Assembly (NCBI GenBank): GCA_000092065.1
Contig: CP000584.1
Origin: Ostreococcus lucimarinus
Lineage: Eukaryota
Length of the DNA: 64,000 nucleotides
Direction: 5' to 3' (one strand)
Part shown: one piece after another, positions 1 to 64,000 of the stretch
How the letters are laid out: every line of letters begins with the position of its first letter
Position numbering within the stretch: the stretch's first letter is position 1
The notes under the pieces: generated by a model
What the model saw: only the letters and a program-made list of their open reading frames with translations
Told to the model about the DNA's origin: nothing
Database searches by the model: none
Position numbers and translations under genes: made by a program

Positions 1-241
1 GGACCATGAGTTGTACGACGTCGACGACGTTCGCGCGAAGGCGACAGCGGCGGCCAACGAACCAGTGGATGATAACGACTCTGACGACGACGATGGGTGG
101 CGATCGACGTGGGTGCACGGCGGATGGCTGAGCGAGAATCCAATCGGCATTCCTTCAGAACGCGAGGTGCAGACGCTCGGCGAAGGGCTTCCCGTGTACC
201 GAGTCATGCTCCGTCGCACCGAGAAAGCCTGTGCAAACTAA
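1..241 (+). CDS. 3' end of a gene that starts upstream of the window (partial; hypothetical protein)
   Basis: Reading frame is open from the window edge to the TAA at 239-241. It ends ...GWLSENPIGIPSEREVQTLGEGLPVYRVMLRRTEKACAN. No domain recognised. Confidence 0.3.
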   Translation, partial: DHELYDVDDVRAKATAAANEPVDDNDSDDDDGWRSTWVHGGWLSENPIGIPSEREVQTLGEGLPVYRVMLRRTEKACAN

Positions 242-265
242 TTCGATGTTACAATAATTTCTTTC

Positions 266-2821
266 CTATACGTTACTGGTCGACCCTCTGCTCGCCGAAG
301 TCGCCGCGCGTTGCCTCGAAGCTCGCGCTTCGATTAAACGCGAAGATGGCCCCGCCGCGCGCGGTTCGCTCGGCGCTCGCCGGGGACTGCTATTCGTCGA
401 GAGACGCTGGATGTATCCAAACAATCCGCCGTTATTTGGCGCGCTCGAGCGGACGTATTCGCCACGCGAACTCATCGAACCGGACAGCGGTCTCGCGCTC
501 AGCGGTCTGGAGCGATCGATTCGCGAACGATTCGAAGCCGGCGTCGTCGGCGTCGTCGGCACGATATCGAGCGCCACCGCACGCCGGCGCGCTGCAAGCG
601 GGCGTGGTGTTTGTGCTTGCGCGCCCGTCACTTTTTCCACGGAATGCGTCCTTCCATGTCGTGGCGATGGTTCCAAACGACCGTCCGCGGGCTTCCACTT
701 GTCGTCGTTTTGCGCGGAAATTCCACTCTGAAATTCCTTGCTCGCGCGAAGCGAGCTCTCGTTTTGCGTTCGCGATATGCTCGCGCGAGCGCTGTCGATG
801 CGTATACCCTCACGAGTTGCGATGTCTTGCACTAGAGTCTTACTCAATCCAGCGTGGGCCATGACTTCCCAAAACCCACGAATCATCTCACGCTGCTCGC
901 TGACTATTTGATCGCGAATGGCGAGCTGAAAGTGCAACTCCATGTTCTTCACCCCGACGAGCCTGTACTGTGAAAGAATTCGCAAGAAACTAGGCGATTT
1001 ACCTTCAGCGATCGCGGCGTCTATGCGCGATTGAATGGCGACTCGAACGAGTTCATTCGCTTCTATGTCTTTTCGGTACTTTGCGCCGAGGGATTCATTC
1101 GCGCGAATGGTTTCATCGATGGCGTCGATGCGCCCGCGAAGATTCCGTCGTTCGACGTTGTTCGGGTTCTTTTCTGTGATTTCCACCAGCCTGCGTTTGA
1201 GCGCCGAACGCTCGTACACGTTTTGTGCGTTGATATCTTCGAGCTCAAACAGTGCCTTTTGAATATTAATGCGCTCCTCGACGTTTTCATTTATATCGTC
1301 GCTCAACGCATCCAACCAAGCCTCGGAGAAAGAACCACCCCCGCTCATTCTCGGCTGACTCGTGCTCGGCGTCGCCTCTTTATTCGCCAACTGTGTCTTC
1401 AAACGCGCGACTTTCGATTGCAAATCATCAATCACGTGTTGATAATCGCCGATGTGATGCCGCTCGCGAGTGATGACGACGTTTTGCGCCACGTTGGTCT
1501 TGATCTCCTTCGCCCGATTGGCATATTTCAAGGTATTGATGGTGTGGTTGTACTGTTCGCTCGAAGCACTCACGGTGGCTATCATCGCTGTTCGTGAATT
1601 TCCCGACAAACCATCCTTCAACAGACGGGTCAACTTGGAATTGCGGTATGGGATGTACATGCGGCCCTTCGCCTTCGAGTTGCTGTGACGTCCCAGAGCG
1701 TTGATGCAGTTTGCCAATGCCAGTAAGCTCTTGTTGATATTCGCACCGTCACGGAGTTTCTGTCCGCAGTTTTGCGTGTCCGACGCTCGCTCGCTCCCTG
1801 CCAAATCAACCAAGGAGAGCTTGCCGCATAAAACGTGTTTCTCTTTGCCCTTGGCGCTCTTCTCCCAACGCTTCACGCTAATCTCTAAGACTGCGTGAGA
1901 ACGGCTACTCGTCGCGTTTGCTTCGGTGTGATCGATGCTACGACGCTCGTTACCTTCGTGCAAGAGTTTCGTGATGTCGTCCGGACCCTTGACTGCGATG
2001 CGCGTCAAGCCCATCGGAACTGGGCCGCGCTCGGGATCCTCGCGCAGTTCGAGCGGTGGGCTGTCAACGATGAGTAAATCGTAAATCAGCTCGTTGTACA
2101 CCTCCAAGTACGAGCACTTGACTTCGAATTCGTAGCTCTCGCGCAATGACTTGATTTGATCGAATATGTCAACGAGTGAAAGAAACATCATTCCCGGTTC
2201 ATCGTAGTTGCCGATCATCGTGTGCGTCTTGCCTGAACCCGTCGCGCCGTACGCGAACACGGTCGAGTTCATGCCGTTTACGACGCCCGATATCAAACCA
2301 CGACCAGTAGCGTCGTAGACTTCCGCATTCGTCGCCGTGTCGTTGAAGGCGACGTCAAAGGTGTATCGCCGCGCCTTGCTCCGCCGTTGCACTTGGTCCA
2401 AGTATGCTTTCTCTTCGTCGGGGTCCATCACGACCACTGTGTCGCGATTGACGACGCGTAATATGCTCTTCTTGCGACCAATTCCAGATAAGGACTGCAC
2501 CGAAGACGACAGTGCGTTCGTCGAGCTCGTTAAACGTGCGTTTGGCGTCGATACGGATGTAGCGCTACGCTCCGCGTTTTCGCCTCTCGCCGCGTTGTCC
2601 ACCGATACTTCAACTGGTCTCGTTCGCACTGCGACAAGAAGCTTGGCCGTCTGCGCCGACGGACTCGTCACTGGTCGTCGAGCTTGCTTTTCGACTCCAC
2701 GAAGCCGAGATGGTGGCACGCGGACGTATATAGAGTCATCAGAGGTCGACGTAGACGTGAGAGGTGTCTCAACTTGCGCACGCATCGAACCGTCGCGCGC
2801 AATAAGTCCACGCCGATCCAC
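266..2821 (-). CDS. Kinesin motor protein (kinesin-8/13-like), 851 aa
   Basis: Motor domain follows an approximately 110-aa N-terminal extension. P-loop VFAYGATGSGKTHTMIG, switch I NATSSRSHAV, switch II LVDLAGSERA, and IPYRNSKLTRLLKDGLSGNSRTAMIA. A minus-strand TGTAA lies about 12 nt past the stop (plus coordinates 249-253). Confidence 0.9.
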   Translation of the reverse strand: MDRRGLIARDGSMRAQVETPLTSTSTSDDSIYVRVPPSRLRGVEKQARRPVTSPSAQTAKLLVAVRTRPVEVSVDNAARGENAERSATSVSTPNARLTSSTNALSSSVQSLSGIGRKKSILRVVNRDTVVVMDPDEEKAYLDQVQRRSKARRYTFDVAFNDTATNAEVYDATGRGLISGVVNGMNSTVFAYGATGSGKTHTMIGNYDEPGMMFLSLVDIFDQIKSLRESYEFEVKCSYLEVYNELIYDLLIVDSPPLELREDPERGPVPMGLTRIAVKGPDDITKLLHEGNERRSIDHTEANATSSRSHAVLEISVKRWEKSAKGKEKHVLCGKLSLVDLAGSERASDTQNCGQKLRDGANINKSLLALANCINALGRHSNSKAKGRMYIPYRNSKLTRLLKDGLSGNSRTAMIATVSASSEQYNHTINTLKYANRAKEIKTNVAQNVVITRERHHIGDYQHVIDDLQSKVARLKTQLANKEATPSTSQPRMSGGGSFSEAWLDALSDDINENVEERINIQKALFELEDINAQNVYERSALKRRLVEITEKNPNNVERRNLRGRIDAIDETIRANESLGAKYRKDIEANELVRVAIQSRIDAAIAEGKSPSFLRILSQYRLVGVKNMELHFQLAIRDQIVSEQREMIRGFWEVMAHAGLSKTLVQDIATREGIRIDSARASISRTQNESSLRASKEFQSGISAQNDDKWKPADGRLEPSPRHGRTHSVEKVTGAQAQTPRPLAARRRAVALDIVPTTPTTPASNRSRIDRSRPLSARPLSGSMSSRGEYVRSSAPNNGGLFGYIQRLSTNSSPRRAPSEPRAAGPSSRLIEARASRQRAATSASRGSTSNV

Positions 2822-3032
2822 CGAGCGATGTTGTTATCAGCAAGTGTTTGTCGTTTGCGTAAAGCTCACGCGCGCGTGCGTCCAAGCTTGCATCGCATTG
2901 TGAAGCCACGCGCGGCAGTCAAACTCGGTCAACCGTGTTGACTTTTCGCCGCGACGACAAACTCACGCACACGTGGCAGCAAAATCACGCGCCCCGTGCG
3001 GGGAGGCCGGACGCGAATAAATAGTCAGCGTC

Positions 3033-3741
3033 TTAAAACGAAAGCGTTTGTAACTCGCGGTATAAACCCTGAAGCCGCCGTCGCCGCGCGTCCAACTCCG
3101 GCCGCCCGCTCGTCGTCGTCGCCGCCGCCGCTTCGCACTCCTCATCCGACGCGTCGTCCTCGTCGCATCGCGTTGCGTCGCGCGCACTCACCGACGCGGT
3201 CACACGTTCCTTCTCCACACACGCACCATCAGCTCGTTCACGCTTCAACCGCTCGACGTCTGCCGTCAGTCGCTCGACGTCCCTCGCGCGCGCCTCGCGT
3301 TCGGCGCGCAACGCCTCCCGCAGCGCGTCAACCTCTCCCCGCGTCGTCGTCATCGTCTCCGCGCTCACCAGCGTCGCGTTCCGCTGCACCGCATTCACGA
3401 CGAGTTCCAATAATCGATCCACTCTGGCGTCCATGCGCCGCTCAAACGCCGCGTGATCGAACGTCGTCGTCGTCGACGCGCCGCCGCCGCCGCGCGTCTC
3501 CTCCCTCGCGTCCCCGCCCGCGTCCTCCACCCGCGCCCGCACGCGCTCGACCACGTCCAGCGCCCCTGAAATCATCTCTTGATCTTCCTCTCGCGCGCAC
3601 TTGATGAGCTTGGCGAGCGCGTGCGTGCGCTGATGGCACTTTTCAACCGACATTTCAATCATTCGCAAGCGACGCTCGCGCGCGTCGTCTTCGCGCGCCT
3701 GCGCGTCTCGCGCGGCGCGCGCGCGGTCGTGGAGCTTATCT

Positions 3742-3776
<35 letters not shown>

Positions 3777-4091
3777 GCGCGCCGCGTCGTCGACGCCGTC
3801 GGGACCTGCCGGCGTCATAGTGTGACGCGTTCGTCGCGCGATGGCGCCGCGCGACGTCCTCATCGCGACGTTCGCGAGCGTCACCGGGTGCGCGGACCTG
3901 CGGTACTGCTCGCGCGGGCTGAAGGTGCGCGCGAGGACGCGCGAGGACGCGCGAGGACGCGCGAGACGCGGATTAAAGATGACGATGGCGACGCGATGGT
4001 TTTCGAATTCAACGACGACGCGACGACGCGCGCGCGACGCGAGAGCGCGAGGACGCGAACGCTGACGAACGCCGCGACGATTCGATTGCAA
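3033..4091 (-). CDS. Hypothetical coiled-coil protein with a poly-Thr tract
   Basis: C-terminal two thirds has heptad-like, charged coiled-coil character (VDALREALRAEREARARDVERLTADVERLKRE). The N-terminal part is Arg-rich and may be overcalled. Contains TTTTTTTTTT encoded by (CGT)n. Confidence 0.35.
3745..3776. repeat. (CGT)n / (ACG)n trinucleotide microsatellite, about 10 units, inside a CDS
   Basis: gtcgtcgtcgtcgtcgtcgtcgtcgtcgtcg seen directly. A 10-bp unit gcgcgaggac is also repeated three times at about 3931-3960. Confidence 0.8.
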
Positions 4092-4122
4092 ACAGGCGTG
4101 TAACGACGATTTAGACGCGGCG

Positions 4123-5193
4123 GTGGACGCGTTCTACAACGGGACGCTGGACGCGCGCGCGGCGTCTCTCGACGACGACGACGACGACGAGATCGATCGA
4201 ACGCGAGCGACGCGCGACGGCGCGAGCGGCGATCGCGTGGGCCGAAGAGGCGAGAACGCGGACGATGCGATGGTGATCAGCGACGGCGAAGGGACCATGG
4301 ATGAGGATTCGGATGATTATTGGGACGACGACGGGTCGTCGCCGATCGATTTGATGGGCGAGGACGAGGACGACCCGAGTGACGCGCGGATCTTTGGAAA
4401 TTCGGCCACGGTGAACGCGCGGATGGGACAAGATGCGTGGGGGGGAGATGCGAGAACTCGGGCGCGGATGGAGACGAGAGATCGACTTGGGTTCGGTGGT
4501 GCGGGGGCGTCGGCGTTCCAGGCTCGCGACGGCGGCGACATCGATTTACCGGACGGCATCGATCGCGAGGAGGCGCGAATGTTAGAGGCGGCCATGTTGG
4601 GTGTGGCGTACATTCCACCAGATAACGCAACGGCGAGTAGAATGGCAGATTACGGGCCGAGCGCGCCGGCGCCGGCGAGTGTTTTGAACGCGCGGTCGAT
4701 CACGACGGAGACGGATCGAGCGTACGAAGAGTCGCTGCGGGCGGATCGAGAGAAAGAGGCGCAACGACGGGCGGAGAAAATCGCGAAGGAAATGATTGAG
4801 GCAGAAAAGGCACAGGCGGAGGCGCGAGAAAAAGCCGAAAGAGAGGCCGAGGAAGCGGCGCGCGCGAAAATCGCCGCCGACGCCGCCGAGGCGCTGCCGG
4901 ACGAACCCAACATCGGGGACGACGACGTGGTGAACATTGCGTTTAGATTACCGGACGGTTCACGCGTGATGCGCCGATTTCTATCATCACACAGCGCACG
5001 AGCGCTGTTTTTGTTTATCGACGGTTACGAGAAGCTCCATGCTGGTAGTTCTCGGCTCGCTGTCGAGCCAGGGACGTACAGACTCGTCGCGCAACATCCT
5101 CGTCGGGTCATAGAAAGCGACGACGCGGGGACTATCGCGGAAGCGGGAATCACGCACAAGCAAGAGGCGCTGATGATTGACTTGCTCGGTTAG
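4123..5193 (+). CDS. UBX domain-containing protein (FAF2/PUX-like), 356 aa
   Basis: Acidic N-terminus, E/A/K-rich coiled coil, and a C-terminal UBX-like domain (DDVVNIAFRLPDGSRVMRRFLSSHSARALFLFIDGY...YRLVAQHPRRVIE). Confidence 0.75.
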   Translation: MDAFYNGTLDARAASLDDDDDDEIDRTRATRDGASGDRVGRRGENADDAMVISDGEGTMDEDSDDYWDDDGSSPIDLMGEDEDDPSDARIFGNSATVNARMGQDAWGGDARTRARMETRDRLGFGGAGASAFQARDGGDIDLPDGIDREEARMLEAAMLGVAYIPPDNATASRMADYGPSAPAPASVLNARSITTETDRAYEESLRADREKEAQRRAEKIAKEMIEAEKAQAEAREKAEREAEEAARAKIAADAAEALPDEPNIGDDDVVNIAFRLPDGSRVMRRFLSSHSARALFLFIDGYEKLHAGSSRLAVEPGTYRLVAQHPRRVIESDDAGTIAEAGITHKQEALMIDLLG

Positions 5194-5263
5194 ACTGTGA
5201 ACGCGATTAGCTATGCATTTTTATTAAAGTTCATCGAACGATATGCATGCACTATGCTTCCTA

Positions 5264-6781
5264 TTAATCTACTTTATCGCCGTGGCGGTTGAACACATCT
5301 CTCGGATTACTCCCCGGCATGACTCCGGGAGGTAACATGAACGATGTGATGGCCGCCACGATTGCGACTGTTGAATAGCCGATGAACACGATGTTGGTGT
5401 CGTGATACGATGCCCAATATGTCGTCACAAATGCCCCTCCCCGCGCGGCCATGTTCGCCCAACTGTGTCCCGTGGCGCGCACTTGCGTTGGATACGCCTC
5501 CGGAGAGATTAGCCAAGTGAGATTCCCTGCAATTGTCGCGCAAAGTCTCGCCAACATTGCAAAAACTACCATGATCACGTCGGGAACGTCTGTAATGATG
5601 ACTGGGAACGTCAACGCGAAGCCAGCAAAGAAGAAACTCATCAACTTTGAGCGACTGTAAATTTGAACGCAAAATAACGCCAAAAAGTTTGCCAAGAGTT
5701 CTCCGGCGCAAGACGCAAAGAGCGCCCAGTACGGGTACTCCGTCGACATTTCGGTCGTCTTTTTGTTCTTACCGTCCGCGAGCACTAAGAACGCTCGCGG
5801 CAAATAGAGCACGATTCCATAATAGATGAAGGTTTGCGCAAAGCTCACGATCCAAACCATCACCGTGCGCGCCGAATTCCCATCCTTGAACAACAGCGTC
5901 ACGTCCAGCGAGGCGTGCTCTTCCACCTCTAGCTCCATCTCTCCTAAGTCCACATCATTCATTTTTGCCGCTTTTGCAAGTATTTGCTCAGCCTCCTTGC
6001 GTCTGCCTTTGATGACGAGCCAGTTCGGGCTCTCGTCGACCCAATACAAACCGATGGAGCTCAAAAGCGGTGGAATCGCGCAGTACAAGCACAACATTCG
6101 CCAACCCTGACTCTCGAGCGTCGTCGCCGCTATCTGGAGCGTCATGAACGACCCGACCGTCCACCAAATCCACAATCCCATCATCACAACTCCCCGACTC
6201 GTGTTCGGACAAAACTCGCACAACAAATCGTACGGCACGCTGAAACCGCCGATGCCGACGCCGCACCCGAACCGAAACAATATCAACTGCGTCGACGATT
6301 GACTAAACGCCGAGGCGATCCCGAACGCAGTGACGAGGAACACACCCAACGCGAACGCCGGCCGTCGGCCCACGGCGTCGGCGATGAGCCCGAACAGCAC
6401 GCACCCCGCGACTTCGCCCAGGAACACGCTCCCCGCGATGTCATCCGCCTTCGCGGCGCTCAGTCCCCACTCCCGCTTACATTCGATCGTCAAGAACGAC
6501 AACAGATTTACCTCTATGCTCTCCGCCATGATGCACAGCCCGCAGACGCAGAACAGCCGCCACTGGTACGTCGACCAACCGAGCGCGTCTTTCATTTCCG
6601 CGACCGAGCGTTGCGTCGCCGACTGCGAATCGACGCGCGAGAGCGTCGCCGACCGCGGTTCGCTCGCCGAGCCGTCGGCGACGCCATCGTCGTCGTTCGT
6701 CGCGCCGGGGCGTTGCATGGCGCGACGCTCCGCGCGCGCGCGGCGATGGCGTCGGCGTAACACCCTGGCGCTAGGACGCAA
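5264..6781 (-). CDS. Major facilitator superfamily transporter (SV2/sugar-transporter-like), 505 aa
   Basis: Multiple TM segments, MFS signature GLIADAVGRRPAF, a central loop and second 6-TM half. The true start is probably M22 (MQRPGATN). Confidence 0.85.
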   Translation of the reverse strand: MRPSARVLRRRHRRARAERRAMQRPGATNDDDGVADGSASEPRSATLSRVDSQSATQRSVAEMKDALGWSTYQWRLFCVCGLCIMAESIEVNLLSFLTIECKREWGLSAAKADDIAGSVFLGEVAGCVLFGLIADAVGRRPAFALGVFLVTAFGIASAFSQSSTQLILFRFGCGVGIGGFSVPYDLLCEFCPNTSRGVVMMGLWIWWTVGSFMTLQIAATTLESQGWRMLCLYCAIPPLLSSIGLYWVDESPNWLVIKGRRKEAEQILAKAAKMNDVDLGEMELEVEEHASLDVTLLFKDGNSARTVMVWIVSFAQTFIYYGIVLYLPRAFLVLADGKNKKTTEMSTEYPYWALFASCAGELLANFLALFCVQIYSRSKLMSFFFAGFALTFPVIITDVPDVIMVVFAMLARLCATIAGNLTWLISPEAYPTQVRATGHSWANMAARGGAFVTTYWASYHDTNIVFIGYSTVAIVAAITSFMLPPGVMPGSNPRDVFNRHGDKVD

Positions 6782-6927
6782 CCACGGTCAAACACGGATC
6801 ACTCGTGACGAAACGCCGAAAAGGGCGCTTTTAACGCCGTCGACGCGACGCGTCGGTGACGACGCGGCGGTGGCGGGCGCGGGAAAGCGTGCGCTAACTC
6901 TAATGTGACCTACACGCGCGATTGGCG

Positions 6928-7905
6928 CTACCTATGACGACAGGGGGTCGTGGCGTCGACGCTACGCGCGTCGGGGGGCTCGGGACAGAGCATGTGTCCC
7001 ATGATGGGGACGCATTTGTCTCGGCACGCCCCGTACGCGACGCCGCGGACGCGAAAGTCGCGCGGTCGAGACGCGCCGATCCATATTTCGGCGATCGACG
7101 TCGGAGTGATCCCGAGGGTGTGCGCCCAGGCTAAGAGTTTGGGCGCGGCGCAATCCGCGCACCCGCACGGAAGCGCGGCGACGGGCGGATGAAACACGTC
7201 GCGAAGCGGACGAACTTGTCCACCGAGGCTCGGTAATTTATAACCTTCCCAGATTTTATCCTGCAACGCGCGCGATAAGGCTTTGCGCTCGGACTTCATG
7301 TCGTCGATGCGAGCGCGCAAGCGCGCCAAGATTTCGAGTTTCGGCGCGACGGCGGCGTCGCGCGCTTTCTTCAACGTCGACATCGCTCGTTTCGACGCGC
7401 GACTCTCTTCATCCAGCGTTTCGACGATCGCATCGCTCGCCCCGTCCGCTCTGGCTCTTCGTCTCGCCTCTTTCGCGCGTTTCGCCTCCGCCGCGAGCGC
7501 TTTCGCCTCGTCGTCTCGCGCCGCCGTCGCCTCGCGCACCTCGGCGCGCGTCATCCTCTCCTCCATCTCCGCCTTCGCGATGCGCTCGCTCAGCGCCTTT
7601 ATTTTCCCGTGTTCACTCTTGTAATACGCCGTATCGTGCGTCAGCTCCCCCACCGGCGGCGCCCATCCCTCGACTCTCCACTCGCCGAACAGTTGTCCGC
7701 TAAACGCCTTCAGCGTCACCCGCTCGCCCGTCGTCTTCCGCCTCCCCACCAGCGCGCCGATCATCTTCCCTCCCTCCGCCGTCTCTAAATATTTCGCATC
7801 GAACCGCGCGTCCGCGACCGTCGCGTCGTAATCCATCCTTCCGCTCGCCCGTATCCTCTCCGCGACGTCTCGCGCCGCCGCCTCCGCCTCCGCCGTCCTC
7901 GCCAT
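6928..7905 (-). CDS. Hypothetical protein with a C-terminal Cys-containing domain
   Basis: Non-low-complexity sequence runs from MARTAEAEAA... through KMIGALVGRRKTTGERVTLKAFSGQLFGEWRVEGW to ...ALPCGCADCAAPKLLAWAHTLGI...CRDKCVPIMGHMLCPEPP. The ORF-track N-terminal extension (7906-8700) is judged to be an antisense shadow of the bilin reductase gene. Confidence 0.4.
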   Translation of the reverse strand: MARTAEAEAAARDVAERIRASGRMDYDATVADARFDAKYLETAEGGKMIGALVGRRKTTGERVTLKAFSGQLFGEWRVEGWAPPVGELTHDTAYYKSEHGKIKALSERIAKAEMEERMTRAEVREATAARDDEAKALAAEAKRAKEARRRARADGASDAIVETLDEESRASKRAMSTLKKARDAAVAPKLEILARLRARIDDMKSERKALSRALQDKIWEGYKLPSLGGQVRPLRDVFHPPVAALPCGCADCAAPKLLAWAHTLGITPTSIAEIWIGASRPRDFRVRGVAYGACRDKCVPIMGHMLCPEPPDARSVDATTPCRHR

Positions 7906-7909
7906 GGCG
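7900..7909. other. 10-bp palindrome CGCCATGGCG supplying a Kozak-context ATG on both strands at a head-to-head gene junction
   Basis: Plus-strand ATG at 7904-7906 opens the bilin reductase ORF. Minus-strand ATG at 7905-7903 opens the 6928..7905 ORF. Confidence 0.6.
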
Positions 7910-9142
7910 TGTTCGCGTCCGCACCGCGCGCACGTCCCTCGACACGCGCGCGCGCGGTCGGTGTCGTCGTCGATCTCATCGCGCATCTTTCGCGCGTGTC
8001 GTTCCGCCGCGCGCGCGTTCGCGCGTCCCGCGGCGCGCGGTTCGTTCGTCGGTTCGTTCGTCGCGCGCGCGTTCGGTCGCGCCGTCGTCGCCGCGCGCGT
8101 CGCACGCGCGCGCCGGTCGCGCGCGCGCGTCGCCGACGCGTTCGCGAGCGCGCGCGCGCCGCGCGCGAGGCGCATCGCGCGGCAGCGCGCGCGCGCGACG
8201 GCGCGCGCGCGCGCGAGGGCGCGCGCGGCGACGGCGCCGACGCGCGCGCGGCGGCGCGAGGCGTCGAGCGCGCGCGCGCGCGACGACGCGCGGCGACGAC
8301 GCGCGACGCCGAAGATTCGCGTCGACGGCGACCGCGGGGCGCGGACGCGCGCGCGCGCGACGACGCTCGCGTGGCGAGGCGCCGAACGCGCGCCCGAGGG
8401 CTCGACGACGCGGCGCGCGGCGGAGGCGTTCGTCGCGCGATGGGAAGCGGCGGGGGCGAGGGCGAGCGCGCTGCCGGCGGCGATGACGTCGATGCGGCCG
8501 GGAAAAGACGCGGAGGCGAAGCTGTCGGTGGAGAACGCGGTGTACGAGAGCGACGTGTTTCGTAAGATGCACTGCGAGCTGGCGTGGGGCGACGGTGGGT
8601 TCGAGGTGCTGCACGTGGTGATGTATCCGTGGGCGGAGCGCGCGGCGCCGGTGTTCGCGGCGGACGTCGTCGGCTTCGGCGGACGCGTGTCGCTGTGCAT
8701 CGCCGACGTCGCGCCGGTGACGAAAGATTTGAGCCTGCCGAGATCTTACGTCGACGCGCTCGCGCCCGAGCTCGAACGCGCGCTCGGGGACGGGTTGACG
8801 CGACGCGAGCTCCCGGACTGGGGCCGCGCGATTCTCGGCCCGTTGTGCCTGTGCGTCGGTCCCAAAGTCGGCGACGACGCCCGAGCCGACGTCGACGCCT
8901 TCTTCCGCTACGCTTTCAAGCTTCACGACGCCAACTGCGCGCTCGCGAGCGCGCCCGAACTCATTCTTCCGAGCGATTCCTCCGTCGCGCTCGACGCCCA
9001 GGTTCGATTTTGCGAGCGTCAGCTCGAAAACGTCAAGACTCGCAGAGCGCTCGAGCGCGCCTTCGGCGTCGATCTCACCGATCGTTACATGCGTCAGGTC
9101 TTATTCGACGTCACCCCGTCCACGCCGCGCCGGCCGTCGTGA
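7904..9142 (+). CDS. Ferredoxin-dependent bilin reductase (PcyA/HY2/PebA family) with a long Ala/Arg-rich presequence
   Basis: FVARWEAAGARASALP...VENAVYESDVFRKMHCELAWGDGGFEVLHVVMYPWAERAAPVFAADVVGFGGRVSLCIADVAPV aligns with the PcyA core block (IENRLYQSPQFRKLHLELA...LDILHCVMFP). The first approximately 160 aa are Arg/Ala/Ser-rich and look like a transit peptide. Confidence 0.8.
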   Translation: MACSRPHRAHVPRHARARSVSSSISSRIFRACRSAARAFARPAARGSFVGSFVARAFGRAVVAARVARARRSRARVADAFASARAPRARRIARQRARATARARARARAATAPTRARRREASSARARDDARRRRATPKIRVDGDRGARTRARATTLAWRGAERAPEGSTTRRAAEAFVARWEAAGARASALPAAMTSMRPGKDAEAKLSVENAVYESDVFRKMHCELAWGDGGFEVLHVVMYPWAERAAPVFAADVVGFGGRVSLCIADVAPVTKDLSLPRSYVDALAPELERALGDGLTRRELPDWGRAILGPLCLCVGPKVGDDARADVDAFFRYAFKLHDANCALASAPELILPSDSSVALDAQVRFCERQLENVKTRRALERAFGVDLTDRYMRQVLFDVTPSTPRRPS

Positions 9143-9243
9143 CTCTCGCCGCGACGTTGTATTTATTACGCCCCTCCCCGTCTCGCCCGCGGCGTCTCGC
9201 GTTTATTTTCGTAACACCTTTCGCGATCCCACACATCGCGACG

Positions 9244-10842
9244 ATGGCGTCGAGCGAGCGCACGCCCTTGCGCTCCGACCGCGAGTCCACGCGATCGGTG
9301 TTCGCGTTCTCACCGTCGCGCGCGCGCGGGCGCGACGCCGCCGAGCCGCGCGCGGCGACGGTCGACGTCGACCCGAGCGCGGACGCAACACCCTCCGCGA
9401 GCTACGCGCGCTGGCCGCGACGCCGAGGGTACTCGATCGCCGTCCTCTGGTTCGTCGCGCTGACGCTGTGCGGGGCGGTGTTGTACGCGGTCGAACCGTC
9501 GTCGAGCGCGGCGAGCGCGCCGGCGAGCGCGACGCCGGCGAGCGCGAGCGAGGAGACGACGAGACTGGCGACGACGACGAGCGGGACGACGGCGACGAGC
9601 GGAACGACGGCGGCGAGGACGACGACGGACGGCGCGACGGATGGAACGTTGACGTTTGCGCCGGCGACGAATGAGACGACGACGACGGACGGGACGACGA
9701 CGGATGGGACGAGCGCGAGCGCGGCGACGCCGCTGACGGTGGATTGGGGCGAGGTGTTGCAGCCGGCGGGCGACGAACCGGCGACGACTGTTTCGTTGGA
9801 TGGCGAGCCGACGCCGACGTTTTCGGCGACGCCGACGCCGCCATCGCCGGCACCGATACCACCGCCCGAACCGCCGGCACCGCCGCCGGCGTTGAGCCTG
9901 TTGACGAGACATTTATTCTCGCCGAGCGCGTTCGCGCTCGGCGTCGTCGAGCGCTGCGCGGCGTGGACGACGCCCGCTTCGTGCTTGGGAGATAAGGATC
10001 TGTACGGATGCACGTGGACGGGGGTGGCGTGTCAGGTAGGGTGCGCCACGTTTGAGAGTCAAATCGGGTGCGACACGCAGGGCAGTCTGTGCGCGTTCGA
10101 TCAAGACGCCGGCGTGTGTTCGTTCGCGACGCACGGGTGCGCGGCGTACCGGGACATCGCGTCGTGCACCACGGCGGGCGGCGCGTGCGACTGGTCGGAA
10201 GGCACGTGTTTCGACATCGCGCGGGCGAACATCGTCTGCCACGCGACGTCACAGGAGGAGTGCAGAAGAGATCCAGCCGTGCCCATCGCGGAGCAGATAC
10301 CGTGCACGTGGCACGTCGAGGAGACGATTGAAATCGCCGACGCGCGCGTGTACACGGGCGCAGACGCCGCGGCTCCGAACTCGACCGGCCTGTGCGTGGC
10401 CGAACGTCGTTGCGCCGTGTTCACGAACAGTCACGATTGCGCGCAGTTATCGCCGCGATGCGTGTTCAATTTCGACCAAGGCGCGTGCGTCTCCTCGAGG
10501 CGCGTGCGCGAACAGCACAGACTGTGTTCGCCCAACGCCGACGAGCGCCATCGCTCGTGCCGCGAAGACCCTCAAACGGGCGGCGCCACATTTTGCAACT
10601 TCAGTTTTGGCCCCGCCGCTGGTTTCTGTCAGCGTTGCGGCGCCTTCGCGAGCGCCGACGCGTGCGACGCCCTCTTCAGCGATCGCGGCGCGCGCCGCTG
10701 CCGCGCCAAGTGCTTTCCGGACGAACCCATCCCGGCGCGCCTTCGCGATCACACGACGTACGAATATCCCGCCGGATATCCGACGTACGAATATCCCGCC
10801 GGATATCCCACCAACGTCACGCGACGCTCGCCGTCGCTTTAG
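9244..10842 (+). CDS. Cys-rich, Thr/Pro-rich (mucin-like) membrane or secreted protein, about 532 aa
   Basis: Starts MASSERTPLRSD..., with a signal-anchor VLWFVALTLCGAVLYAV and a T/S/A-rich stalk. Repeated Cys modules (CTWTGVAC, CAFDQDAGVC, CDWSEGTC, CVFNFDQGAC). Ends in a tandem TYEYPAGYP repeat. The ORF-track N-terminal part (8584-9243) is rejected because it overlaps the bilin reductase in another frame. Confidence 0.55.
   Translation: MASSERTPLRSDRESTRSVFAFSPSRARGRDAAEPRAATVDVDPSADATPSASYARWPRRRGYSIAVLWFVALTLCGAVLYAVEPSSSAASAPASATPASASEETTRLATTTSGTTATSGTTAARTTTDGATDGTLTFAPATNETTTTDGTTTDGTSASAATPLTVDWGEVLQPAGDEPATTVSLDGEPTPTFSATPTPPSPAPIPPPEPPAPPPALSLLTRHLFSPSAFALGVVERCAAWTTPASCLGDKDLYGCTWTGVACQVGCATFESQIGCDTQGSLCAFDQDAGVCSFATHGCAAYRDIASCTTAGGACDWSEGTCFDIARANIVCHATSQEECRRDPAVPIAEQIPCTWHVEETIEIADARVYTGADAAAPNSTGLCVAERRCAVFTNSHDCAQLSPRCVFNFDQGACVSSRRVREQHRLCSPNADERHRSCREDPQTGGATFCNFSFGPAAGFCQRCGAFASADACDALFSDRGARRCRAKCFPDEPIPARLRDHTTYEYPAGYPTYEYPAGYPTNVTRRSPSL
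10755..10808. repeat. 27-bp perfect tandem duplication (acgtacgaatatcccgccggatatcc) encoding TYEYPAGYP x2
   Basis: Direct repeat seen in sequence, in frame at the C-terminus of the Cys-rich protein. Confidence 0.85.
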
Positions 10843-11128
10843 CGCCTCACTCTAGCCTTGTAGTCTGCGCGCGCGACTCGCGTTCGTCCTCGCCGCGCGA
10901 CGCCGACGCCCCCGAACCGCGCGCGTCGCGTCCCTCGCCCCGCGGCGCGCGTTACACGTCGACGCGTCGACGCGCGGCGCGCCCGCGGGACGATGAAACG
11001 ACGATCGAGCGAAGACGCGGCCGACGCGGACGCGAGCGAGACGCCGAGCGCGGGCAAACGCGCGCGCGCGACGACGGCGACGATCGCCGAGAATCCGACG
11101 GGCGACGACGACGTGCGTGGAGACGCGC

Positions 11129-11138
<10 letters not shown>

Positions 11139-11165
<27 letters not shown>

Positions 11166-11168
11166 ACG
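11139..11168. repeat. (GACGCG)n hexanucleotide repeat inside a GC-rich low-complexity spacer (10843..11546)
   Basis: gacgcgacgcgacgcgacgcgacgcgacg seen directly. The surrounding 700 bp give Arg-rich ORFs in all frames. Confidence 0.7.
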
Positions 11169-11546
11169 GCGCGATGGCCGCCGAACCGCGACGCGCGCGC
11201 GGGACGAACGCGCGACGACGACGACGGTCGGGAACGCGTCGCGTCGGATCGCGCGCGAGCGAAGGCGCGAACGGCGCGTTTAAAGAAGAGACGCGCGCGA
11301 CGGATTCGACGCGCGCGCGGAACGCGGTGACTGACGACGCGCGCGAATGTGAACGTTGATGCATAGAAATCGAACGCGAAGTCGAACCGCAGGAGCTCGC
11401 GGACGTCGAACGCCGAGCCGGAGGCGGCGGCGGAGAAGGCGAACGGGAAACCCGCCGGCAAGGCGAAGACGAAGGCGAACGGAAACGGGAAGGGCGCGAC
11501 GAAAGGAGGTGCGCGCGTCGACGATCGCGCGATTCGCGCGTTTTGA

Positions 11547-12509
11547 GTGATGATGCGTGACGGGGGACTGACGATAGGACGGTGTTTCGACGCGATCGTA
11601 GACGACGTGACGAGCGTTGACTATCGCGAGGGCGAGTCGCTCGCGGCGCACTTGAAGCTCGACGAGGGCGTGCTCGATGTGTGCATTCCCGCCGAGGCTA
11701 CGTCGACCGCGAATCAGCACTTGCGCACGAGGCAGTTGTGGGGCACGGATGTTTACACGGCGGATTCCGATATCGTCGCCGTGCTCACGCACACTGGATA
11801 TTATCGTCCGAGCGGCGTCATGCCGCCGAATCTCGGCGCGGTGCGCGCCGTCATTCGAGCGACGCCGCACCCGGAAGATGGCTATCCCTCGACGAGTCGT
11901 AACGGTATTCGATCGCGATCGTGGGGACACATCAAAGAAGGGTGCGGATTTGTCGTCGAGAGCGCGCGGGCGGTGACGAGCTCTGGCGTCGAAATCGACT
12001 TGACGCCGAACACGATGCGTCGCAAGGTTTCGCCAACGTTTTTCCCGATTGAGAAGGAGCACGTCGTGCACACGCGTAATTCTGCGGCTAACGCCACGGG
12101 TAAGAAGGGTTTGATTCGTGAAGTGACGATTCAGTACAATTTATGCAACGAACCGTGGATGAAGTACAGCGTCAGCCTCGTCGCAGATCAAGGCTTCAAG
12201 AGATCGCAGTGGACGTGCGCGCGACTTCGCCGGGAAGTCTTGTACGTCGAGACGCATCACAAGAGGTACGAGTTGAGCTGCGTGCCTGGAAAGGATGGTG
12301 AAGAGAGTAGATTCAGATGGGCCGCGAGTAAGAAGCCGCTCCCGCTTGATAAGACGCGCGAAGTGGGAGTGCCGTTGCCGAAGGCGCACGTCGACGTCGC
12401 CGCCGACGATTTGCGCTGGGACGAGATTCATTGGGGATCGAACTCGGTGATCATTCGCGACAAGGAGTACCAGCTCGCGCGCTTACAATACCTTCCGCGC
12501 GGTAAGTGA
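11547..12509 (+). CDS. Conserved eukaryotic hypothetical protein (possibly Rxt3-like), 320 aa
   Basis: Non-repetitive globular sequence. The block RTRQLWGTDVYTADSDIVAVLTHTGYYRPSG resembles, from memory, the conserved core of Rxt3-type histone-deacetylase-complex subunits. Unverified. Confidence 0.45.
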   Translation: MMMRDGGLTIGRCFDAIVDDVTSVDYREGESLAAHLKLDEGVLDVCIPAEATSTANQHLRTRQLWGTDVYTADSDIVAVLTHTGYYRPSGVMPPNLGAVRAVIRATPHPEDGYPSTSRNGIRSRSWGHIKEGCGFVVESARAVTSSGVEIDLTPNTMRRKVSPTFFPIEKEHVVHTRNSAANATGKKGLIREVTIQYNLCNEPWMKYSVSLVADQGFKRSQWTCARLRREVLYVETHHKRYELSCVPGKDGEESRFRWAASKKPLPLDKTREVGVPLPKAHVDVAADDLRWDEIHWGSNSVIIRDKEYQLARLQYLPRGK

Positions 12510-12564
12510 GGTCACTAGAAGAAATACACGCCCTTGAAAATACAATCTTATTAAAGTCTAGACT

Positions 12565-13674
12565 TCATCGCGACGAACCGAGTCGACCGCGCGGTCCTCG
12601 ACCGAACGTCTCGTCAACCATCAAATCAACGTCACCGTACTCACTTCCCTCAGTGGTCCAGTCTTCGTTTACACCACCGACGATGACTTGCTTCAAACCG
12701 AAGTACTCGCGCGAAAACTGAATCAAAGAGTTTATCAAAACGTCAAACGCCATCTCGTCCGCGGTGCCCAGATCCACCCACACGCGGGCCCACTCCGCCT
12801 TGTACTCCACCTCTGACATTTCGTGGAACACGTGCGACGATGTATCGGTGCTAAATTCGTGCGCTTGTTCCATTGAATAGTCCATGAACGACACCGAATC
12901 AAAATTTTCACCCGCCTGCATGTTGTACGAGTTGAATCCGCCCAATTTTCCGAGCACAAACCACGCTTTAAACACTTCCTCAAACAACGGTTTTTCCATC
13001 TCCGCGATCGCGTTGTGCGACTCGACCCATATCCAGCAATTGAACGGGTTCACCTCGCGAAACCTCACGAGCGTCGGCACGGTAGATCCACTCCTCTCTT
13101 GATAAATCTTCGCCTTTTTCTGCTCAAACCGTTCTCGAATCTTCGCCTCGACCGCCTTCGGATCCCCATTCGCCCCCTCCAGCAACGCCGCGATCTCCGG
13201 ATCGCGCGCCGATTCTTCCTTTAATATTTCCATCCATTTTTCATTCGCCGCCCTCGCGTCTTCGCCTTCTTCGTCCCCCGCGCGCGTCCCGCTCGCGCTC
13301 GCGCCGTCGCCGCGCGTCTCGCCTCGTCCTCCCGTCCGCCGTCGCGCCTCCCGTCGCGCCTCCCTCGCCGCGTCCGCGTCCTCGTCACTCCCGCGCGTCT
13401 CTCCTGCGCCCTCTCCCGCCGTCGCGCGCGTCCCGATCGCTCCCGCGCGTCGCCTCGCGCTCGCCCTCGCGCCGCCGCCGCCGCCCTCGCGTCGTCGTCG
13501 TCGTCGCGTCCCTCGCGCGTCGATCGCGCCGCGCGCGCGCGCGTTCGCCCGCGCCGCGCTCGCGCGCATCGTCGCCGACGCGCGCGTCGCGACGCGAGCC
13601 GTCGTCGCGCGTCGTCGTCGTGTGCGGCGCGCGAATCGCGTCGAGGGGAACGAAGCCGCGAGACCAATCGACAT
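12565..13674 (-). CDS. Hypothetical protein, likely organelle-targeted
   Basis: The C-terminal 230 aa are non-repetitive (TVPTLVRFREVNPFNCWIWVESHN...FKAWFVLGKLGGFNSYNMQAGENFD). The N-terminal approximately 130 aa are Arg/Ala/Gly-rich, so the start is uncertain. Confidence 0.45.
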   Translation of the reverse strand: MSIGLAASFPSTRFARRTRRRRATTARVATRASATMRASAARANARARGAIDARGTRRRRRREGGGGGARASARRRAGAIGTRATAGEGAGETRGSDEDADAAREARREARRRTGGRGETRGDGASASGTRAGDEEGEDARAANEKWMEILKEESARDPEIAALLEGANGDPKAVEAKIRERFEQKKAKIYQERSGSTVPTLVRFREVNPFNCWIWVESHNAIAEMEKPLFEEVFKAWFVLGKLGGFNSYNMQAGENFDSVSFMDYSMEQAHEFSTDTSSHVFHEMSEVEYKAEWARVWVDLGTADEMAFDVLINSLIQFSREYFGLKQVIVGGVNEDWTTEGSEYGDVDLMVDETFGRGPRGRLGSSR

Positions 13675-13785
13675 TCATTTAATCCGCGCGCGGCGCGTCA
13701 CTTGTCGACGCGAGCGCGCCTCATCGCGCGTCCAACGCACGGCCTTCGACGAGGGCGTATTTTTCGTGATCTTTGCGACGCGACC

Positions 13786-13875
13786 ATGCTGAGTCCGACG
13801 CGACGACGCGCGACGGTTGAGTCGACGACGTCGTTCGAGCACTGTCGAGCGGGGACGCCGACGGGACGAGCGCAG
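13786..13875 (+). CDS. CDC20: CDC20/Fizzy exon 1 (MLSPTRRRATVESTTSFEHCRAGTPTGRAQ)
   Basis: In-frame ATG, then donor CAG|GTGCGCG at 13876. The S/T/P-rich N-terminus matches Cdc20 N-termini in composition. Inferred, weakest of the three exons. Confidence 0.4.
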
Positions 13876-14086
13876 GTGCGCGCGCGCGACGGCGAGGCGA
13901 GGCGAGGCGCGCGCGCGCGGAATTCGCGTCGCGAAAACCGTTCGCGTCGCGCGCGGTGATAAGCGCGGTTCGACGCGCGCGCGGGACGCGCGGGACGCGC
14001 GGATGGCGATGGCGATGGCGATCGAGGGGATGGATGATCGTCGAGCGAATCGACGCGCGAGACTGACGATGTTGACGGTTCGATAG

Positions 14087-14209
14087 GTCGATCGATTCAT
14101 CCCGAGCCGTAGCGCGTTGGATTTGGACGTGGCGCACTACAATTTGTCCCGAGAGGGCGGGGAATCGGAGGTGGATGATGCGGTAAAGGAGATCAAGTCT
14201 CCGGCGAAG
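14087..14209 (+). CDS. CDC20: CDC20/Fizzy exon 2, containing the C-box (DRFIPSR)
   Basis: Translates VDRFIPSRSALDLDVAHYNLSREGGESEVDDAVKEIKSPAK. Bounded by acceptor ...gatAG| and donor AAG|GTGCGCG. In-frame stops flank it in genomic DNA. Confidence 0.65.
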
Positions 14210-14317
14210 GTGCGCGCGTCGACGCGCTCGAAGCGCGCGCGGACGAACGCGTGGAGTGAATGAATGAGTTCGTTGAGACTGACGACGAAATCGATCGCGC
14301 GATGATATGATGCACAG

Positions 14318-15493
14318 GAAGCGTATAAGAAAAGTCTTGCGGATAACTTCCACGTGGATAACGGAAGCGATTCGGCGAAGATTCTCGCGTTCAAGTCAAA
14401 GGCGCCGGCGCCGCCGAGCGGGTTGGAAAACTCGGCGCGCGGTGTCTACACGAACAACTCCGCGGGAGTGAAGGCGAAGAAGACGTTCCGTCAGATTCCC
14501 AGCGCTCCCGAACGCATCTTAGATGCGCCGGAGTTGATCGATGACTACTATTTGAACCTTATCGACTGGGGGTCGTCGAACCAAGTCGCGGTGGCGTTGG
14601 GGTGCACCGTGTACATGTGGAACGCGGATACTGGGGCTATCAACCAATTGTGCCAGACCAACCCGGATGACGAAGATGATTACATCACCTCCGTCAACTG
14701 GGGTGCGGACGGTAAGCACATTGCGGTGGGTACGAACAGTGCGGAGGTTCAAATTTGGGACGCGGCGCAGTGCAAGAAGGTGCGTACGTTGCGAGGTCAC
14801 GCCGCGCGGGTGGGTGCGGTCTCGTGGAACGGTTCGCAGCTTGCAACGGGTAGTCGTGATAACAACATCATGATTCACGACGTTCGCATTCGCGAGCATT
14901 GCACCTCGACGCTCCAGGTTCACCAGCAAGAGGTTTGTGGCTTGAAGTGGAGCCCGAGTGGCAATCAGCTCGCGTCTGGCGGTAACGACAACTTGTTGCA
15001 CATCTTTGATGCGAGCTCCATCGGCAATCAACAAGCGTTGCACAGATTAGATGCGCATCAAGCTGCCGTTAAGGCTCTCGCCTGGTGTCCGTTCCAGTCC
15101 AACTTGCTCGCTTCGGGCGGCGGTACCGCCGACCGTTGCATCAAGTTTTGGAACACGAACACCGGCGCCATGCTCAACTCTGTGGACACGCACTCGCAAG
15201 TGTGCTCGTTGCAGTGGAACACGCATGAGCGGGAGCTTTTGTCGTCGCACGGTTACAGCCAAAACCAGTTGTGTTTGTGGAAGTATCCGACGATGACCAA
15301 GATGGCCGAGTTGACGGGTCACCAAGCGCGAGTGCTTCACATGGCGCAGTCTCCGGACGGTACCACGGTGGTATCGGCGGCCGCGGATGAGACTTTGCGA
15401 TTCTGGAAGTGCTTCGATAACGCTAGCGAGAAGACCAAGAAGGTGCGCGATTCCAATGACTCATCTGTTTTGCGCAGGTTCAATTTCCGCTAA
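14318..15493 (+). CDS. CDC20: CDC20/Fizzy exon 3 (WD40 propeller, APC/C activator)
   Basis: Acceptor gcaCAG| at 14315-17. [38 protein letters not shown] followed by seven WD repeats. The ORF-track start is a GTG, not an ATG. Confidence 0.9.
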
Positions 15494-15966
15494 GGCGAGG
15501 GCGGCTGTACCATCTGTATCCATCCATTCCCGCGCAATCCGACACCACCGAACGATTCCGTGCATGCAGATTCCCTCACCCATTATTTTCACTAGCAGTT
15601 GGTGACTGACTCTTCGACCACACACCGCGCTCGCTTTCGATTTTTATTGTGTTTTCACGGCTTACGTCTCGCCGCGGCGTCGTCTCGCCGCGACCGTCGC
15701 TCATCACCGTCGGCGCGGCGAACCACGACGACGTCGCACCGCGCGCGCCACGCCCAGGAAAAAGGAAAGAAAAACGAGGTCTTCATCGGTTTATGTACTA
15801 CATTGGGTCCAAGGGTGTTTTCATCAACACCACCAGCGCTCAAGATTGTCGTCTCGCTCTCTCGTCTCACATTCCATGCATTCCGCGCTCAAAGTGTTCA
15901 ATTTAAATCTCGTCCAGCGACAGGTGACCGTCATCCCTCCGCACACTCGCGCGCGCGCGCCGCGCC

Positions 15967-15991
15967 ATGCTCGTGGGCGCGAATAATTTCC
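15967..15991 (+). CDS. CDC45: CDC45 exon 1 (MLVGANNF + 1 nt)
   Basis: ATG in gccATGc context. Donor C|GTGCGTG at 15992. Splicing to 16143 gives MLVGANNFHFAYSTIRDEG..., comparable to human MFVSDFRKEFYEVVQS. Confidence 0.45.
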
Positions 15992-16142
15992 GTGCGTGAT
16001 CGCGCGCGCGCGTTTCGCGATCACTCGTCGCGCTCGACCGCGCGCGCGTCGCGCGCGACCGCGACGGATCGACATTTGATTTTGAATGCGCTCGACGCGA
16101 GACTGACGCACCGCGCGCGCGAACGCGCGACTCGAACGACAG

Positions 16143-17884
16143 ATTTCGCGTATAGCACGATCCGCGATGAAGGCGCGAACTGCCCCGTGCTCGTGTACGT
16201 GTCCACGGCGGACGTGGACGCGCTGTGCGCGTTTAGAACGCTGAAGCTGATGCTTCGGAGCGACAACGTGGCGTATTCGGTGTTCCCGGTGAGTGGATAC
16301 GGCGAGTTGCAGCGGCTCGGGGAGGAAATCCCGGACGATGGGCAACAGCGAGCGATCGTGTTGATAAACTGTGGGGGCACGGAGGATGTGAAGACGGTGA
16401 TGGGGTTGCGCGAGGGCGCGAGAGCGTACGTGTTCGATTCGCACAGGCCGTTGGATTTGGAGAACACGAGGGCGGATAATCAGGATGTGTTGGTGATGCG
16501 GGACGATAAGGAAGGAGAAGAGTCGTTTCCAGAGCCGGACTCGGAGGATGACAGCGACAGCGACGATGATGATGACGAAGATGACGACGCGGGGGCAAAA
16601 GGTGGAGAGTCGCCGAGGACGAGACGGTTGCGAAAGGCGGAAAAGCAGCGCGAAAGGGCGGCGTATTACGCGCGCGGGTCGTTCTACGGACGATCGAGTG
16701 GGATGGTGATGTATGACATAGCGTACAGAATGAGCAAGGATAGGTTGGAAAATTATTTACCGCTTTGGTTGGCGGTGTTGTCGATGACGGATCAGTACTT
16801 GCATCAAAGGTTGTCGCACGAGATGTACACTTCGTGCGTCATGGAGCTCGCAACTCGCGTGAGCGCGATGTCGAACGCCGATATGCCGACGACGCGGTCT
16901 TTAGAAGATGGCACTATCGTCAAGGCGTTCGACGAACGGCGTTTGCAGTACAATGAGGAGTTTAGATTTATGCTTTTACGCCACTGGACGCTGTACGAGT
17001 CAATGCTGCATAGCAATTACGTTGCGACGCAGTTGCAAACGTGGACGGAGCGTGGCCGAGCGAACTTGAACTCCCTCTTCGCGCATGTGGGGATCCCTTT
17101 GGACGTGGCGAAGCAAAAGTATTCGCACATGTCTCCGGCGCAAGTGAAACAATTTGAGGAAAGGTTGGATGAGTACGGCGCGTCGCACGGATTGGATAAC
17201 GTCAAGTTTTGGTCGTTTCAGTATTCCCATGGCTATGCACTGAGAGTGTGTGCTGCGGATGTCGTGTACGGCGCGACAGCGTTGCTCGAAGGCATGCTTG
17301 ACAGAGAAGAGGAGGATAGAACACCCGCGGATAACTTTTGGCGAGCATCGCAGGCGCTGTCGTTGGGCAATTGGGACGAGATGGAGGCGGGCATCAGCCA
17401 CGCCATCCGATTGCAACAAGCTGTTATGCGACAAGGTGGGATCGCGCTCGCTTCTTCCGCGCACATTCGCACGACTGGGAGTTTGCGATGCTTTTCTTTG
17501 CTCGATCATGGATCGCCGGCGGATGTCAAATTGTTCATGCACCCGCTGTCGTTGTTGAAGCTCGCGTTGTTCGTGCAAGACGCACTTCGCGTGACAAAGA
17601 AACGGCTTCGGCCACTTGTCTGCATTGGTCCATCTGCGGAAGATGAATCCCTCGCGCTCATCGTCGGTGTCACCGCCAAGCCAAACACCGACGACGCCGC
17701 TGGCGGAAACTTCTTCACGCACTCGTTCAAAATGGCCGCTGAACGTATTCACGCGCGTTTCCGACACGACTCTTTCGAAGCCTCCGTGATACAAGTCGCT
17801 CGACGTGACTTGGGACCATTCATCGAGGCGCTATCTGACATTGACGCCGAGCGTCTGGCGCGTTTGCGAATGGCCGCCGCATAG
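16143..17884 (+). CDS. CDC45: CDC45 exon 2 (DNA replication initiation factor CDC45)
   Basis: Acceptor acgaCAG| at 16140-42. PVLVYVSTADVDALCAFRTLKLMLRSDNVAYSVFPVSGYGELQ...AIVLINCGG, an acidic DSDSDDDDDEDDD loop, and SSGMVMYDIAYRMSKD match CDC45 along its full length. The ORF-track 5' part (15599-16140) has no homology. Confidence 0.85.
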
Positions 17885-17915
17885 GATGCAGAAGCTCGTT
17901 GGATGTTTTTGTGTT

Positions 17916-17920
17916 GTAAT
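17916..17920 (+). promoter_or_regulatory. TGTAA (UGUAA) candidate poly(A) signal, 32 nt after the CDC45 stop
   Basis: Green-algal UGUAA poly(A) signal is established knowledge. The motif is seen at this position. Confidence 0.45.
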
Positions 17921-17931
17921 GAATCTCTGTT

Positions 17932-17936
17932 TTACA
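17932..17936 (-). promoter_or_regulatory. TGTAA on the minus strand, 15 nt after the Beclin stop
   Basis: Reverse complement of ttaca. CDC45 and Beclin converge with only 66 bp between their stops. Confidence 0.45.
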
Positions 17937-17950
17937 AACGCATTTTGGTT

Positions 17951-19350
17951 CTAGTCTTTATGCGATAGCCACGCGAGCATAAGCTTCAAGTCCGTTAGCA
18001 TCAGTTGAAGCGCTTGCGTCCAGTTCTCGTCTCGATTAAACGTAAACGTCATCTTTTTTCCGTCCACCTTGTCGCCAGAAATTGGGTACGGCAGTTCAAA
18101 CGGTGGATTCACGCCCTGGCGTACATCTCTCGCCCGCATGAATTCAGCTAACTCGGAGAGGCAGGTGAGAAATCCTATAACTGCTTTGTCGTACTTATGA
18201 GACGATATGATAGACACCGGCCCGAAAAGTTCGAACACGTTACCCTTGGCGTCGCACACTTTGGGAAAGCTACCCATCGGCTTGAGCGTGTATTGCGTAA
18301 ACGTAAACTTGCAAATGCGCGCCATGGAGTGCAACAGCAAACACACCAGCCCAAACGCAGTATTGATTTCTTCCCATTCCACCACAGGCGCGGGGAGACG
18401 CCCGAGACGAAAGCCATTAATCGTGCCAAACGCACCGTCGCGCCAGATGTGAAACGCATCGTTGAACACGTTCGTCTTTTCCAAACGTTCGAGATGCGTT
18501 TGCGCTTGCTCCGTTCGCGCCACGATGGAATCTCTTTTTTCTAAGTGCGCGTTTAAATTCTTCTTAAACGCGTGGAACTCGCGCCAGTACGTATTCTCAG
18601 CCTCGTCCAAAGCCGCCGCTTTCTTGGCCAACTTGCTCCTCGCCGCGCGCGTTGACTCAAGCTCGATTTCCAACGCCCTCAATGTTTCCTCCGCTTCCCG
18701 CTCCGCCTTCTCCATGTCCCTCACGGCGTGCGAAATCACCTTTGTCACGCCACCACGCCCGCTCGTCCTGCCGTCGATCCCTCTGGACTCGCTCCGTTCC
18801 TCTTCCTCCTCCGCCTCGCGCAACGCCTCCAACGTCTCCTCGTACTCCGCGCACTCCGCCTCCGCCTCCTTCGTCCGCCTTTCAATCTCCGCCACCACGG
18901 ACGACGAACACGCATCGCACAACGGATGATCCATATCGCTCAAATCACTCGCGATATCGAATATCCGCGCCATGACGCTCGCATCCGCGTCGCCTCCCTC
19001 GCCTCGCAGTTCGGCGCTCGGCAGCACCACGAACGACTCCCCCATCGTCCCTCCCTCGTGCGTCGTTCGTCCGCGCAGCGTCGCCGCCAGCGTCACAGGT
19101 GATGGCGCGCCGCTCGAAGATTTCGACGCGTCCGATTTTCTCGCGCGCAACGCGAGTTCGGGCGCTAAAACGACGAAAGATTCCTCCAACGTGGCGTTTC
19201 TGGACAGCGCTGGGACGTTGACGAATTCGAGCGCGCGCGCGCACGCGGCGCATCGGAAACGCACGGGCGCGGGCTCTGACGGTCGCGACGACGGTTGCGG
19301 TTGCGTCGGGCGCAGGGGCGATCGCGAGGGCGACGATGGATGCGACGCCA
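17951..19350 (-). CDS. BECN1: Beclin-1 / ATG6 / VPS30 (autophagy and PI3K complex subunit)
   Basis: Coiled-coil region plus a C-terminal BARA domain (WRDGAFGTINGFRLGRLPAPVVEWEEINTAFGLVCLLLHSMA...TFTFNRDENWTQALQLMLTDLKLMLAWLS). The ORF extends to 19462 but abuts the upstream gene's stop, so the likely start is MASHPSS at 19350. Confidence 0.9.
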
Positions 19351-19462
19351 TCGCGTCGTTCTGCCGAATGGTCGTTCGTCGGCTGATGGTTGGCGTTTGA
19401 AAAGAAGCGACGAGGGGCGACGACGACGTCATAAATTTCGTCTGTAAAACTGATCTACTCAC

Positions 19463-21166
19463 TCAGCTAGCGCTAGTGGATGCTTCCTCCGCCTGGTCAT
19501 CCTCGGTTGCTAATGAATCCCCCTGTGCGTCGCCGTCCAAGGCGTCGAAGATGGCGTCGACGTCCATCGACGCGAACGCGGCTTTGATGTCGTCGCGAGC
19601 GACGCCGTCGATGGCAGCCTTCATCGATTCGCGAAGCTCGTCGCGGGACGGCTCTCCGTTGAAGTTCTCTTCGACGTAAAGCTTGCGCGGCCAATCCGCG
19701 AGCACTGCCACAATCTGGTCTTGAACGTTGTACGTCTTGAGCTCGAAGCCGCGCGTGTTGTCGTGAATATCCGTACGCAGTTGCTTTCTCGTGGTGTGCT
19801 CAAACGACGGGATGCTGTCCAGCATGCGAGTCGCGCTCGCGACATCGCGATTAAGTAGATGCGCTCGGACCACGTGAACGTAATAAAAAGGCGTAATCGG
19901 CATCACGTCGGGCTCTCGCCACTTTGCTGGAATTTCGAGCTTCTCGGCGCCCCTGTGCGTGTGCGTGCCCGCCTCGATGGCGGCGTTGATGCGCTCCATT
20001 CGCTCAATACGGGATTGAAGCGTTGCTCGAATACTCGCGATATGCTCTTCGTTCGCCCACAACGCGTGCTCGGGCTCGCCAATCCTCGTGGCCCATTTCA
20101 AAAACTTGAAATACGTTCTGCTCGGAACGACGGCGCCGCTCTCTTTAAACGCGACGGCGTACTCTCGAGCGAGATCCATGTGCCTGTTATCGAGCGAGGC
20201 CCCGATCATCGTAGCCACGGTGAAGTCTTCCGTGCCGTAACTTTCGCGCACCGCTTCGTACACGCGATAGACGTACTCAAAAGGTCCAGTGTACGTGTTG
20301 AAAAATGCCTGCTTGGCCACCGTCCGCGTCAACTTTACGCCCAGCGACGCGTGGTTTTCAACCATCTCCACCGCGGCTTCGTGATCGTCAAATTTGCGAA
20401 TTTCATTGAACAATTCCAACGCCACCTGTTCGCGCCAAACCATGTGCCCTCCCCACTGCGAACGGTTCGCCGCTTCCTCGGGCGTGTCCGTCGCGACGGG
20501 TTCGTACTTTGCCAACCGAATGCGGTGCATCTTCGCCATGAAAGCAAAAACCTCGCGAATATCCTCCTTGGTCTTAATCTTGGTGATCATGATGCGAACT
20601 TGTCTCGAGGACGTGGGGTAATCTCCGTCCGCCACGCTATCGGTGGCGATCTTAATCGCCTCGCTCACCGTCTCCGCGCACGCCAACGTCACGTCGAGTC
20701 TTCTCTTCACCAACGTCGACCGCAACAACGGCGGATCGTGCGGCACCTCGTCCGGAATATCGATCAACTTATGCGCGGTCTCGTGCTTGTTCGTTTTCGA
20801 GTCTCCGTCGACGTTCCCATCACCGTCCTCGCCGTCGTCGTCGCGTTCGCCTTCCCGTTCGCTCCCCGTCGCCGTCGCGAACGCGCGTCGTCCCGCCGTC
20901 GTCCACGTCGCGAACGTCCCTCTTCCCGCGCGCAGCGCCTCCCCCGCGCGTTCCGCGCGTCGACCCGTCCCTCGCTCGTCCGTTCGCGTCGCCCGCGCCT
21001 CGCGCGCGCCTCCGCGCGCCGTCGCCGTCGTCGTCGTCGCGAACCCTCCGTCGTCGCCCGTCGTCGTCGTCGCCTCGCGCGTCGTCCCCGCGCGCCCTCG
21101 CGCGCGCTCGCACAGCGCGCGCACCGAGCCGATGACGTCCTTGGCCGTCGACGCGCGTCGCAGCAT
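19463..21166 (-). CDS. Hypothetical alpha-helical repeat protein with an organellar-type presequence, 567 aa
   Basis: MLRRASTAKDVIGSVRALCERARG... N-terminus, then a long helical repeat region (PPR/TPR-like by eye). No motif named with confidence. Confidence 0.5.
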   Translation of the reverse strand: MLRRASTAKDVIGSVRALCERARGRAGTTREATTTTGDDGGFATTTTATARGGAREARATRTDERGTGRRAERAGEALRAGRGTFATWTTAGRRAFATATGSEREGERDDDGEDGDGNVDGDSKTNKHETAHKLIDIPDEVPHDPPLLRSTLVKRRLDVTLACAETVSEAIKIATDSVADGDYPTSSRQVRIMITKIKTKEDIREVFAFMAKMHRIRLAKYEPVATDTPEEAANRSQWGGHMVWREQVALELFNEIRKFDDHEAAVEMVENHASLGVKLTRTVAKQAFFNTYTGPFEYVYRVYEAVRESYGTEDFTVATMIGASLDNRHMDLAREYAVAFKESGAVVPSRTYFKFLKWATRIGEPEHALWANEEHIASIRATLQSRIERMERINAAIEAGTHTHRGAEKLEIPAKWREPDVMPITPFYYVHVVRAHLLNRDVASATRMLDSIPSFEHTTRKQLRTDIHDNTRGFELKTYNVQDQIVAVLADWPRKLYVEENFNGEPSRDELRESMKAAIDGVARDDIKAAFASMDVDAIFDALDGDAQGDSLATEDDQAEEASTSAS

Positions 21167-21591
21167 CCTCGCCGTCGACGCGCGCGATCACGCGCGGCAG
21201 AGTGCGCCGTCGATCGCGAGCGATCGCGCCGCAGGGCGGCGAGAAACCCATAACTTCGACGGCGACGGCGGCGACGCGCGATGGTGGCCGAAACCTCGAC
21301 GTAACTGTTTGCCAGGGTGAGCTTCGCTGGCGCGGAGTGCGGCCTTCAAAGCCGTAGCGGCTTAGCGGCCGAGTCGTTCGATTCGACCTCACTGGCGACG
21401 CGATTTTTGCCGACGCCGACGCCGACGACGGCGACGCGCGACGACGGCGCGCGCGCGCGCGGCCGACGCGTTCTTCGACGTCGCGCGCGCGAGCGTTTTT
21501 TGTTTTTTCACGGTGATAAATCGAATGTAGACTACATACATCTCGTATTCGAGCCACCTCGAATCCTATACATTCCCTATATGCGCGCCCA

Positions 21592-21921
21592 TCACGCGTC
21601 GCCCGCCAACCGTCGCATCGCGCGCTCGACGCGCGTCGTCCACGTCGTCCACGCCGGGACGACGTGTTTCATCAGCAGTGGTTCCGTGTGTCTCGCGATG
21701 TACCTCCGGTACAGCCCCGTCGCGAGCGACACGGCGTAGACGACGTAGAGAAACGCCGCGAGCGTGACGACGGTGACGCCCGCGCCGGCGATCGGATGGC
21801 GGTCGAACCATCGGTCGACCCTGGCGGTGTAGTACGCGAGCGGATCGGCGCGTCGGTCGAGCGCGCGCGATTTTTTCCCGCGCGCGCTCGGGCGCCGGCG
21901 CCGAGGCGCGGTCGGCGCCAT
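21592..21921 (-). CDS. Small single-pass membrane protein (hypothetical), about 109 aa
   Basis: MAPTAPRRRRPSARGKK...DRWFDRHPIAGAGVTVVTLAAFLYVVYAVSLATGLYRRYIARH. The hydrophobic helix and non-repetitive flanks look genuine. Sits alone in a 1-kb spacer between gene 19463..21166 and ASPM. Confidence 0.3.
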   Translation of the reverse strand: MAPTAPRRRRPSARGKKSRALDRRADPLAYYTARVDRWFDRHPIAGAGVTVVTLAAFLYVVYAVSLATGLYRRYIARHTEPLLMKHVVPAWTTWTTRVERAMRRLAGDA

Positions 21922-22156
21922 CCGCGTCGCGAAGTCGCGATTCGCGCCGACGGATGGAAAATTTTCGGGGGAACCAAACCGACACAGCGACGCGCGCGGC
22001 ATTACGCGACGCGACGCGCGAGACGCGCGCGAGCGACGAGCGACGCGCGAGGGGGTAGATCACGCGACGCGTGTTCGTCGCGCGCGACGTCGAGCTGGGA
22101 CGCGCGCGAGACGAACGCGAGCGGATTCGCGCGTCGGGCGAACGATCGAACGAACG

Positions 22157-25100
22157 TTGAGCGGCATGGCGACGACGGAACGCGGCGACGCCGACGCGCT
22201 GTGGCGCGCGATCAGCGCGGTGACCGCGGTGGGGGGTGCGCGTGAGAGCGATGCGTCGGAGACGCGCGCGACGGAGGCGCGGGATGGGACGGCGGGTGGG
22301 ATGGGAGGGAAGATGAAGGACGCGCGCGCGCGAGGGGACGCCGTCGACGACGCGCGGCGGCCGAGCGCTCGCGCGAGCGGGGAGCGACGACGGGCGGTTT
22401 TGAGCGAGCCGGACGCGGTGCCGGTGGTGCGATTCGGCGCGGTCGACGTGGGAGGTACCGGGTGCGAGGGGTTGGATATCGTGAACGACACGGCGTTGAC
22501 GCAAGAAGTCGCGTTCGCGGATTGCGAAGCGATCGCTCGAGACGGCTTCTCGCTCGATCGAGAGACGTTGACGATTCAACCCGGCACGACGGAGCGCGTA
22601 CAGTTGACGTGGACGCCGCAGAGGGCGATGGCGGCGACGTACTGCGGGCAAATCTCGTTCGTGGTCGTCGCGGAGGCGCCGGTACCCATGCCCGAGGTGG
22701 AGATGAAGGCGCGCATTCGCGGCGTGGCCAAGGGCGAAGTTTTACGACCGTTGACGAATGAAGCGCCCGAGGAACGCGTGGCGAGCGCGACGAAACGTCC
22801 GCGAGATGCGAGGTTGGCGACGCGGCGGTCGCTCGCGACGTCGCCGCGCAAACTCGCGGGTGAGGATAAGTTGGCGTTGGACGCGATGCGTGCGAAGCAG
22901 CGTCGGCTGGAGGACGAACCGGCGACTTTGGCGCTCGCGCCGGTGGCGCGAGCGCTGCAACTTCAGCGAGAAGATTCGGCGTCGGGCGACGCCCACGAGG
23001 GTTCTACGAGTCGAAACGTGTCCGACGAGTTCCAAGCGGGAATATGGTTGCGTCAGCAAGAGCTCGCGTTCATTGCGTGGTTGAATCACACCATCGTCAT
23101 CGACGACGTCGGCACGATGGGCGACGACTCGCCGTCTGCGAACCGAGGAGGGAACGCCTCGGCTCGCGAAGTGCGGCAAACTGTTCGAAACAAACTCACG
23201 TCATTGTACAGCTACGATGACGAGCTCGGGAGAGTCCTGAAAAAGACCTACAGACACGTTGACAACGCTCGATTCAGATTGAACACCGGACAGACGTTCA
23301 TGGATAACGTCGCGCTCAAGGAGGAATTTGCGCGCGCGCTGTCGTGCTTCTCACCGTTTTGGTTGCAACTCGGCGTCGATGTGGTTGTCGGCGGAGGCAT
23401 CGTGTGGAAGCGACGCGGCGATTTGCACGAGATTCAGAAGGAATGCATCGCCGCCTTGTTCCGTGATAGAGATTTGGAGATTGAATTTGGAACCGGGCAC
23501 GTGCCCGGCGCGCCGCCGTTCGCACACGGATACGAAGAGGCGTTGAGCCGAAGCGTTCTCAAGCGCGTTTTACTGCTGGTGTTCATTCTCGATCGCGCAG
23601 CGATGAGTGGGTTACCCCCGAACACGCCATTACTTATGCGTCCTCACGCGGCGCTCAAACGAAGTGAAGACATACTTCGCACGGCGTTGCAAGGCTCGAT
23701 GTACGGCGAAGGCGACGTCATTCGCAACTTGAGTCAATGTTCGTACAAGTTGCACTACAAACAAAATCCCATTCGTGAGTACGACTTTCAGTGCACGAAC
23801 TTGGCTGTCGATTTGCGCGACGGCGTGCGTCTATGCCGACTCATGGAAGTTTTGAACGCCGACGTACTCTTCATGAGCTACGACGAAAAGAACAAGGAAT
23901 GGAAGCGAAGTCTGTTGAGCGAGGTGCACTTCCCATGCGCATCCAGGGCTCACAGGGTGCAGAATGTCGAGGTTGCGCTGCGAGCGATCAAGGATCAACA
24001 AGTTGGCTTGCCTGGTACGTGGAGCCGAATCAAAGCTGAGGATATCGTCGATGGTCACCTCGAGCACACGATGGGGTTGTTGTGGGCGTTGATGATGCAC
24101 TATTCGGCGCCGGGCTTGCTCCTGCCCAAGTCGTTGGACTCAGAGATCACTAGATTGGGCGGTAAAGTGCCAGATATCAAGCGTATCGAACGGCTGTCAG
24201 CGGCACGACGCGGTGATTCCGTCATAGAAGCGCCGCAGTGCGCCATGGAAGCGCGCCTATACGCCTGGGCGCGGGCTGCGTGCGCGACTCAAAACGTTGA
24301 GCTCAACAATCTCGGCGGCGCTTTCACCGATGGTCGCGCTCTGTGCGCTCTTATTCGCGCTTACGCGCCCATGATGATTCCAAAGCGTCGCATTGGTAAT
24401 GCTCCGCTGAAGCTCGACGATGCGAATGCGGATACGGCAAAACACGCTCGGGAGTTGGCGCGTGACAACTTTGCTGCGGTTGCCAAGGCACTTCAAGCGC
24501 TCGGCGGCGTGCCGAACCCAACGTTTGATATACGATTTACCAGTGACGAAGGCCTGGACTCTCCTGATCCACGGGCAGTAAGTGGATACTTGCTGTTTCT
24601 CAGCGCGCGCTTGCTGTTATTGCGGCAGCAAGAAGTCGCTTGCGTCCGCATCCAACGCTGGTGGAGATGGAATCGTCCAAACCGACCCAAGTTTGCCGAA
24701 GTCGTTCGCAAGTGGAACGCGGCGTCGACGGTAATTGCATCGCACGTTCGCCGCGTACAGGCAGTGGACGCGGTAAATGCGCGAAAGAATGCAATCGTAA
24801 AGCTGCAATCTTTCCGACGCGCGTGCGTAGCGCGGCGAGAGTTCCTCAATATGAAGAATGCCGCGGTGAAGATTCAATCCTTCAAACGCATGCACACGGC
24901 GCGCCTGGAATTCCAAGACACAAAGTGGGCGGTGGAAAAGGTGCAAAAGATGCGACGAGGTTGCGCGCAAAGAAATCAGTTCTTGCGCAAAAAGCAAGCT
25001 GCGACTTTGATCCAAGGTTGGTACCGAACGGTTTGTGCGCGTAACGAATACGTGAACAAGACGTGCGCTGCGACCATTATACAGATGCACTGGAGGGCTT

Positions 25101-26524
25101 TTGCCGCGCGCGCCGAAGCAAAGCGCATCGTCGAAGCGCGAATGAAAATAATTCACAGCGCTGCAACGAAGATTCAAGCTGCGTTTCGAAAATGTATGAT
25201 GCGCAAGCACTTCCTTCGCTTGCGTTGGTTCGTGATTTTATCGCAAGCGCGCGCTCGCGCCGCCGCCGCGCGCCGGACCTTTGTGGCGCAAAAGAAGGCT
25301 AGCGTGACAATCCAACGGCGTGTTCGACGATTTTTGGACTACAATGCGTACAAACGTCGTTCGCAAATGATAGAAAACGAGCGTCAGAAGAAAGCTGCGA
25401 CGACGATTCAACGTCACTGGCGTGGATACAACACGCGCGACGGACTCGACAACATTCAATGGAAGACGTACTTCGTCACGTTGCTGCAAGCATACGTGCG
25501 ACGTTGGCAAACTCGTCGCAAGTTCGTGAACGAAATTTTACCGCGTCAAAAAGAGCTCAAGTTGCAAGCGCGGAAGACGCAGATGCGTGCGCGAATGGCT
25601 CGTGAGCGCGAGGCGGCGACATGCATTCAAAAGTTCTGCCGCGGTCACCTCGCTAGAAAAACAGTGAGAAAGATGCGGCGCAAGGCGTCCAAGGCGAAAC
25701 GAGCCGAGAAGGATGCCGCCGCGAATCTACTTCAAAAGGAAGAGAAATCTAGCGAGGAAATCACTCAGCGAAGTCGGCGTCCTGTGTCGGCGTTCACGAG
25801 AAAAGCTTTGCTCGAACAACACGTGGTGGTAATCCAAGCCTTCGTTCGCGGCTGGCTCGCGCGAAAGCACGCGGTGCATAAATTGGAGTGGCATCGCAAG
25901 AGAATCGCCGCCAAGGCGCAGCCTGTCAATCCTTTACACGCGCGCGCTGAACAAGCTGCGAATATGATCGCCGCACCGCACGCACGCGATGACTGCCTGC
26001 GTGGTTGCACGTTCTTCACCGAACACTGGAATCTGTCCAAGACGTGTCGAGGCATCGTCACCTCGCCTCGCGTGCTGCACGCGTTGATGCGCAACGTTCG
26101 ACAGTGCAGCCGCTCGGCGTCACAAGTACCTTTGTTGACCGCGGCGTACGATTTGTTCGAGATCATCGCACGCGATAAGCACTACGCGAGTGCGTTGGAA
26201 CAATGCCCCGACAGTGTGATGACCATGACGGAGCATCTGCAACAGTACCGCGACAGGCCGACGCTTTTGGAATCCGCGGTGAACACGATGGTGGCGTTGT
26301 TTGAAAACTCGTCCAACAAGCGGTCTTTGGTAAGCGAAAAGTTTTTGACGCGCGTCGAAAAAATGAGAGATATCATCGACAGCAATCGCATCGTGCACAG
26401 ACGTCGGGCGATGACTTTTGCGCAGCAAGGAAGATACAAGGAAGAAACCGAAGCGCGCGACGCGTTGGTCAAGACGGAGCAAACGCTCGCGTGCTTGAAA
26501 AAGTTGACTCGTACGTTGACGTAA
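22157..26524 (+). CDS. ASPM / abnormal-spindle-like protein (ASH domain, calponin-homology domains, long IQ-motif array, C-terminal helical region), 1455 aa
   Basis: N-terminal Ig-like block (TIQPGTTERVQLTWTPQ). CH domains (ELAFIAWLNHT..., DGRALCALIRAYAPMMI). More than 20 IQ-type repeats (IQRWWRW, IQSFKRMHTARLEF, IQGWYRTVCARNEY, IQAAFRKCMMRKHFLRLR...). A TGTAA lies 7 nt after the stop. Confidence 0.85.
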   Translation: MSGMATTERGDADALWRAISAVTAVGGARESDASETRATEARDGTAGGMGGKMKDARARGDAVDDARRPSARASGERRRAVLSEPDAVPVVRFGAVDVGGTGCEGLDIVNDTALTQEVAFADCEAIARDGFSLDRETLTIQPGTTERVQLTWTPQRAMAATYCGQISFVVVAEAPVPMPEVEMKARIRGVAKGEVLRPLTNEAPEERVASATKRPRDARLATRRSLATSPRKLAGEDKLALDAMRAKQRRLEDEPATLALAPVARALQLQREDSASGDAHEGSTSRNVSDEFQAGIWLRQQELAFIAWLNHTIVIDDVGTMGDDSPSANRGGNASAREVRQTVRNKLTSLYSYDDELGRVLKKTYRHVDNARFRLNTGQTFMDNVALKEEFARALSCFSPFWLQLGVDVVVGGGIVWKRRGDLHEIQKECIAALFRDRDLEIEFGTGHVPGAPPFAHGYEEALSRSVLKRVLLLVFILDRAAMSGLPPNTPLLMRPHAALKRSEDILRTALQGSMYGEGDVIRNLSQCSYKLHYKQNPIREYDFQCTNLAVDLRDGVRLCRLMEVLNADVLFMSYDEKNKEWKRSLLSEVHFPCASRAHRVQNVEVALRAIKDQQVGLPGTWSRIKAEDIVDGHLEHTMGLLWALMMHYSAPGLLLPKSLDSEITRLGGKVPDIKRIERLSAARRGDSVIEAPQCAMEARLYAWARAACATQNVELNNLGGAFTDGRALCALIRAYAPMMIPKRRIGNAPLKLDDANADTAKHARELARDNFAAVAKALQALGGVPNPTFDIRFTSDEGLDSPDPRAVSGYLLFLSARLLLLRQQEVACVRIQRWWRWNRPNRPKFAEVVRKWNAASTVIASHVRRVQAVDAVNARKNAIVKLQSFRRACVARREFLNMKNAAVKIQSFKRMHTARLEFQDTKWAVEKVQKMRRGCAQRNQFLRKKQAATLIQGWYRTVCARNEYVNKTCAATIIQMHWRAFAARAEAKRIVEARMKIIHSAATKIQAAFRKCMMRKHFLRLRWFVILSQARARAAAARRTFVAQKKASVTIQRRVRRFLDYNAYKRRSQMIENERQKKAATTIQRHWRGYNTRDGLDNIQWKTYFVTLLQAYVRRWQTRRKFVNEILPRQKELKLQARKTQMRARMAREREAATCIQKFCRGHLARKTVRKMRRKASKAKRAEKDAAANLLQKEEKSSEEITQRSRRPVSAFTRKALLEQHVVVIQAFVRGWLARKHAVHKLEWHRKRIAAKAQPVNPLHARAEQAANMIAAPHARDDCLRGCTFFTEHWNLSKTCRGIVTSPRVLHALMRNVRQCSRSASQVPLLTAAYDLFEIIARDKHYASALEQCPDSVMTMTEHLQQYRDRPTLLESAVNTMVALFENSSNKRSLVSEKFLTRVEKMRDIIDSNRIVHRRRAMTFAQQGRYKEETEARDALVKTEQTLACLKKLTRTLT

Positions 26525-26530
26525 TAAAGT

Positions 26531-26535
26531 TGTAA
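26531..26535 (+). promoter_or_regulatory. TGTAA candidate poly(A) signal immediately downstream of the ASPM-like stop
   Basis: taaagtTGTAAaatc. Confidence 0.4.
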
Positions 26536-26575
26536 AATCACATCTCGACTACTACAAGCTCTTCTTTCGATGGCA

Positions 26576-27493
26576 TCACCCTCTGATGCGCATGGTGAAC
26601 GGAATGCGCAGATACACGCGAACGAAATCTAACAAACACAGCACCGCCATGCCGCTCCCCATCGCTTCCCAAAACACTTGCGACATCGGCATCGCCTTCG
26701 TCTCGTCCACGCGCAGGAACATTGGGAACGACACCAAGAAGTAAATTCCATAAAATGCCGATCCGAGCGTGTACGCCATGTGCCGATCGGCGAAGGAGTA
26801 ATACGGGAATCCGCAAATGGTTAAACTCTCCATGAACGCCGTCGAGTACGCCATCGCGCCCACCGCCGCGCACTCGAATCCGAAACGCCAAGCGTCGTTC
26901 ACGTACCCCGTTCGAATCCGTCGCAACGCCGCGTTCGACAACACGTGGTAAAACATGAAATACGCGTGCGTCATGAGATACATCGAGATCGGCACGTCGT
27001 TCAAGCGGTGCGCGTCGAACGTGTACTCCGCCTTGAGCACCGCGTAAAAGTAGTGCGTGTACCAGTAATTTCCGATAAAGCTGAACACCGCGATCCACAC
27101 GTTCGCCTTCACGATGTAACGCTCGCTCAGCGCTTTCCCTCGATCGCTCGCGCTCGGGCGCATCAGCGGCGCGACGATCGCCGGCGCCGCGCACGCGCCG
27201 CAATACGCCAGGTACCCCCCACGCCCGAACGACTCGTACGCCCGCGTCGCGATCACCACCCCCACGCTCGCGATCCAGCACGCCGAGTACTTCAGGCAAA
27301 ACATCTCCCCCTCCGCCTTGCTCGCGCGCGTCTTCGCGCACGCGAACCACCGCGCGCCGCTCGTCGCCGCCGTCGTCGTCGTCCGCCGCCTCGTCGTCTT
27401 CACCGGCGTCAGCGTCGCGTACGACGCCAGGATCGTCGCCAGGATCGCGGTGAATATCACCGCCATGTCCGTCCACACGTCCCCGGTCGTCAT
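26576..27493 (-). CDS. CPI1: Cycloeucalenol cycloisomerase (sterol biosynthesis, CPI1-type)
   Basis: RYIVKANVWIAVFSFIGNYWYTHYFYAVLKAEYTF...THAYFMFYHVLSNAALRRIR...GFPYYSF...AFYGIYFLVSFPMFLRVDE is near-collinear with plant CPI1. The ORF-track start (27637) would overlap the neighbouring acidic-protein gene, so the start is more likely M49 (27493) or M58 (27466). Confidence 0.85.
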   Translation of the reverse strand: MTTGDVWTDMAVIFTAILATILASYATLTPVKTTRRRTTTTAATSGARWFACAKTRASKAEGEMFCLKYSACWIASVGVVIATRAYESFGRGGYLAYCGACAAPAIVAPLMRPSASDRGKALSERYIVKANVWIAVFSFIGNYWYTHYFYAVLKAEYTFDAHRLNDVPISMYLMTHAYFMFYHVLSNAALRRIRTGYVNDAWRFGFECAAVGAMAYSTAFMESLTICGFPYYSFADRHMAYTLGSAFYGIYFLVSFPMFLRVDETKAMPMSQVFWEAMGSGMAVLCLLDFVRVYLRIPFTMRIRG

Positions 27494-27569
27494 CGCGCGC
27501 GTCGTCGCGATCGCGCGTCGCTCTGGCGTCTCGGCGTCGTCACTCTGGCGCGTCTCGATCGTCGACGCG

Positions 27570-27674
27570 ATGAGCGGCAAGGCGCTCGCGAGCGACAGCG
27601 AAGACGACGACGTCGCCGTCCCGGCGAAGCGCGTCAACGACGTCGACGCCGCCGACGCGCCGCCGGCGAAGAAG
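27570..27674 (+). CDS. Exon 1 of a small acidic protein gene absent from the ORF track (MSGKALASDSEDDDVAVPAKRVNDVDAADAPPAKK)
   Basis: ATG 27570. Donor AAG|GTGCGCC at 27675. 61-nt intron ending ctttttaaatCAG| at 27735. Confidence 0.45.
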
Positions 27675-27735
27675 GTGCGCCGCGCGCGACGCCGCGACGC
27701 GCGAACGACGGACCGACTGACGCTTTTTAAATCAG

Positions 27736-27990
27736 ACGGCGACGAAACCGACGACGAGCGACGCGCGCGAGGGCAAGAAGCCCGCGCGCGAGGACGACGA
27801 CGACGACGACGATAGCGACGCGGATTCGGTCGACAGCGAGTGCGTGGACGATCTGTCGGGGGACGAGGTGGACGCGTCGAACATCATAGAGGGCGGTCGA
27901 CGCGCCAGGCGCGGACGACCGACGACGTTCACGGCGGAGATGTACGCCAAGGCGGGGCCGGCGTTCGGCAGCGATTCGGACGATGAGTGA
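27736..27990 (+). CDS. Exon 2 of the small acidic protein (…KKPAREDDDDDDDSDADSVDSECVDDLSGDEVDASNIIEGGRRARRGRPTTFTAEMYAKAGPAFGSDSDDE*)
   Basis: In phase with exon 1 after removing 27675..27735. Spliced product is about 119 aa. Composition is histone-chaperone or nucleolar-like. Confidence 0.45.
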   Translation, partial: TATKPTTSDAREGKKPAREDDDDDDDSDADSVDSECVDDLSGDEVDASNIIEGGRRARRGRPTTFTAEMYAKAGPAFGSDSDDE

Positions 27991-28055
27991 GCGCGCGCGA
28001 GGTGAAACGCTAGCGATGTGATCGAACGAACGAACGAAACGGTAAACGACACACC

Positions 28056-28454
28056 ATGGCGCGCGGAGACGGCGCCGCCGCGGCGCTGTTTCGCCGCATC
28101 ATCCGCGCCGCGCGCGCGCTCGATCGCGTCGAGGCGAGGGACGCCGTCGTCGAAGCGCGCGCGGCGTTTCGAGCGCGCGCCGACGTCAGCGGCGCCGCGC
28201 TCGAGGACGCGCTCGAACGGGGCGAGCAAAGACTAGCGCTGGCTTCACATTATGGCATCGCGTACGAACGCATAGCGCACGCGAAACTCGCGGGAGGCGG
28301 GAATAAAGACGTCGAGGTGCCGTCGACGAAGGCGTTTAACACCGCCGTCGCGCGAGCGCAGTTCCCGGTGAACCCGGCGAACGCGGCGGCGCGGGCGAAG
28401 GCGCGGGCGAGACGAGGGGCGGTGGCGAACGCCGAGCGACGGACGAACGAATGA
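28056..28454 (+). CDS. LYR-motif (Complex1_LYR family) protein, 132 aa
   Basis: MARGDGAAAALFRRIIRAARALDRVEARDAVVEARAAFRA shows the L-x-x-(F/Y)-R..IR...R LYR pattern at the N-terminus of a small basic helical protein. Start codon in caccATGg context. Confidence 0.55.
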   Translation: MARGDGAAAALFRRIIRAARALDRVEARDAVVEARAAFRARADVSGAALEDALERGEQRLALASHYGIAYERIAHAKLAGGGNKDVEVPSTKAFNTAVARAQFPVNPANAAARAKARARRGAVANAERRTNE

Positions 28455-28509
28455 ATCGAGCGTGGGAATCTATCTATGCCTATGATCTAGCCCTAGCAAC
28501 CTAGCTGTT

Positions 28510-29712
28510 TTACTGCGATGACCATAGCGATCGCGTGCCGTAGTTTTTCGTCTCTCGGTACGCGGGCGCGGTGTAGAGAAATTGCAACACCGGTCGATTG
28601 GCGAGCGAGTCGTTCGCCATGCCGCGGTGGAGTAAGCGGTAGTCGTACGCCACGCTTTGACCCGCGTCGAGAATTCCATCGAAGGAGAGTCGTAAGATCA
28701 AGCTCGCGTCGCCAAAACCGATGAGTTTACTCGTCTTGTGACTGCGCATGAAGAACTGCGTAAAACCGGTTTCGCGCGATAAATCGATCAACGGCATGAA
28801 GACGCAGACGCCGTACGGCGGTGCGTGACCGCATCCCGTGCGGACGTCGCACTCGACGTCGAGATGTCGACCGTCTGCGTGCCACTCTTGATTTTTCGCG
28901 CCGGGTCTGGAATACACCACCGACACGTGCACGTTCCAACCGTTCGGCATGAGCGCGTCGACGAGCGCGCGCCACGGCGCGTCGTCGCGCGCGAGCGCGC
29001 GAAGCGTCGCCCACTCCTCGAGTTCTAAATCTACTAGAGCATCGAATCGCTCGCCTCCACGCGAACCAATCTCTCGAAACGCGAATCGATCGCGCCCGTA
29101 CACTATATCCCCGAACGATTCCTCGAACCTCCGCTCGACGCGTTCCACGAATCGCTCCGTCGCCTCGCGAATTTCCCGCGTCGTCTCTTCGTCCACCGCT
29201 TTCAAGCACGTCGCCACGCCCGCGTCTGCGAACGCCGCCACGCGCTCTTCATCCGTCCTGTCCTTCCGTCCCCAATCGAGCGTCTCTTTCGTCACCGCAT
29301 CGATCGATCCCAGCGGCACGTATCCCGGCGCCGTCATCGTCGTCGTCGCCTCGGCGTCCCAACCGCGCGTCGCCATCCACGCCCGCACCCGCCGTTCCAG
29401 CCGCGCGTCCTCGCTCGAGCACGCGCGACACCGCCACGCGATCGTGACGTCCATCGCGCGCGCGTCGTCGTCGTCGTCGGCGCTCGCGCGCGCGCGCTCG
29501 AGCTCGACGACGCGCGCGTCGCGTTTCGCCGTCCATCGCAGCGCGGCGAGGTGCGCGGCGAGCGCGTCGTCGTCGCGCGCGCGCGTCGTCACGCGCAGGA
29601 CGTGCGTGGAGAGCGCGCGATCGTCGTCGTACAGCGCCTCGTCGCTCGCCTCGTCGTCGTCGTCGTCGTCAGTCATGACGATGACTCGAGACGCGACGCC
29701 GAGTGGCGGCAC
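28510..29712 (-). CDS. Phytanoyl-CoA dioxygenase (PhyH)-like Fe(II)/2-oxoglutarate oxygenase
   Basis: Jelly-roll region with HxD (NQEWHADG) and distal His (YDYRLLHRG). Acidic N-terminal tail (MTDDDDDDEASDE). Confidence 0.6.
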   Translation of the reverse strand: MPPLGVASRVIVMTDDDDDDEASDEALYDDDRALSTHVLRVTTRARDDDALAAHLAALRWTAKRDARVVELERARASADDDDDARAMDVTIAWRCRACSSEDARLERRVRAWMATRGWDAEATTTMTAPGYVPLGSIDAVTKETLDWGRKDRTDEERVAAFADAGVATCLKAVDEETTREIREATERFVERVERRFEESFGDIVYGRDRFAFREIGSRGGERFDALVDLELEEWATLRALARDDAPWRALVDALMPNGWNVHVSVVYSRPGAKNQEWHADGRHLDVECDVRTGCGHAPPYGVCVFMPLIDLSRETGFTQFFMRSHKTSKLIGFGDASLILRLSFDGILDAGQSVAYDYRLLHRGMANDSLANRPVLQFLYTAPAYRETKNYGTRSLWSSQ

Positions 29713-29737
29713 TGCGCGCCGCGCGCACGGAAGGAAC

Positions 29738-29780
29738 GATGAGCGATCAGGCGGTGTTGCTGCTCCGGAAGCAGCTCAAA
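29738..29780 (+). CDS. UBC7: UBC7/UBE2G-type E2 exon 1 (MSDQAVLLLRKQLK + 1 nt)
   Basis: ATG 29738. Donor AAAG|GTGCGAC at 29781. Without splicing, the N-terminus runs into an Arg-rich non-homologous stretch. Confidence 0.7.
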
Positions 29781-29948
29781 GGTGCGACGCGCGCGACGCG
29801 ACGCGCGCGACGCGGATTCGGGCGCGACGCGCGACGCGACGACGGCGCGAGCGATGGGATTTCGACCGATCGCTGGCGGCGGTGTCGCGCGTCTGTTTCG
29901 GCGCGCACGCGCGGGAGACTGACGCGAACGCGTCGCGAACGCGAGCAG

Positions 29949-30403
29949 AGCTTTCGAGAAACCCGATCGAGGGGTTCTCCGCGGGTTTGGTGGATGATTG
30001 CAACGTGTTCGAGTGGCAAGTCACGGTCATGGGACCGCCCGAGACGCTGTACGAGGGCGGGTTCTTTACGTGTAACATGTCGTTTCCGAAAGATTATCCG
30101 AATAAGCCGCCGACGGTGAAGTTCGTGAGCGAGATGTGGCATCCGAACGTGTACGCCGATGGACGGGTGTGCATATCGATCTTACACTCGCCTGGGAATG
30201 ATCCCAACGGGTACGAGGACGCGAGCGAGCGATGGAGTCCGGTGCAGACGGTGGAGACGATTATGTTGAGCGTGATTTCTATGCTTTCCGATCCGAACGA
30301 TGAGAGCCCGGCGAACGTAGACGCGGCCAAGGAGTGGCGTGATGATTATCCGGCGTTCAAGAAGCGTGTGGCGCGATGTGTGCGAAGGAGTCAAGAGGAG
30401 TAA
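29949..30403 (+). CDS. UBC7: UBC7/UBE2G-type ubiquitin-conjugating enzyme exon 2
   Basis: Acceptor gagCAG| at 29946-48. ELSRNPIEGFSAGLVDDCNVFEWQVTVMGPPETLYEGGFF...HPNVYADGRVCISILHSPGNDPNGYEDASERWSPVQTVE...NVDAAKEWR has the HPN active site plus the acidic loop insertion of UBC7/UBE2G. Spliced product is 166 aa. Confidence 0.85.
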
Positions 30404-30534
30404 TCGCGCGGTTGATTCGGCGCCGATGCGAAAAATCGGTGACTCAGTAGACAAACAACTCAGCAAATAGCGAGAGCCCAACGGCGCTCTATAGATAGAA
30501 GCTCGATGATGACGATGCTGAAGCAGCTCCAAGA

Positions 30535-30542
30535 ACGACGGC

Positions 30543-30575
<33 letters not shown>
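30535..30575. repeat. (GAC)n microsatellite in the UBC7-AlaRS intergenic spacer
   Basis: gacgacgacgacgacggcgacgacgacgacgac. A TGTAA follows at 30585-30589. Confidence 0.7.
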
Positions 30576-30751
30576 AGATTTATTTGTAATACGACGCACT
30601 GGAATTTGTTATGGAAGTGTTGCACGCCGTTTGCACGTCATAAAGAATGTGCCACTAAAGTGACAGTCATTTTGATCCGACGCGCACATCGCGCGCGCGA
30701 ACGCGCGCTAATCACTGGAGTTTTTTTATGGATATTGCATGATGTTTTAGT

Positions 30752-33700
30752 TTAAATGGCGAGTTTCGCGAACGCTTCGGCGGCGGCGACGGCATCTGGA
30801 ACAGCGTCGACGTTCGGTCCTTGACCTTGCGCCAAACCACCCTTACCGCCGCCACCCTTACCACCGAGCGGGCCGCACGACGCCGCAAGCCAGCCCTTGA
30901 CGTCGATGCCGACATCCGGAGGCACGCTGCAGTAAACGAACTCTTTACCCTTGCAGTTCGCCAAGAGTGTGCACGCGATACCTTCGGCGAAAGCGACCGC
31001 CGCCGCTTCCTTCATAGCGCCAGCATCAGTACCGTCCGCCAGGGTGGCGACAAAGTACTTTGCACCCGCAGACTTTGTCGCGGCGGTTTTTTCTTGAACG
31101 TCTACGATGGCTTGCGCCTTGGCCGCCGCGGCGGCTTCCTTTTGCGCGTCCAGGACTCGCTTGACTTGACTAGTGACAGCGGCACGAATTTCCTCGCGCT
31201 GAATGACGGGAAGAACTTCAGTGTCGACGACGTTTTTCAACACACCCAGTTGTTTGTCGAGCGCTTCGCCGGACAACGAATCGCAACTCTTCACCAGAGC
31301 GAGAACGTCCGCAGCGCGCGCGAGCGCCGCTTTAGCCCCTTCGCGCGTCGCCCCGGTGATGCGACGAATACCCTTTGCGATACCACTTTCTTCAAGAATG
31401 ACGAATTGCTCCGCGAAATCGGTCGACGCCAAGTGGGTGCCGCCACAGAACTCTATGGAGTAGTTTTTCCACTTGTCATCCGACGGGTTGGCGAGCAAGT
31501 CGTCGATGCTCGGACCTACAGACACCACACGAACGGGGTCGGGGTACACCTCACCGAACACCGCGCGTAAACCGTTGATAGTCATCGCCTTGTCTAACGC
31601 TACCTCGCGTTTGTCTACTGCGAGCTTTGATTTGATTTGCTCGTTCACGATGGCCTCGATTTCAGCAATTTGTTTCGTCGTCGCCCCCTTGTTGTGAGAA
31701 AAATCGAATCGCAACTTTTCTTCATCTACTAACGAACCTTTTTGATCGACACCATCACCCATCACCTTGCGCAACGCATAATTGAGCACGTGCGTCATCG
31801 TGTGGTTGGGCATGATGTTATCTCGACGGTCATAATCGACTGCGCACTTCGCGGCATCGCCAACACTCACTGTGCCGGATACGTCGCCGGTGTGCATCAC
31901 GTACGCCGCAGCAACCTTGACATCCGATACGGACATCGAGCCACTCGGGGTGGTAATCAAACCCGAGTCACACACTTGACCACCCGACTCGGCGTAAAAC
32001 GTCGTTGCGTCCATGAAGAACCCGTAAGGTCCTTCGGCGTCGGAGGTGGATTTTATGAATCCGCTTGGCGACATGATGGCGGTGACGGTGCTTTCGAGCG
32101 TCGGTCGTCCGCTTGCGTACTTTTCTTCATCCTTCGTGATTGCCACACCATTGTTTTGCAACCACGCAGTGGCTTCCGCTTCGAACAGCAACTGCACACC
32201 TCCAGACTTCTTACCGCCGGCGCGAGACTTTTCTTGCGCTTCGGCAAACGCCTGCGCGAAACCTTCATTGTCGAGCGTAAAACCGTTCTCCTCGGCCATA
32301 AGCTCCGTAAGATCATTCGGGAAACCATACGATTCCCACAACAAGAACGCTTCCGGACCAGAAATCACTGTTCTACCTTCTTGCTTAGCCGCCGCGAGAA
32401 CCTTGCCGAATTGGTCGATACCCTTTTGGAGCGTTCGGCCGAACGACTCCTCTTCGTCGGCGATGATTTCGGTAATGTGCGTTTGCTTGGCGACGAGTTC
32501 TGGGAATACAGCTCCAAGCTGCTGAATCAAACACGGGACGAGTTTGTGAAAGAAACCTTGCTTTGCACCGAGCTTCTCACGTCCGAAGCGGACCGCTCGG
32601 CGAAGGACGCGACGCAACACGTAGTTGCGGCCATCTGACCCGGGAGCCGCGCCATCGGCGATGGCGATGGACAATGTGCGAATATGATCAGCGACAACGC
32701 GGTAAGCCATGTCTTTCTCCCCGACGTCCTCCTTGCCGAGAAGGCCAGTGTAGGGTGCGGCACCACTGATGCGCTGAATCTCCTTGAAGATGGGCATAAA
32801 GACATCCGTATCGTAATTGCTCATCTTGTTTTGTAAGATCGACGTCAGACGCTCGAAACCCATACCGGTGTCGACATGCTTCGAGGGAAGCGATTTGAGA
32901 ACACCGCCCTCTTCGCGATTGTACTGAATGAACACGACGTTCCAGATTTCGAGGCAGTTCGGGTCATCCATGTTCACCAAGGAGGCCGCGTCTCTGCCAC
33001 CGATGCGATCATAGTGAATCTCAGTGCATGGACCGCACGGGCCGACGTCGCCCATCTCCCAGAAGTTGTCCGCGCACCCAAATGGCATGACGCGAGACTC
33101 CGGAAGATACTTCAACCAAATTGCCTTGGCCTCTAAGTCGGGTTGCAAGCCTTGCGACTCGTCACCGCCAAAGTACGTCGCATACAAGCGATCGGGCGCG
33201 AGACCGTACACATTCGTGAGAAGATCCCACGCCATACCGATGGCTTCTTCCTTGAAGTAATCGCCGAAAGACCAGTTACCCAACATCTCAAAGAAGGTGT
33301 GATGGTACGTGTCTTTTCCAACATCGTCCAAATCGTTGTGCTTCCCGCCTGCGCGAATGCACTTTTGCGTATTCGTCGCCCTGGTGAGCTTGGCAAACGC
33401 CGTCTTCGGATCAGCCTTGCCCAGGAAAATCGGTTTGTATTGATTCATGCCCGCGTTTGCGAAGAGAAGCGTGGGGTCGTTGACAGGCACCGCTGGCGAT
33501 GACGGCCAGTTCACGTGGCCCTGCTTTTCGATGAAGTAGTTGACGAAGGTATCTCTGACGCGCGAGGACGGCCATTCTTCTACGTACTTGACCGGCCGCG
33601 GCAACTCCTTCGGTCCACTAGGATCGTACGTCGCGGCTTGCTCGCACACCGGCATCGTACCCACGGATTCAAGCCATTCTTGCGTCGCGTACACGGTCTC

Positions 33701-34336
33701 GATCCATCGCAAAAGCTTCGGGTAGTTGGCTTGCCATTCGCTTCGCGGGACGAGGTAGCAGTACACGTTGCTCAAGCCGCTCGCGCCGACGATATCAGCG
33801 AGCGAAAGCGCGTTATCTACCAAGAACACAGCATCGTGCGCCGATAAGTACGCCTCCACGGCCGCCATGAACCCAGCCACGATCTTTTTCGCCTCGCTCT
33901 CCTTCTTTTCATCGTACACGATTCCCCGAGCGGCGCCGATGCCCACAATCGGATACAACCACTGCGGTCCGCACACGTCCACGACGTTGAAAGAATCCAT
34001 CCAACCATCAATTCTCGCTCGTGTCCACGCATCATTGGGGTAAATGCTCCCTCCCGTAGCCCCAGTGCTCGCCAAATACCTCGCGATCGCGTTACTTTCA
34101 AACGCCGCGCTCCCGCGCTCGACGTTTTCCACGCACGGCACCTTTCCAAACGGGTTCTTTTCCTTCAAGTACGCCGCGCTCTTGTTCGTCGTCCCCATCA
34201 CGCACTCCGCTTGCTCCAGCGTTTCATCCTTCACGCCAGCGAACCGCGCCGCCGCCGCGATTCGATGCGACCGCGTCGTGCTTCCGTACAGTTTGAGTCC
34301 CATCGCGCCAAAAACTTTGCCACGGATCGAGAGCAA
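30752..34336 (-). CDS. AARS: Alanyl-tRNA synthetase with an N-terminal EF1B-gamma-type GST-like domain, 1194 aa
   Basis: AlaRS catalytic core (FANAGMNQYKPIFLG, WSFGDYFK, motif 3 region), tRNA-recognition and editing domains (HTMTHVLNYALRKV...CGGTHL), and C-Ala. The first approximately 230 aa match the GST-like fold of EF1B-gamma/aaRS appendages (MGTTNKSAAYLKEKNPFGKVPCVENVERGSAAFESNAIARYLA). Confidence 0.9.
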   Translation of the reverse strand: MLSIRGKVFGAMGLKLYGSTTRSHRIAAAARFAGVKDETLEQAECVMGTTNKSAAYLKEKNPFGKVPCVENVERGSAAFESNAIARYLASTGATGGSIYPNDAWTRARIDGWMDSFNVVDVCGPQWLYPIVGIGAARGIVYDEKKESEAKKIVAGFMAAVEAYLSAHDAVFLVDNALSLADIVGASGLSNVYCYLVPRSEWQANYPKLLRWIETVYATQEWLESVGTMPVCEQAATYDPSGPKELPRPVKYVEEWPSSRVRDTFVNYFIEKQGHVNWPSSPAVPVNDPTLLFANAGMNQYKPIFLGKADPKTAFAKLTRATNTQKCIRAGGKHNDLDDVGKDTYHHTFFEMLGNWSFGDYFKEEAIGMAWDLLTNVYGLAPDRLYATYFGGDESQGLQPDLEAKAIWLKYLPESRVMPFGCADNFWEMGDVGPCGPCTEIHYDRIGGRDAASLVNMDDPNCLEIWNVVFIQYNREEGGVLKSLPSKHVDTGMGFERLTSILQNKMSNYDTDVFMPIFKEIQRISGAAPYTGLLGKEDVGEKDMAYRVVADHIRTLSIAIADGAAPGSDGRNYVLRRVLRRAVRFGREKLGAKQGFFHKLVPCLIQQLGAVFPELVAKQTHITEIIADEEESFGRTLQKGIDQFGKVLAAAKQEGRTVISGPEAFLLWESYGFPNDLTELMAEENGFTLDNEGFAQAFAEAQEKSRAGGKKSGGVQLLFEAEATAWLQNNGVAITKDEEKYASGRPTLESTVTAIMSPSGFIKSTSDAEGPYGFFMDATTFYAESGGQVCDSGLITTPSGSMSVSDVKVAAAYVMHTGDVSGTVSVGDAAKCAVDYDRRDNIMPNHTMTHVLNYALRKVMGDGVDQKGSLVDEEKLRFDFSHNKGATTKQIAEIEAIVNEQIKSKLAVDKREVALDKAMTINGLRAVFGEVYPDPVRVVSVGPSIDDLLANPSDDKWKNYSIEFCGGTHLASTDFAEQFVILEESGIAKGIRRITGATREGAKAALARAADVLALVKSCDSLSGEALDKQLGVLKNVVDTEVLPVIQREEIRAAVTSQVKRVLDAQKEAAAAAKAQAIVDVQEKTAATKSAGAKYFVATLADGTDAGAMKEAAAVAFAEGIACTLLANCKGKEFVYCSVPPDVGIDVKGWLAASCGPLGGKGGGGKGGLAQGQGPNVDAVPDAVAAAEAFAKLAI

Positions 34337-34736
34337 TCACCGTCGTTCCCTCGCGCGCGCGGCGCGTTCGCGGGCGTCGGTCGTGGACTTTCGCGTTCGA
34401 GTGCGTTCGCTTCGCGTCCGTTCGCTCGCGCGCGGACGATCGGCGTGCGCGACGCGCGTGGGAGTGACGTTCCATTCGCCGACGCGTCGAGGCGGCGGCT
34501 TTCGCCCTATCCACGAAAGAAAGACCTGAAACCACGCGGGTGCGAAAACCAAAAACGCGGGCGGGCGAGAAGGCGAATCGAGGTTTTAATGCACGTTCAT
34601 ACATAATGCTGTAGGTATTCTCAAGCGCGAAGACCGAGCGAAGAAGTTTGACTAGGAGCGCGAGGCGAACGAACCGAGCGCGGTGCTACGCCGCAGGGCG
34701 GCGCGAGGTCGACGCGATGCTCACGAGACGCGGCGC

Positions 34737-37745
<3,009 letters not shown>

Positions 37746-37856
37746 TTATTAGTTTTTAGTAATACAAAGATCAGATGGATATCGATAAGGATTTTCTTTT
37801 CGCTTGCCACATTTCGGTTTTGTTGTGCCGGGTCTTGGTTTATCATTCTCGGATCG

Positions 37857-38810
37857 TCAAGCGATGATATCGCTTTGCAAAGCTTCGTTACTAGCGCCAC
37901 CGCTACCGTCACCGCTACCATCGCCGCTACTGTTATCGTCGGGTGAAGCGTCGGACACTTTGCCAAAAGTTTTGGGACGCAAACGCTCGGCATCTTGGGC
38001 GTCGAGAAACGTCGAGCATCCGTCCTCCAAAAGGTCGGATTGCTGCTGCCACATTTGCTTCGAGCACATATTATTCCGCAAATTTCGAATCAGTAAAAGA
38101 GCAGTCTCCCTGTCGATGGCCGTCATATTTTCCAATGGCGTCGTGTGCGACAATCTCAAAGCGTGTTCTGGCTCTGTTCGCGCTTCGTTCACTTTGAACA
38201 AATCTGCGAGAAAACCGTAGACGGTAGCGAAATCTGGGGTGTTCGTGCTATTTTGTAGCGGTGGTGGCACGCCCGGAGCGCGTTTCGGCGCTACGGGTAG
38301 CGAGCCATCCGGTTCCACTTGCAGCCGTAAACGCATCGCTTGCGACATGCCTGGCACGTAGTTGACGGCGCGCTCACCGTCTGCATGATTGCTTTTTTTG
38401 TGTCTCGGTGGCGGCATCTGGTCTCCTTGACCAGACTTCATCAGCTTCAGGAAGTGTTTTTGCGCGTGTGATCTGATCTGCACAACGTCCTTTGATCCGA
38501 CGTATTCCTCGATTCGTTTCCAGTCGCGGCTATACAACTCCAGCGCTCGCAAAAATCTCTGATGTTCCTTCGGCGTCCACGACACACGCGCCCGAGTCTG
38601 CGTGTACGGTTTACGAGGTTTCTTTTTTCCATCCGCACTCGCTCCGCGCGTCGCCGACTTTCGCTTCGACATCTTGTTCGTGTCGCGCGCCACCTTGTCC
38701 ACGGCGGCTTGCACCATCTCCTTGGTGACGATCGGTGGCGACGTCGTCGGCCCGGGGTCCGCCTGCGCCTCCGCGTGCCCTGGCGCCGCCACCAATGCAC
38801 CGTGCTTCAT
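37857..38810 (-). CDS. Single-MYB (SHAQK[Y/F]F class) transcription factor, CCA1/LHY/RVE-like
   Basis: SWTPKEHQRFLRALELYSRDWKRIEEYVGSKDVVQIRSHAQKHFLKL matches the clock-MYB signature. The ORF-track N-terminal extension (to 39095) is Arg-rich, so the start is taken at MKHGALVA (38810). Confidence 0.75.
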   Translation of the reverse strand: MKHGALVAAPGHAEAQADPGPTTSPPIVTKEMVQAAVDKVARDTNKMSKRKSATRGASADGKKKPRKPYTQTRARVSWTPKEHQRFLRALELYSRDWKRIEEYVGSKDVVQIRSHAQKHFLKLMKSGQGDQMPPPRHKKSNHADGERAVNYVPGMSQAMRLRLQVEPDGSLPVAPKRAPGVPPPLQNSTNTPDFATVYGFLADLFKVNEARTEPEHALRLSHTTPLENMTAIDRETALLLIRNLRNNMCSKQMWQQQSDLLEDGCSTFLDAQDAERLRPKTFGKVSDASPDDNSSGDGSGDGSGGASNEALQSDIIA

Positions 38811-39115
38811 CTTCCGCGTCGCGCCGATCGCGTCCTCGGTCGATCGGGTGCCGACGCGTCGAGCGGGTGCCGACGCGTCGAGCCGATCCGATCCGACGAT
38901 CGAGCCACTCGACACCGTCACCGCGCGCGCGCGCCCGACCCTCTTTCGCGTCCGCGCGCGTCGCGCGACGCGCTCGCGTCGTTCGAGCGCGCGTCTCGCC
39001 CGACGCGTCGGTGCCGCGCCGCGGTGCGTCGAGCGACCGCGTGTGACGCTTCGGTCGCGACGCGTCCGAGCGCTGGAGCGCGCGTTCGCCCGCACTTCGC
39101 GCCGCGCCTCGCAGC

Positions 39116-39664
39116 ATGGCCACGGTGGCCATCGCGCCCGACGTCCAGACGCACCCCACGGCGACGGCGGTGACGCTGGCGCTGAAGATGGCGCCGATCG
39201 CGACGTACTTGGCGTGCGAACTCGTCAATTCGGACGGTTTCGTCGCAAATTTCGTGGCGTGCGTCCTCGCGCTCGCGGTCGATTTTTGGTGGTGCAAGAA
39301 CGTCAGCGGACGCTTGCTCGTCGGTCTGCGGTATTGGAACGAGATAGACGACGCCGGGGAGTCGCGGTGGCGGTTCGAGGCGAGGGACGACGAGGGCATG
39401 GCGCGCGTGAGCGCGAACGAGAAGCGACTCTTCTGGACGACGCTGTACGGAGGCGCCATCGCGTGGGCCGCGCTGCTCGTCGGCGCCATCGCGTCGTTCG
39501 AATTGAACTACGCGTTGATCCCGTTGGTGGCGCTGTGCTTGGCGATGACGAATTTGGTGGGGTACTTTAAGTGTTCGAAGGACGCGCAGAGTCAGTTGAA
39601 TGGATTCGCGCGAAGGCAAGTCGCGAGCGCGTTGTTTTCGGGCGTCGGGTCCTCGGCCTCGTAG
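39116..39664 (+). CDS. TVP23: Golgi membrane protein TVP23 / FAM18 homologue, 182 aa
   Basis: Four TM segments and the family block VDFWWCKNVSGRLLVGLRYWNEIDDAGESRWRFEA. Confidence 0.8.
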   Translation: MATVAIAPDVQTHPTATAVTLALKMAPIATYLACELVNSDGFVANFVACVLALAVDFWWCKNVSGRLLVGLRYWNEIDDAGESRWRFEARDDEGMARVSANEKRLFWTTLYGGAIAWAALLVGAIASFELNYALIPLVALCLAMTNLVGYFKCSKDAQSQLNGFARRQVASALFSGVGSSAS

Positions 39665-39895
39665 ATCGAGGGTTTCGTTCATGTAGATATTTTAGGAGTT
39701 GTAACGCGCGCGATTCGCGCGATTCTCGCGTTCGTCTTGAGCCGCACGACGTTTTGATCCTCGCGAGAGCGTCGTCGCGCCGCGCGAGATTCAACCAGTC
39801 ATCGACATTCCGAACCGGTGCGGCATCATACGGCGACGCGTCGTCACCCGATCGCGTCGGAGGCGAGACTTGCGGTTATTCCGGAGTCGACGCGC

Positions 39896-42800
39896 GATGT
39901 CGCGCGCCGCGGGCGCGTCCGCGCCGTCCACGGCGAGCTCGCACGTTGCGTTCAGTGGCTGGCTGACCAAGCGCGGAGGAAAGGATTTATACGGTAAAGC
40001 CACGTGGCGCCTGCGATATTTCGTGCTTCGACGACCGAGACACGCGAAAGAGCGGGCGTGCGTGCGGTACTTCGCCAACGAACCCGCGGACGGGGCGGAG
40101 AGCGCGGCGAAAGGGGAGTTTGCGATTAACGGACAGAGTGCGGTGCGAATCTTGGATTCCGATGAAACGTTCGCGGAATTCGGGCTCAAAGCGCACAAGT
40201 ATGCCGGGAAGCGGATGTTTGCGTTTCAGACGATGCCGGGGCAGGGCGGGAAGAGCGCGGCGCTTGTCGTGGAGGCGGAGGATCTGACGACGATGCAACG
40301 GTGGGTGACGGCGATTAGCGAAGCAATCACTCGGGCAAGAAGTTTGGAGAATGAAGCGGCGAGTAAAACCGGTTTGGCGGTGTTAAACGCGCAAGTCGAT
40401 GGCGATGAAAACGATGTTTTACGAGGGAAGAACTTTCGGGGGACGCTTGAATTGGCGGGACTTTGCGGACCGCTCGGCGACGGCGCGCTCCCCGTGCATT
40501 TGGACGCGTGCTGGGAGAATTTGACCTTTGTTGATCTCATGGCGGATTCGTGCTTGAACGAAAAGCTCGGCAAGATGCGACGATCGAAATACGTGCGCGA
40601 GACGTTGACGAGCTTGGTCGACAGTGCGATCACGATTGGACGGTGCTTGGGGGCGTCGCCGATTCCCATGAGCGGGCCAGAGTCTAACGCGATGAGCACG
40701 ATTCGTCGAGCTCTTGATGATATGCTCGCACTCGCTCGCTTGATGCCAGTCGGTACGAAAGACAATAATATTTTTGTTTCGTTTCTTGCGGCGCTGTTGG
40801 ATCGCGTTCGTCAGCTTCGACCAGGTGAACTGATCATGTGTCCGGGAGGTTGGGCAAACGAAGAAGGCGGCGCTGCGGTGATTTACACCATTCACCGTCT
40901 CCCCGCACACTTCGTTGTGAGCTTGACCAACTGCGGCGACGGTGTGGAGTTTCATCCTATTCAAGCTGATCCTGCGAAAGATGCTTTCAAGTATATTCAT
41001 ACCATTCAGTTGATGGACGTTCCGATAGCCGTCGCGATGGACTCCTCGGCGTGGGCGCTGCTGTTCCGCCCGTTGATTTTCCCTCAAGACGCCGCCAGTG
41101 CGAAAGACATGATTTACAACAAGCTCCTTCCCATGATGAATGGTCGTCCTCTACTCGCTTCGGTCACCCCCAAACCACTGCGCACTGTTAAGTTTGCGAA
41201 ACAGCCAAGAGGACGCGATTCAAGCGGCGTCTTTACCGCACTCGAAGCCGCTCGATGCGGTCTCGCTAGTTTAGGTTGCCCGCCGAATCGTGCAGATGCG
41301 TTGGTGAACCTTGGAGTAAGGTTTGTCATGCTTGAAGAGGCCAAGCGCGATTTGGAGCGCGTGAACATGATCGGTGCAAGCGCTCTGGTTACGTTGCAAG
41401 CGGCGTGTAGAACGGTTGCGGAATACGCGGCGAATCATGCCGACTTGTGCGTCGAGGCAGAAGAAGCAAGTAATGGTGAGCCACCGAAGAAAACGACAAT
41501 GCCCCGAGAAACGCTGGCGCAGATGTTGCGCTCAGTTGAATCGGTGATTCTGCGGACAAAGGCCCTGCACGGCGCAACGACACTACCGCCGGCATTGCAA
41601 CCGCCGAAGGTACCGATCACGGCGTGCGCTTTACCACTCTTCAACCGCCTCGCCAGCGAAGGTAACGTAGATTCGTTAGCAGGTGCAGCTAGAACGCCAC
41701 CGATTTTGAGGCCAGTCGAACTCACATTGGTGCCGGATGCCGTGGCGAAGCTAGAAGACGTACCCAAGGCGTTGAGAAACGCGCTGCATTGCTGCACGAT
41801 TCTCGCAAACCAAGCGGATTTGATGCCAAACTCTTACGCCTTGCGCGTGAGCTTGCTCGTGCACTTGTTTGTACATGTCCTGCCGGCACCTTTACCTATT
41901 ACGCACCCTGAGAGACATACGAAATGCTTTTGGGCATCGGTGAACACCACCTATGAGCTCCAAGCTGAAATTTTGAGGAGTCTAAATTTGTTGCTGCGGC
42001 ACTTTTCCGCCGCAGCGCTTTCAATCAGCGTCACGCAGACTTTCGATGCAGCGCGTTTACTCACCATTGCCAATTTCGCGGCAATCGCGGATGCGACGCT
42101 TCGTCTTAAAGTAGCAGACGCGCCGTCTGCGTTCATGCAACACTACGCCGGATACGCCGAAGGTCCGATTTCGGCGTTTGGTTTTGAAATCGGTCCGTTC
42201 GCCGTTGAGGCAGAGTACTTGCGTTTCCACTGCCCAGAACGTACCATTAGGTTGACTCAGACGCTGGATTACTTTCATAGCTTGAAGAAAACGATCGAGA
42301 GCGATCACATGATTTACCGTTGGGAGAATGAAGCCGCGGGTGGGATGTCGTTTGGCGTCGGCGAGGCGAGACTCATCGATCAAGTCTGTTTGCAAATGGG
42401 TATCGGCCGAGAAGATCCAGAGTACTTGGCAAAGTATCACAGTGGCGAGTTGCGTGAGTTTGCCGATAGCTATCCGGAAATGAGTGCACTTCGAGATATC
42501 ATTTTCATGTTCAAGTTACTCATGGCGCCGACGTCAGACGACCTTCCAGAGCTCGCACGTTGGAAGCCCATCGACGCTGCGTTGGATTGGAGTGTGGCGC
42601 GACGCGAAAGTTCGCGTAGTTACTTTGACTTGGAAGTGCGGGCTTTCGGTCGTGCTTTGACTATTCAGCCTTGGAAAGAACCAGAGGTAGAACAGGGCAC
42701 GTCTAAGACAGGTTGGCGTAACATTTTTGGCGGTGGATTTTTCGCAAGAATGCAAGATCGCCGGCCGCGATGCCCACCTTCGGGCGCCAATCCCAGCAAC

Positions 42801-45800
42801 CTGGCTGGTCAGCGAGTCGACACCGAAGAAGACGTCCTTCATTTGCGCGAGGTACCAACGTTTGACAATCTGCTTAAACCAAGCGAGTCGGAGCTGCTCC
42901 TGACTTACTTGACCGCTCCCATGATTCGTTTGCCGCTCGTGATGAAGCTGTTCGCAGAACCGACACGCGTGCGCGGGTTGACGCACAACGACATTCAGAG
43001 TGTTTTAGACGCTGTGATTTTCGAGCCCGGACCTTGGGCGCCTCCAGAGCCGACGACAATACCAAAGGAAATACCTGCAACAACGCGAGCGCATATGGCA
43101 ACGCCGACTGGTTTACTCGTGCACGAGCTCATCAACTGTCCGGCGCCTCTCGCGGATAGCGCCGAAGAGCTGTTGGCGTTGAGTTTGGAATTAGATACCG
43201 GGCGTCACGACGCACCGAGCGCACAAGGGGTGTTGTTCGCGTGTAGGATGCTCACTAGACTGCTGGCGTTCGTAGATAGCATCCTCAAGGCAAATTCGCT
43301 CGATTCGGAATTCACGACATCCACTGGCTTGACGCGAGGGCTGGATTGTTCGTCGGCGTCTTTGTCGGCACTCGCGGACGTCAAAGTCCGCATCACCAAA
43401 GCACTCAAGGAGAGATGTCGACCAGTGATTCAGCGATGGTTACGTCACGCGGTGAAGAAAAATGCAATTCGTGCGGCTTGCGCACTTCACGCACATCTCG
43501 CGTACATGTACTACTGGACGCCTCGAGTAGAAATAGACAAACAAGCGGCCCTCATTATTCTCACGGCACAGCAGTACATTTTCGTGAACTACCACTTCAC
43601 AGATACACCGGATGGAAGCGAGACGAGCAATAGAAAGTTGGCGGACACGGGGAGTATGAGCGGTGTCGATACTGGTCTCGGCTTTGCGCCGACGGAGATT
43701 TTTGACCTGTTCCAGCGAAAGCGACGGAGCATTCTGGAATGGGCGGCGGCGAATCCGCAAGACGCTAATAGCATTCTGGAGAACGTCGTCGAGACGCTCA
43801 CTACTAAGAAGACAGATGGCTCGAACTCACCAACGAACGTGTTGGATGCAGAGGACACGTTTAGCGCGAAGCGTGCGTGGCGCCGTGCACCAGGTGCGGG
43901 TGGTGCTGGTAGATTTGTCAGCTACGTGTCGGATATCCCATTCGCAGATCTCGTCGAGAGGGACAAACGGGCCGCGGCGCTTTTACTTCAAAACCATCGT
44001 CACTACGGAGAGTGGCTTCTGGAGACGACGCTGCAGTCTTTCGATATGGAAATTAATGCTCAGCTCGGCGAATTCACCGTTCGAAAGAACCGATTGCGTC
44101 ATTTAGAAGCTAGTATTCGTGAAATGCCGGACTTCGTCGCAGCGCTGGGACCAGTGCTCGCCAAGCGCGGGATTGAGCCGTCGCACTTCCAAGAACTCAG
44201 CAAAGGGGACGAGCTCGTGATCGGCGATTCGGGGGATGTCGTTCACTGTGCGGAGGTAAAGAATACGGAGCATCGTACATGGATGCGTCTCGTGGGTCTC
44301 AATCATGATATTCAGTTGTGGGATCGAGATCCAAGACCGCCGCTGAACGAATTTACGCGACCGCTCGTTAGCCGCGTGCAGACAAAGTCACAAGCATTAG
44401 AACTTTTGGGTCGTGCAGTCGGTGCTGGTGGTCTCGCAAGCTGCGAGCAATGGATTCTTTCTATTCTTGATCCCATCATCAAGGGTCCGGGCGCGGGATA
44501 TCTGCACGGTGTCGAGCTCTTTTTACCCAAAAATACAATTCACGGGTCCATAGCTCGCCTCGCCGGCACTGGCGCGCCTGAGAATGCGGTGAGCGAACCT
44601 TGGAGTTTTTGGAAGCGAAAGACTGTGAGCACATCCAATGACGATCAACGTCGCGTGGAAGAGGCCAAGCAGCTCTTGACGGAGGTAATGATCGTTAGAG
44701 AACCTCCTCTGGTACAAGTTTTCCGCGTGGAATCGTACGGTCGACGTTGGCGACGTTCGTTAGTGTTCGCATCAAATGCTTCTTTCTGCCTCGCAGATAT
44801 CGATCCCGATGGTCAACCAATTCTAAAGGATGAAAATGAACGATTTTTACTATCTGCCGCGCGTCTAGGCTCGCGAGCTCCGAGTTTAGTCGTCACGAGA
44901 CTCTTGAATGGCTTCATCGGACGCGAGTCGTTTGTTCCGGCGCGACATTTGCGTGGCTTACTGCCCCAGGTTTTGCTCGAAGAGTACCAGTTTTGGCGAA
45001 GCGAAACTACTGGTGATTTATTTGGTACCGCGAATGAAAGTGCTTCGCACCCGAATACTATGATCCATGTGCGATTGGGCTATGAAAACAATTTACTGCT
45101 CGATGGAGGATTTCCCGTAGATACTCGCGCCATCGTGCGAAGACTTCCAACAATGGGTGCTGATGGGATTTCGCGTCTCCCCCCGCTAGATGGTTCGTAC
45201 GTCGATGGTCAGCTTACATTAGTAGATCTTCTGTATGCGCCCTCGCTGGCGGGTGAACAAGGGCGCGCTCTACTCGCGCTCACCAAGTCTCTCGCCGCCG
45301 TCGAAGGATTGGCACATTCGCTTGTCTGGTCATCAAAACCTGGGCTCGAAAGTGGGCCGAATGAGCACATCGCGGGTGTGTGCGATATATCGCGTGTTGA
45401 ACTTCCAAGACTTGGTGTTTCGTTCAATGCGATAGAGTCAGGTGGTGCTATTCGCTTGGAGTGTGAGGAACACGCCGGGTTGTTTTTAGCGCAAAGACGC
45501 AACGCCGCGCTCGAGATTCTGCTTACCGGGCTGCCGCATGCGCTTCTTCTCGAAGCTCGAGACGGTGCACTGTCTGTGCTATTATCGGCGAGCGCAATAC
45601 CTCGACCCGCGGCGACTGCGTCGGACTTCGCGCATGGAGCGAGCACGGGACTCGGCTCAGATCTCATAATCGATCGTTGGAGCACGCAGTGGGTGGAAAA
45701 CATAGGCAGCACAAAGCACTATGTGTATCCTGTGCATCCTTCGCATGCGACAATCAGTGCAACGTCGATGCCAGCCGCTCTATATCTCGCAATCCTGCGA

Positions 45801-48800
45801 TTCATAGGTCGCGATTATCTCGCCGTGCTCAGACTTGCGGAACTCTGTGTGTCAGAAGCGGTGCCCACGCCAGAGGAAGCGCAGCTGTGGGACGCGCTCG
45901 CGCATGCGTGCTCTTTGGATCCAAGCCCCGACGCCACAGCAGTTCGCGTGAAGCTTATGTTGATGGTAAAAGACACTCCAATCGAACCCCGACTCGCGCT
46001 GAAGTGGCCACCCGTGGCGGATGTACTGAATTACGTCAATTGCTGGTCGTACATCAGCGCAAATTGTCGCCTCACTGGACATGAAGAGCTCACCGCGATC
46101 GAAAGCTTGGTTACGGAGACCATGGCAAAGAAGAAAACTTCCAAGTTCAAGGCTGTCATTAGTTTCATGTTCCCCGGCTCCAAGAAGGCGAGCGCGGCGG
46201 ATATGAGTATGGATCCAACGAAGACCCCAGAGTTGTTGAATCGTGCGGCGTACTTGAGGCAGCTCGTGGGCGGAATCGCGCGCATGAGCGCCGGATCTAC
46301 GCCGACGAGTTCTGGATTCCCTCTAGTATATCCAGTGGCGCCAGAATATGACAGATTCGATACCGTGGACGACCTGACTTGCTTGTCCGATAAGGTAACG
46401 GGTGAAGGACCTCTGGGCAAACTCGCGGGTCTGATTCAAACGTACAATCGTCCAGATGACGTGAGCGTCAACGGTAGTCAGGCGCTCGCTTTGATCGGCC
46501 AATGGATCGACAAGGAAAAGTTCAATCTCGACGGTAACTTGGGATTCCCGTTATTCTTTGAGCTCATGACTGGAACCCTGCCGCTGCGCGTTCTTCCTGG
46601 TGATTCTCCCCATCGTTGGGGTTGCGTTCTCCTTCGTTTTGTGCCAAACGAGCAATCGATGAAGTGCGGTACACTCATGAGTACGTTACGCGTACTTGCT
46701 TCCAGCCCCAACATCGCGCAGGATTGTCCTAAAATGGAAGAACAGAGCGTTGGTCAACGGTTTAGTTCAATGTTTACTTCGGACGGTGCGATAGGTATGT
46801 TACTTCGCAAAGTACGACCGTACCTGCAACAGCGAAAAGAGGAATTCCCCGGTCGCATATCTTGGACGGGCAAGGAGTACTTGACGCAGAGCATATACGA
46901 GTCTGACGTGCAGACTTGGGCGCGTACGATTGCTACTGGCGGCAGATGGGCGCTGACTCGATTCATGAATACATCGTGCTCTGAGCGCGAGTTCTCTCTC
47001 AAGTCGAGCGATAGCGCTGAGATGGCTGGTGGTACCACGTGGAGTGGGAAAACACTCCAGCACGTGGATCTGGAGATGCTCGTGAAGCGCCCACTCGGTG
47101 TCCTTGATTTGAACAAGTATGTCGTTCCTCTTACGGAAGATAGAGCCGATGAACTCGCGGAATCCGTCGCGCTCGGCGGTGTCGGTGGTTTGCCGTTTGA
47201 CGTCAGCCAGCATCCAGCGGCTACGACGTCCGTCGCTAGACAGATGCTCAATCGTTTGCGCGCCGACGTAACCGGAGCATCAGACAAAGCTAAGGCGCGA
47301 CGCATGAATGGTGATTTTAGTGCGGTGACGTTGAAGGGTTTCTCCCCCAGTGATACTGCCGCGATCGCATCTGAAGCGGGTGCAGGCCGCGCCGGTCATG
47401 CCGCGGGGACCGCCCGTGCGGTTCTACGTGAATTGCTAGAAGGAATTCGTCGTGTCACCGCCGACGATAAGGCGGCCGCATCTGAGGCTATGTCAGCTGC
47501 ACTTGCTACGGCGAATGGTTTACGAAAAGACGTCGAGTCTGGGACAAAGATGTTACGTCTCGGATTGCAGCGCCGCGCAGGGGCTTGGGCCGAGGTGACA
47601 TTTGAAGATTTGGTTGAGTGTTTGACGTGCGAAGGCGGCGAACACATTTTATCCCGTTTGTCTCCAGATGTGACCGCAAAGCAAATAGTTGATGCGTTAT
47701 ATTTGACGTCGCAAGCGTTGCTGCTCACGCTTCGCGCGACGCTAGCCGCGAAAGCGGCGGGTATGGTGGCTGACACGCTCATAGCGTTGACGAATTGTGC
47801 AAAGACAGCGGCTATTGACGGTATTGATTCTGTCGATCGAGACTTGAGGCTCAAAGCTCTGGCAATCGCGGAGTTGATTTCAGTGGAACGACATTACTTC
47901 CAGGCGGACACTGCGAATCCATTCAGCAAGGCAACGCGCTTGATCTTTGATCCTCGTTTGCTAGTCTACGAGTACAGTCAGAGCATCGTGCTGCGCAAGC
48001 GCCAAGTCGAGCTGACTCGAGATTTCGTTGACACGGCTGAGAACGGTGGCGGCCAGTGCGCACAGATGCTCATGGGTGAAGGTAAAACAACTGTGGTGTG
48101 TCCATTACTGGGCTTCGTTCTCGCCAAGAGCAGCTCTGTCGTCGTCCAAGTAGTCCCTCACGCACTTCTCGAGTTTTCGCGAAGCACTTTGCGCAAGGCG
48201 TACTCAGGAGTCATCAGACGTTCGGTCGTTACCCTCGAGTTCAACCGATACACATCCCTCGCCGATGGCTCAATACTCGCAACTTTAAGGAAAGCGAAAG
48301 AGAATCGAGCCATCGTCATCTCGTCACCGACAAGCATCAAGTCTCTCGCGCTTAAATTTTTGGAAGTCTGCCACCTGCTCGATCAATCGTACATCGCTGA
48401 CCGTGATGGCAAGACCGGTGGTATGCTCGCACAAGGAGCTGATTTAGTCAGTCGCGTTTTTGGTGGCGCTAAAAGTCGGAGTGAACGTGTTGCTGAGGCT
48501 GGTGGGTTAACCATCGAAGAAATAAACACATTGCGCTCAGAGGCAACGGCGGCCGCGGAAATTTTTGAAATTTTCCAAACTGGCACGCTTATTTTGGACG
48601 AAGTCGACTTGATTCTTCATCCTTTGAAATCCGAACTCAACTGGCCAATGGGTCGACGTATTCCGCTCGACTTCAGCAAGGCTGCGTCAGGCGACGGTTT
48701 GAGATGGAAGCTTCCATATTACATCCTTGACGCCATCTTCGCAGTCACGTACGGGCGCTCGACGGCTTCGGAGGCTGAAGGTTCGCAAGAGGCAATCGAT

Positions 48801-51800
48801 CTGCTCGACGGTATACGCGCCGCGGTTCGAACGGCGATCGAATCGAAACAATTGCAGACATCACCGCATCTAGCGTTGCTCGATAAGTCTTGGTATCAAG
48901 ATATCTTGCGTCCGCTCTTGGCGCAGTGGACGAGCATTTGGCTGCGTGCTCATGGCGCGTTGCGTGGCATGTCAGAGGCACTCATTATGGCGTATCTTCT
49001 GCGGGGACCGGGCGCGGCTGAAGCAAAAGCGCAGCTGAATCGTGAATGTGAAGACGAGGCTGTGAAGATGACCAACCTCGCGCGAGATTGGCTTTGCTCT
49101 CTGTTGCCTCACATGCTCGCGAAGATTAATCGCGTAACGTTTGGTTTGTTACAGCCCGCGGACGTATCGCTACTCGAAGAAGTGACGGGATCGCGTCTGC
49201 CGAAAACCCGTAGACTTTTGGCAGTTCCTTTCGTGGGTAAGGATATTCCGAGTCGAACGAATGAGTTCTCACATCCAGATGTCGTTCTCGGGTTGACAAT
49301 TTGCGCATACCGCCTCGAGGGTTTGCGCCGTGCCGACTTCAAGCAAATGCTTCGAATCTTAATGGAAGAGTACGATAACGAGGCCGGTCCTCCTCAGAAG
49401 CGACCGGCTGCTCGTAGGTGGGCGGACTGGGTGCGTACGACTGGGAAGCGAGTGCGAGGTGAAGCGCGCGCTGAGGCAGCGCTCGCCGCAAGACGACGCG
49501 GCGTTTCGCAGCAAACCGGAACTACAAATGTCGGGGATACCCGCGGATTGGCGTGGCTCGAAGACGACACCGCAGGTCTGCAAGACGACGAGGTTTGGCC
49601 TTTGCAGCTTATCGATCTCAGAGATCACGATCAGGTTGAAGAAATCTACCAACTTCTGCGAAGGACGCCGCCGTGTATCGAGTATTATCTCGACGAATTT
49701 GTCTTCCCTGAAACGGCGCAGCATCAAGATTTGAAACTGAGCGCCACTGGCCAAGAACTCGGTGGTGATGTGTTGTTCCCCAACCGACTCGGTTTTAGCG
49801 GTACCCCGAGCGACTTACTGCCGCTCGAGCTCGGTGCTCCGCGATACGAATCCGGCTCTGACGCCAAGATGCTGGCATACTTGACGGATCCGGAAACCGC
49901 AGCGACGATGCCTTTGGACGTTGATTGGAACGTGCAGACTCTCCTCACCCGTATTGCGACGGTAGACCCACCGATACGTGCGCTCATCGATACGGGTGCG
50001 CTTGTCACGGGCATGTCCAACCTCGATGTCTCGAGATTCTTACTCGAGAAGGGTCTGAAATGGGCTGAAGGATGTGTGTTCCTCGACGAAAATGATCGAC
50101 AGATGATTCTCATGCGCAAAGGATGGGAAGTCATTCCTCTTCAACGCGTCGCCGCAATGCCTTTGACGAAACGATTTACGTTCTATGATCAAGTTCATAC
50201 GACCGGTATGGACATCAAACAGGCCGCGGCGTCGCAGGCAGCCATCACCCTCGGTAAAGACATGTGTCTTCGCGATTATGCGCAGGGTGCTTGGCGCATG
50301 CGCGGTTTGGGCAAGGGTCAGACGCTAAAGGTGATTGTGATTCCGGAGGTTGCGAGACTCATCTCGCACGAAGTTGCCAAAGGAGGTGGACAGATCCCAT
50401 CGACGCGCGATGCTGAACTCGCGACAATGTCGGCCGAAGCGGTCGAGAAGCGTAAGTTACGAGACATCACGGCTTGGCTCGTCGTGAACAGTATGCGAAG
50501 TGAGAATATTCAAGCCGGTTTGCTCGCAGAGCAACGCGCGGCGAATATCTGGAGAAAGCATTCATACAGGAAGCTTGTGTCATCGCCCACTGCACCGGGA
50601 ACACCAAAGGCGGAGGGTATGATTCACGCGTGCCTTGACGTCTTCCGAGATCGCGTGTCGTACGTCGTGGCGAATGTCATTCCTCAAAGTGTATCGCCTT
50701 CAGAGAAGTTAGCGAGGAGCGTACAGCAGTTCGGACATTTGCTCGACGATAGTCCTCGCGCAAAAGAGCAATTACGATTGATCGTGAACGACGTGAAGCA
50801 AATGGAGGAGACGACGAATGCGGCGTTGAAGCGGATTCGCGCTGGCACACACATGGCTCCAGATGCGGCGGAGTCCGGTGATCAAGGTTTGGCTGGTGGT
50901 TTGGAGCACGCCTTGGACCTCGAGCAAGTTCAAGAGAATGAGGAAGAACAAGAAAATGAGCAAGAACAAGAGCAAGAGAAGGAAGAAGAACGTGAGGAAG
51001 AAATCATCGAGGAAGCCCCAGATGGCTTGAAGTACGTGCGCGACGACGAGAAACAGCCGTCGTGGAGTTACGAGTCTTTGTGCAAAAGTCCAAGCTCAAT
51101 GGCTCAAGGTTTCTACCCACTCAAAACGTTCAAGATACATAAAGGTGTCGGCAAGACTACAGCACCTTTGGATTTCCCGGAGTATCTATATCTATCGAAA
51201 AATTACTTCCGTGAAGGATGGGCGCTCAACGGCCATCGACGCTTGAAGAATCTCACCGTCGTGCTGGACTGGGTACCGGATAGCAGCGCTTTATCGACCG
51301 ACGCCGGTGGTAGCGTCGCGGCGGGTACGTTCACAGCAGACCAGGAGTCAGCGCTACGAACTGCGTTCGATATGTTTGACTCTTCCGGAAACGGTCGTTT
51401 GACAGAGTCCGACCTCCGAGAGGTTTTGCGTGAGATCGACGCTTGCGTAGAAGACGATGAGCTTCGTCTTCAACAGTTGGCGCGTGAGGTTGCTGCAGAA
51501 TCACGCACGTTCAATACCGGGGGTAAGTCATCTGGGACGTCTTTCGAGGAGTTAAAGCGCGTCCTTCGTTCGAAGAACATTTACTCATTGCAACGTGGGC
51601 GATACTACGTCGCGTTGTCTCTGGCTGAAGCCGAGTCGCTGCGCGTTGTCATGCATCTCACGAAGGGTAGTAAAGCGAGTGACGGCAAACTGATTCCATC
51701 CAAACTCACCGAAGCTGCGTTGCGAATCGGTGGCGGTACGCTCATCGATAACACGTCGAGATTTACGCCCGCACAGGTGTTTCAAGGTGCGACGGCCGAG

Positions 51801-53672
51801 CAATGTTTCAGATTTCTCGACAGTCAGCTGGATTTCGAAGACCGCGAAGTTTCATTGCTGCTTCGTGCGCTCCAAGGGTCGTCGTGCGATAAGCGAGCGC
51901 AATTTTTCGTGTCTGTTCGGGCGTGCAGGCGGCGCGCTAAAATTCCATGGGCGTCGTCGCCACTCGCCAAGGTTCTCACTACGGTGGATGAATTCCATTT
52001 ACTCGCGTCGAGAGCACTCGTCGCTCGTGTACGTACGGCGCTCAAGTCCAAACGTATGCGTCTTTTAGATGCGTTCCGGGCTTTTGACGGAGATAACATT
52101 GGAAAGCTTACGTATGAAGCGTTATATGGTGGCTTGTCGTGGCTCGGCCTTTCGCTCACGTCGGCTCAAATGCTCGAGCTGGCTGCGCGTGTGGACAAGA
52201 CGCACGACGGCTACATCAGTCGAGAAGAGTTCGAGGAAGCTTTCGGGCCAGATGACGATTGGGTTTTAGATGGCGATTTCCACGAACAGGTTCCCATACC
52301 GACTCTAGCTCCCTCGGTGCCAGTGCCGACGTCTCAGCTTGCGCAAGTGAGCTTGATGGATATTCTCGGCGACGTTGGAAGCGACGAGGGGTCGAAATCG
52401 TCGAGTAAGGATCTTGTCGCTCCTGAGATACAGTCGCCATCGAAGGTAATGAGCACGGAAAATTTGAGCATCGATGACGGTACAGGACTTGGTGACTGGG
52501 GCGCGCTCGGAATGGCGGCGACTTTACCAGTTGTTGCGAAGAAGAACCCGCCTCTCGCCAAGGAACAGCCCAAGCCAAGCGCGAACGATCCGTTTGGTTT
52601 GGGTCCTCCAGCCGGCGCGTCGTCAACCGCGTTCGATGATTGGTTGTCTGGCGGTTCGGGCAACATGCTTGGCGGTGGCTCGTTGAACGATCCCCTCGGC
52701 ACTCAAGCAAACCCAAATGCCGCAGACGGCTGGGAAGGCAACGACATGATTCAGCTCGACACCTCGACTGGTACCATCGCCGCGCCGGCGCGAGATAAAA
52801 TCCAGGCAAGAGCTCTTGTGGATCCGGCAAAGGAAGCTGAAGAGCGCAGGCACCGCCAAGTCGATTCCAAGTTGACGAGCTCGGCTCTTAATGGGTTCCA
52901 AGTAGCCGTCGTGCACCAAAAATCGTTCCAAAAAGTTTGGACGAGCGACGGCACTGGAAGCCGTTCGACTGGAAGCGTGTGGCAAGCAAACTTGGGTAAA
53001 TCGACGCTGAAGAAAAAGACTGAGCGCATTTCGCTCGGTCACTACGCTTCGCCACACTTTTCGCAACCGAAACCTGCGCCATTTGCTGTCGAAGTGACCG
53101 ACATAAATGCGTTCGCGCTCACTGGTTCGAACTATATGCCACGAGTGTTGGATCGCTTGTTCCCACATCCGAGCCGGTTCAGACAGGTTTGGGGACAAGA
53201 ATGGAAAGGAACGGCGGTGTATGCGTGGACTCCCGTGCCGCCACCTGGATGCGTAGCCATTGGTATGGTGTTGACGTCTATCCCGCAGGCACCGGACGTG
53301 TCCACCATGCGATGCATTCCAGAGAAATGGGCAATAAAGCCAACGATGGAACCCCAACTCGTGTGGACGAATGAAGGCAGTGGTGGTCGTCCGGCGAGTA
53401 TTTGGTTGGTGAACTCGCTCGGTTTGTTGTACGTGAATGTCGGGCACAATCCTCCTCCGGCGAGAGATGTTTGGGACATCAAACGAGGTCAGCTCACCGC
53501 GGACCAGGTGCTTCAGTATCAGGCGTCGGCGCCGCAAACGTCCTACGGCGGAACAGGAATTTCGAGCGACAGCTTTGACGGACCGACGTACAACCCTCCG
53601 CGGCCTCCACCCCCGAGCGGCAACAGCGGTGGATCAAACGCTTTGCCCGCGGGATTAGGATCGCTGATTTAG
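39896..53672 (+). CDS. Giant multidomain protein (about 4592 aa, single exon): N-terminal PH domain, central P-loop NTPase module, acidic E/Q repeat, two EF-hand pairs, beta-rich C-terminal domain. Function unknown.
   Basis: PH domain: VAFSGWLTKRGGKDLYGKATWRLRYFVLRR...GKRMFAFQT...MQRWVTAISEA. Walker A MLMGEGKTTVVCPLLGF and Walker B TLILDEVDLILHP at about aa 2730-2900. EF-hand loops DSSGNGRLTESDL, DGDNIGKLTYEAL, DKTHDGYISREEF. Uninterrupted ORF with even codon usage. True ATG at 39896 (the ORF-track start at 39870 is TTG). Confidence 0.85.
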
Positions 53673-53720
53673 AAAGCGTCCAAGCGCGCGTGTTGAATAC
53701 ATACAAGAACTGCGAATCTT

Positions 53721-53725
53721 TTACA
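53721..53725 (-). promoter_or_regulatory. Minus-strand TGTAA about 40 nt after the DRP5B stop
   Basis: Reverse complement of ttaca at 53721-53725, in a 95-bp convergent spacer. Confidence 0.4.
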
Positions 53726-53766
53726 ACCGTTTTGCCCCTCGTCATTCTTGATAAATAAAACGCCTA

Positions 53767-56352
53767 TTAGTTGTGGAACATCGGCGAAAGTGGCGCGCGG
53801 TCTCGGCTTCGGCCAGCCGACGAGCGCCTGGGAGATGGCTCGTACGCCTTCGAGCCTCTCATAGGATTCGGCGAATATTGCGCGAATTGCGCCTTGGCTT
53901 CGGCGATGCCCTCACTCAAATCGTGGCTCGCTCGAAGGATTTCGTCCTGCGCCGCCATCTCGCGCGCAGCTGCGCTGTGGAACGTCGTCCCACCAACGGC
54001 TGCCTTCGCGGCGGCTTGCGTTGCAGGAGAGTTACCGCTCGATGCCTCGAGCTGCGAGTGGATCGATGCAAACTTGGACTGTATGTGCTCCATTTGCTCG
54101 AGCTCGCTCTCAAGCTTGTGACGACGAGACTCGAGCGCGCTTCGGACGCTCTTGACGTCGAAGACGGAGTCGAGACTAATCTCAAACGCGTCTTCCATCT
54201 CGTTGCGCAAAAAACTATTGAAGTCGTTCAGCAGAGGCATAAGGAAGAAGCAGTTGAACTTGAGCTCGACCGACTGAACGATGTGTGCGCGAATACCGGA
54301 GAAGATTTGACGAACCAACATGTCAACAATATCCACCGTGACCGACTTCATCGTTCTGTTCCAGAGCGTGTTTTCAACCAAATCCGTGAGCTTGCAGTTC
54401 TTCAACTCCTTATCCGACATCACGAGCTCGCCACCGGAGCGGCGCTTTTCGTCTTTCGCGTCATGTTCGCCTTCATGCGGCGCCAAGACGTTTCGTAGAC
54501 CAGCCTTGTTTCCAGAGTGCAACGACCAAGTGACGAACTGAGTCGTAGACTTGAGGTCTTCGTGGCACTTTTCTTGGCATTCCTTGACTCGGTCGTCCAC
54601 GAATCGAGCGAAAGTGCCGCCAATCTTCTTCAAGAAGACTTCGTGCCCGTTCAAAATTCGTCCCTCCTTTTGCAAAAGGTACATGGCCACAGGCAAAGTT
54701 CGTCGCGCGATGTGAGACAGACGGAAGCCGAGTTGGTGCACGAAGGGCTCAAACGTTTCTCGAGCCCGAGCGATGGCAATGACGCACGCAGTGCGCGTGT
54801 AATTGACACCGTTGTGGATTTCATCAACACCGCACGAGTTGACGATATCTTCTCGGCTCACCGGCGGGCACTCCACGGCGTTGACGATTAAGCGGAACTC
54901 TTCGAGGGCTCGATGGTATTGCGCGCCACCGAAGAGCCGCATATCGGCGTTTGGCACGGGTTGCTGCGGCATGCAAGGTCGACCGTCCGCGTTCACGAAC
55001 GCGCCGCCACGAATGTGCTCGTGCGCGAGAGACTCGCCAAAGATGCGCGGCGGCGCGGCGAGCGTACCTCGGACAATCTCCGGAATCTTTTCCAAAAAGT
55101 GCTGATAAAAGGCGCGACCCTTCTCCTTGAGGTGATCTTGGTTCAAGTCCGCCAACTCTTGCACGGTTTCAGAGAGCTTGCTCGTGGCGATGCGATGCTC
55201 GCGTTCGAGCACGGGAACAATCGTGGGAACGTTCTCCAAGTATCGCTGCTGCAACAATCGCTCGAGGAAAAATCGCAGTTGGCTCACGCCGATGCGGCCG
55301 CGCTCGTGCGAAGACAGGTGACGATCCAAGCGGCGCTCGAGTTCGGCGATATCGTGTTGCTCGCGCTCGAGAACGGCCTCCCGATAGTGATCGTTCGAGC
55401 GATACTTCGAATCTCGTGCGAGTCCAACGCGGCCAGAGGGCACGGAGGAAAAGAACGGACCACCACCCAAGACGGTCGGCTCGAGTAGACGCGCCGGCGG
55501 GTGCAAGAACATTTCGACGTCTTGCGAGTGAGAAAATTGCGGGATTCGCGTGTCGAACTTGGTGCTCACCACGACGGTACGTCGCAGCTCGGGATCGGCT
55601 TCGAGAACCAATCGCCGAGTGGTGGCGTTGGACCAATCTGAGCTGTCTTCCAGGCACAAGATGATGTAGTCTCGCTGGTGCATCTTTTGCTTGACTAAAT
55701 CCTCCACCAAGCGCGCAGACTGTTGCAAACCAGAAAACTTTCGGCCCGGCGCGGCGGAGATCAAACCGGGGGTATCGATGATGGTGAGGTTCGGGCAATA
55801 CTTATACTCGATCTTCACGACGATGTCCTTCGCCCAAAACCCGTTCTCGTTTTCCAATCGTCTGTTTTCGCCTTCAATGTGCGCCTGCAACTCGGGAAGC
55901 GAGAGCTCGTCCTCGCGCCCAAGATTGTCGTCCTTCATCAAAAAGCACCTCGGCTCCACGGCGGAAGGGTTGTACTTCATGTTGATCGCGATTGGACGCC
56001 TCGTCTTCGTTCCACCACCGACGTGGTTGAACTGGAACCCCATCAACGCCTCCACGAGCGCCGACTTTCCATCCGTCTGGTGTCCGACGACGAGAATCGC
56101 CGGCGAATCAAACGGCTTATCAAACTCTTGCGCCATCGTGTGCAACTGCGAATACGCCTCGTACAACCGCTCGTTCGCCTTGTTAAAGAACCGCTTGGGA
56201 GATGCCCGTCCATCGTCTTGACTCGAATCCACCGCTTGTCCGTGCGCCCAATACGCCGGCTTCGCCGCCGTCCCCGGCGCCGCGCGTCGCTCCGTCTCCC
56301 GCTCGTACCTCGCACCCCCGTACGAAGATTCGCGCGCCTGCGTGTGAACCAC
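53767..56352 (-). CDS. DRP5B: Dynamin-related protein of the DRP5B/ARC5 (plastid-division) type, 861 aa
   Basis: GTPase motifs G1 GHQTDGKSALVEALMGFQFNHVGGGTKTRRPI, G3 LTIIDTPGL, G4 VSTKFD. The extended similarity I recall to plant ARC5 (…KYCPNLTIIDTPGLI…FIILCLEDSSDWS.ATTRR…) favours DRP5 over classical dynamin. Confidence 0.8.
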   Translation of the reverse strand: MVHTQARESSYGGARYERETERRAAPGTAAKPAYWAHGQAVDSSQDDGRASPKRFFNKANERLYEAYSQLHTMAQEFDKPFDSPAILVVGHQTDGKSALVEALMGFQFNHVGGGTKTRRPIAINMKYNPSAVEPRCFLMKDDNLGREDELSLPELQAHIEGENRRLENENGFWAKDIVVKIEYKYCPNLTIIDTPGLISAAPGRKFSGLQQSARLVEDLVKQKMHQRDYIILCLEDSSDWSNATTRRLVLEADPELRRTVVVSTKFDTRIPQFSHSQDVEMFLHPPARLLEPTVLGGGPFFSSVPSGRVGLARDSKYRSNDHYREAVLEREQHDIAELERRLDRHLSSHERGRIGVSQLRFFLERLLQQRYLENVPTIVPVLEREHRIATSKLSETVQELADLNQDHLKEKGRAFYQHFLEKIPEIVRGTLAAPPRIFGESLAHEHIRGGAFVNADGRPCMPQQPVPNADMRLFGGAQYHRALEEFRLIVNAVECPPVSREDIVNSCGVDEIHNGVNYTRTACVIAIARARETFEPFVHQLGFRLSHIARRTLPVAMYLLQKEGRILNGHEVFLKKIGGTFARFVDDRVKECQEKCHEDLKSTTQFVTWSLHSGNKAGLRNVLAPHEGEHDAKDEKRRSGGELVMSDKELKNCKLTDLVENTLWNRTMKSVTVDIVDMLVRQIFSGIRAHIVQSVELKFNCFFLMPLLNDFNSFLRNEMEDAFEISLDSVFDVKSVRSALESRRHKLESELEQMEHIQSKFASIHSQLEASSGNSPATQAAAKAAVGGTTFHSAAAREMAAQDEILRASHDLSEGIAEAKAQFAQYSPNPMRGSKAYEPSPRRSSAGRSRDRAPLSPMFHN

Positions 56353-56981
56353 CGCGCATCATTCGTCAGTCTCGTTCTCCGTCCTCGAATCACCCGCGCG
56401 CGTCTCCGACCTCGCGTCTCCGCGCCCGTCCGCCCGAATCCTCTGAATTCGACCGTTTAAAAACCGTTTCGAAATCCCGCGTCGCCCTCGACCCGTTCGC
56501 GCGCGCGCGCGCGACGTCCCGCGCACCTCCTCCCGTCGCGCCGACGCTCGATCGACGACGTTCACGCTCGCCTCCCCGAACGCCTTCTGCAACCACCGCT
56601 CGGCGGACGCCCCCGACGCCGCGGGCGAGTGTCGCGCCGACGACCCCGGCGGGCTCATCGCGTTTGAATCTCCGATCGCCTCTCGCGCGCGTTCGCGGTC
56701 GCGTCCGACGCGCGTCGCGTCGCGCTCGCGGGTCGACGCGCGCGGTAAAAACTCGCGCGTCGTTTCGCTCGCTCGCGGCGCGCGGCGAGCGGTCGCGCGG
56801 GACGGTGTGCGGCGCGGGCGCGCGGCCGCGGCGCGCGTCTCACGGGGGTCAACGCGGGACGGGGTTTTATACCAAGGCGCGCGCGTCGTGACTGTGACTG
56901 TTTGCCCACACGACGCACGACGTCGCGACCGCGTTATCCGAATCGCGCGCGCGCGCGGTCGCACTCCGCGGCGACGAGACG

Positions 56982-57040
56982 ATGTTCGCGGTGCAGCGCG
57001 CGCCCGCGCGCGCGCTCGCGAAGAGCGCGCGCGGCGACAG
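56982..57040 (+). CDS. LPD: Plastid-type dihydrolipoamide dehydrogenase exon 1 (transit-peptide exon MFAVQRAPARALAKSARGD + 2 nt)
   Basis: ATG 56982. Donor GACAG|GTGCGCGG at 57041. The downstream exon has no in-frame ATG, since the ORF-track start there is GTG. Confidence 0.5.
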
Positions 57041-57229
57041 GTGCGCGGCGCGGCGCGGCGCAGCGCGCGACGCGCGACGCGCGAACGCGAGACGCGAGAC
57101 GCGACGATCGAACGGCGAGGTCAAAAGCGTCGCGCGACGGGACGGCGACGGCGCGGCGACGACGCGCGAGGCGAGGGGCGAAGAAAAAACGACGAGCGAG
57201 GACTGACGAAAGGCGACTCGACGACGCAG

Positions 57230-58724
57230 ACGCGCGAGAAGCGCGCGACGAAGCGCGGTGGTGCGCGCGGCGGAGAAGTCGTACGACTACGACTTGGTGA
57301 TCATCGGCGCGGGCGTCGGCGGACACGGCGCGGCGATGCACGCGGTGTCGCGAGGGATGAAGACGGCGATCATCGAGGGCGATGTGATCGGAGGGACGTG
57401 TGTGAATCGAGGGTGCGTGCCGTCGAAGGCGCTGCTCGCGGCGTCTGGACGCGTGCGGGAGATGCGCAACGCGGAGCACTTGCGCTCGCTCGGTATCCAG
57501 TTGGATCCGAGCGCGGTGAGCTTTGATCGTCAAGGCATCGCCGATCACGCCACGAATTTGGCGTCGACGATCCGGGGTAACTTGGAACGTTCGTTGATCG
57601 GGCTTGGGGTTGAAATTTTGACCGGGGCGGCGAAGATTGAGGACAACCACACAGTTTCCTACGGCGCGCCGGGCACGGTCACCGGGGGGAGAGTGACGGC
57701 GAAGAACATCATCATCGCCACCGGTTCCACGCCGTTCGTGCCGCCGGGCATCGAAGTCGACCACAAGACGGTGTTCACCTCCGATGCGGGTTTGAAGCTC
57801 GACTGGGTCCCGGAATGGGTCGCCATAATCGGTTCCGGTTACATCGGTTTGGAATTCTCCGACGTGTACACCGCGCTCGGCTCCGACGTCACCTTCATCG
57901 AAGCCATGCCTAACATCATGCCGGGTTTCGACAAGGAGATCGCTAAGATGGCGGAACGTATTTTGATTACCCCGCGTAACATCGACTACGTCACCAACGT
58001 GTTGGCGACCAAGGTCACGCCGGGTATCCCGGGCGAAAAGCCGGTGACGATTGAGCTCACCGACTTCAAGACGAAGGAAGTCGTCGACACTATGGAAGTC
58101 GACGCCGTCTTGGTTGCCACCGGTCGTTCTCCGTACACCGCTGGCTTGAACGTCGAAAGCATCGGCGTCGAGCTCCAACGCGGCTTTATCCCGGTCAACG
58201 AAAAGATGCAAGTGTTGGACAAGGATGGCAAGGTTGTCGAGGGCATGTGGTGCATCGGCGACGCCAATGGTAAGATGATGTTGGCGCACGCGGCGAGCGC
58301 CCAGGGTATTAGCGCGATCGAGAACATGCACGGTAACGAGCACGTCCTCAACCACCTCTCCGTTCCGGCCGCATGCTTCACTCACCCCGAAGTGTCCTTC
58401 GTCGGTTTGACTGAGGAGCAGGCTCGCGCCAAGGGTGAGGAGGAAGGCTTCGAAGTCGCCGTCCGCAAGACGTCGTTCAAGGCCAACTCCAAGGCGCTCG
58501 CTGAGAAGGAAGGTGAGGGTATGGCTAAGTTGATTTACAACCCGAAGACGAACGAGATCTTGGGTATGTGGATCATGGGCTTGCACGCCGCGGATTTGAT
58601 TCACGAAGCGTCCAACGCCATCTCCACAGGCGCCACTTTGGACGACTTGAAGTTCACCGTGCACGCCCACCCGACGCTTTCCGAAGTCATCGAATCTCTC
58701 TTGCGAGGCTCGGACGGGCACTAA
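57230..58724 (+). CDS. LPD: Dihydrolipoamide dehydrogenase (E3), plastid-type, exon 2
   Basis: Acceptor gacgCAG| at 57227-29. [22 protein letters not shown]...[25 protein letters not shown], where [10 protein letters not shown] is the plastid-type redox-active disulfide block (mitochondrial is CLNVGCIPSK). The interface-domain HAHPTLSE is also present. Confidence 0.85.
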
Positions 58725-58767
58725 GTATGTCGAGTTGTGAATACCAATACAAAATTCATTATTACAA

Positions 58768-59016
58768 TCAGTAGAAGTCCTTCAACTGCTCACGCAATTT
58801 ATCTATGTCGCCGTAAATGTCGACGTCCTCCGATTCGAGCGCCACGCTAATCGTGCGATTGGGCGTCAACGTCCCCGGTGCGCCCGGTTGATTTTCAGCC
58901 ATGGGCCGACCAAAGTGTATGTGCCACAACGCTCGTCCAGCGTCGCTCTCAGAGAGCCACTCGGCGATCTCCTTTACGCGGTCCTTTTGCGCTTGATTCA
59001 TAAACGGTTCGGCGTC
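58768..59016 (-). CDS. PPR-like organellar protein, exon 2 (ORF 58768..59085 minus its first 23 codons)
   Basis: Acceptor ttgttccctctCAG| on the minus strand. DAEPFMNQAQKDRVKEIAEWLSESDAGRALWHIHFGRP... A TGTAA lies 1 nt after the stop (minus, 58762-58766). Confidence 0.45.
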   Translation of the reverse strand, partial: DAEPFMNQAQKDRVKEIAEWLSESDAGRALWHIHFGRPMAENQPGAPGTLTPNRTISVALESEDVDIYGDIDKLREQLKDFY

Positions 59017-59231
59017 CTGAGAGGGAACAAAGTCAGTCACCAATGTCGATCGCGCGCGGTAAGTTCGCGAAAAATACATCAACATCGCCTAGCATCGTCT
59101 CATTCAATGGTATTCATTTCTCTTCAATGACTTTCAGATCCGAAAGATGGTGTTTTTGAAGGTGTATAATCATCGACGACGCTCGGTCGAAGGCGCGGAC
59201 AAAAAAACGTTTGCGCAAACAGACCACTCAC

Positions 59232-59846
59232 CGTAAGCTTTGCAAAAGTCTCGATCGTTTCCCCCGACGGTACCGAGCCAAACTCTTTCATGTATCCGAA
59301 CACATCACACGTCGCGTCGTACGCCTTCTCCTCCAATCGTCGCGTCGCCAACGCGACGAACCAATTACTCGTCAGCACCTCGTCGCCGCGCTCGCGTCCG
59401 CCCGCCTTGACAAACTCCACAATCTCCCTCGCCAGATCCCACTGCTCCATCCGCCCCACCCCCACGAGCACGCTCTTATATCCATCCAGCTCCATGTTTC
59501 CCTTGACCTTATTCAGCAGGACGTCCGCCTTCAATCCTCGTCGATGATTTCTCAGCAGCGCCAGCATGAGCTCGCTCAAAAACTTTTCATCCAGCGGCTT
59601 TTTCCCGACGCTGTACGTTCCTCCCTCGTCGCGCGCGTCCGCGTACTCGCGCCACCGCTCCGCCGCTGGTTCGGTCTTGGCCCACCTCGCGTAATCGTCC
59701 TCGCTCGCCGTCTCCGCGACGGCGTCGATGTCGTCGAATCCGCGTCGGCGCGCGCGCGACGCGCGCCGGCGGCGGCGCGTGGAATCGCGACGATGCGCGC
59801 GCGCGCGCGCCGGCGCGGACACCGCGCGCGAGATCGCGACGCGCAT
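59232..59846 (-). CDS. PPR-like organellar protein, exon 1
   Basis: Arg-rich presequence, then PPR-like 35-aa helical repeats (CDVFGYMKEFGSVPSGETIETFAKLT). A canonical donor ACG|GTGAGTGG follows KLT. Only 39 bp separate this ORF from ORF 58768..59085 on the same strand, and splicing joins them in frame. Confidence 0.5.
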
Positions 59847-59983
59847 GACGTCGCGCGGCGTCGCTCGCGAGCGATGCGCGCGCGTCGGCGTCGCGCGCGC
59901 GAGTGACGAATCACACCGAACGAAATCAAATCAAATCAAATCGACGACGTCGTTACAGTTGCGCAGTCGCGCCGTCGCGCTCG

Positions 59984-61906
59984 TCAGAGGAAAAAGGATT
60001 GAAGAAAACCGCGAACGTCTGGAATCGAGCGCTCGCGCGTCGTGGAGTCGTCGGAATCGAGGGAAATGTCCGTGGTCTCGCGCGCGCGAGCCCAGGCGTA
60101 GAGCTTGCGATCGAGCCAATCGGCCTCCTGGGCGTCGGCGTGGGCGCGAACGACGGCGTCGACGGCGGCGGCTTCGGCGCGGGAGTAATCGCTCACGTGA
60201 CGCATGGACGCCTCGAGCGATGCGGTGGTGGCTTCGCTCGGGACGCTGAAAAACGCCGTGACGGCGTGAACCACCGCTTTGGGGTGCTCCAAGGTGAAGA
60301 ACCAGTCGAAGTTGCGCAGGAGGAGGTCGGCGGTGGTCGAGAAAACATCCGGCAAAGACGCGGTTTCGCTCGTTAAACGCGCGGGTAGAATGGACGTCGC
60401 GTCCTTCGTACCCGCGTTTGCGAGCAGAAAACGGGCCTGTGCGTTCGATGCGAGAGGCTCGGATGCATTTCTCGCGACGACGTCGCTCATATCGCGAAGA
60501 AGAGGTTCTCGCATCACCGTGAACGACTTCAGCTCGCATCGACGAAGCTTGGCGCGTTTGCGCAGCGACGCCAGCCTTTCCTCCATACCTAACAACCCCG
60601 ATCGACCGACGTGATGAGCGATGACGTGATTTCCGGGGTTGAGAACGCGATCTGTCACGCGTTTCCAGTGCTCATCTTCGTCGAGCGCTTGTAATTGTGC
60701 GAGATCCGATCCCTCCTTCGCGTACTTTGAGCGCTCGAATCGTTGAACGTCTACGCCGAGACGCGAAAAGAAGGTAAGCAACGTTCCGCCGCCCGTGCGA
60801 GGAATGTGGTAAAAGTACAGAATCTTGCACGATCTTTGGCCACCCAGCAGTGGTGTAGCGGCGTCTTCACTGCTATTGCTGTAGTAACGCCGACGCAAAA
60901 TATTCAGCCCCTCGAGTGACGCCTTACTTGAAAGCGACGACGCAACGCCGATCTCACGAGTCGCCCGTGAGTCGCCTTGACCGTTTTGGAAAACATGATC
61001 GCCGTAATCCGCGATAAAATCGGCGTTGCTAATCAAGTCATCCCTCCACATTGCCTCGACGCGCTGCAAATGCTCGTGACGACTCTTCTTCGGCGTGCCC
61101 CCAGGTGTTGGGCCTTTCTCCTTGACGTGACGAGTCGCCTGCGTCGTGGAAGAACGCTCCTTCACCGGTCGATCCGCCTTCGACTTTCCGCGCATCATCA
61201 TTTTTCTATGTCCCACCGCGGCCGTGTCCGCCTCTTGTCTCTCCTTCAAAGCTGCGCGCGCTCGGCGCAAGGACCGCAACAACTTTTCCGTCCCGCCGAC
61301 GTCGCCGTCGTCGTCGCGACCCCCACCCAAATGCGCCACTCGCATCACGCCCGCTTCATCATCTTTGACGTACTCCATGACATCTTCCAAGAACTCCGTG
61401 CCGTTCTCGCCGCCGATATCGTAAACGCGCTGCGGCCGTCCCTCGAGCTCGCTTCTAATCGCGTTGCCGATCGCCCGAGCGCGAAAACTATCAACCAGCT
61501 CCATCGTCCCTCTCGCCTCGCTCGCGCCGACGCCGAGCGACGTGAGCGGCGAACGCGCGCTCGACGTCCGCGCCGATCGCGCCGGCGCGCCGTCGCCGCG
61601 TTCGCGCGCACCGTCGAGAACCATCGCGTAACACCCAAGCGTTAGGAGCACCAAACCACCGACCGAGCGAAACGTCGCGCTCGTCGCGCGCGCGCGCGTC
61701 GCGCGCGCGTCGTCATCGCGCGCGTCGTCGCTTCGCGCCAAGAGCGCGGTGTCGTCGCGCGGCGCGCCGCCGGCGGCGACGACCGCCATGACGCGTCGCC
61801 GAGTGACGCCAGTGCGCGCCGACCGCGGCGGCGCGTCGACGTCGAGCGGCGGCGAGCGCGCGTCGACGTCGCGAGCGCGTTGCGTTCGAGCGGTCGACGA
61901 CGCCAT
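59984..61906 (-). CDS. Type II membrane carbohydrate sulfotransferase (HS2ST/HS6ST/Gal3ST-like)
   Basis: TM anchor VGGLVLLTLGCYAMVL, then a 5'-PSB-like motif ILYFYHIPRTGGGTL and a luminal catalytic domain. Start is either the palindrome ATG (61906) or MAVVAAGG (61789). The ORF-track start at 62053 is rejected. Confidence 0.65.
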   Translation of the reverse strand: MASSTARTQRARDVDARSPPLDVDAPPRSARTGVTRRRVMAVVAAGGAPRDDTALLARSDDARDDDARATRARATSATFRSVGGLVLLTLGCYAMVLDGARERGDGAPARSARTSSARSPLTSLGVGASEARGTMELVDSFRARAIGNAIRSELEGRPQRVYDIGGENGTEFLEDVMEYVKDDEAGVMRVAHLGGGRDDDGDVGGTEKLLRSLRRARAALKERQEADTAAVGHRKMMMRGKSKADRPVKERSSTTQATRHVKEKGPTPGGTPKKSRHEHLQRVEAMWRDDLISNADFIADYGDHVFQNGQGDSRATREIGVASSLSSKASLEGLNILRRRYYSNSSEDAATPLLGGQRSCKILYFYHIPRTGGGTLLTFFSRLGVDVQRFERSKYAKEGSDLAQLQALDEDEHWKRVTDRVLNPGNHVIAHHVGRSGLLGMEERLASLRKRAKLRRCELKSFTVMREPLLRDMSDVVARNASEPLASNAQARFLLANAGTKDATSILPARLTSETASLPDVFSTTADLLLRNFDWFFTLEHPKAVVHAVTAFFSVPSEATTASLEASMRHVSDYSRAEAAAVDAVVRAHADAQEADWLDRKLYAWARARETTDISLDSDDSTTRERSIPDVRGFLQSFFL

Positions 61907-61910
61907 GGCG
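61901..61910. other. Second copy of the 10-bp palindrome CGCCATGGCG at a head-to-head gene junction (sulfotransferase on minus, PAM on plus)
   Basis: Plus ATG 61905-61907 opens the PAM ORF with a signal peptide. Minus ATG 61906-61904 is in frame with the sulfotransferase ORF. Confidence 0.6.
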
Positions 61911-64000
61911 TCGACGGCGCGCGTGCGGCGTCGCGCGAGCGTCATCTTGACGATGACGCTCGCGCTGATGACTGTCCGCGCGGACGCGAAATCGCAAATC
62001 ACGCGCACGCTGCGCATGCGAACCGCGGACGCGCGCGCGCTGACGAGAGACACGTATTTGTACGTCCCGATTCGAGTCCCCGAAGGCGCGTGGCACGTGG
62101 TGAAGTACGAGCCGAGCGCGAAGCAGGAGATCGTCCATCACATGCTCCTGTACGGGTGCCGAGACGCGGCGGCGAGCGGATTGGATAAGGTGGTCGGTGG
62201 GATGTACAGCTCTGGTTCGCACGTCGCGACGTGCGGAGATGGAACGTCGCAGGCGCTGTTGTACGGATGGGGAAAGAACGCGCCGCCGATGCACATGCCT
62301 GAAGACGTCGGATTTCGCGTCGGCGAAGGCGCGTTTCGAGTGTTGGTGCTGGAGGTGCACTATTTGGAAAAGCAGAGCGCGGGCGCGGTGGGGAAGAGCG
62401 GGCTGGACGTCATCTTGGCCAGTGGGCGGCCGAAGATGAGCGCGTCGGTGTTGGCGTGGGCGAGTTATTTCTCGTTGCAGCCGGGAAAGAAGGACGAGCT
62501 CGTAGCGGCGACGTGCGCGTACGAGCAATCGCGAGAGCTCAAGGCGTTTGGGTTCCGCGTGCACACGCACGATCGTGGGACGATCGTGCGTTTAGATAGA
62601 CTAGTGGGTGGGGATCCGGGTAAGCCCGTGCGCGTGCTCGAGCGCGATCCGCAGTTACCGCAAGAGTTTGAGTTGCTGTCAGAAAAGGGGACGTCGTTGA
62701 CGGTGTCAGCGGGCGACGCTTTGCGGGTGACGTGTAGTTTTGACACGACCAACGAGACCGCGGTCGTGAATGCGGGATTTGGGGCGTCGCACGAGATGTG
62801 TAACATGTACGTCATGGTGTACAGCGATGAGCCGCAATATCTGTCGTGCCTCGGATCGAACGACGGCTCGATGGGGAAATTCGCGCTCGAAGTCGGCGAC
62901 GCAAAGCAACCGATCGAGGACATGGATGCGGTGCGCGCGCGCGTGGTGCCGTCGCGCGTGAAATGGCCGGCACTCGGTGGGATCGGTGGAATTCAAGCAA
63001 CGAGCGATGGTGAGTACGTTTGGATGACGAACCGCGGACCAAACGTGTGGGAAGCCGGCTCCTCGTTGAGCGAGGCAAAGACCATCCAAGAGGACGCCAT
63101 AGTGCGCATGAACCTGTTCACCGGGGCGATCGATAGAGCTTTTGGCGCAAACGCGCACGTGATGCCCCACGGTATACGCATCGCTCCCGATGGGTCTATT
63201 TGGGTCACCGACACCGCGCTTCACCAAGTGTTTCAGTACTCGCCCGACTCTGGCGAGCGAGTGCGCGCTTTCGGACAAGCGGGCGTGAAACGTGGGGGCG
63301 GTGAGGGATTCTGTGCCCCAGCGGACGTTTTAGTTTTAGAAGACGGTTCATTCATCGTCGCAGACGGATATGGACTGTGTCCGAACAGAATCGCTCGCTT
63401 CGGCGCCGACGGCGCGTACGCGGGCGATTTCGACCTCGGCTCCGCCGGCAAAGTGAGCGTGGCGCACCAGCTCGCGTACTCTCAAGTTCGTAGAGAAATC
63501 GCCTTGGCCGACCGCGAAAACTCTCGAGTCATTCTGTTCGACTACGCAGGTAAGTTCAAGCAGGCGGTCGATTTGTCCGAGCATGGATTCGCGTACGGGT
63601 TAGCGTGGATGGGGAGTTCTCTCGAAGGCTTAGGTGGATACTACGCCTTGTGTTGGACCCGCGACGCGCCGAATCCCAAAACATCTCTCGTGCGCATCTT
63701 CTGGACCGGCGACAATGCGCCCGTGACGCACGTTTGGGACTTGAACGCCATGGGCGTCATTTTCAAATCGCCGCACGTACTCGCCGCGCAGAGCAGCAAG
63801 AACGGCGGTACCGCGTCTTGGGGCGCGGGATTGACTCTACACATCGGCTCCACGACGTCGACGATCGGCAAAAATTACCAGCGCCTTTGGCTCGGGTTAA
63901 ACGAGCCGCGCGCGCTCGAACCACCGTCGCGCTCGGCCTCCGCGGCGCGAGGCGTCGCGCCTCCGCGCCTCCGCGCGCCCGCCGTCCTCATCGCCCATCC
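61905..64000 (+). CDS. PAM: Peptidylglycine alpha-amidating monooxygenase-like bifunctional enzyme (PHM copper monooxygenase plus NHL-repeat PAL lyase), 5' partial that continues past the window end
   Basis: Signal peptide MASTARVRRRASVILTMTLALMTVRADA. PHM copper ligands VHHMLLYGC, FRVHTHDRG and HEMCNMY. NHL/PAL repeats HGIRIAPDGSIWVTD, DGYGLCPNRIARFGADG, RVILFDYAGKF. No stop codon before 64000, which is probably why it is missing from the ORF track. Confidence 0.8.
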   Translation, partial: MASTARVRRRASVILTMTLALMTVRADAKSQITRTLRMRTADARALTRDTYLYVPIRVPEGAWHVVKYEPSAKQEIVHHMLLYGCRDAAASGLDKVVGGMYSSGSHVATCGDGTSQALLYGWGKNAPPMHMPEDVGFRVGEGAFRVLVLEVHYLEKQSAGAVGKSGLDVILASGRPKMSASVLAWASYFSLQPGKKDELVAATCAYEQSRELKAFGFRVHTHDRGTIVRLDRLVGGDPGKPVRVLERDPQLPQEFELLSEKGTSLTVSAGDALRVTCSFDTTNETAVVNAGFGASHEMCNMYVMVYSDEPQYLSCLGSNDGSMGKFALEVGDAKQPIEDMDAVRARVVPSRVKWPALGGIGGIQATSDGEYVWMTNRGPNVWEAGSSLSEAKTIQEDAIVRMNLFTGAIDRAFGANAHVMPHGIRIAPDGSIWVTDTALHQVFQYSPDSGERVRAFGQAGVKRGGGEGFCAPADVLVLEDGSFIVADGYGLCPNRIARFGADGAYAGDFDLGSAGKVSVAHQLAYSQVRREIALADRENSRVILFDYAGKFKQAVDLSEHGFAYGLAWMGSSLEGLGGYYALCWTRDAPNPKTSLVRIFWTGDNAPVTHVWDLNAMGVIFKSPHVLAAQSSKNGGTASWGAGLTLHIGSTTSTIGKNYQRLWLGLNEPRALEPPSRSASAARGVAPPRLRAPAVLIAH

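Follow-up and report, generated by a model that had tools for sequence, protein, structure and literature searches.

The 64-kb stretch of Ostreococcus DNA analysed here (the window) has a base composition of 59.6% G+C and the look of a compact eukaryotic genome, and one interval of its plus strand, 27570-27990, raises the question of whether a small spliced gene lies there and what its product might do. An earlier note had proposed such a gene, and its coordinates, its phase, the 35 codons of exon 1, the 61-nt intron and the position of the TGA were all confirmed on the sequence (Table 1). As a whole, the analysis makes it highly probable that the interval harbours a genuine nuclear gene of an Ostreococcus-type green alga, with two exons and a chaperone-type product (hereafter the CHZ gene).

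Table 1. Features of the CHZ gene and of the spacer upstream of it (positions in the window; slashes mark splice sites).
Feature	Position	Strand	Description
CHZ gene	27570-27990	+	Two exons, 61-nt phase-0 intron; 119-aa spliced product
Exon 1, coding part	27570..27674	+	ATG and 34 codons, MSGKALASDSEDDDVAVPAKRVNDVDAADAPPAKK; Ser/Asp/Glu acidic patch; last codons Lys-Lys
Intron, spliceosomal, 61 nt, phase 0	27675..27735	+	5′ splice site AAG/GTGCGCC; 3′ splice site TAAATCAG/ACG
Branch-site motif GACTGACG	27715..27722	+	Branch A ~14-15 nt upstream of the acceptor AG
Exon 2, coding part	27736..27990	+	84 codons and TGA (27988-27990)
CHZ motif core LSGDEVDASNIIEGGRRARRGR	27853..27918	+	aa 75-96; Pfam match aa 79-94 (27865-27912)
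Spacer, 76 nt	27494..27569	.	Between the divergent ATGs of the minus-strand neighbour (27493-27491) and the CHZ gene

The reading frame of exon 1 runs up to AAGAAG/GTGCGC, and that of exon 2, offset from it by one base, stays open to the stop codon. The intron ends in ...GACTGACGCTTTTTAAATCAG, a T-rich 3′ end closed by the CAG at 27735, in agreement with the pyrimidine-rich end and CAG acceptor proposed before. Segments encoded by exon 2 are, in order, TATKPTTSDAREGKKPAR, an Asp run, SDADSVDSECVDD, the CHZ motif and the tail FTAEMYAKAGPAFGSDSDDE. The spliced product has a pI of 4.16, with 33 Asp/Glu versus 16 Lys/Arg residues. The protein had been described as extremely acidic with a basic block at its end; the acidity holds, but the block does not end the protein, as 16 more residues follow, with the acidic tail GSDSDDE. 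If the transcript were left unspliced, the frame opened by the ATG would run for 81 codons and close with the TAG of 27813-27815. In the frame of exon 2, a TGA (27718-27720) falls within the branch-site motif and no ATG precedes the conserved C-terminal part, so that this part cannot be translated without an upstream exon. The next AG (27757-27758) was considered as an alternative acceptor and rejected, since the resulting 84-nt intron keeps the exon 1 frame and leads to the stop at 27813-27815 before the CHZ motif. An Rfam scan of 26500-28600 gave nothing close to any gathering score.

The mechanical ORF list of the window does not include exon 2, because its frame has no ATG, GTG or TTG before a GTG at 27844. 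What it lists instead is a 165-aa TTG-start ORF (27318-27815), which includes exon 1 and reads on through the intron, and, at 27844-27990, a fragment of 48 aa. On the reference contig, prokaryote-style (IMG-style) callers gave no more than this fragment and a 190-aa read-through in the wrong frame. The earlier note was right that the ORF track misses the gene, but not about the reason, which it saw in exons shorter than 60 aa in one frame: exon 2 has 84 codons and lacks a start codon.

A homology search bore out the earlier guess of a CHZ1-type histone chaperone. Pfam CHZ (PF09649, histone chaperone domain) was the only family matched by the 119-aa product and by all ten orthologs scanned. The window protein scored 21.5 bits (E=1.6e-4) and its O. 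tauri ortholog 21.8 bits, which is 1.5-1.8 bits below the gathering score of 23.3, and six of ten orthologs or homologs reached 23.3-26.9 bits. Within the protein, conservation is highest in the motif: when 13 homologs from prasinophytes and other green algae were aligned, 20 of its columns were invariant, and LSGDEVD.(S/G)NII.GGR..RRGR is invariant or nearly so. When the profile of these 13 homologs was compared with solved structures, the sole match, a weak one (E=0.2), was yeast Chz1 (PDB 2JSS chain B) over the CHZ motif, where DL--AEIDTSNIITSGRRTR-GK of Chz1 is aligned with dLsGDEvDasniieGGRraRRGR. The motif lies near the C-terminus, in a setting that is acidic and of low complexity, with the Asp run and SDADSVDSE upstream and GSDSDDE downstream.

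Yeast Chz1 (YER030W; 2JSS, an NMR complex with H2A.Z-H2B) is likewise a small, acidic and disordered protein of PF09649, although its similarity to the window protein is restricted to the motif. The features that determine its preference for H2A.Z, among them the C-terminal DEF/Y motif, are reportedly poorly conserved in organisms other than yeast (PMC7658359). CHZ-domain proteins are conserved through the green lineage to unicellular algae, with the domain near the C-terminus and acidic flanks (PMC7658359). Rice OsChz1 (471 aa) and human HIRIP3 (556 aa) have the same C-terminal-side CHZ domain with acidic flanks and, in contrast to the minimal Ostreococcus-type protein of ~110-120 aa, large extra regions. 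OsChz1 binds H2A-H2B and H2A.Z-H2B via acidic sequence beside the domain (PMC7658359). HIRIP3 is both a binding partner and a substrate of CK2; it needs the motif in order to bind and deposit H2A-H2B, and H2A-H2B binding is lost when the motif is deleted (PMC10854748). The many S-x-x-D/E sites of the window protein suggest CK2-type phosphorylation.

By homology, then, the product is most likely a small nuclear H2A/H2A.Z-H2B chaperone like Chz1, OsChz1 and HIRIP3. Removal of the intron would give an mRNA for a disordered-looking acidic protein in which an N-terminal Ser/Asp/Glu patch, a Lys-rich NLS-like patch at the exon junction, the Asp run, the CHZ motif and the acidic tail would follow one another. 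The motif and the acidic stretches that flank it would bind free H2A-H2B and/or H2A.Z-H2B dimers, and these would be shielded and then handed over for deposition in chromatin. Histone binding, preference among H2A variants and nuclear localisation are predictions from the protein sequence. A real, spliced gene might also encode something other than a chaperone of H2A/H2A.Z-H2B, such as a nucleolar or ribosome-biogenesis protein or a generic CK2 partner or substrate. The window protein falls just short of the Pfam threshold, the E-value of the structure match is poor, and no similarity to Chz1, OsChz1 or HIRIP3 can be detected beyond the motif of ~25 residues. Furthermore, the CHZ domain of OsChz1 alone did not bind histones in pull-downs (PMC7658359), so that the motif by itself is no proof of chaperone activity. 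We nevertheless consider such a role unlikely, given that CHZ is the sole family found in the window protein and in ten orthologs, six of which pass the cut-off, that the best-conserved part of the protein is the motif that HIRIP3 needs for H2A-H2B binding, and that the layout is the one described for green-lineage CHZ proteins (PMC7658359).

The intron was compared with EST-confirmed introns of O. lucimarinus outside chromosome 2, which have an atypical 5′ consensus GTGCGTG, the branch site ACTGAC in 87% of cases (in 66.5% in its extended form GACTGACG), a branch-to-AG distance of ~20-35 nt and a CGCAG-type 3′ end (Irimia & Roy 2008, PMC2483917). The donor GTGCGCC agrees with this consensus at 5 of 7 positions, including the distinctive GTGCG, and ortholog donors read GTGCGTC, GTGCGAC and GTGCGCC. 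The branch site matches the extended form exactly, and the proposed CAG acceptor is the first AG after it. This branch site, the most diagnostic feature of the intron, was absent from the earlier note. Branch point and AG are separated by 14-15 nt in the window allele and by 16-17 nt where the intron has 62 or 63 nt, which is below the norm of the class, and the 3′ end is ATCAG rather than CGCAG-type; both distance and 3′ end are preferences of the class, not requirements. Whereas GACTGACG alone occurs 11 times in the window (4.2 expected), the composite pattern AGGTGCG-N20-50-ACTGAC-N8-38-CAG has a single match in the 64 kb on both strands, at 27673-27735, with 0.02 expected from dinucleotide-preserving shuffles. 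The same splice signals are found in the intron of the ubiquitin-conjugating-enzyme (UBC) gene of the window (29782 to ~29948).

Variation within the window species was followed in seven metagenome contigs, 98-99% identical to the window. Their exons are invariant, and their indels fall at two places, the T-rich 3′ end of the intron and a short intergenic stretch after the stop codon. The intron 3′-end variants TTTTTAAATCAG, TTTTAAATCCCAG and TTTTCAAATCCCAG give introns of 61, 62 or 63 nt, that is, three relative frames for exon 2, so that only splicing yields one common protein. A 62-nt allele is present at the P0095 locus. An eighth contig (L005, 94% identical, indel-ridden) was set aside; both it and L011 are of the long-read type and contain indel errors, evident from fragmented gene calls and non-3n indels in conserved coding sequence, and L024 and L012 were substituted for them. 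The variant L010/P0016, with CAC instead of the CAG acceptor, was considered unreliable because of its 0.68x coverage and chimeric 5′ part.

DNA of further Ostreococcus-type lineages was drawn from Logan, ENA, JGI and NCBI, and one gene model was found to be common to eight lineages. In all of them exon 1 (90-117 nt) ends with Lys-Lys codons, after which the phase-0 intron always follows, the 11 N-terminal residues MSGKALASDSE are identical (8/8) and exon 2 closes with the same motif and tail. The donor is AAG/GTGCG, with the exceptions of GTACGG (O. tauri) and GTGGCG (a long-read contig prone to errors); acceptors read CAG or TAG, and of the lineages examined only O. tauri lacks the branch site GACTGA[CT]G in the orthologous intron. 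Over the lineages, intron lengths are 61, 62, 63, 64, 68, 90, 91, 107 and 132 nt, and the intron sequences are unalignable, in contrast to both exons, which are conserved. In a codon alignment of five lineages, 234, 225 and 453 differences fall at codon positions 1, 2 and 3, respectively. When the same five lineages were compared pairwise, all 32 differences in the first 13 aligned codons were synonymous, and the last 62 aligned columns showed 190 synonymous and 67 non-synonymous ones. MSGKALASDSE was retained despite an AGC-to-TCG switch of serine codon. These substitution patterns indicate that the coding frame is under purifying selection. Bathycoccus-like homologs, which are intron-free here, pass directly from the Lys patch to the acidic run and the CHZ motif, an order that mirrors the predicted spliced product, and the first three genes of the Bathycoccus-like locus (ASH/CH/IQ, minus-strand neighbour, CHZ gene) stand in the same order.

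The ortholog of O. tauri is annotated as an 'unnamed product' of 108 aa (XP_003079010.1 / CAL51890.1 / OUS49650.1 / Q01AA9_OSTTA) and carries no functional name. Its gene spans 418 nt on chromosome 4 (GCA_000214015.2), and a spliced model at this locus, with a 91-nt intron at the same position, reproduces the 108-aa protein exactly. Shared with the window are the N-terminus MSGKALASDSEDD, the CHZ motif, the C-terminal tail, the single phase-0 intron after Lys-Lys and the gene order: ASH/CH/IQ gene, minus-strand neighbour, CHZ gene, and then the genes for an LYR-motif protein (LYR), a PhyH-type dioxygenase (PhyH), UBC and alanyl-tRNA synthetase (AlaRS). In contrast, the O. tauri intron starts with GTACGG and has no ACTGAC branch motif, and the middle of the protein has diverged.

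Besides this ortholog with its intron, sister-species contigs without it corroborate the proposed two-exon gene and its splice junction. A 68-nt intron of the form GT...CTGAC...CAG is present in L011, a genomic contig of the sister lineage, whereas two independent Logan contigs, L012 (ERR1712159) and L013 (DRR699214), read GCGAAAAAG/GTGAAGACG across the orthologous site, with the intron exactly absent. Across the 4,346 columns over which L012 and L011 align collinearly, no gap other than the 68-nt intron exceeds 6 nt. L012 and L013 encode a 118-aa protein (P0077), and a nearly identical 118-aa protein is present in UniParc (UPI0003259CCF; P0068). These proteins show the two-exon architecture, with the spliced junction AAAAAG/GTGAAG, and are ~68-76% identical. 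In more than 12 genomic contigs of the sister lineage, a 79-aa ORF starting at the first codon of exon 2 was found instead. L012 is probably RNA-derived, to judge from the accession block of its run: a literature search returned nothing for ERR1712159 itself, only neighbouring accessions being documented, and ERR1712006, ERR1712022, ERR1712028 and ERR1712117 are Tara Oceans metatranscriptomes according to literature descriptions. Should L012 and L013 be genomic, they would represent a precise loss of the intron, itself implying a spliced intermediate. The exact 28-nt spliced junction had no match in JGI metagenome contigs, and a protein-guided scan of JGI gave 14 related loci, in which 8/8 full-length matches contain the intron. 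Neither the protein look-up nor the JGI junction search returned a spliced transcript or protein of the window species, in which we infer splicing rather than having observed it.

Could the intron instead be left in place, or be mostly retained? The window allele would then encode the 81-aa read-through from 27570 to the TAG, which lacks the CHZ motif, and in-frame alleles would acquire an Arg-rich insert. The 63-nt alleles (L001, L020, L022, L023) and the 90-nt intron (L009, L025) are indeed in frame and stop-free, and the short branch-to-AG distance, together with the want of a spliced sequence from the window species, would fit with poor excision. However, read-through of the window allele loses the only strongly conserved part of the protein, and in most lineages read-through gives a frameshift or a stop, in-frame stops being present in several. 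With lengths of 61-63 nt within the species and 64-132 nt elsewhere, a common product needs splicing. The contrast between unalignable introns and conserved exons, and the absence of the orthologous intron from L012/L013, also argue against retention, which we regard as very improbable.

The remaining issue was the opposite strand, where a 353-aa ORF with a TTG start (26576-27637) overlaps exon 1. This neighbour, named CPI1 in the earlier note and putatively a cycloeucalenol cycloisomerase, had no match in a Pfam scan. Its homologs have a common start, M..DVW.DMA.IF, which corresponds to the ATG at 27493 in the window. The spacer between this ATG and that of the CHZ gene measures 76, 77, 60 and 66 nt in four lineages and is not conserved in sequence; because its length varies in this way, the antisense frame is not preserved. 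Translation of the antisense extension gave sequences with no relation between lineages, with a stop in one. Third-position bias was dropped as a strand test in exon 1, since the wobble positions of the two frames coincide, and changes in the spacer, stops and non-conservation of the antisense frame were used in its place. Trimming of the minus-strand extension, which had been advised before, is supported by these sequence comparisons, and the 76-nt spacer is presumably a shared promoter and 5′-UTR region. That there is no plus-strand gene at all, and that the interval is made of the N-terminal extension of the 353-aa ORF and non-coding DNA, with exons that are chance GC-rich frames, can be practically dismissed: the minus-strand ORF does cross exon 1 as far as the TTG at 27637, in a region where third positions cannot separate the strands, but its extension has no ATG and is interrupted by stops at the Bathycoccus-type locus and in L027, the changes in spacer length are not multiples of 3, MSGKALASDSE is invariant through the serine codon switch and exon 2 is clear of the neighbour.

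Whether the gene is unannotated, as the earlier note had it, was addressed in protein collections, and the claim is plausible. The exact 119-aa product was absent from a 15-billion-protein collection (exact look-up), no near-identical NCBI-sourced protein clustered with it, and the public protein sets searched contained no counterpart for the window species. The gene seems to be missing from the public protein sets for this species. This is an ordinary annotation gap rather than a novelty in kind, since O. tauri already has an annotated ortholog.

A more far-reaching picture, in which a minimal stand-alone CHZ chaperone would be combined with regulated retention of the in-frame alleles and with a shared 60-77-nt promoter and overlapping head-to-head transcripts with the putative sterol-pathway neighbour, appears unlikely when all its parts are taken jointly. 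If it were true, the minimal protein could reveal on which regions of the large CHZ proteins of plants and animals dimer binding depends, and retention of the 63-nt introns of the window species or of the 90-nt introns of L009/L025 would place an Arg-rich stretch after the Lys patch, ahead of the acidic run.

The CHZ gene leaves current knowledge unchallenged; it is real, supported and ordinary, and its main value lies in annotation, as a conserved chromatin gene apparently absent from the protein set of an Ostreococcus genome. Such a gene is invisible to ORF-based callers, and when it is left out, the divergent neighbour is easily given a spurious N-terminal extension. The signature GTGCG...GACTGACG...AG is usable to recover short-exon genes in compact genomes of the Ostreococcus type. 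With this gene, the set of histone chaperones in the smallest free-living eukaryotes gains a minimal CHZ-motif protein.

The start codons of the CHZ gene, which encodes a 119-aa acidic protein with the Pfam CHZ motif, and of its divergent minus-strand neighbour were separated by only 60-77 nt in four lineages. Two sister-lineage Logan contigs, L012 (ERR1712159) and L013 (DRR699214), both probably RNA-derived, each spanned the two genes. This suggests that the head-to-head transcripts overlap, or that the two genes share a very compact bidirectional promoter. On the other side, only 65 nt separated the CHZ stop codon from the start of a LYR-motif gene, whose product matched exactly a "hypothetical protein" from an NCBI contig of 931,813 bp and scored 21.5 bits against Pfam Complex1_LYR (cut-off, 24.8).

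Further downstream, the ubiquitin-conjugating-enzyme (UQ_con) gene had an intron beginning at 29782 and ending at 29945 or 29948 (AAG^GTGCGAC...GACTGACG...CGCGAG/CAG). Since this intron follows a short first coding exon, the 484-aa mechanical ORF at 28949-30403 is a composite of PhyH antisense sequence, intron and UBC exon 2. Seven more stretches of the window, six on the plus strand and one on the minus strand, carried the signature of Ostreococcus introns, GTGCG...GACTGACG...AG, and on sequence are candidate introns of genes other than CHZ.

Features in the CHZ region and signature-bearing candidate introns
Feature	Position	Strand	Remark
Divergent start codons, neighbour/CHZ	27491-27572; L012 4395-4489		also in L013
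LYR-motif protein	28056-28454	+	132 aa; Complex1_LYR match below cut-off
UQ_con gene	29739-30403	+	first coding exon 43 nt, ATG 29739
Candidate intron	11113-11366	+	signature
Candidate intron	11509-11601	+	signature
Candidate intron	13876-14086	+	signature
Candidate intron	14210-14317	+	signature
Candidate intron	15992-16142	+	signature
Candidate intron	57041-57229	+	signature
Candidate intron	56526-56338	-	signature

Within one species (contigs including L001/L020/L022 and L003), the CHZ intron (27675-27735) varied in length, at 61, 62 or 63 nt. The 63-nt alleles were stop-free and in frame, as was the 90-nt intron that another lineage carries (L009/L025); if retained, these introns would add an Arg-rich stretch, VRRARRRDARTTDRLTLFKSQ or VRHRRRLRATRRRENVRSTDDFKRARGITQ, to the protein. 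In contig L010 (448-520), whose coverage was 0.68x and whose 5' part was chimeric, the acceptor read CAC, not CAG; this is probably a sequencing error, and may instead be a real splice-site variant. At the Bathycoccus-like syntenic locus (L018, 2762-3279), no intron followed the Lys patch of the CHZ homolog. Its first exon may be 7 nt long (ATGGCTG^GTACGT...CCTGAC...AAACAG^ACAAGG); splicing would then give an N-terminus, MADKGKEPIVDDDSEEEE..., similar to that of Ostreococcus. If this exon is true, the position of the CHZ-gene intron would not be the same in both genera.

Follow-up and report, generated by a model that had tools for sequence, protein, structure and literature searches.

An EF1Bγ-type GST domain fused to alanyl-tRNA synthetase in Ostreococcus lucimarinus and other green algae

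Does the alanyl-tRNA synthetase (AlaRS) of a small green alga carry a GST domain, and if so, where does this domain come from and what might it do for the enzyme? The question is raised by an open reading frame in a stretch of 64,000 nucleotides of Ostreococcus lucimarinus DNA (contig CP000584.1; this whole stretch is called the window here), in which the initial annotation had seen an in-frame fusion of a GST-like domain to the N-terminus of AlaRS. The domain table of AARS Online lists GST domains for CysRS, GluRS, MetRS and ValRS only (PMC11580382), which agrees with the earlier statement that a GST appendage is not canonical for AlaRS. A description of a GST-AlaRS architecture was not found in the open-access literature, which is no proof of its absence.

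The minus-strand reading frame lies at 30752..34336, as described before, and has 1194 codons if it is counted from a TTG. Since database proteins and orthologues begin at the ATG or at the equivalent methionine, the coding sequence starts at the first ATG at 34303 (with a G at -3 and a G at +4), and the earlier length of 1194 codons had to be corrected to 1183, the 11 extra codons being located upstream. The predicted product has 1183 amino acids and the N-terminus MGLKLYGS. The identical sequence is already present in public collections, where it is labelled only "alanyl-tRNA synthetase". The locus contains the following features:

30752..34303, minus strand: complete GST-AlaRS coding sequence, 1183 codons plus the stop at 30752-30754, ATG at 34303-34301
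34304..34336, minus strand: 11 in-frame upstream codons from the TTG, part of the mechanical reading frame call, probably 5' UTR and non-coding
34070..34303, minus strand: N-terminal thioredoxin-like subdomain of the GST, residues 1-78 (Pfam GST_N, AF2 topology, conserved columns)
33665..34030, minus strand: all-helical C-terminal subdomain of the GST, residues 92-213 (Pfam GST_C, AF2 helices, EF1Bγ alignment)
33575..33664, minus strand: tail of the EF1Bγ-type module and Pro-rich connector, residues 214-243, with Met217 inside (EF1Bγ alignment, pLDDT)
31826..33559, minus strand: class II catalytic and tRNA-recognition region of the AlaRS, residues 249-826 (tRNA-synt_2c, PF01411, 658 bits)
31358..31534, minus strand: core of the AlaRS editing domain, residues 924-982 (tRNA_SAD, PF07973, 44.3 bits)
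30764..31063, minus strand: C-Ala / DHHA1 domain, residues 1081-1180 (PF02272, 38.7 bits)

Domain HMM searches, which had been proposed as a check of the fusion, gave five Pfam matches that all exceed their gathering scores, including both halves of the GST domain (GST_N, residues 1-78, 32.5 bits with a cutoff of 20.9; GST_C, residues 131-206, 27.1 bits with a cutoff of 20.7). In the N-terminal subdomain lie a cis-Pro loop, NPFGKVP, and the motif FESNAI, and the C-terminal subdomain contains the motifs D-x-W-x-D, W-x-Y-P-x-x-G, FLV..(S/T)LAD and P....RW, which are common to EF1Bγ. From the GST tail, a Pro-rich connector of ~16 amino acids (residues 228-243) leads to the first AlaRS motif. The catalytic and tRNA-recognition region bears the motifs HHTFFEMLGNWSFGDYFK and DTGMGFER, and the zinc motifs of the editing domain (HxxxH/CxxxH) are present as HTMTH upstream of the tRNA_SAD core and as CGGTH within it. 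The protein matched the NCBIfam alaS equivalog TIGR00344 from model position 2 to 847, scoring 788.5 bits where the cutoff is 457. Judged by these motifs and profile matches, residues 244-1183 are predicted to be a complete AlaRS with catalytic, editing and C-Ala domains. The C-terminal domain of EF1G (PF00647) is absent from the Pfam matches, and AlaRS follows the GST module instead; thus, the protein is not an EF1Bγ but merely carries an EF1Bγ-type domain.

The locus has a single frame with zero stops across 3549 nt, and in the window sequence neither a stop nor a frameshift, either of which, if seen in transcript data, had been named as evidence against the fusion, was found between the GST and AlaRS parts. 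Over its entire length of 1183 residues, the protein can be aligned gaplessly with an orthologue of 84% identity that comes from an independently made assembly. The syntenic orthologue at locus L003 has this same product length of 1183 amino acids. The locus is one intron-less gene for a eukaryotic cytosolic-type AlaRS of a small green alga, and the in-frame fusion described earlier is upheld. A chance read-through of adjacent GST and AlaRS genes, or an assembly or annotation chimera, can be dismissed: gene callers split locus L001, which comes from a long-read assembly prone to errors, and truncated models occur in the databases (P0002, P0005 and P0169), but L001 is broken by three frame changes lying close together, as indel errors typically produce, the connector is just ~16 amino acids long, and the single frame and gapless alignment are joined by the same architecture in many independent assemblies and in complete transcript ORFs. 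An internal start at Met217, at the GST/AlaRS boundary, is unsupported, since this methionine is conserved only within the Ostreococcus- and Bathycoccus-like clades and not in the fusions of Micromonas-like algae or of more distant ones. The peptide following it would also seem unlike a targeting sequence.

The AF2 model of the GST part (residues 1-~240) has a pLDDT of 93.5, with values of 86-95 in the tail up to residue 240. Its secondary structure (E3-6, H12-21, E29-32, H43-48, E57-60, E65-68 and H70-80, then helices at 92-213) has the canonical GST topology βαβαββα followed by the all-helical subdomain. Foldseek returned 699 GST matches in the PDB at E<=1e-3, and the top six were the human EF1Bγ GST with TM values of 0.72-0.87. 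A phmmer search of the PDB with the single sequence gave EF1Bγ at E=6e-15 and the next GST at 4e-8. With a profile of 21 AlaRS-GST domains, the human EF1Bγ GST (5DQS) was found with 167 bits (E=4e-48), compared with 116 bits for the best ordinary GST, so that a significant GST-fold match, the lack of which had been named as a refutation, was obtained. EF1Bγ proteins are also the closest non-AlaRS relatives in an exhaustive HMMER search of 1.84 billion proteins; 47 of the 135 nearest representatives contain the EF1G C-domain, and several are named elongation factor 1-gamma. The label "EF1B-gamma-type" given to the domain at first reading was therefore borne out by phmmer, profile, Foldseek and nearest database relatives alike. 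The likeness to the scaffold domains of Met and Glu-Pro synthetases drawn at the same time has to be corrected, since EF1Bγ and enzymatic phi-class GSTs are far nearer to the domain than are the degenerate GST-like domains of the Met/Glu-Pro/AIMP scaffold; MARS1, EPRS1, AIMP2, AIMP3 and Arc1p are all missing from the best 60 PDB profile matches and from the best 50 fold matches.

Alignment with EF1Bγ GST domains, also proposed at the outset, showed that the homology comprises the N-terminal ~220 residues and extends into the tail past the GST fold: residues 214-227 (VGTMPVCEQAATYD) align with LGEVKLCEKMAQFD of human EF1Bγ, reaching EF1Bγ residue ~217. The majority residue of the AlaRS-GST domains matches EF1Bγ at 46 of its 65 strongly conserved columns, and the mean identity between the two sets of GST domains is 29%. 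Shared EF1Bγ residues L152/V153/G154 and W190/T193 fall in two segments that contact eEF1Bα in 5DQS (PMC9458455). The N-terminus of the algal protein is an EF1Bγ-derived GST-fold domain together with the beginning of the linker that joins the two domains of EF1Bγ. It differs from EF1Bγ in that the EF1G C-terminal domain is found there and a complete AlaRS here, and in that the AlaRS-GST domains form a separate group. The bipartition between AlaRS-GST and the sampled EF1Bγ domains was recovered in 160 of 200 NJ bootstraps, which argues for a single origin of AlaRS-GST. Taken together, we put the probability that the fusion is real and that its GST domain is of the EF1Bγ type at about 97%.

The initial annotation had treated the fusion as something special to this organism, which it is not: the comparison with other algal AlaRS that it proposed revealed the same architecture across Chlorophyta, in more than 30 independent proteins, unremarked in databases. 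Complete transcriptome ORFs are available from Pterosperma and Pyramimonas, NCBI proteins from Pycnococcus, Trebouxia, Coccomyxa, Pedinophyceae and Haematococcus, and the architecture also occurs in the streptophyte alga Mesotaenium (P0169). The closest relatives have 59-84% identity; they come from environmental assemblies and bear only the name "alanyl-tRNA synthetase". A search with a profile of the GST-to-AlaRS junction yielded mostly short AlaRS fragments, in addition to the Mesotaenium protein and P0341, a fragment from an AT-rich protist; this search used a word-index pre-filter and gave no systematic distribution of the fusion. P0341 is a non-green candidate for a GST-AlaRS fusion.

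The GST domain is missing, without replacement, at a syntenic Micromonas-like locus (L002), which is a secondary loss. The land-plant AlaRS that were compared (Arabidopsis type, ~955-1005 amino acids) have an orthologous AlaRS body, ~55% identical over 80% of the query. Their cytosolic and mitochondrial enzymes differ in having no GST domain, and many carry an N-terminal presequence-like extension instead. The losses in the Micromonas-like locus and in land plants show that the role of the domain is dispensable. Both parts have 84% amino-acid identity, and dN/dS is 0.16 in the GST and 0.08 in the AlaRS, so that the GST part is under purifying selection. A single origin of the module, before or close to the split of chlorophytes and streptophytes, is probable. 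Purifying selection has maintained it in many lineages of green algae, and land plants as well as at least one lineage of Mamiellales type have lost it.

Which role would fit such a domain? We tentatively favor, at somewhat less than even odds, an attachment of AlaRS to the eEF1B nucleotide-exchange complex. The GST module would act as a protein-protein docking module without chemistry and would bind the eEF1Bα/β N-terminal domains, which are normally seated on the GST domain of EF1Bγ; alternatively, it could contact EF1Bγ itself by GST-GST pairing. Ala-tRNA(Ala) would then be made beside eEF1A and handed over directly, in an algal counterpart of the vertebrate ValRS-eEF1H complex. The GST-like domain at the N-terminus of vertebrate ValRS is indispensable for binding to eEF1B and for channelling of Val-tRNA to eEF1A (PMC4394549, PMC9458455). 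Homology and this ValRS-eEF1B precedent suggest that AlaRS may be recruited into a GST-mediated translation-factor assembly, as had been proposed at first reading. VARS1 resembles the algal enzyme in bearing on a synthetase an N-terminal GST fold that is homologous to the EF1Bγ N-domain, and in that the appendage is confined to certain lineages and is not needed for catalysis (PMC4394549, PMC9458455, PMC10452860). The two differ in class (class I ValRS and class II AlaRS) and in occurrence (deuterostomes and green algae, the acquisition being independent). ValRS has an extra Lys-rich tRNA-binding linker, whereas the AlaRS connector comprises just ~16 residues, and eEF1B association is demonstrated for ValRS, whereas for AlaRS it is proposed here by analogy.

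Several observations argue against docking. The Ostreococcus clade has an Asp in place of the conserved Gly in the eEF1Bα-contact loop (FLVDN versus FLVGE), and the equivalent of EF1Bγ helix 186-196 is conserved only in part. The eEF1B of plants and algae is not known to contain the metazoan leucine-zipper δ subunit, which counts against a ValRS-like docking. The ValRS precedent acts via eEF1Bβ/δ at an unmapped site (PMC9458455). In a pan-plant co-fractionation map, AlaRS is listed in no complex, although the map is dominated by land plants that are without the domain (bioRxiv 10.1101/815837). The dispensability of the domain argues in the same direction, and the good conservation of the cis-Pro loop and the Glu-Ser motif in most lineages, including O. 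lucimarinus, fits glutathione binding equally well.

A rather unlikely alternative to eEF1B docking is that the GST domain pairs with an algal Arc1p orthologue, the N-domain of GluRS or AIMP-like proteins, which would place AlaRS in a multi-synthetase complex (MSC) and not on eEF1B. GST-GST heteromers assemble the synthetase complexes of yeast, human and apicomplexans (PMC4394549, PMC10452860), and MSC components (MetRS, GluRS/EPRS, AIMP2, AIMP3 and Arc1p) use the GST fold as an appended module in the same way, for which GST-GST or GST-peptide docking is generally expected. Among the 135 nearest relatives, 83 also matched the Pfam model Arc1p_N_like, the MSC of Trypanosoma brucei has AlaRS as a loose associate (PMC4394549), and a plant MSC with an ARC1 orthologue exists, although AlaRS is not among its reported core or peripheral members in these plants, which are themselves without the domain (bioRxiv 10.1101/815837). 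However, EF1Bγ is far nearer to the AlaRS GST domain than is any GST-like domain of an MSC whose structure has been solved. The domains of the MSC components are much more divergent from it, and many are without the G-site motifs retained in AlaRS-GST.

Bacterial AlaRS oligomerises via C-Ala, and the eukaryotic cytosolic enzyme is monomeric; a canonical GST dimer could make an otherwise monomeric AlaRS dimeric. The intact canonical GST fold kept in the AF2 model and the classic homodimers formed by the human EF1Bγ GST in crystal structures (PMC10452860) are in line with such a homodimerisation. Loss of the domain in several lineages indicates that AlaRS function needs no dimer, and we consider this role distinctly unlikely.

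Very unlikely is a GST that binds glutathione, senses redox state or is weakly catalytic, coupling AlaRS activity or editing to the redox state of the cell. Among the best conserved columns, at 90% or more in the 21 sequences, are those of the cis-Pro loop NPxGKVP and of the Glu-Ser in FESNAI, both of which EF1Bγ has as well, active phi-class GSTs are the next-best structural neighbours, and weak GST activity of rice EF1Bγ is mentioned, by way of citation, in PMC10452860. These G-site residues have structural roles in the fold as well, and the position of the catalytic Ser of phi/theta GSTs appears, by a non-rigorous reading of the alignment, to carry a conserved Arg, which is also the case in EF1Bγ. 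Furthermore, G-site motifs are gone in Haematococcus, which is without the Glu-Ser motif, and in P0050 and P0056, in which only the GST_C half is still detectable, while the domain stays. This decay in lineages that keep the domain points to a scaffold rather than an enzyme.

Should the GST domain serve only for dimerisation or be a relic, the finding would amount to a small note in comparative genomics. AlaRS has until now been regarded as a free-standing enzyme without GST, and appended GST folds are the main device for assembling synthetase complexes in eukaryotes; a conserved EF1Bγ-type GST on green-algal AlaRS lengthens the list of GST-bearing synthetases. The same solution as in vertebrate ValRS evolved in the algal relatives of plants and was then lost toward land plants, and the algal fusion bears on the question "why only ValRS?", to which work on that enzyme has left the answer open (PMC9458455). 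More doubtful than docking as such is a green-algal AlaRS-eEF1H complex in which AlaRS would be a stable eEF1B subunit, an ancient arrangement that would predate land plants, would be independent of ValRS-eEF1H and would have been discarded by embryophytes. If true, it would provide a second natural system for testing aminoacyl-tRNA channelling and a way into the question of why it is one particular synthetase that is coupled to the recycling of eEF1A. Ostreococcus, Micromonas and Chlamydomonas are tractable organisms for testing whether tethering of a synthetase to eEF1B channels aminoacyl-tRNA.

The GST-AlaRS gene lies within a single minus-strand ORF (window:30752-34336), to which a mechanical ORF list assigns 1194 codons by starting at a TTG. 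Since the window is nuclear DNA of a eukaryote, its neighbour genes including a kinesin, CDC45, an ASPM-like CH/IQ protein, a dynamin, TIP49/RuvB-like, a branched-chain aminotransferase and a ubiquitin-conjugating enzyme, the TTG start is irrelevant. The first ATG is located at 34303, where positions -3 and +4 are both G, and yields a protein of 1183 amino acids. An identical protein is held in the NCBI and JGI collections as "alanyl-tRNA synthetase" and belongs to a 90% cluster with 190 members. Pfam and NCBIfam matches confirmed the fusion proposed in the initial annotation; the proposed length was corrected, the coding sequence having 1183 and not 1194 codons.

Features of the GST-AlaRS protein and the window
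Amino acids 1-78: GST_N (Pfam, above gathering score)
Amino acids 131-206: GST_C (Pfam, above gathering score)
Amino acids 249-826: tRNA-synt_2c (Pfam, 658 bits)
C-terminal to tRNA-synt_2c: tRNA_SAD and DHHA1 (Pfam)
window:39870-53672, plus strand: uninterrupted ORF of 4600 codons with N-terminal PH, DUF3638, DUF3645, several EF-hands and a Vps62-like C-terminus

The NCBIfam alaS equivalog was matched with 788 bits (cutoff 457), and the translation shows the class II signature HHTFFEMLGNWSFGDYFK, DTGMGFER and both editing motifs, HTMTH and CGGTH. The DUF3638/DUF3645 domains of the 4600-codon ORF represent a large P-loop-type protein family. Local GC content reaches 0.73 (window:8001-10000), and mechanical ORF lists over-call in the many GC-rich stretches of the window (e.g. 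34957-36273 and 35184-37745); the long, Arg/Ala-rich overlapping ORFs on both strands are by-products of GC composition and not genes.

The gene neighbourhood in L003, a contig from an independent metagenome assembly, matches that of the window, and its orthologue, also 1183 amino acids long, aligns to the window protein ungapped with 84% identity. A full-length homologue search found the same architecture in dozens of proteins, among them complete ORFs in transcriptomes of Pterosperma CCMP1384 and Pyramimonas. Fusion proteins derived from genomes are known for Pycnococcus provasolii / Pseudoscourfieldia marina (GHP12252.1, UniRef A0A830HYD1), Pedinophyceae sp. YPF-701, Trebouxia, Coccomyxa, Myrmecia and Haematococcus. 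In L001, a contig from a long-read assembly, the GST and AlaRS parts are in different frames, with three frame changes close together, as is typical of indel errors. Because of the gapless orthologue, the dozens of fusions, including transcript ORFs and many genomes, and the nature of the L001 breaks, a read-through or chimera artefact is ruled out for practical purposes. The gene order PhyH-like / UBC (UQ_con) / GST-AlaRS / BCAT (Aminotran_4) / TIP49 (window:28510-37745) is common to L001 and L003, both GST-bearing, and is useful as an orthology anchor.

The assignment of the GST domain as EF1Bγ-type is well supported, since sequence, profile, fold and conserved-column comparisons agree with the initial annotation. 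Using phmmer with amino acids 1-240 against all PDB chains, the human EF1Bγ GST-like domain (5DQS/5JPO) was found with E=6e-15 versus 4e-8 for the best ordinary GST, and the alignment extends into the EF1Bγ-specific tail (LGEVKLCEKMAQFD in AlaRS-GST, VGTMPVCEQAATYD in EF1Bγ). A profile of 21 AlaRS-GST domains matched EF1Bγ with 167 bits (E=4e-48), the next PDB entry having 116 bits. AlphaFold2 run on the AlaRS-GST alignment predicted a canonical GST topology (pLDDT 93.5, pTM 0.90), for which the top six Foldseek matches in the PDB were human EF1Bγ (TM 0.72-0.87), with phi-class GSTs ranking next. Scanning 1.84 billion representatives exhaustively with HMMER gave 736 matches at E<=1e-3; AlaRS fragments aside, EF1Bγ-length proteins were nearest, an EF1G C-terminal domain was present in 47 of the 135 best matches, and several carry the source name elongation factor 1-gamma. 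In a joint alignment, 46 of the 65 columns at least 70% conserved in EF1Bγ have the same majority residue in AlaRS-GSTs. The nearest GST relatives, P0277 and P0286 among them, also include a HisRS with C-terminal GST (P0278), a GST+WHEP protein (P0192), a protein with two GST domains in tandem (P0146, the best match outside AlaRS), a model with four EF1Bγ copies (P0149), and EF1Bγ with inserted NDK or preceding NPL4; some of these odd architectures are probably gene-model fusions.

The fusion had been proposed for this organism, but it is present in Mamiellophyceae-like sequences, Pyramimonadophyceae, Pseudoscourfieldiales, Pedinophyceae, Trebouxiophyceae and Chlorophyceae. For Mesotaenium endlicherianum, a streptophyte alga, there is an incomplete gene model (P0169, jgi/Mesen1 ME000434S07324) that probably ends early at an intron; it comprises the GST domain and the AlaRS start and is 48% identical over GST, connector and AlaRS start to full-length fusions (P0052, P0053, P0058) that fall with AlaRS of streptophytes. 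It thus seems that GST and AlaRS were joined before chlorophytes and streptophytes diverged and that the fusion was lost ahead of land plants. AlaRS of land plants, Closterium and Chlorella sorokiniana is without GST. AlaRS-GSTs and sampled EF1Bγ GST domains were separate in 160 of 200 bootstraps of a rough NJ tree, consistent with one origin. An AT-rich protist fragment of 294 amino acids (P0341, JGI contig of 922 nt), with GST_C/Arc1p_N_like followed by an AlaRS N-terminus, may represent a GST-AlaRS that does not belong to the green lineage.

The natural GST-less variant encoded on the Micromonas-like contig L002 is the most informative case. TIP49-BCAT-AlaRS synteny is kept, AlaRS (L002:5001-7844; P0041, 947 amino acids, in a 307-member cluster abundant in marine metagenomes) begins directly at MDPMKEWPAQRIR, and no GST remnant was found in the 447-bp upstream intergenic region (L002:4554-5001). 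In the AlaRS tree this AlaRS is nested within GST-bearing relatives. Together with the distribution described above, this shows the GST domain to be old, mostly kept and lost more than once. Comparison of the window with L003 gave a dN/dS of 0.16 in the GST part and of 0.08 in AlaRS, with equal amino acid identity in both; the GST part is thus constrained coding sequence and no decaying relic.

An internal start giving a GST-less isoform, as suggested initially, lacks support: conservation of Met217 at the GST/AlaRS boundary is limited to Ostreococcus- and Bathycoccus-like sequences, and the following peptide is, in our reading, acidic, Pro-rich and unlike a presequence. Because a stop codon directly precedes the TTG, there is no extension ahead of the GST domain either, and a cytosolic product is thus predicted. 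An organellar AlaRS would have to be encoded elsewhere in the genome.

In functional terms, vertebrate ValRS is the nearest precedent: it cannot bind eEF1B without its N-terminal EF1Bγ-like domain, and the ValRS complex channels Val-tRNA to eEF1A (PMC4394549; PMC9458455). We consider docking to eEF1B the most likely mechanism of AlaRS-GST, with a probability of roughly 0.4. In 5DQS, EF1Bγ touches eEF1Bα via the loop K147-E155 and the helix N186-N196 (PMC9458455); the AlaRS-GST family retains the loop core FLVG and the helix RW..T, but the loop reads FLVDN in the window's own clade. With a connector of only some 16 residues and a post-GST tail that AlphaFold2 places against the GST domain with high confidence, the GST module would be positioned near the AlaRS catalytic domain. 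A short W-G-x-G-P-S-P-like motif in the connector of core chlorophyte and pedinophyte fusions (alignment A2, columns ~270-285), absent in the window's clade, may be a linear interaction motif.

Pairing with GST proteins of the multisynthetase complex (MSC) is unlikely: MSC-type domains, to which a likeness had been proposed, are not the closest relatives, none being among the top 60 matches of the AlaRS-GST profile, and a pan-plant complex map, dominated by land plants with GST-less AlaRS, does not list AlaRS in the plant MSC. A role as homodimerisation module is slightly less probable still. A glutathione or redox function is improbable: G-site motifs are generally among the best conserved columns and rice EF1Bγ is, as cited in PMC10452860, weakly GST-active, but these motifs have decayed in Haematococcus and in two lineages with only the GST_C half detectable, while the domain persists, which makes a role based on enzymatic activity alone less likely.

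The protein and its Pfam matches are already public and the sequence is not new; a full-text literature search found no description of GST-AlaRS. The curated AARS Online table lists a GST domain only for CysRS, GluRS-E, MetRS and ValRS (PMC11580382), in line with the initial view that GST is not canonical for AlaRS. GST-AlaRS is classified with the GST-appended synthetases, with ValRS as its nearest analogue, and an AlaRS-eEF1B complex, if shown, would raise its interest.

Follow-up and report, generated by a model that had tools for sequence, protein, structure and literature searches.

A giant single-exon gene of Ostreococcus lucimarinus encodes a putative membrane-recruited SF2-type ATPase of the DUF3638/DUF3645 family

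The 4,591-residue protein encoded in a 64,000-nucleotide window of Ostreococcus lucimarinus DNA (contig CP000584.1) is read here, with a probability of roughly 0.55, as a soluble giant mechano-enzyme, namely a membrane-recruited and probably Ca2+-gated SF2 ATPase of the DUF3638/DUF3645 family. The protein is a member of a known, uncharacterised family and its architecture is not new. What is new is the collinearity of its core across protist giants and the recognition of its PH and beta-tripod domains as lineage add-ons.

The gene and its product

The giant gene is one unbroken open reading frame on the + strand, from an ATG at 39897 to a stop codon at 53670-53672, corresponding to 4,591 amino acids plus stop; counted from a TTG, the frame covers 39870..53672 (+), 4,600 codons. 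A first-pass annotation, made from the sequence alone, had described a 13.8-kb single-exon gene, the largest in the window, and the runner-up among the ORFs listed in 30-64 kb is indeed only 1,194 amino acids long. The start (39896) and length (4592 amino acids) given there were each off by one, the start being 0-based and the stop codon having been counted. The further statement that shorter neighbours have introns did not hold for the closest four (AlaRS, TIP49, Myb/RVE and the dynamin-like gene), each of which is spanned by a single ORF. In AlaRS, TIP49 and the dynamin-like gene the main catalytic domain fits its Pfam model nearly end to end.

The translation is identical end to end to XP_001417362.1 / ABO95655.1 (UniProt A4RWN7) from O. 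lucimarinus CCE9901, and the protein is already catalogued as a public record, though unstudied. No convincing transmembrane segment was seen in a check of the sequence, and a soluble protein is proposed. The features are collected in Table 1.

Table 1 Features of the giant gene and its predicted protein
Feature	Residues (aa)	Nucleotides	Strand	Basis or remark
Complete single-exon CDS		39897..53672	+	4,591 aa plus stop; XP_001417362.1 / A4RWN7
PH domain	19-144	39951..40328	+	PF00169, E 3.7e-8, 34.3 bits vs cut-off 25.1
AnkH/LegA15-like alpha/beta domain	~205-480	40509..41336	+	two helical clusters flank a beta lobe (aa 312-375)
Conserved, mostly helical region	481-2639	41337..47813	+	no Pfam or PDB family
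SF2 helicase/translocase-type ATPase motor	2640-3560	47814..50576	+	two RecA-like lobes
Walker A / motif I GEGKT	2727-2731	48075..48089	+	family consensus GAGKTT
Walker B / motif II DEVD	2901-2904	48597..48608	+	invariant, 35 homologs
DUF3645 signature 'AVPFVGKD.PS...EF.HPD'	3103-3134	49203..49298	+	PF12359, E 8.7e-14, 51 bits vs 25
Motif III-like FSGTPSD	3300-3306	49794..49814	+	family consensus GFSGTPSDL
Motif V-like 'YDQVHTTGMDI' and motif VI-like 'QGAWRMRGLGKGQ' with arginine fingers	3430-3472	50184..50312	+	
Poly-acidic E/Q linker	3682-3698	50940..50990	+	position conserved in distant giants
Putative Ca2+-sensor module	3700-4120	50994..52256	+	Pfam EF-hand_7/6/1; PDB centrin, calmodulin matches; family alignments
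Canonical Ca2+-binding loop DSSGNGRLTESD	3828-3839	51378..51413	+	loop pattern
Canonical Ca2+-binding loop DKTHDGYISREE	4100-4111	52194..52229	+	loop pattern
Low-complexity linker	4121-4330	52257..52886	+	DPF, DDW, DGW, GDW motifs
Vps62-type domain	4335-4479	52899..53333	+	PF06101, E 2.2e-6, 26.8-29.6 bits vs 22.1

The SF2 motor

A Pfam profile search matched every model of interest (PH, DUF3638, DUF3645, EF-hand and Vps62), and the PH domain, P-loop block, two EF-hand pairs and beta-rich C-terminus named in the first-pass annotation all scored above the curated cut-offs. The DUF3638/DUF3645 likeness it suggested was correct, both DUF3638 (PF12340; aa 2686-2825, E 1.3e-23, 84 bits against a cut-off of 31) and DUF3645 being matched above the curated gathering scores that define membership. 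The motifs GEGKT (aa 2727), ILDEVD (2899) and YDQVHTTGMD (3430) and the acidic linker lie where they had been placed. The P-loop NTPase inferred from the Walker A and B motifs can be specified further as a complete motor of the SF2 helicase type.

In the structure model the motor segment has the SF2 fold and motifs, with two tandem RecA-like alpha/beta lobes, an insertion of about 400 amino acids, mainly helical, separating motif II from motif III, and a C-terminal helix of 47 residues. The DUF3645 signature sits in the insertion of RecA lobe 1 and belongs to the 50-residue block with the highest conservation in the protein. In homologs of 24-45 % identity the motifs 'LRK.QV' (Q-like), 'G.GKTT' (I), 'VVP.ALL' (Ia-like), 'DEVD' (II), 'SGTP' (III; aa 3301), 'HTTGMD' (V) and 'QGA.RMRG.G' (VI; QGAWRMRGLG at aa 3463) are invariant or near-invariant, all motif labels, V and VI included, having been assigned by eye. 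A search with the motor segment gave 122 matches, every one to the same family, with DUF3638 and/or DUF3645 in 119 of the 120 for which Pfam domains are listed. In Pfam searches none of the named helicase families was matched at the sequence level. The motor is very probably active as an ATPase.

The Ca2+-sensor module

Downstream of the acidic linker, the segment 'FYP..F...NYF..W...RR.KN..V.DW.PD' is followed by EF-hand pair 1, a helical insert of about 150 amino acids ('GR..VALSL.EAE..R...H ... CRRR') and EF-hand pair 2. Pfam EF-hand stretches were found at aa 3820-3846 and aa 4054-4116 (EF-hand_7, two stretches). The two pairs described earlier are thus both present, with only two of the four loops canonical by the 12-residue pattern D-x-[DNS]-x-[DNSG]-G-x-[ILV]-x-x-x-[ED]; both partner loops, including that at aa 4064 (DGDNIGKLTYEA), are degenerate. 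EF-hands can have a purely structural role. The module is a putative Ca2+ sensor, with Ca2+ binding predicted from the loops.

The N-terminal domain and the helical region

About 2500 amino acids of motif-less helix had been described ahead of the motor. The stretch is mostly helical, but it opens with a conserved alpha/beta domain and then carries strongly conserved patches. In the structure model the alpha/beta domain shares its fold with Legionella AnkH/LegA15, in which, as here, two helical clusters enclose a beta lobe; its conserved residues are W206, P316, N345, H353, W386, Y407 and D441. The His - Asp/Asn - Cys triad of AnkH (rGHa, D/NRg, GNCSWANV) is not kept in the Ostreococcus domain, where by motif comparison the positions correspond to A326 (His), N345 (Asp/Asn) and D441 (Cys) and only the Asn remains; this mapping is a motif analogy to AnkH/LegA15 and not a residue-level superposition. 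In 37 aligned homologs the Asn (N345) is found in 31, His in 13 and Cys in none. The cysteine-protease-like domain of AnkH superposes on XopD, a clan CE Ulp1-family protease, and AnkH showed no protease activity in vitro. LegA15 has been reported to be an atypical GTPase, binding and hydrolysing GTP through R291, Q353, Q356, C361, K367 and R408. For AnkH no activity has been proven. Neither of the two effectors offers an activity that could be carried over to the Ostreococcus domain.

Conservation in the helical region peaks at aa 600-800, 950-1100, 1600-1700 and 1800-2000, the second of these carrying 'EDDVLH..LP.F' and 'SELLL.YLTAP..R.PLV'. A catalytic domain could hide in aa 1301-2639 (approximately 1,340 residues).

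A collinear core with variable ends

Giants of 4,000-5,200 amino acids from apicomplexans, euglenids and diplonemids share with Ostreococcus a collinear core (aa ~200-4110), which runs from the AnkH-like domain through the helical region and the SF2 motor to the acidic linker and the EF-hand module. Full-length alignments gave 24-31 % identity between giants, with conserved blocks along aa 200-4110. The NCBI models from Toxoplasma, Babesia and Cryptosporidium are 4,033-5,234 amino acids long, and homologs from transcriptome assemblies 4,577 and 4,668. The combination of domains had at first been considered a novel architecture; this was not upheld, given the public record and the collinear core in Apicomplexa, Euglenozoa and other protist giants.

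The ends vary. Distant homologs start at 'PIW..P.F.DLFAD', and the family proper begins at aa ~205. The PH domain was found also in close relatives (P0121, P0124) and was not seen in 23 distant giants surveyed in a Pfam census, whose end modules include FYVE, SH3, UBA, thioredoxin, LamG and F5/8-C; judged from sequence comparison, it is a lineage-specific N-terminal add-on. At the other end, the linker at aa 4121-4330 is conserved in close relatives only and is probably disordered, going by its composition. It leads to the Vps62 domain, followed by a Pro/Gly-rich tail. Vps62 is also C-terminal in P0055 and P0231 and was found in four of the 23 surveyed giants; it is a lineage-variable C-terminal add-on. 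Pfam Vps62 domains have been equated with beta-tripods (Levine 2022, PMC7613979), which makes the Ostreococcus domain a putative beta-tripod; in that literature, giant membrane-contact proteins carry beta-tripods as accessory modules for binding.

The homolog from Diplonema papillatum has an N-terminal FYVE domain and a C-terminal Vps62/beta-tripod, at the same ends as the PH and Vps62 domains of Ostreococcus. Membrane recruitment, initially suggested from the PH domain, is better supported because of this FYVE domain in place of the PH, and we consider it fairly probable. PH domains often bind proteins rather than lipids.

Proposed mechanism

In the proposed mechanism, the two RecA-like lobes would bind and hydrolyse ATP between them and so move the motor along a polymeric substrate or remodel that substrate. 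The polymer may be nucleic acid, on which most SF2 enzymes act, or a polypeptide, the substrate of SecA. The domain searches found no accessory domain in the protein for binding nucleic acids or peptides. Some 2,400 conserved residues precede the motor, beginning with the AnkH/LegA15-fold domain, derived from a cysteine-protease fold and most likely a binding or regulatory module. Ca2+ binding at the two EF-hand pairs would gate the motor; one possible way is that it displaces the acidic stretch, which would act as a pseudo-substrate. We lean towards gating by Ca2+, and consider autoinhibition by the acidic linker doubtful. The PH domain and the beta-tripod would be lineage-specific targeting devices, probably bringing the machine to phosphoinositide-containing membranes.

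A bolder and rather improbable version makes the AnkH-like domain an active enzyme of a new type or a nucleotide-binding switch. The cysteine-protease fold may then, by analogy, have its His/Cys pair replaced by the conserved Asn345-His353-Asp441 set, and the Legionella AnkH and LegA15 effector domains may have been acquired from a eukaryotic prototype, the N-terminal domain of the giants. If this were true, the protein would be a two-engine machine, with a LegA15-like GTP-binding or hydrolysing module and an SF2 ATPase, Ca2+-gated and targeted to phosphoinositide membranes, and would account for an endomembrane remodelling or extraction step without a known enzyme in protists, apicomplexan parasites included.

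Alternative explanations

A related metagenome contig (L001), on which the region is called as at least eight separate genes, could suggest that the giant ORF is an annotation or assembly artefact in which several neighbouring genes are read as one. This is hardly credible. From the base composition of the ORF itself one stop is expected per approximately 24 codons, and the chance of 4,591 codons without one is ln P ~ -196; GC1>GC2 periodicity was uniform in 12 of 12 bins of 400 codons, so that no part of the ORF looks non-coding. The identical 4,591-aa product occurs on 52 contigs of the protein collection, some from Tara samples, and the module order recurs in the homologs of 24-31 % identity, including the two transcriptome-derived proteins. 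The pieces on L001 (4,193 to 18,047) lie on the same strand, except for one small opposite-strand call, and most abut or overlap, as would be expected if a long-read assembly contained frameshift errors. An ordinary RNA- or DNA-dependent helicase or translocase, cytoplasmic or nuclear, with the PH, EF-hand and beta-tripod modules peripheral and membranes irrelevant to the core job, deserves more weight and is still unlikely. In its favour, the substrates of nearly all SF2 families are nucleic acids, the Q-like, Ia-like and VI motifs resemble those of helicases, and one homolog also matches Pfam ResIII; the acidic linker could mimic nucleic acid. However, the searches turned up no accessory domain for RNA or DNA binding in the giant protein, and in the 23 surveyed homologs none apart from a RanBP2-type zinc finger, a module which can bind RNA or ubiquitin. 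The add-ons that recur have membrane, lipid or adaptor roles (PH, FYVE, beta-tripod, F5/8-C, SH3 and PDZ).

The UniRef name of A4RWN7, and of homologs in Toxoplasma, Babesia, Pseudictyota and Durusdinium, is 'ubiquitinyl hydrolase 1'. Were the label right, the protein would be a deubiquitinase with its protease coupled to the ATPase, for example extracting and deubiquitinating substrates, and the superposition of the AnkH fold on XopD and the ubiquitin-binding modules of some family members (UBA, RanBP2-type zinc finger) would fit. Such names are automatic, as the first-pass annotation had noted, and no experimental paper supporting them was found, nor was any biochemical or genetic study of a DUF3638/DUF3645 family member found in the literature. 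Searches of Pfam/NCBIfam with the whole protein and five segments at E<=10 gave no deubiquitinase or peptidase family, with no USP, UCH, OTU, Josephin, MINDY, ZUP1, JAMM or clan CE Ulp-like domain. With the His position apparently occupied by Ala and the Cys position by Asp, with a homolog column devoid of Cys, and with AnkH itself inactive as a protease in vitro and a GTPase reported for LegA15 instead, the name is not backed by the sequence and a deubiquitinase is very improbable. The apparent loss of the catalytic His and Cys makes a binding or regulatory module the most likely role of the AnkH-like domain. C633, C677 and H702 are conserved in the helical region, outside this domain, and the other family-conserved cysteines are C2057 and C4010. 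The membrane-recruited SF2 ATPase is the reading we prefer.

Comparison with known systems

To the deubiquitinases (EC 3.4.19.12) there is only a remote fold link, through the place of the AnkH-type domain in the broad world of cysteine-protease folds. Legionella pneumophila AnkH/LegA3 (PDB 6MCA) and AnkD/LegA15 (PDB 7EW8) share 9-11 % identity with the Ostreococcus domain, with no sequence-profile match; the Ostreococcus protein is without ankyrin repeats, and its domain has another conserved set (N345, H353, D441, W386 and Y407).

The motor was compared with the SF2 ATPases SecA, Snf2/ERCC6-type, DinG/XPD-type and RIG-I-like helicases. The likeness to SecA (3bxz, 4uaq, 2fsf) was seen for the DEAD motor only; in the motor model, lobe 2 runs on into a long helix. 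Unlike these ATPases, the Ostreococcus motor has the DUF3645-bearing insertion, for which no counterpart was identified, and it is part of a chain of 4,591 residues in which EF-hands come immediately after it. The C-terminus matches, above cut-off, the same PF06101 as the beta-tripods of plant VPS13M1/M2 and of the insecticidal MACPF protein GNIP1Aa, but here the domain is carried by an SF2 motor protein and not by a lipid-transfer bridge or pore former.

In architecture the protein is closest to other DUF3638/DUF3645 giants, those of apicomplexans for example. The Toxoplasma gondii 'EF hand domain-containing protein' KYK65659.1 (up to 4,365 aa), Babesia duncani XP_067804707.1 (4,420 aa) and Cryptosporidium serpentis KAL7066785.1 (5,234 aa) have the same collinear core as Ostreococcus, with 'PGG..NT.G.G..YHP', identical motor motifs, the poly-E/Q linker and the 'LSL.EAE..RR..H' insert in common. 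To this core of the DUF3638/DUF3645 giants, Ostreococcus adds the N-terminal PH domain and the C-terminal, probably disordered linker and putative beta-tripod.

The open reading frame and its product

The giant gene lies, as the first-pass annotation had proposed, in a single ORF; it is on the plus strand, and the start coordinate and length given in that annotation were each off by one. For the base composition of this ORF a stop would be expected roughly once per 24 codons, so that a run of 4,591 codons lacking one has a log-probability of about -196. Across twelve 400-codon bins the codon-position GC is uniform, and no retained intron or non-coding spacer is apparent from these values. The translation has end-to-end identity with XP_001417362.1 / ABO95655.1 / UniProt A4RWN7, which is entered for Ostreococcus lucimarinus CCE9901 as a 'predicted protein' and bears the UniRef name 'ubiquitinyl hydrolase 1'. 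The identical 4,591-aa sequence is carried by 52 contigs in the protein collection, some of them Tara samples. The gene is therefore real and already in the public record, and its product ranks among the largest proteins of a very compact genome.

The third-position GC of the gene (39897-53669) is 0.58, compared with 0.67-0.74 in its neighbours, possibly reflecting weak codon bias or low expression.

Features of the giant protein A4RWN7 (aa), of its window and of the related contig L001 (nucleotides)
Feature	Position	Strand	Remark
ORF containing the giant gene	39870-53672	+	
Giant gene	39897-53672	+	First ATG 39897; stop codon 53670-53672; 4,591 aa
PH	aa 19-144		Pfam E 3.7e-8
Beta lobe of N-terminal model	aa 312-375		Between two helical clusters
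C633, C677 ('KCFWAS'), H702 ('RHFSAA')	41793-42002		
DUF3638	aa 2686-2825		Pfam E 1.3e-23
DUF3645	aa 3103-3134		Pfam E 8.7e-14
EF-hands	aa 3820-3846 and 4054-4116		EF-hand_7 E 1e-18
Canonical EF loops	aa 3828; aa 4100		DSSGNGRLTESD; DKTHDGYISREE
Linker before beta-tripod	52257-52886 (aa 4121-4330)		DPF, DDW, DGW, GDW motifs
Vps62 (beta-tripod)	aa 4335-4479		Pfam E 2.2e-6
2-kb GC-rich segment	8001-10000		72.8% GC; window mean ~60%
Least GC-rich part of window	40-56 kb		GC 0.53-0.57
Alanyl-tRNA synthetase	30755-34336	-	One ORF
RuvB-like TIP49 ATPase	35184-37742	+	
CCA1/RVE-type factor	37860-39095	-	Myb DNA-binding and REVEILLE-6-like domains
Dynamin-family GTPase	53770-56352	-	95 bases past giant-gene stop
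ORF, 595 aa	56937-58721	-	No Pfam match at E<=1e-3
ORF, 689 aa	59987-62053	-	No Pfam match at E<=1e-3
Giant-gene ortholog in L001	4193-18047		~89% identical in motor segment

Domains and protein family

Domain matches in A4RWN7 were accepted above the curated Pfam thresholds, and every member of the domain list proposed earlier (PH, a resemblance to DUF3638/DUF3645, EF-hands, Vps62) passed them. An NCBIfam search of A4RWN7 gave nothing meaningful, and a PDB sequence search with the whole protein returned only EF-hand proteins (centrin, calmodulin), via the EF-hands. Two of the four EF loops are canonical and their partner loops are degenerate; the canonical loops can be mutated, so that Ca2+ control can be probed. 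The insert between the EF-hand pairs gave only chance-level matches when its profile (A8) was compared with the PDB, and it was not found in other protein contexts, a profile homolog search yielding ortholog fragments only. The domains that Pfam names 'Vps62' have been equated with beta-tripods, which were first reported from bacterial insecticidal proteins and also occur as accessory domains on plant VPS13M1/M2 (Levine 2022, PMC7613979).

A word-indexed homolog search turned up no more than four close relatives. When a profile of aa 201-1300 was searched exhaustively, 2,627 cluster representatives matched at E<=1e-3, of which 475 reached E<=1e-30; giants of 3,900-5,234 aa were numerous among them. 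In full-length alignments of 10-11 giants (mutual identity 24-31%), these were collinear with the Ostreococcus protein from aa ~200 to ~4110. The conserved core comprises, in order, the N-terminal domain ('PIW..P.F.DLFAD ... PGG.....Y.V.R....F...NT.G.G..YHP'), a series of conserved blocks (including 'C.W...Y..Q', 'EDDVLH..LP.F' and 'SELLLSYLT.PYLRIPLVL.FF'), the SF2 motor, an acidic poly-E/Q linker, the segment 'FYP..F...NYF..W.G.RRIKNV..VLEW.PD', EF-hand pair 1, the insert 'GR.FVALSL.EAETIRRI.H ... CRRR' and EF-hand pair 2. The N-terminal ~2500 aa, previously described as having no recognisable motif, thus hold collinear blocks conserved in the giants, with an AnkH-like domain at the front; Pfam at E<=10 over aa 151-2700 gave no significant match, DUF6606 included.

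A4RWN7 is a bona fide Pfam DUF3638/DUF3645 member and, more narrowly, belongs to a giant EF-hand-bearing subfamily widespread in protists. Members include Toxoplasma gondii ('EF hand domain-containing protein'), Babesia duncani (XP_067804707.1), Cryptosporidium serpentis (KAL7066785.1), Entosiphon sulcatum, Diplonema papillatum (KAJ9467248.1) and further diplonemids, and homologs of the motor segment also occur in a diatom, a dinoflagellate and a chlorarachniophyte.

The SF2 motor

The P-loop block of A4RWN7 is a complete SF2 motor with a Q-like motif ('LRK.QV'), motif I (GEGKT; family consensus GAGKTT), an Ia-like motif ('VVP.ALL'), motifs II (DEVD) and III ('FSGTP'), a V-like motif ('HTTGMD') and motif VI ('QGAWRMRGLG'). 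All seven are invariant or near-invariant among homologs of 24-45% identity, and DUF3638 is therefore RecA lobe 1. A mostly helical insertion of ~400 residues sits between motifs II and III, and DUF3645 is its most conserved stretch ('AVPFVGKD.PS..SEF.HPD'). The likeness of the P-loop block and the following YDQVHTTGMD region to DUF3638/DUF3645, noted in the first-pass annotation, was borne out by the Pfam models, and the YDQVHTTGMD region is lobe 2. In the motor comparison the two values obtained were 16.6 and 318 for the SecA DEAD motor, 16.4 and 391 for SecA2, 15.7 and 320 for SecA, 15.7 and 316 for CSB/ERCC6, 15.6 and 324 for INO80, and 15.5 and 349 for DinG; Hef, LGP2, Rad54, UvrB and others scored slightly below these. 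Since the SF2 ATPase engine is complete, Walker A/B mutations can kill it.

The N-terminal domain

With a mean pLDDT of 86.2, the AF2 model of aa 201-1300 is confident; it opens with the beta lobe and its flanking helical clusters, followed by long helical arrays. In AnkH of Legionella pneumophila a cysteine-protease-like domain can be superposed on XopD, a clan-CE protease; its triad runs His243-Asp258-Cys324 in the motifs rGHa, D/NRg and GNCSWANV, and protease activity was not detected in vitro (PMC6712400). For LegA15, which has a putative triad H268-N290-C361, GTP binding and hydrolysis were later reported, in a pocket of R291, Q353, Q356, C361, K367 and R408 (PMC9757750). The giants have as counterparts a strand bearing 'GG(H)a', a next strand that ends in 'VTN.GDG' and, ~96 residues on, a 'GGD.S' loop-helix, the mapping being made by motif order and spacing and not by residue-level superposition.

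Among 37 sequences the His column (aa 326) holds His in 13 and is Ala in Ostreococcus, Asn345 is kept in 31, and the nucleophile column (aa 441) is Asp in 28 and Cys in none; H353, W386 and Y407 are near-invariant. The N-terminal domain of the giants therefore has the AnkH/LegA15 fold but, as judged from motif order and spacing, not its Cys/His chemistry. Foldseek with the whole 1,100-residue model against the PDB gave only weak alpha-solenoid matches, AnkH/AnkD not being listed, and the profile of the AnkH-like domain (A9) gave chance-level PDB matches, the sequence profile not reaching AnkH/AnkD.

C633, C677 and H702, which lie in confidently modelled helices and recur in 8-10 of 10 distant giants, are a candidate metal site or catalytic dyad.

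Variable ends

The family proper begins at aa ~205 and ends near aa 4110 of A4RWN7. To this core are added the PH domain, a low-complexity linker of ~200 residues and the beta-tripod; the combination of PH and beta-tripod is a local variation on the giant architecture. The PH domain is common to close relatives (46-80% identity). The Diplonema papillatum giant begins with a FYVE finger, a phosphoinositide reader, and carries the same beta domain, Vps62/beta-tripod, at its C-terminus; this pairing appears to have arisen independently. Vps62 was present in 4 of the 23 giants surveyed and in a further homolog (P0055), where it is C-terminal. Further end modules are SH3, PDZ, F5/8-type C, LamG, thioredoxin, UBA, WW and RanBP2 zinc finger. 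The recurrent PH/FYVE and beta-tripod pattern predicts membrane localisation.

The most hydrophobic 19-mers of A4RWN7 correspond to the buried strand after Walker A and to conserved internal segments, mostly helices; no transmembrane segment was evident among them, and A4RWN7 was not taken to be a transmembrane protein. By motif alone, the short motifs of the linker resemble those binding clathrin-adaptor appendages.

Neighbouring genes

The gene order TIP49, Myb/RVE, DUF846, PH...DUF3638...DUF3645...EF and then dynamin is kept in the related metagenome contig L001 (ERZ28548097 contig_15590). The CCA1/RVE-type product, a transcription factor of the circadian-clock class, is encoded immediately upstream of the giant gene and divergently from it, and the gene is retained as a neighbour in L001. 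The dynamin gene, a membrane-remodelling neighbour, is convergent with the giant gene in both. The alanyl-tRNA synthetase has complete tRNA-synt_2c, tRNA_SAD and DHHA1 domains and an N-terminal GST_N/GST_C fusion. The mechanical TIP49 ORF from TTG extends ~400 codons upstream of the Pfam match; translation probably begins at an internal ATG, unless the upstream stretch is part of something else. Codon-position GC is odd in the 595-aa ORF (GC1 0.80), so that its frame or strand may be wrong.

Proposed function and alternatives

A4RWN7 combines the complete SF2 motor with a conserved Ca2+-sensor module directly downstream, a triad-less AnkH-like domain and end modules of the lipid-reader type. 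We favour, with a probability of roughly 0.55, a composite model in which the giant is an SF2 motor acting on a polymer, gated by Ca2+ via the EF module and concentrated at membranes by PH and beta-tripod. ATP hydrolysis by the motor would drive translocation along, or remodelling of, the polymer, and Ca2+ at the two canonical loops would shift the EF module and so gate the motor. The PH domain and beta-tripod would concentrate the enzyme on phosphoinositide membranes, and substrate or partner binding may fall to the N-terminal domain together with the helical region of ~2,100 residues. Snf2-type enzymes have acidic autoinhibitory elements; by analogy, the poly-acidic stretch, whose position between the motor and the EF module is conserved, might, very tentatively, be a candidate pseudo-substrate.

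That the ORF is a gene-model fusion of separate genes is scarcely credible: two giants with the same architecture derive from transcriptome assemblies, which argues for one polypeptide. The ortholog in L001 is split into at least eight consecutive same-strand gene calls (PH ... DUF3638 ... DUF3645 ... EF-hands), a pattern suggesting frameshift errors in a polished long-read assembly rather than a true fission of the gene. That A4RWN7 is a plain nucleic-acid helicase seems rather unlikely; the end modules of the giants are mostly of membrane, adaptor or protein-interaction type, with no dedicated nucleic-acid-binding domain among those of the giants surveyed.

The first-pass annotation correctly stated that DUF3638/DUF3645 proteins receive automatic 'ubiquitinyl hydrolase' names, as the UniRef names show. 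The propagated name 'ubiquitinyl hydrolase 1' appears to be wrong, and it is very improbable that A4RWN7 is truly a deubiquitinase. No deubiquitinase or peptidase model of Pfam or NCBIfam matched, even with segments at E<=10; the solved relatives AnkH and LegA15 have no demonstrated protease activity; and no functional paper was found on the accession, the DUFs or the PANTHER/InterPro identifiers. Within the modelled parts, the sole protease-like fold lacks His and Cys in A4RWN7. Some doubt attaches to aa 1301-2639, to the family-conserved C633, C677 and H702 in the helical region, and to the UBA or RanBP2-type zinc-finger modules of a few relatives. Caution is warranted in transferring such annotations.

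Comparison with known systems

Literature searches found no functional study of DUF3638, DUF3645, DUF6606, the family identifiers, the accessions or Ostreococcus giant genes, and a 2025 Tetrahymena paper called the mechanism of DUF3638 undefined. The architecture, earlier thought novel, is already catalogued across protist giants, though uncharacterised, since A4RWN7 belongs to their widespread subfamily; present evidence does not make it a new kind of system. This analysis adds the recognition of DUF3638 and DUF3645 as one SF2 motor, the evidence against the propagated enzyme name, the convergent PH/FYVE and beta-tripod pattern and the structural link of the N-terminal domain to AnkH/LegA15. 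Distant eukaryotic lineages, three medically important apicomplexan genera among them, retain the 4,000-residue core, and the giants form an experimentally tractable orphan family with parasitological reach. Legionella AnkH and LegA15 have their fold in common with the N-terminal domain of the giants, from which their Cys/His chemistry appears to be absent; the biochemistry of both effectors is disputed, and the eukaryotic giants may help to settle what the fold does.
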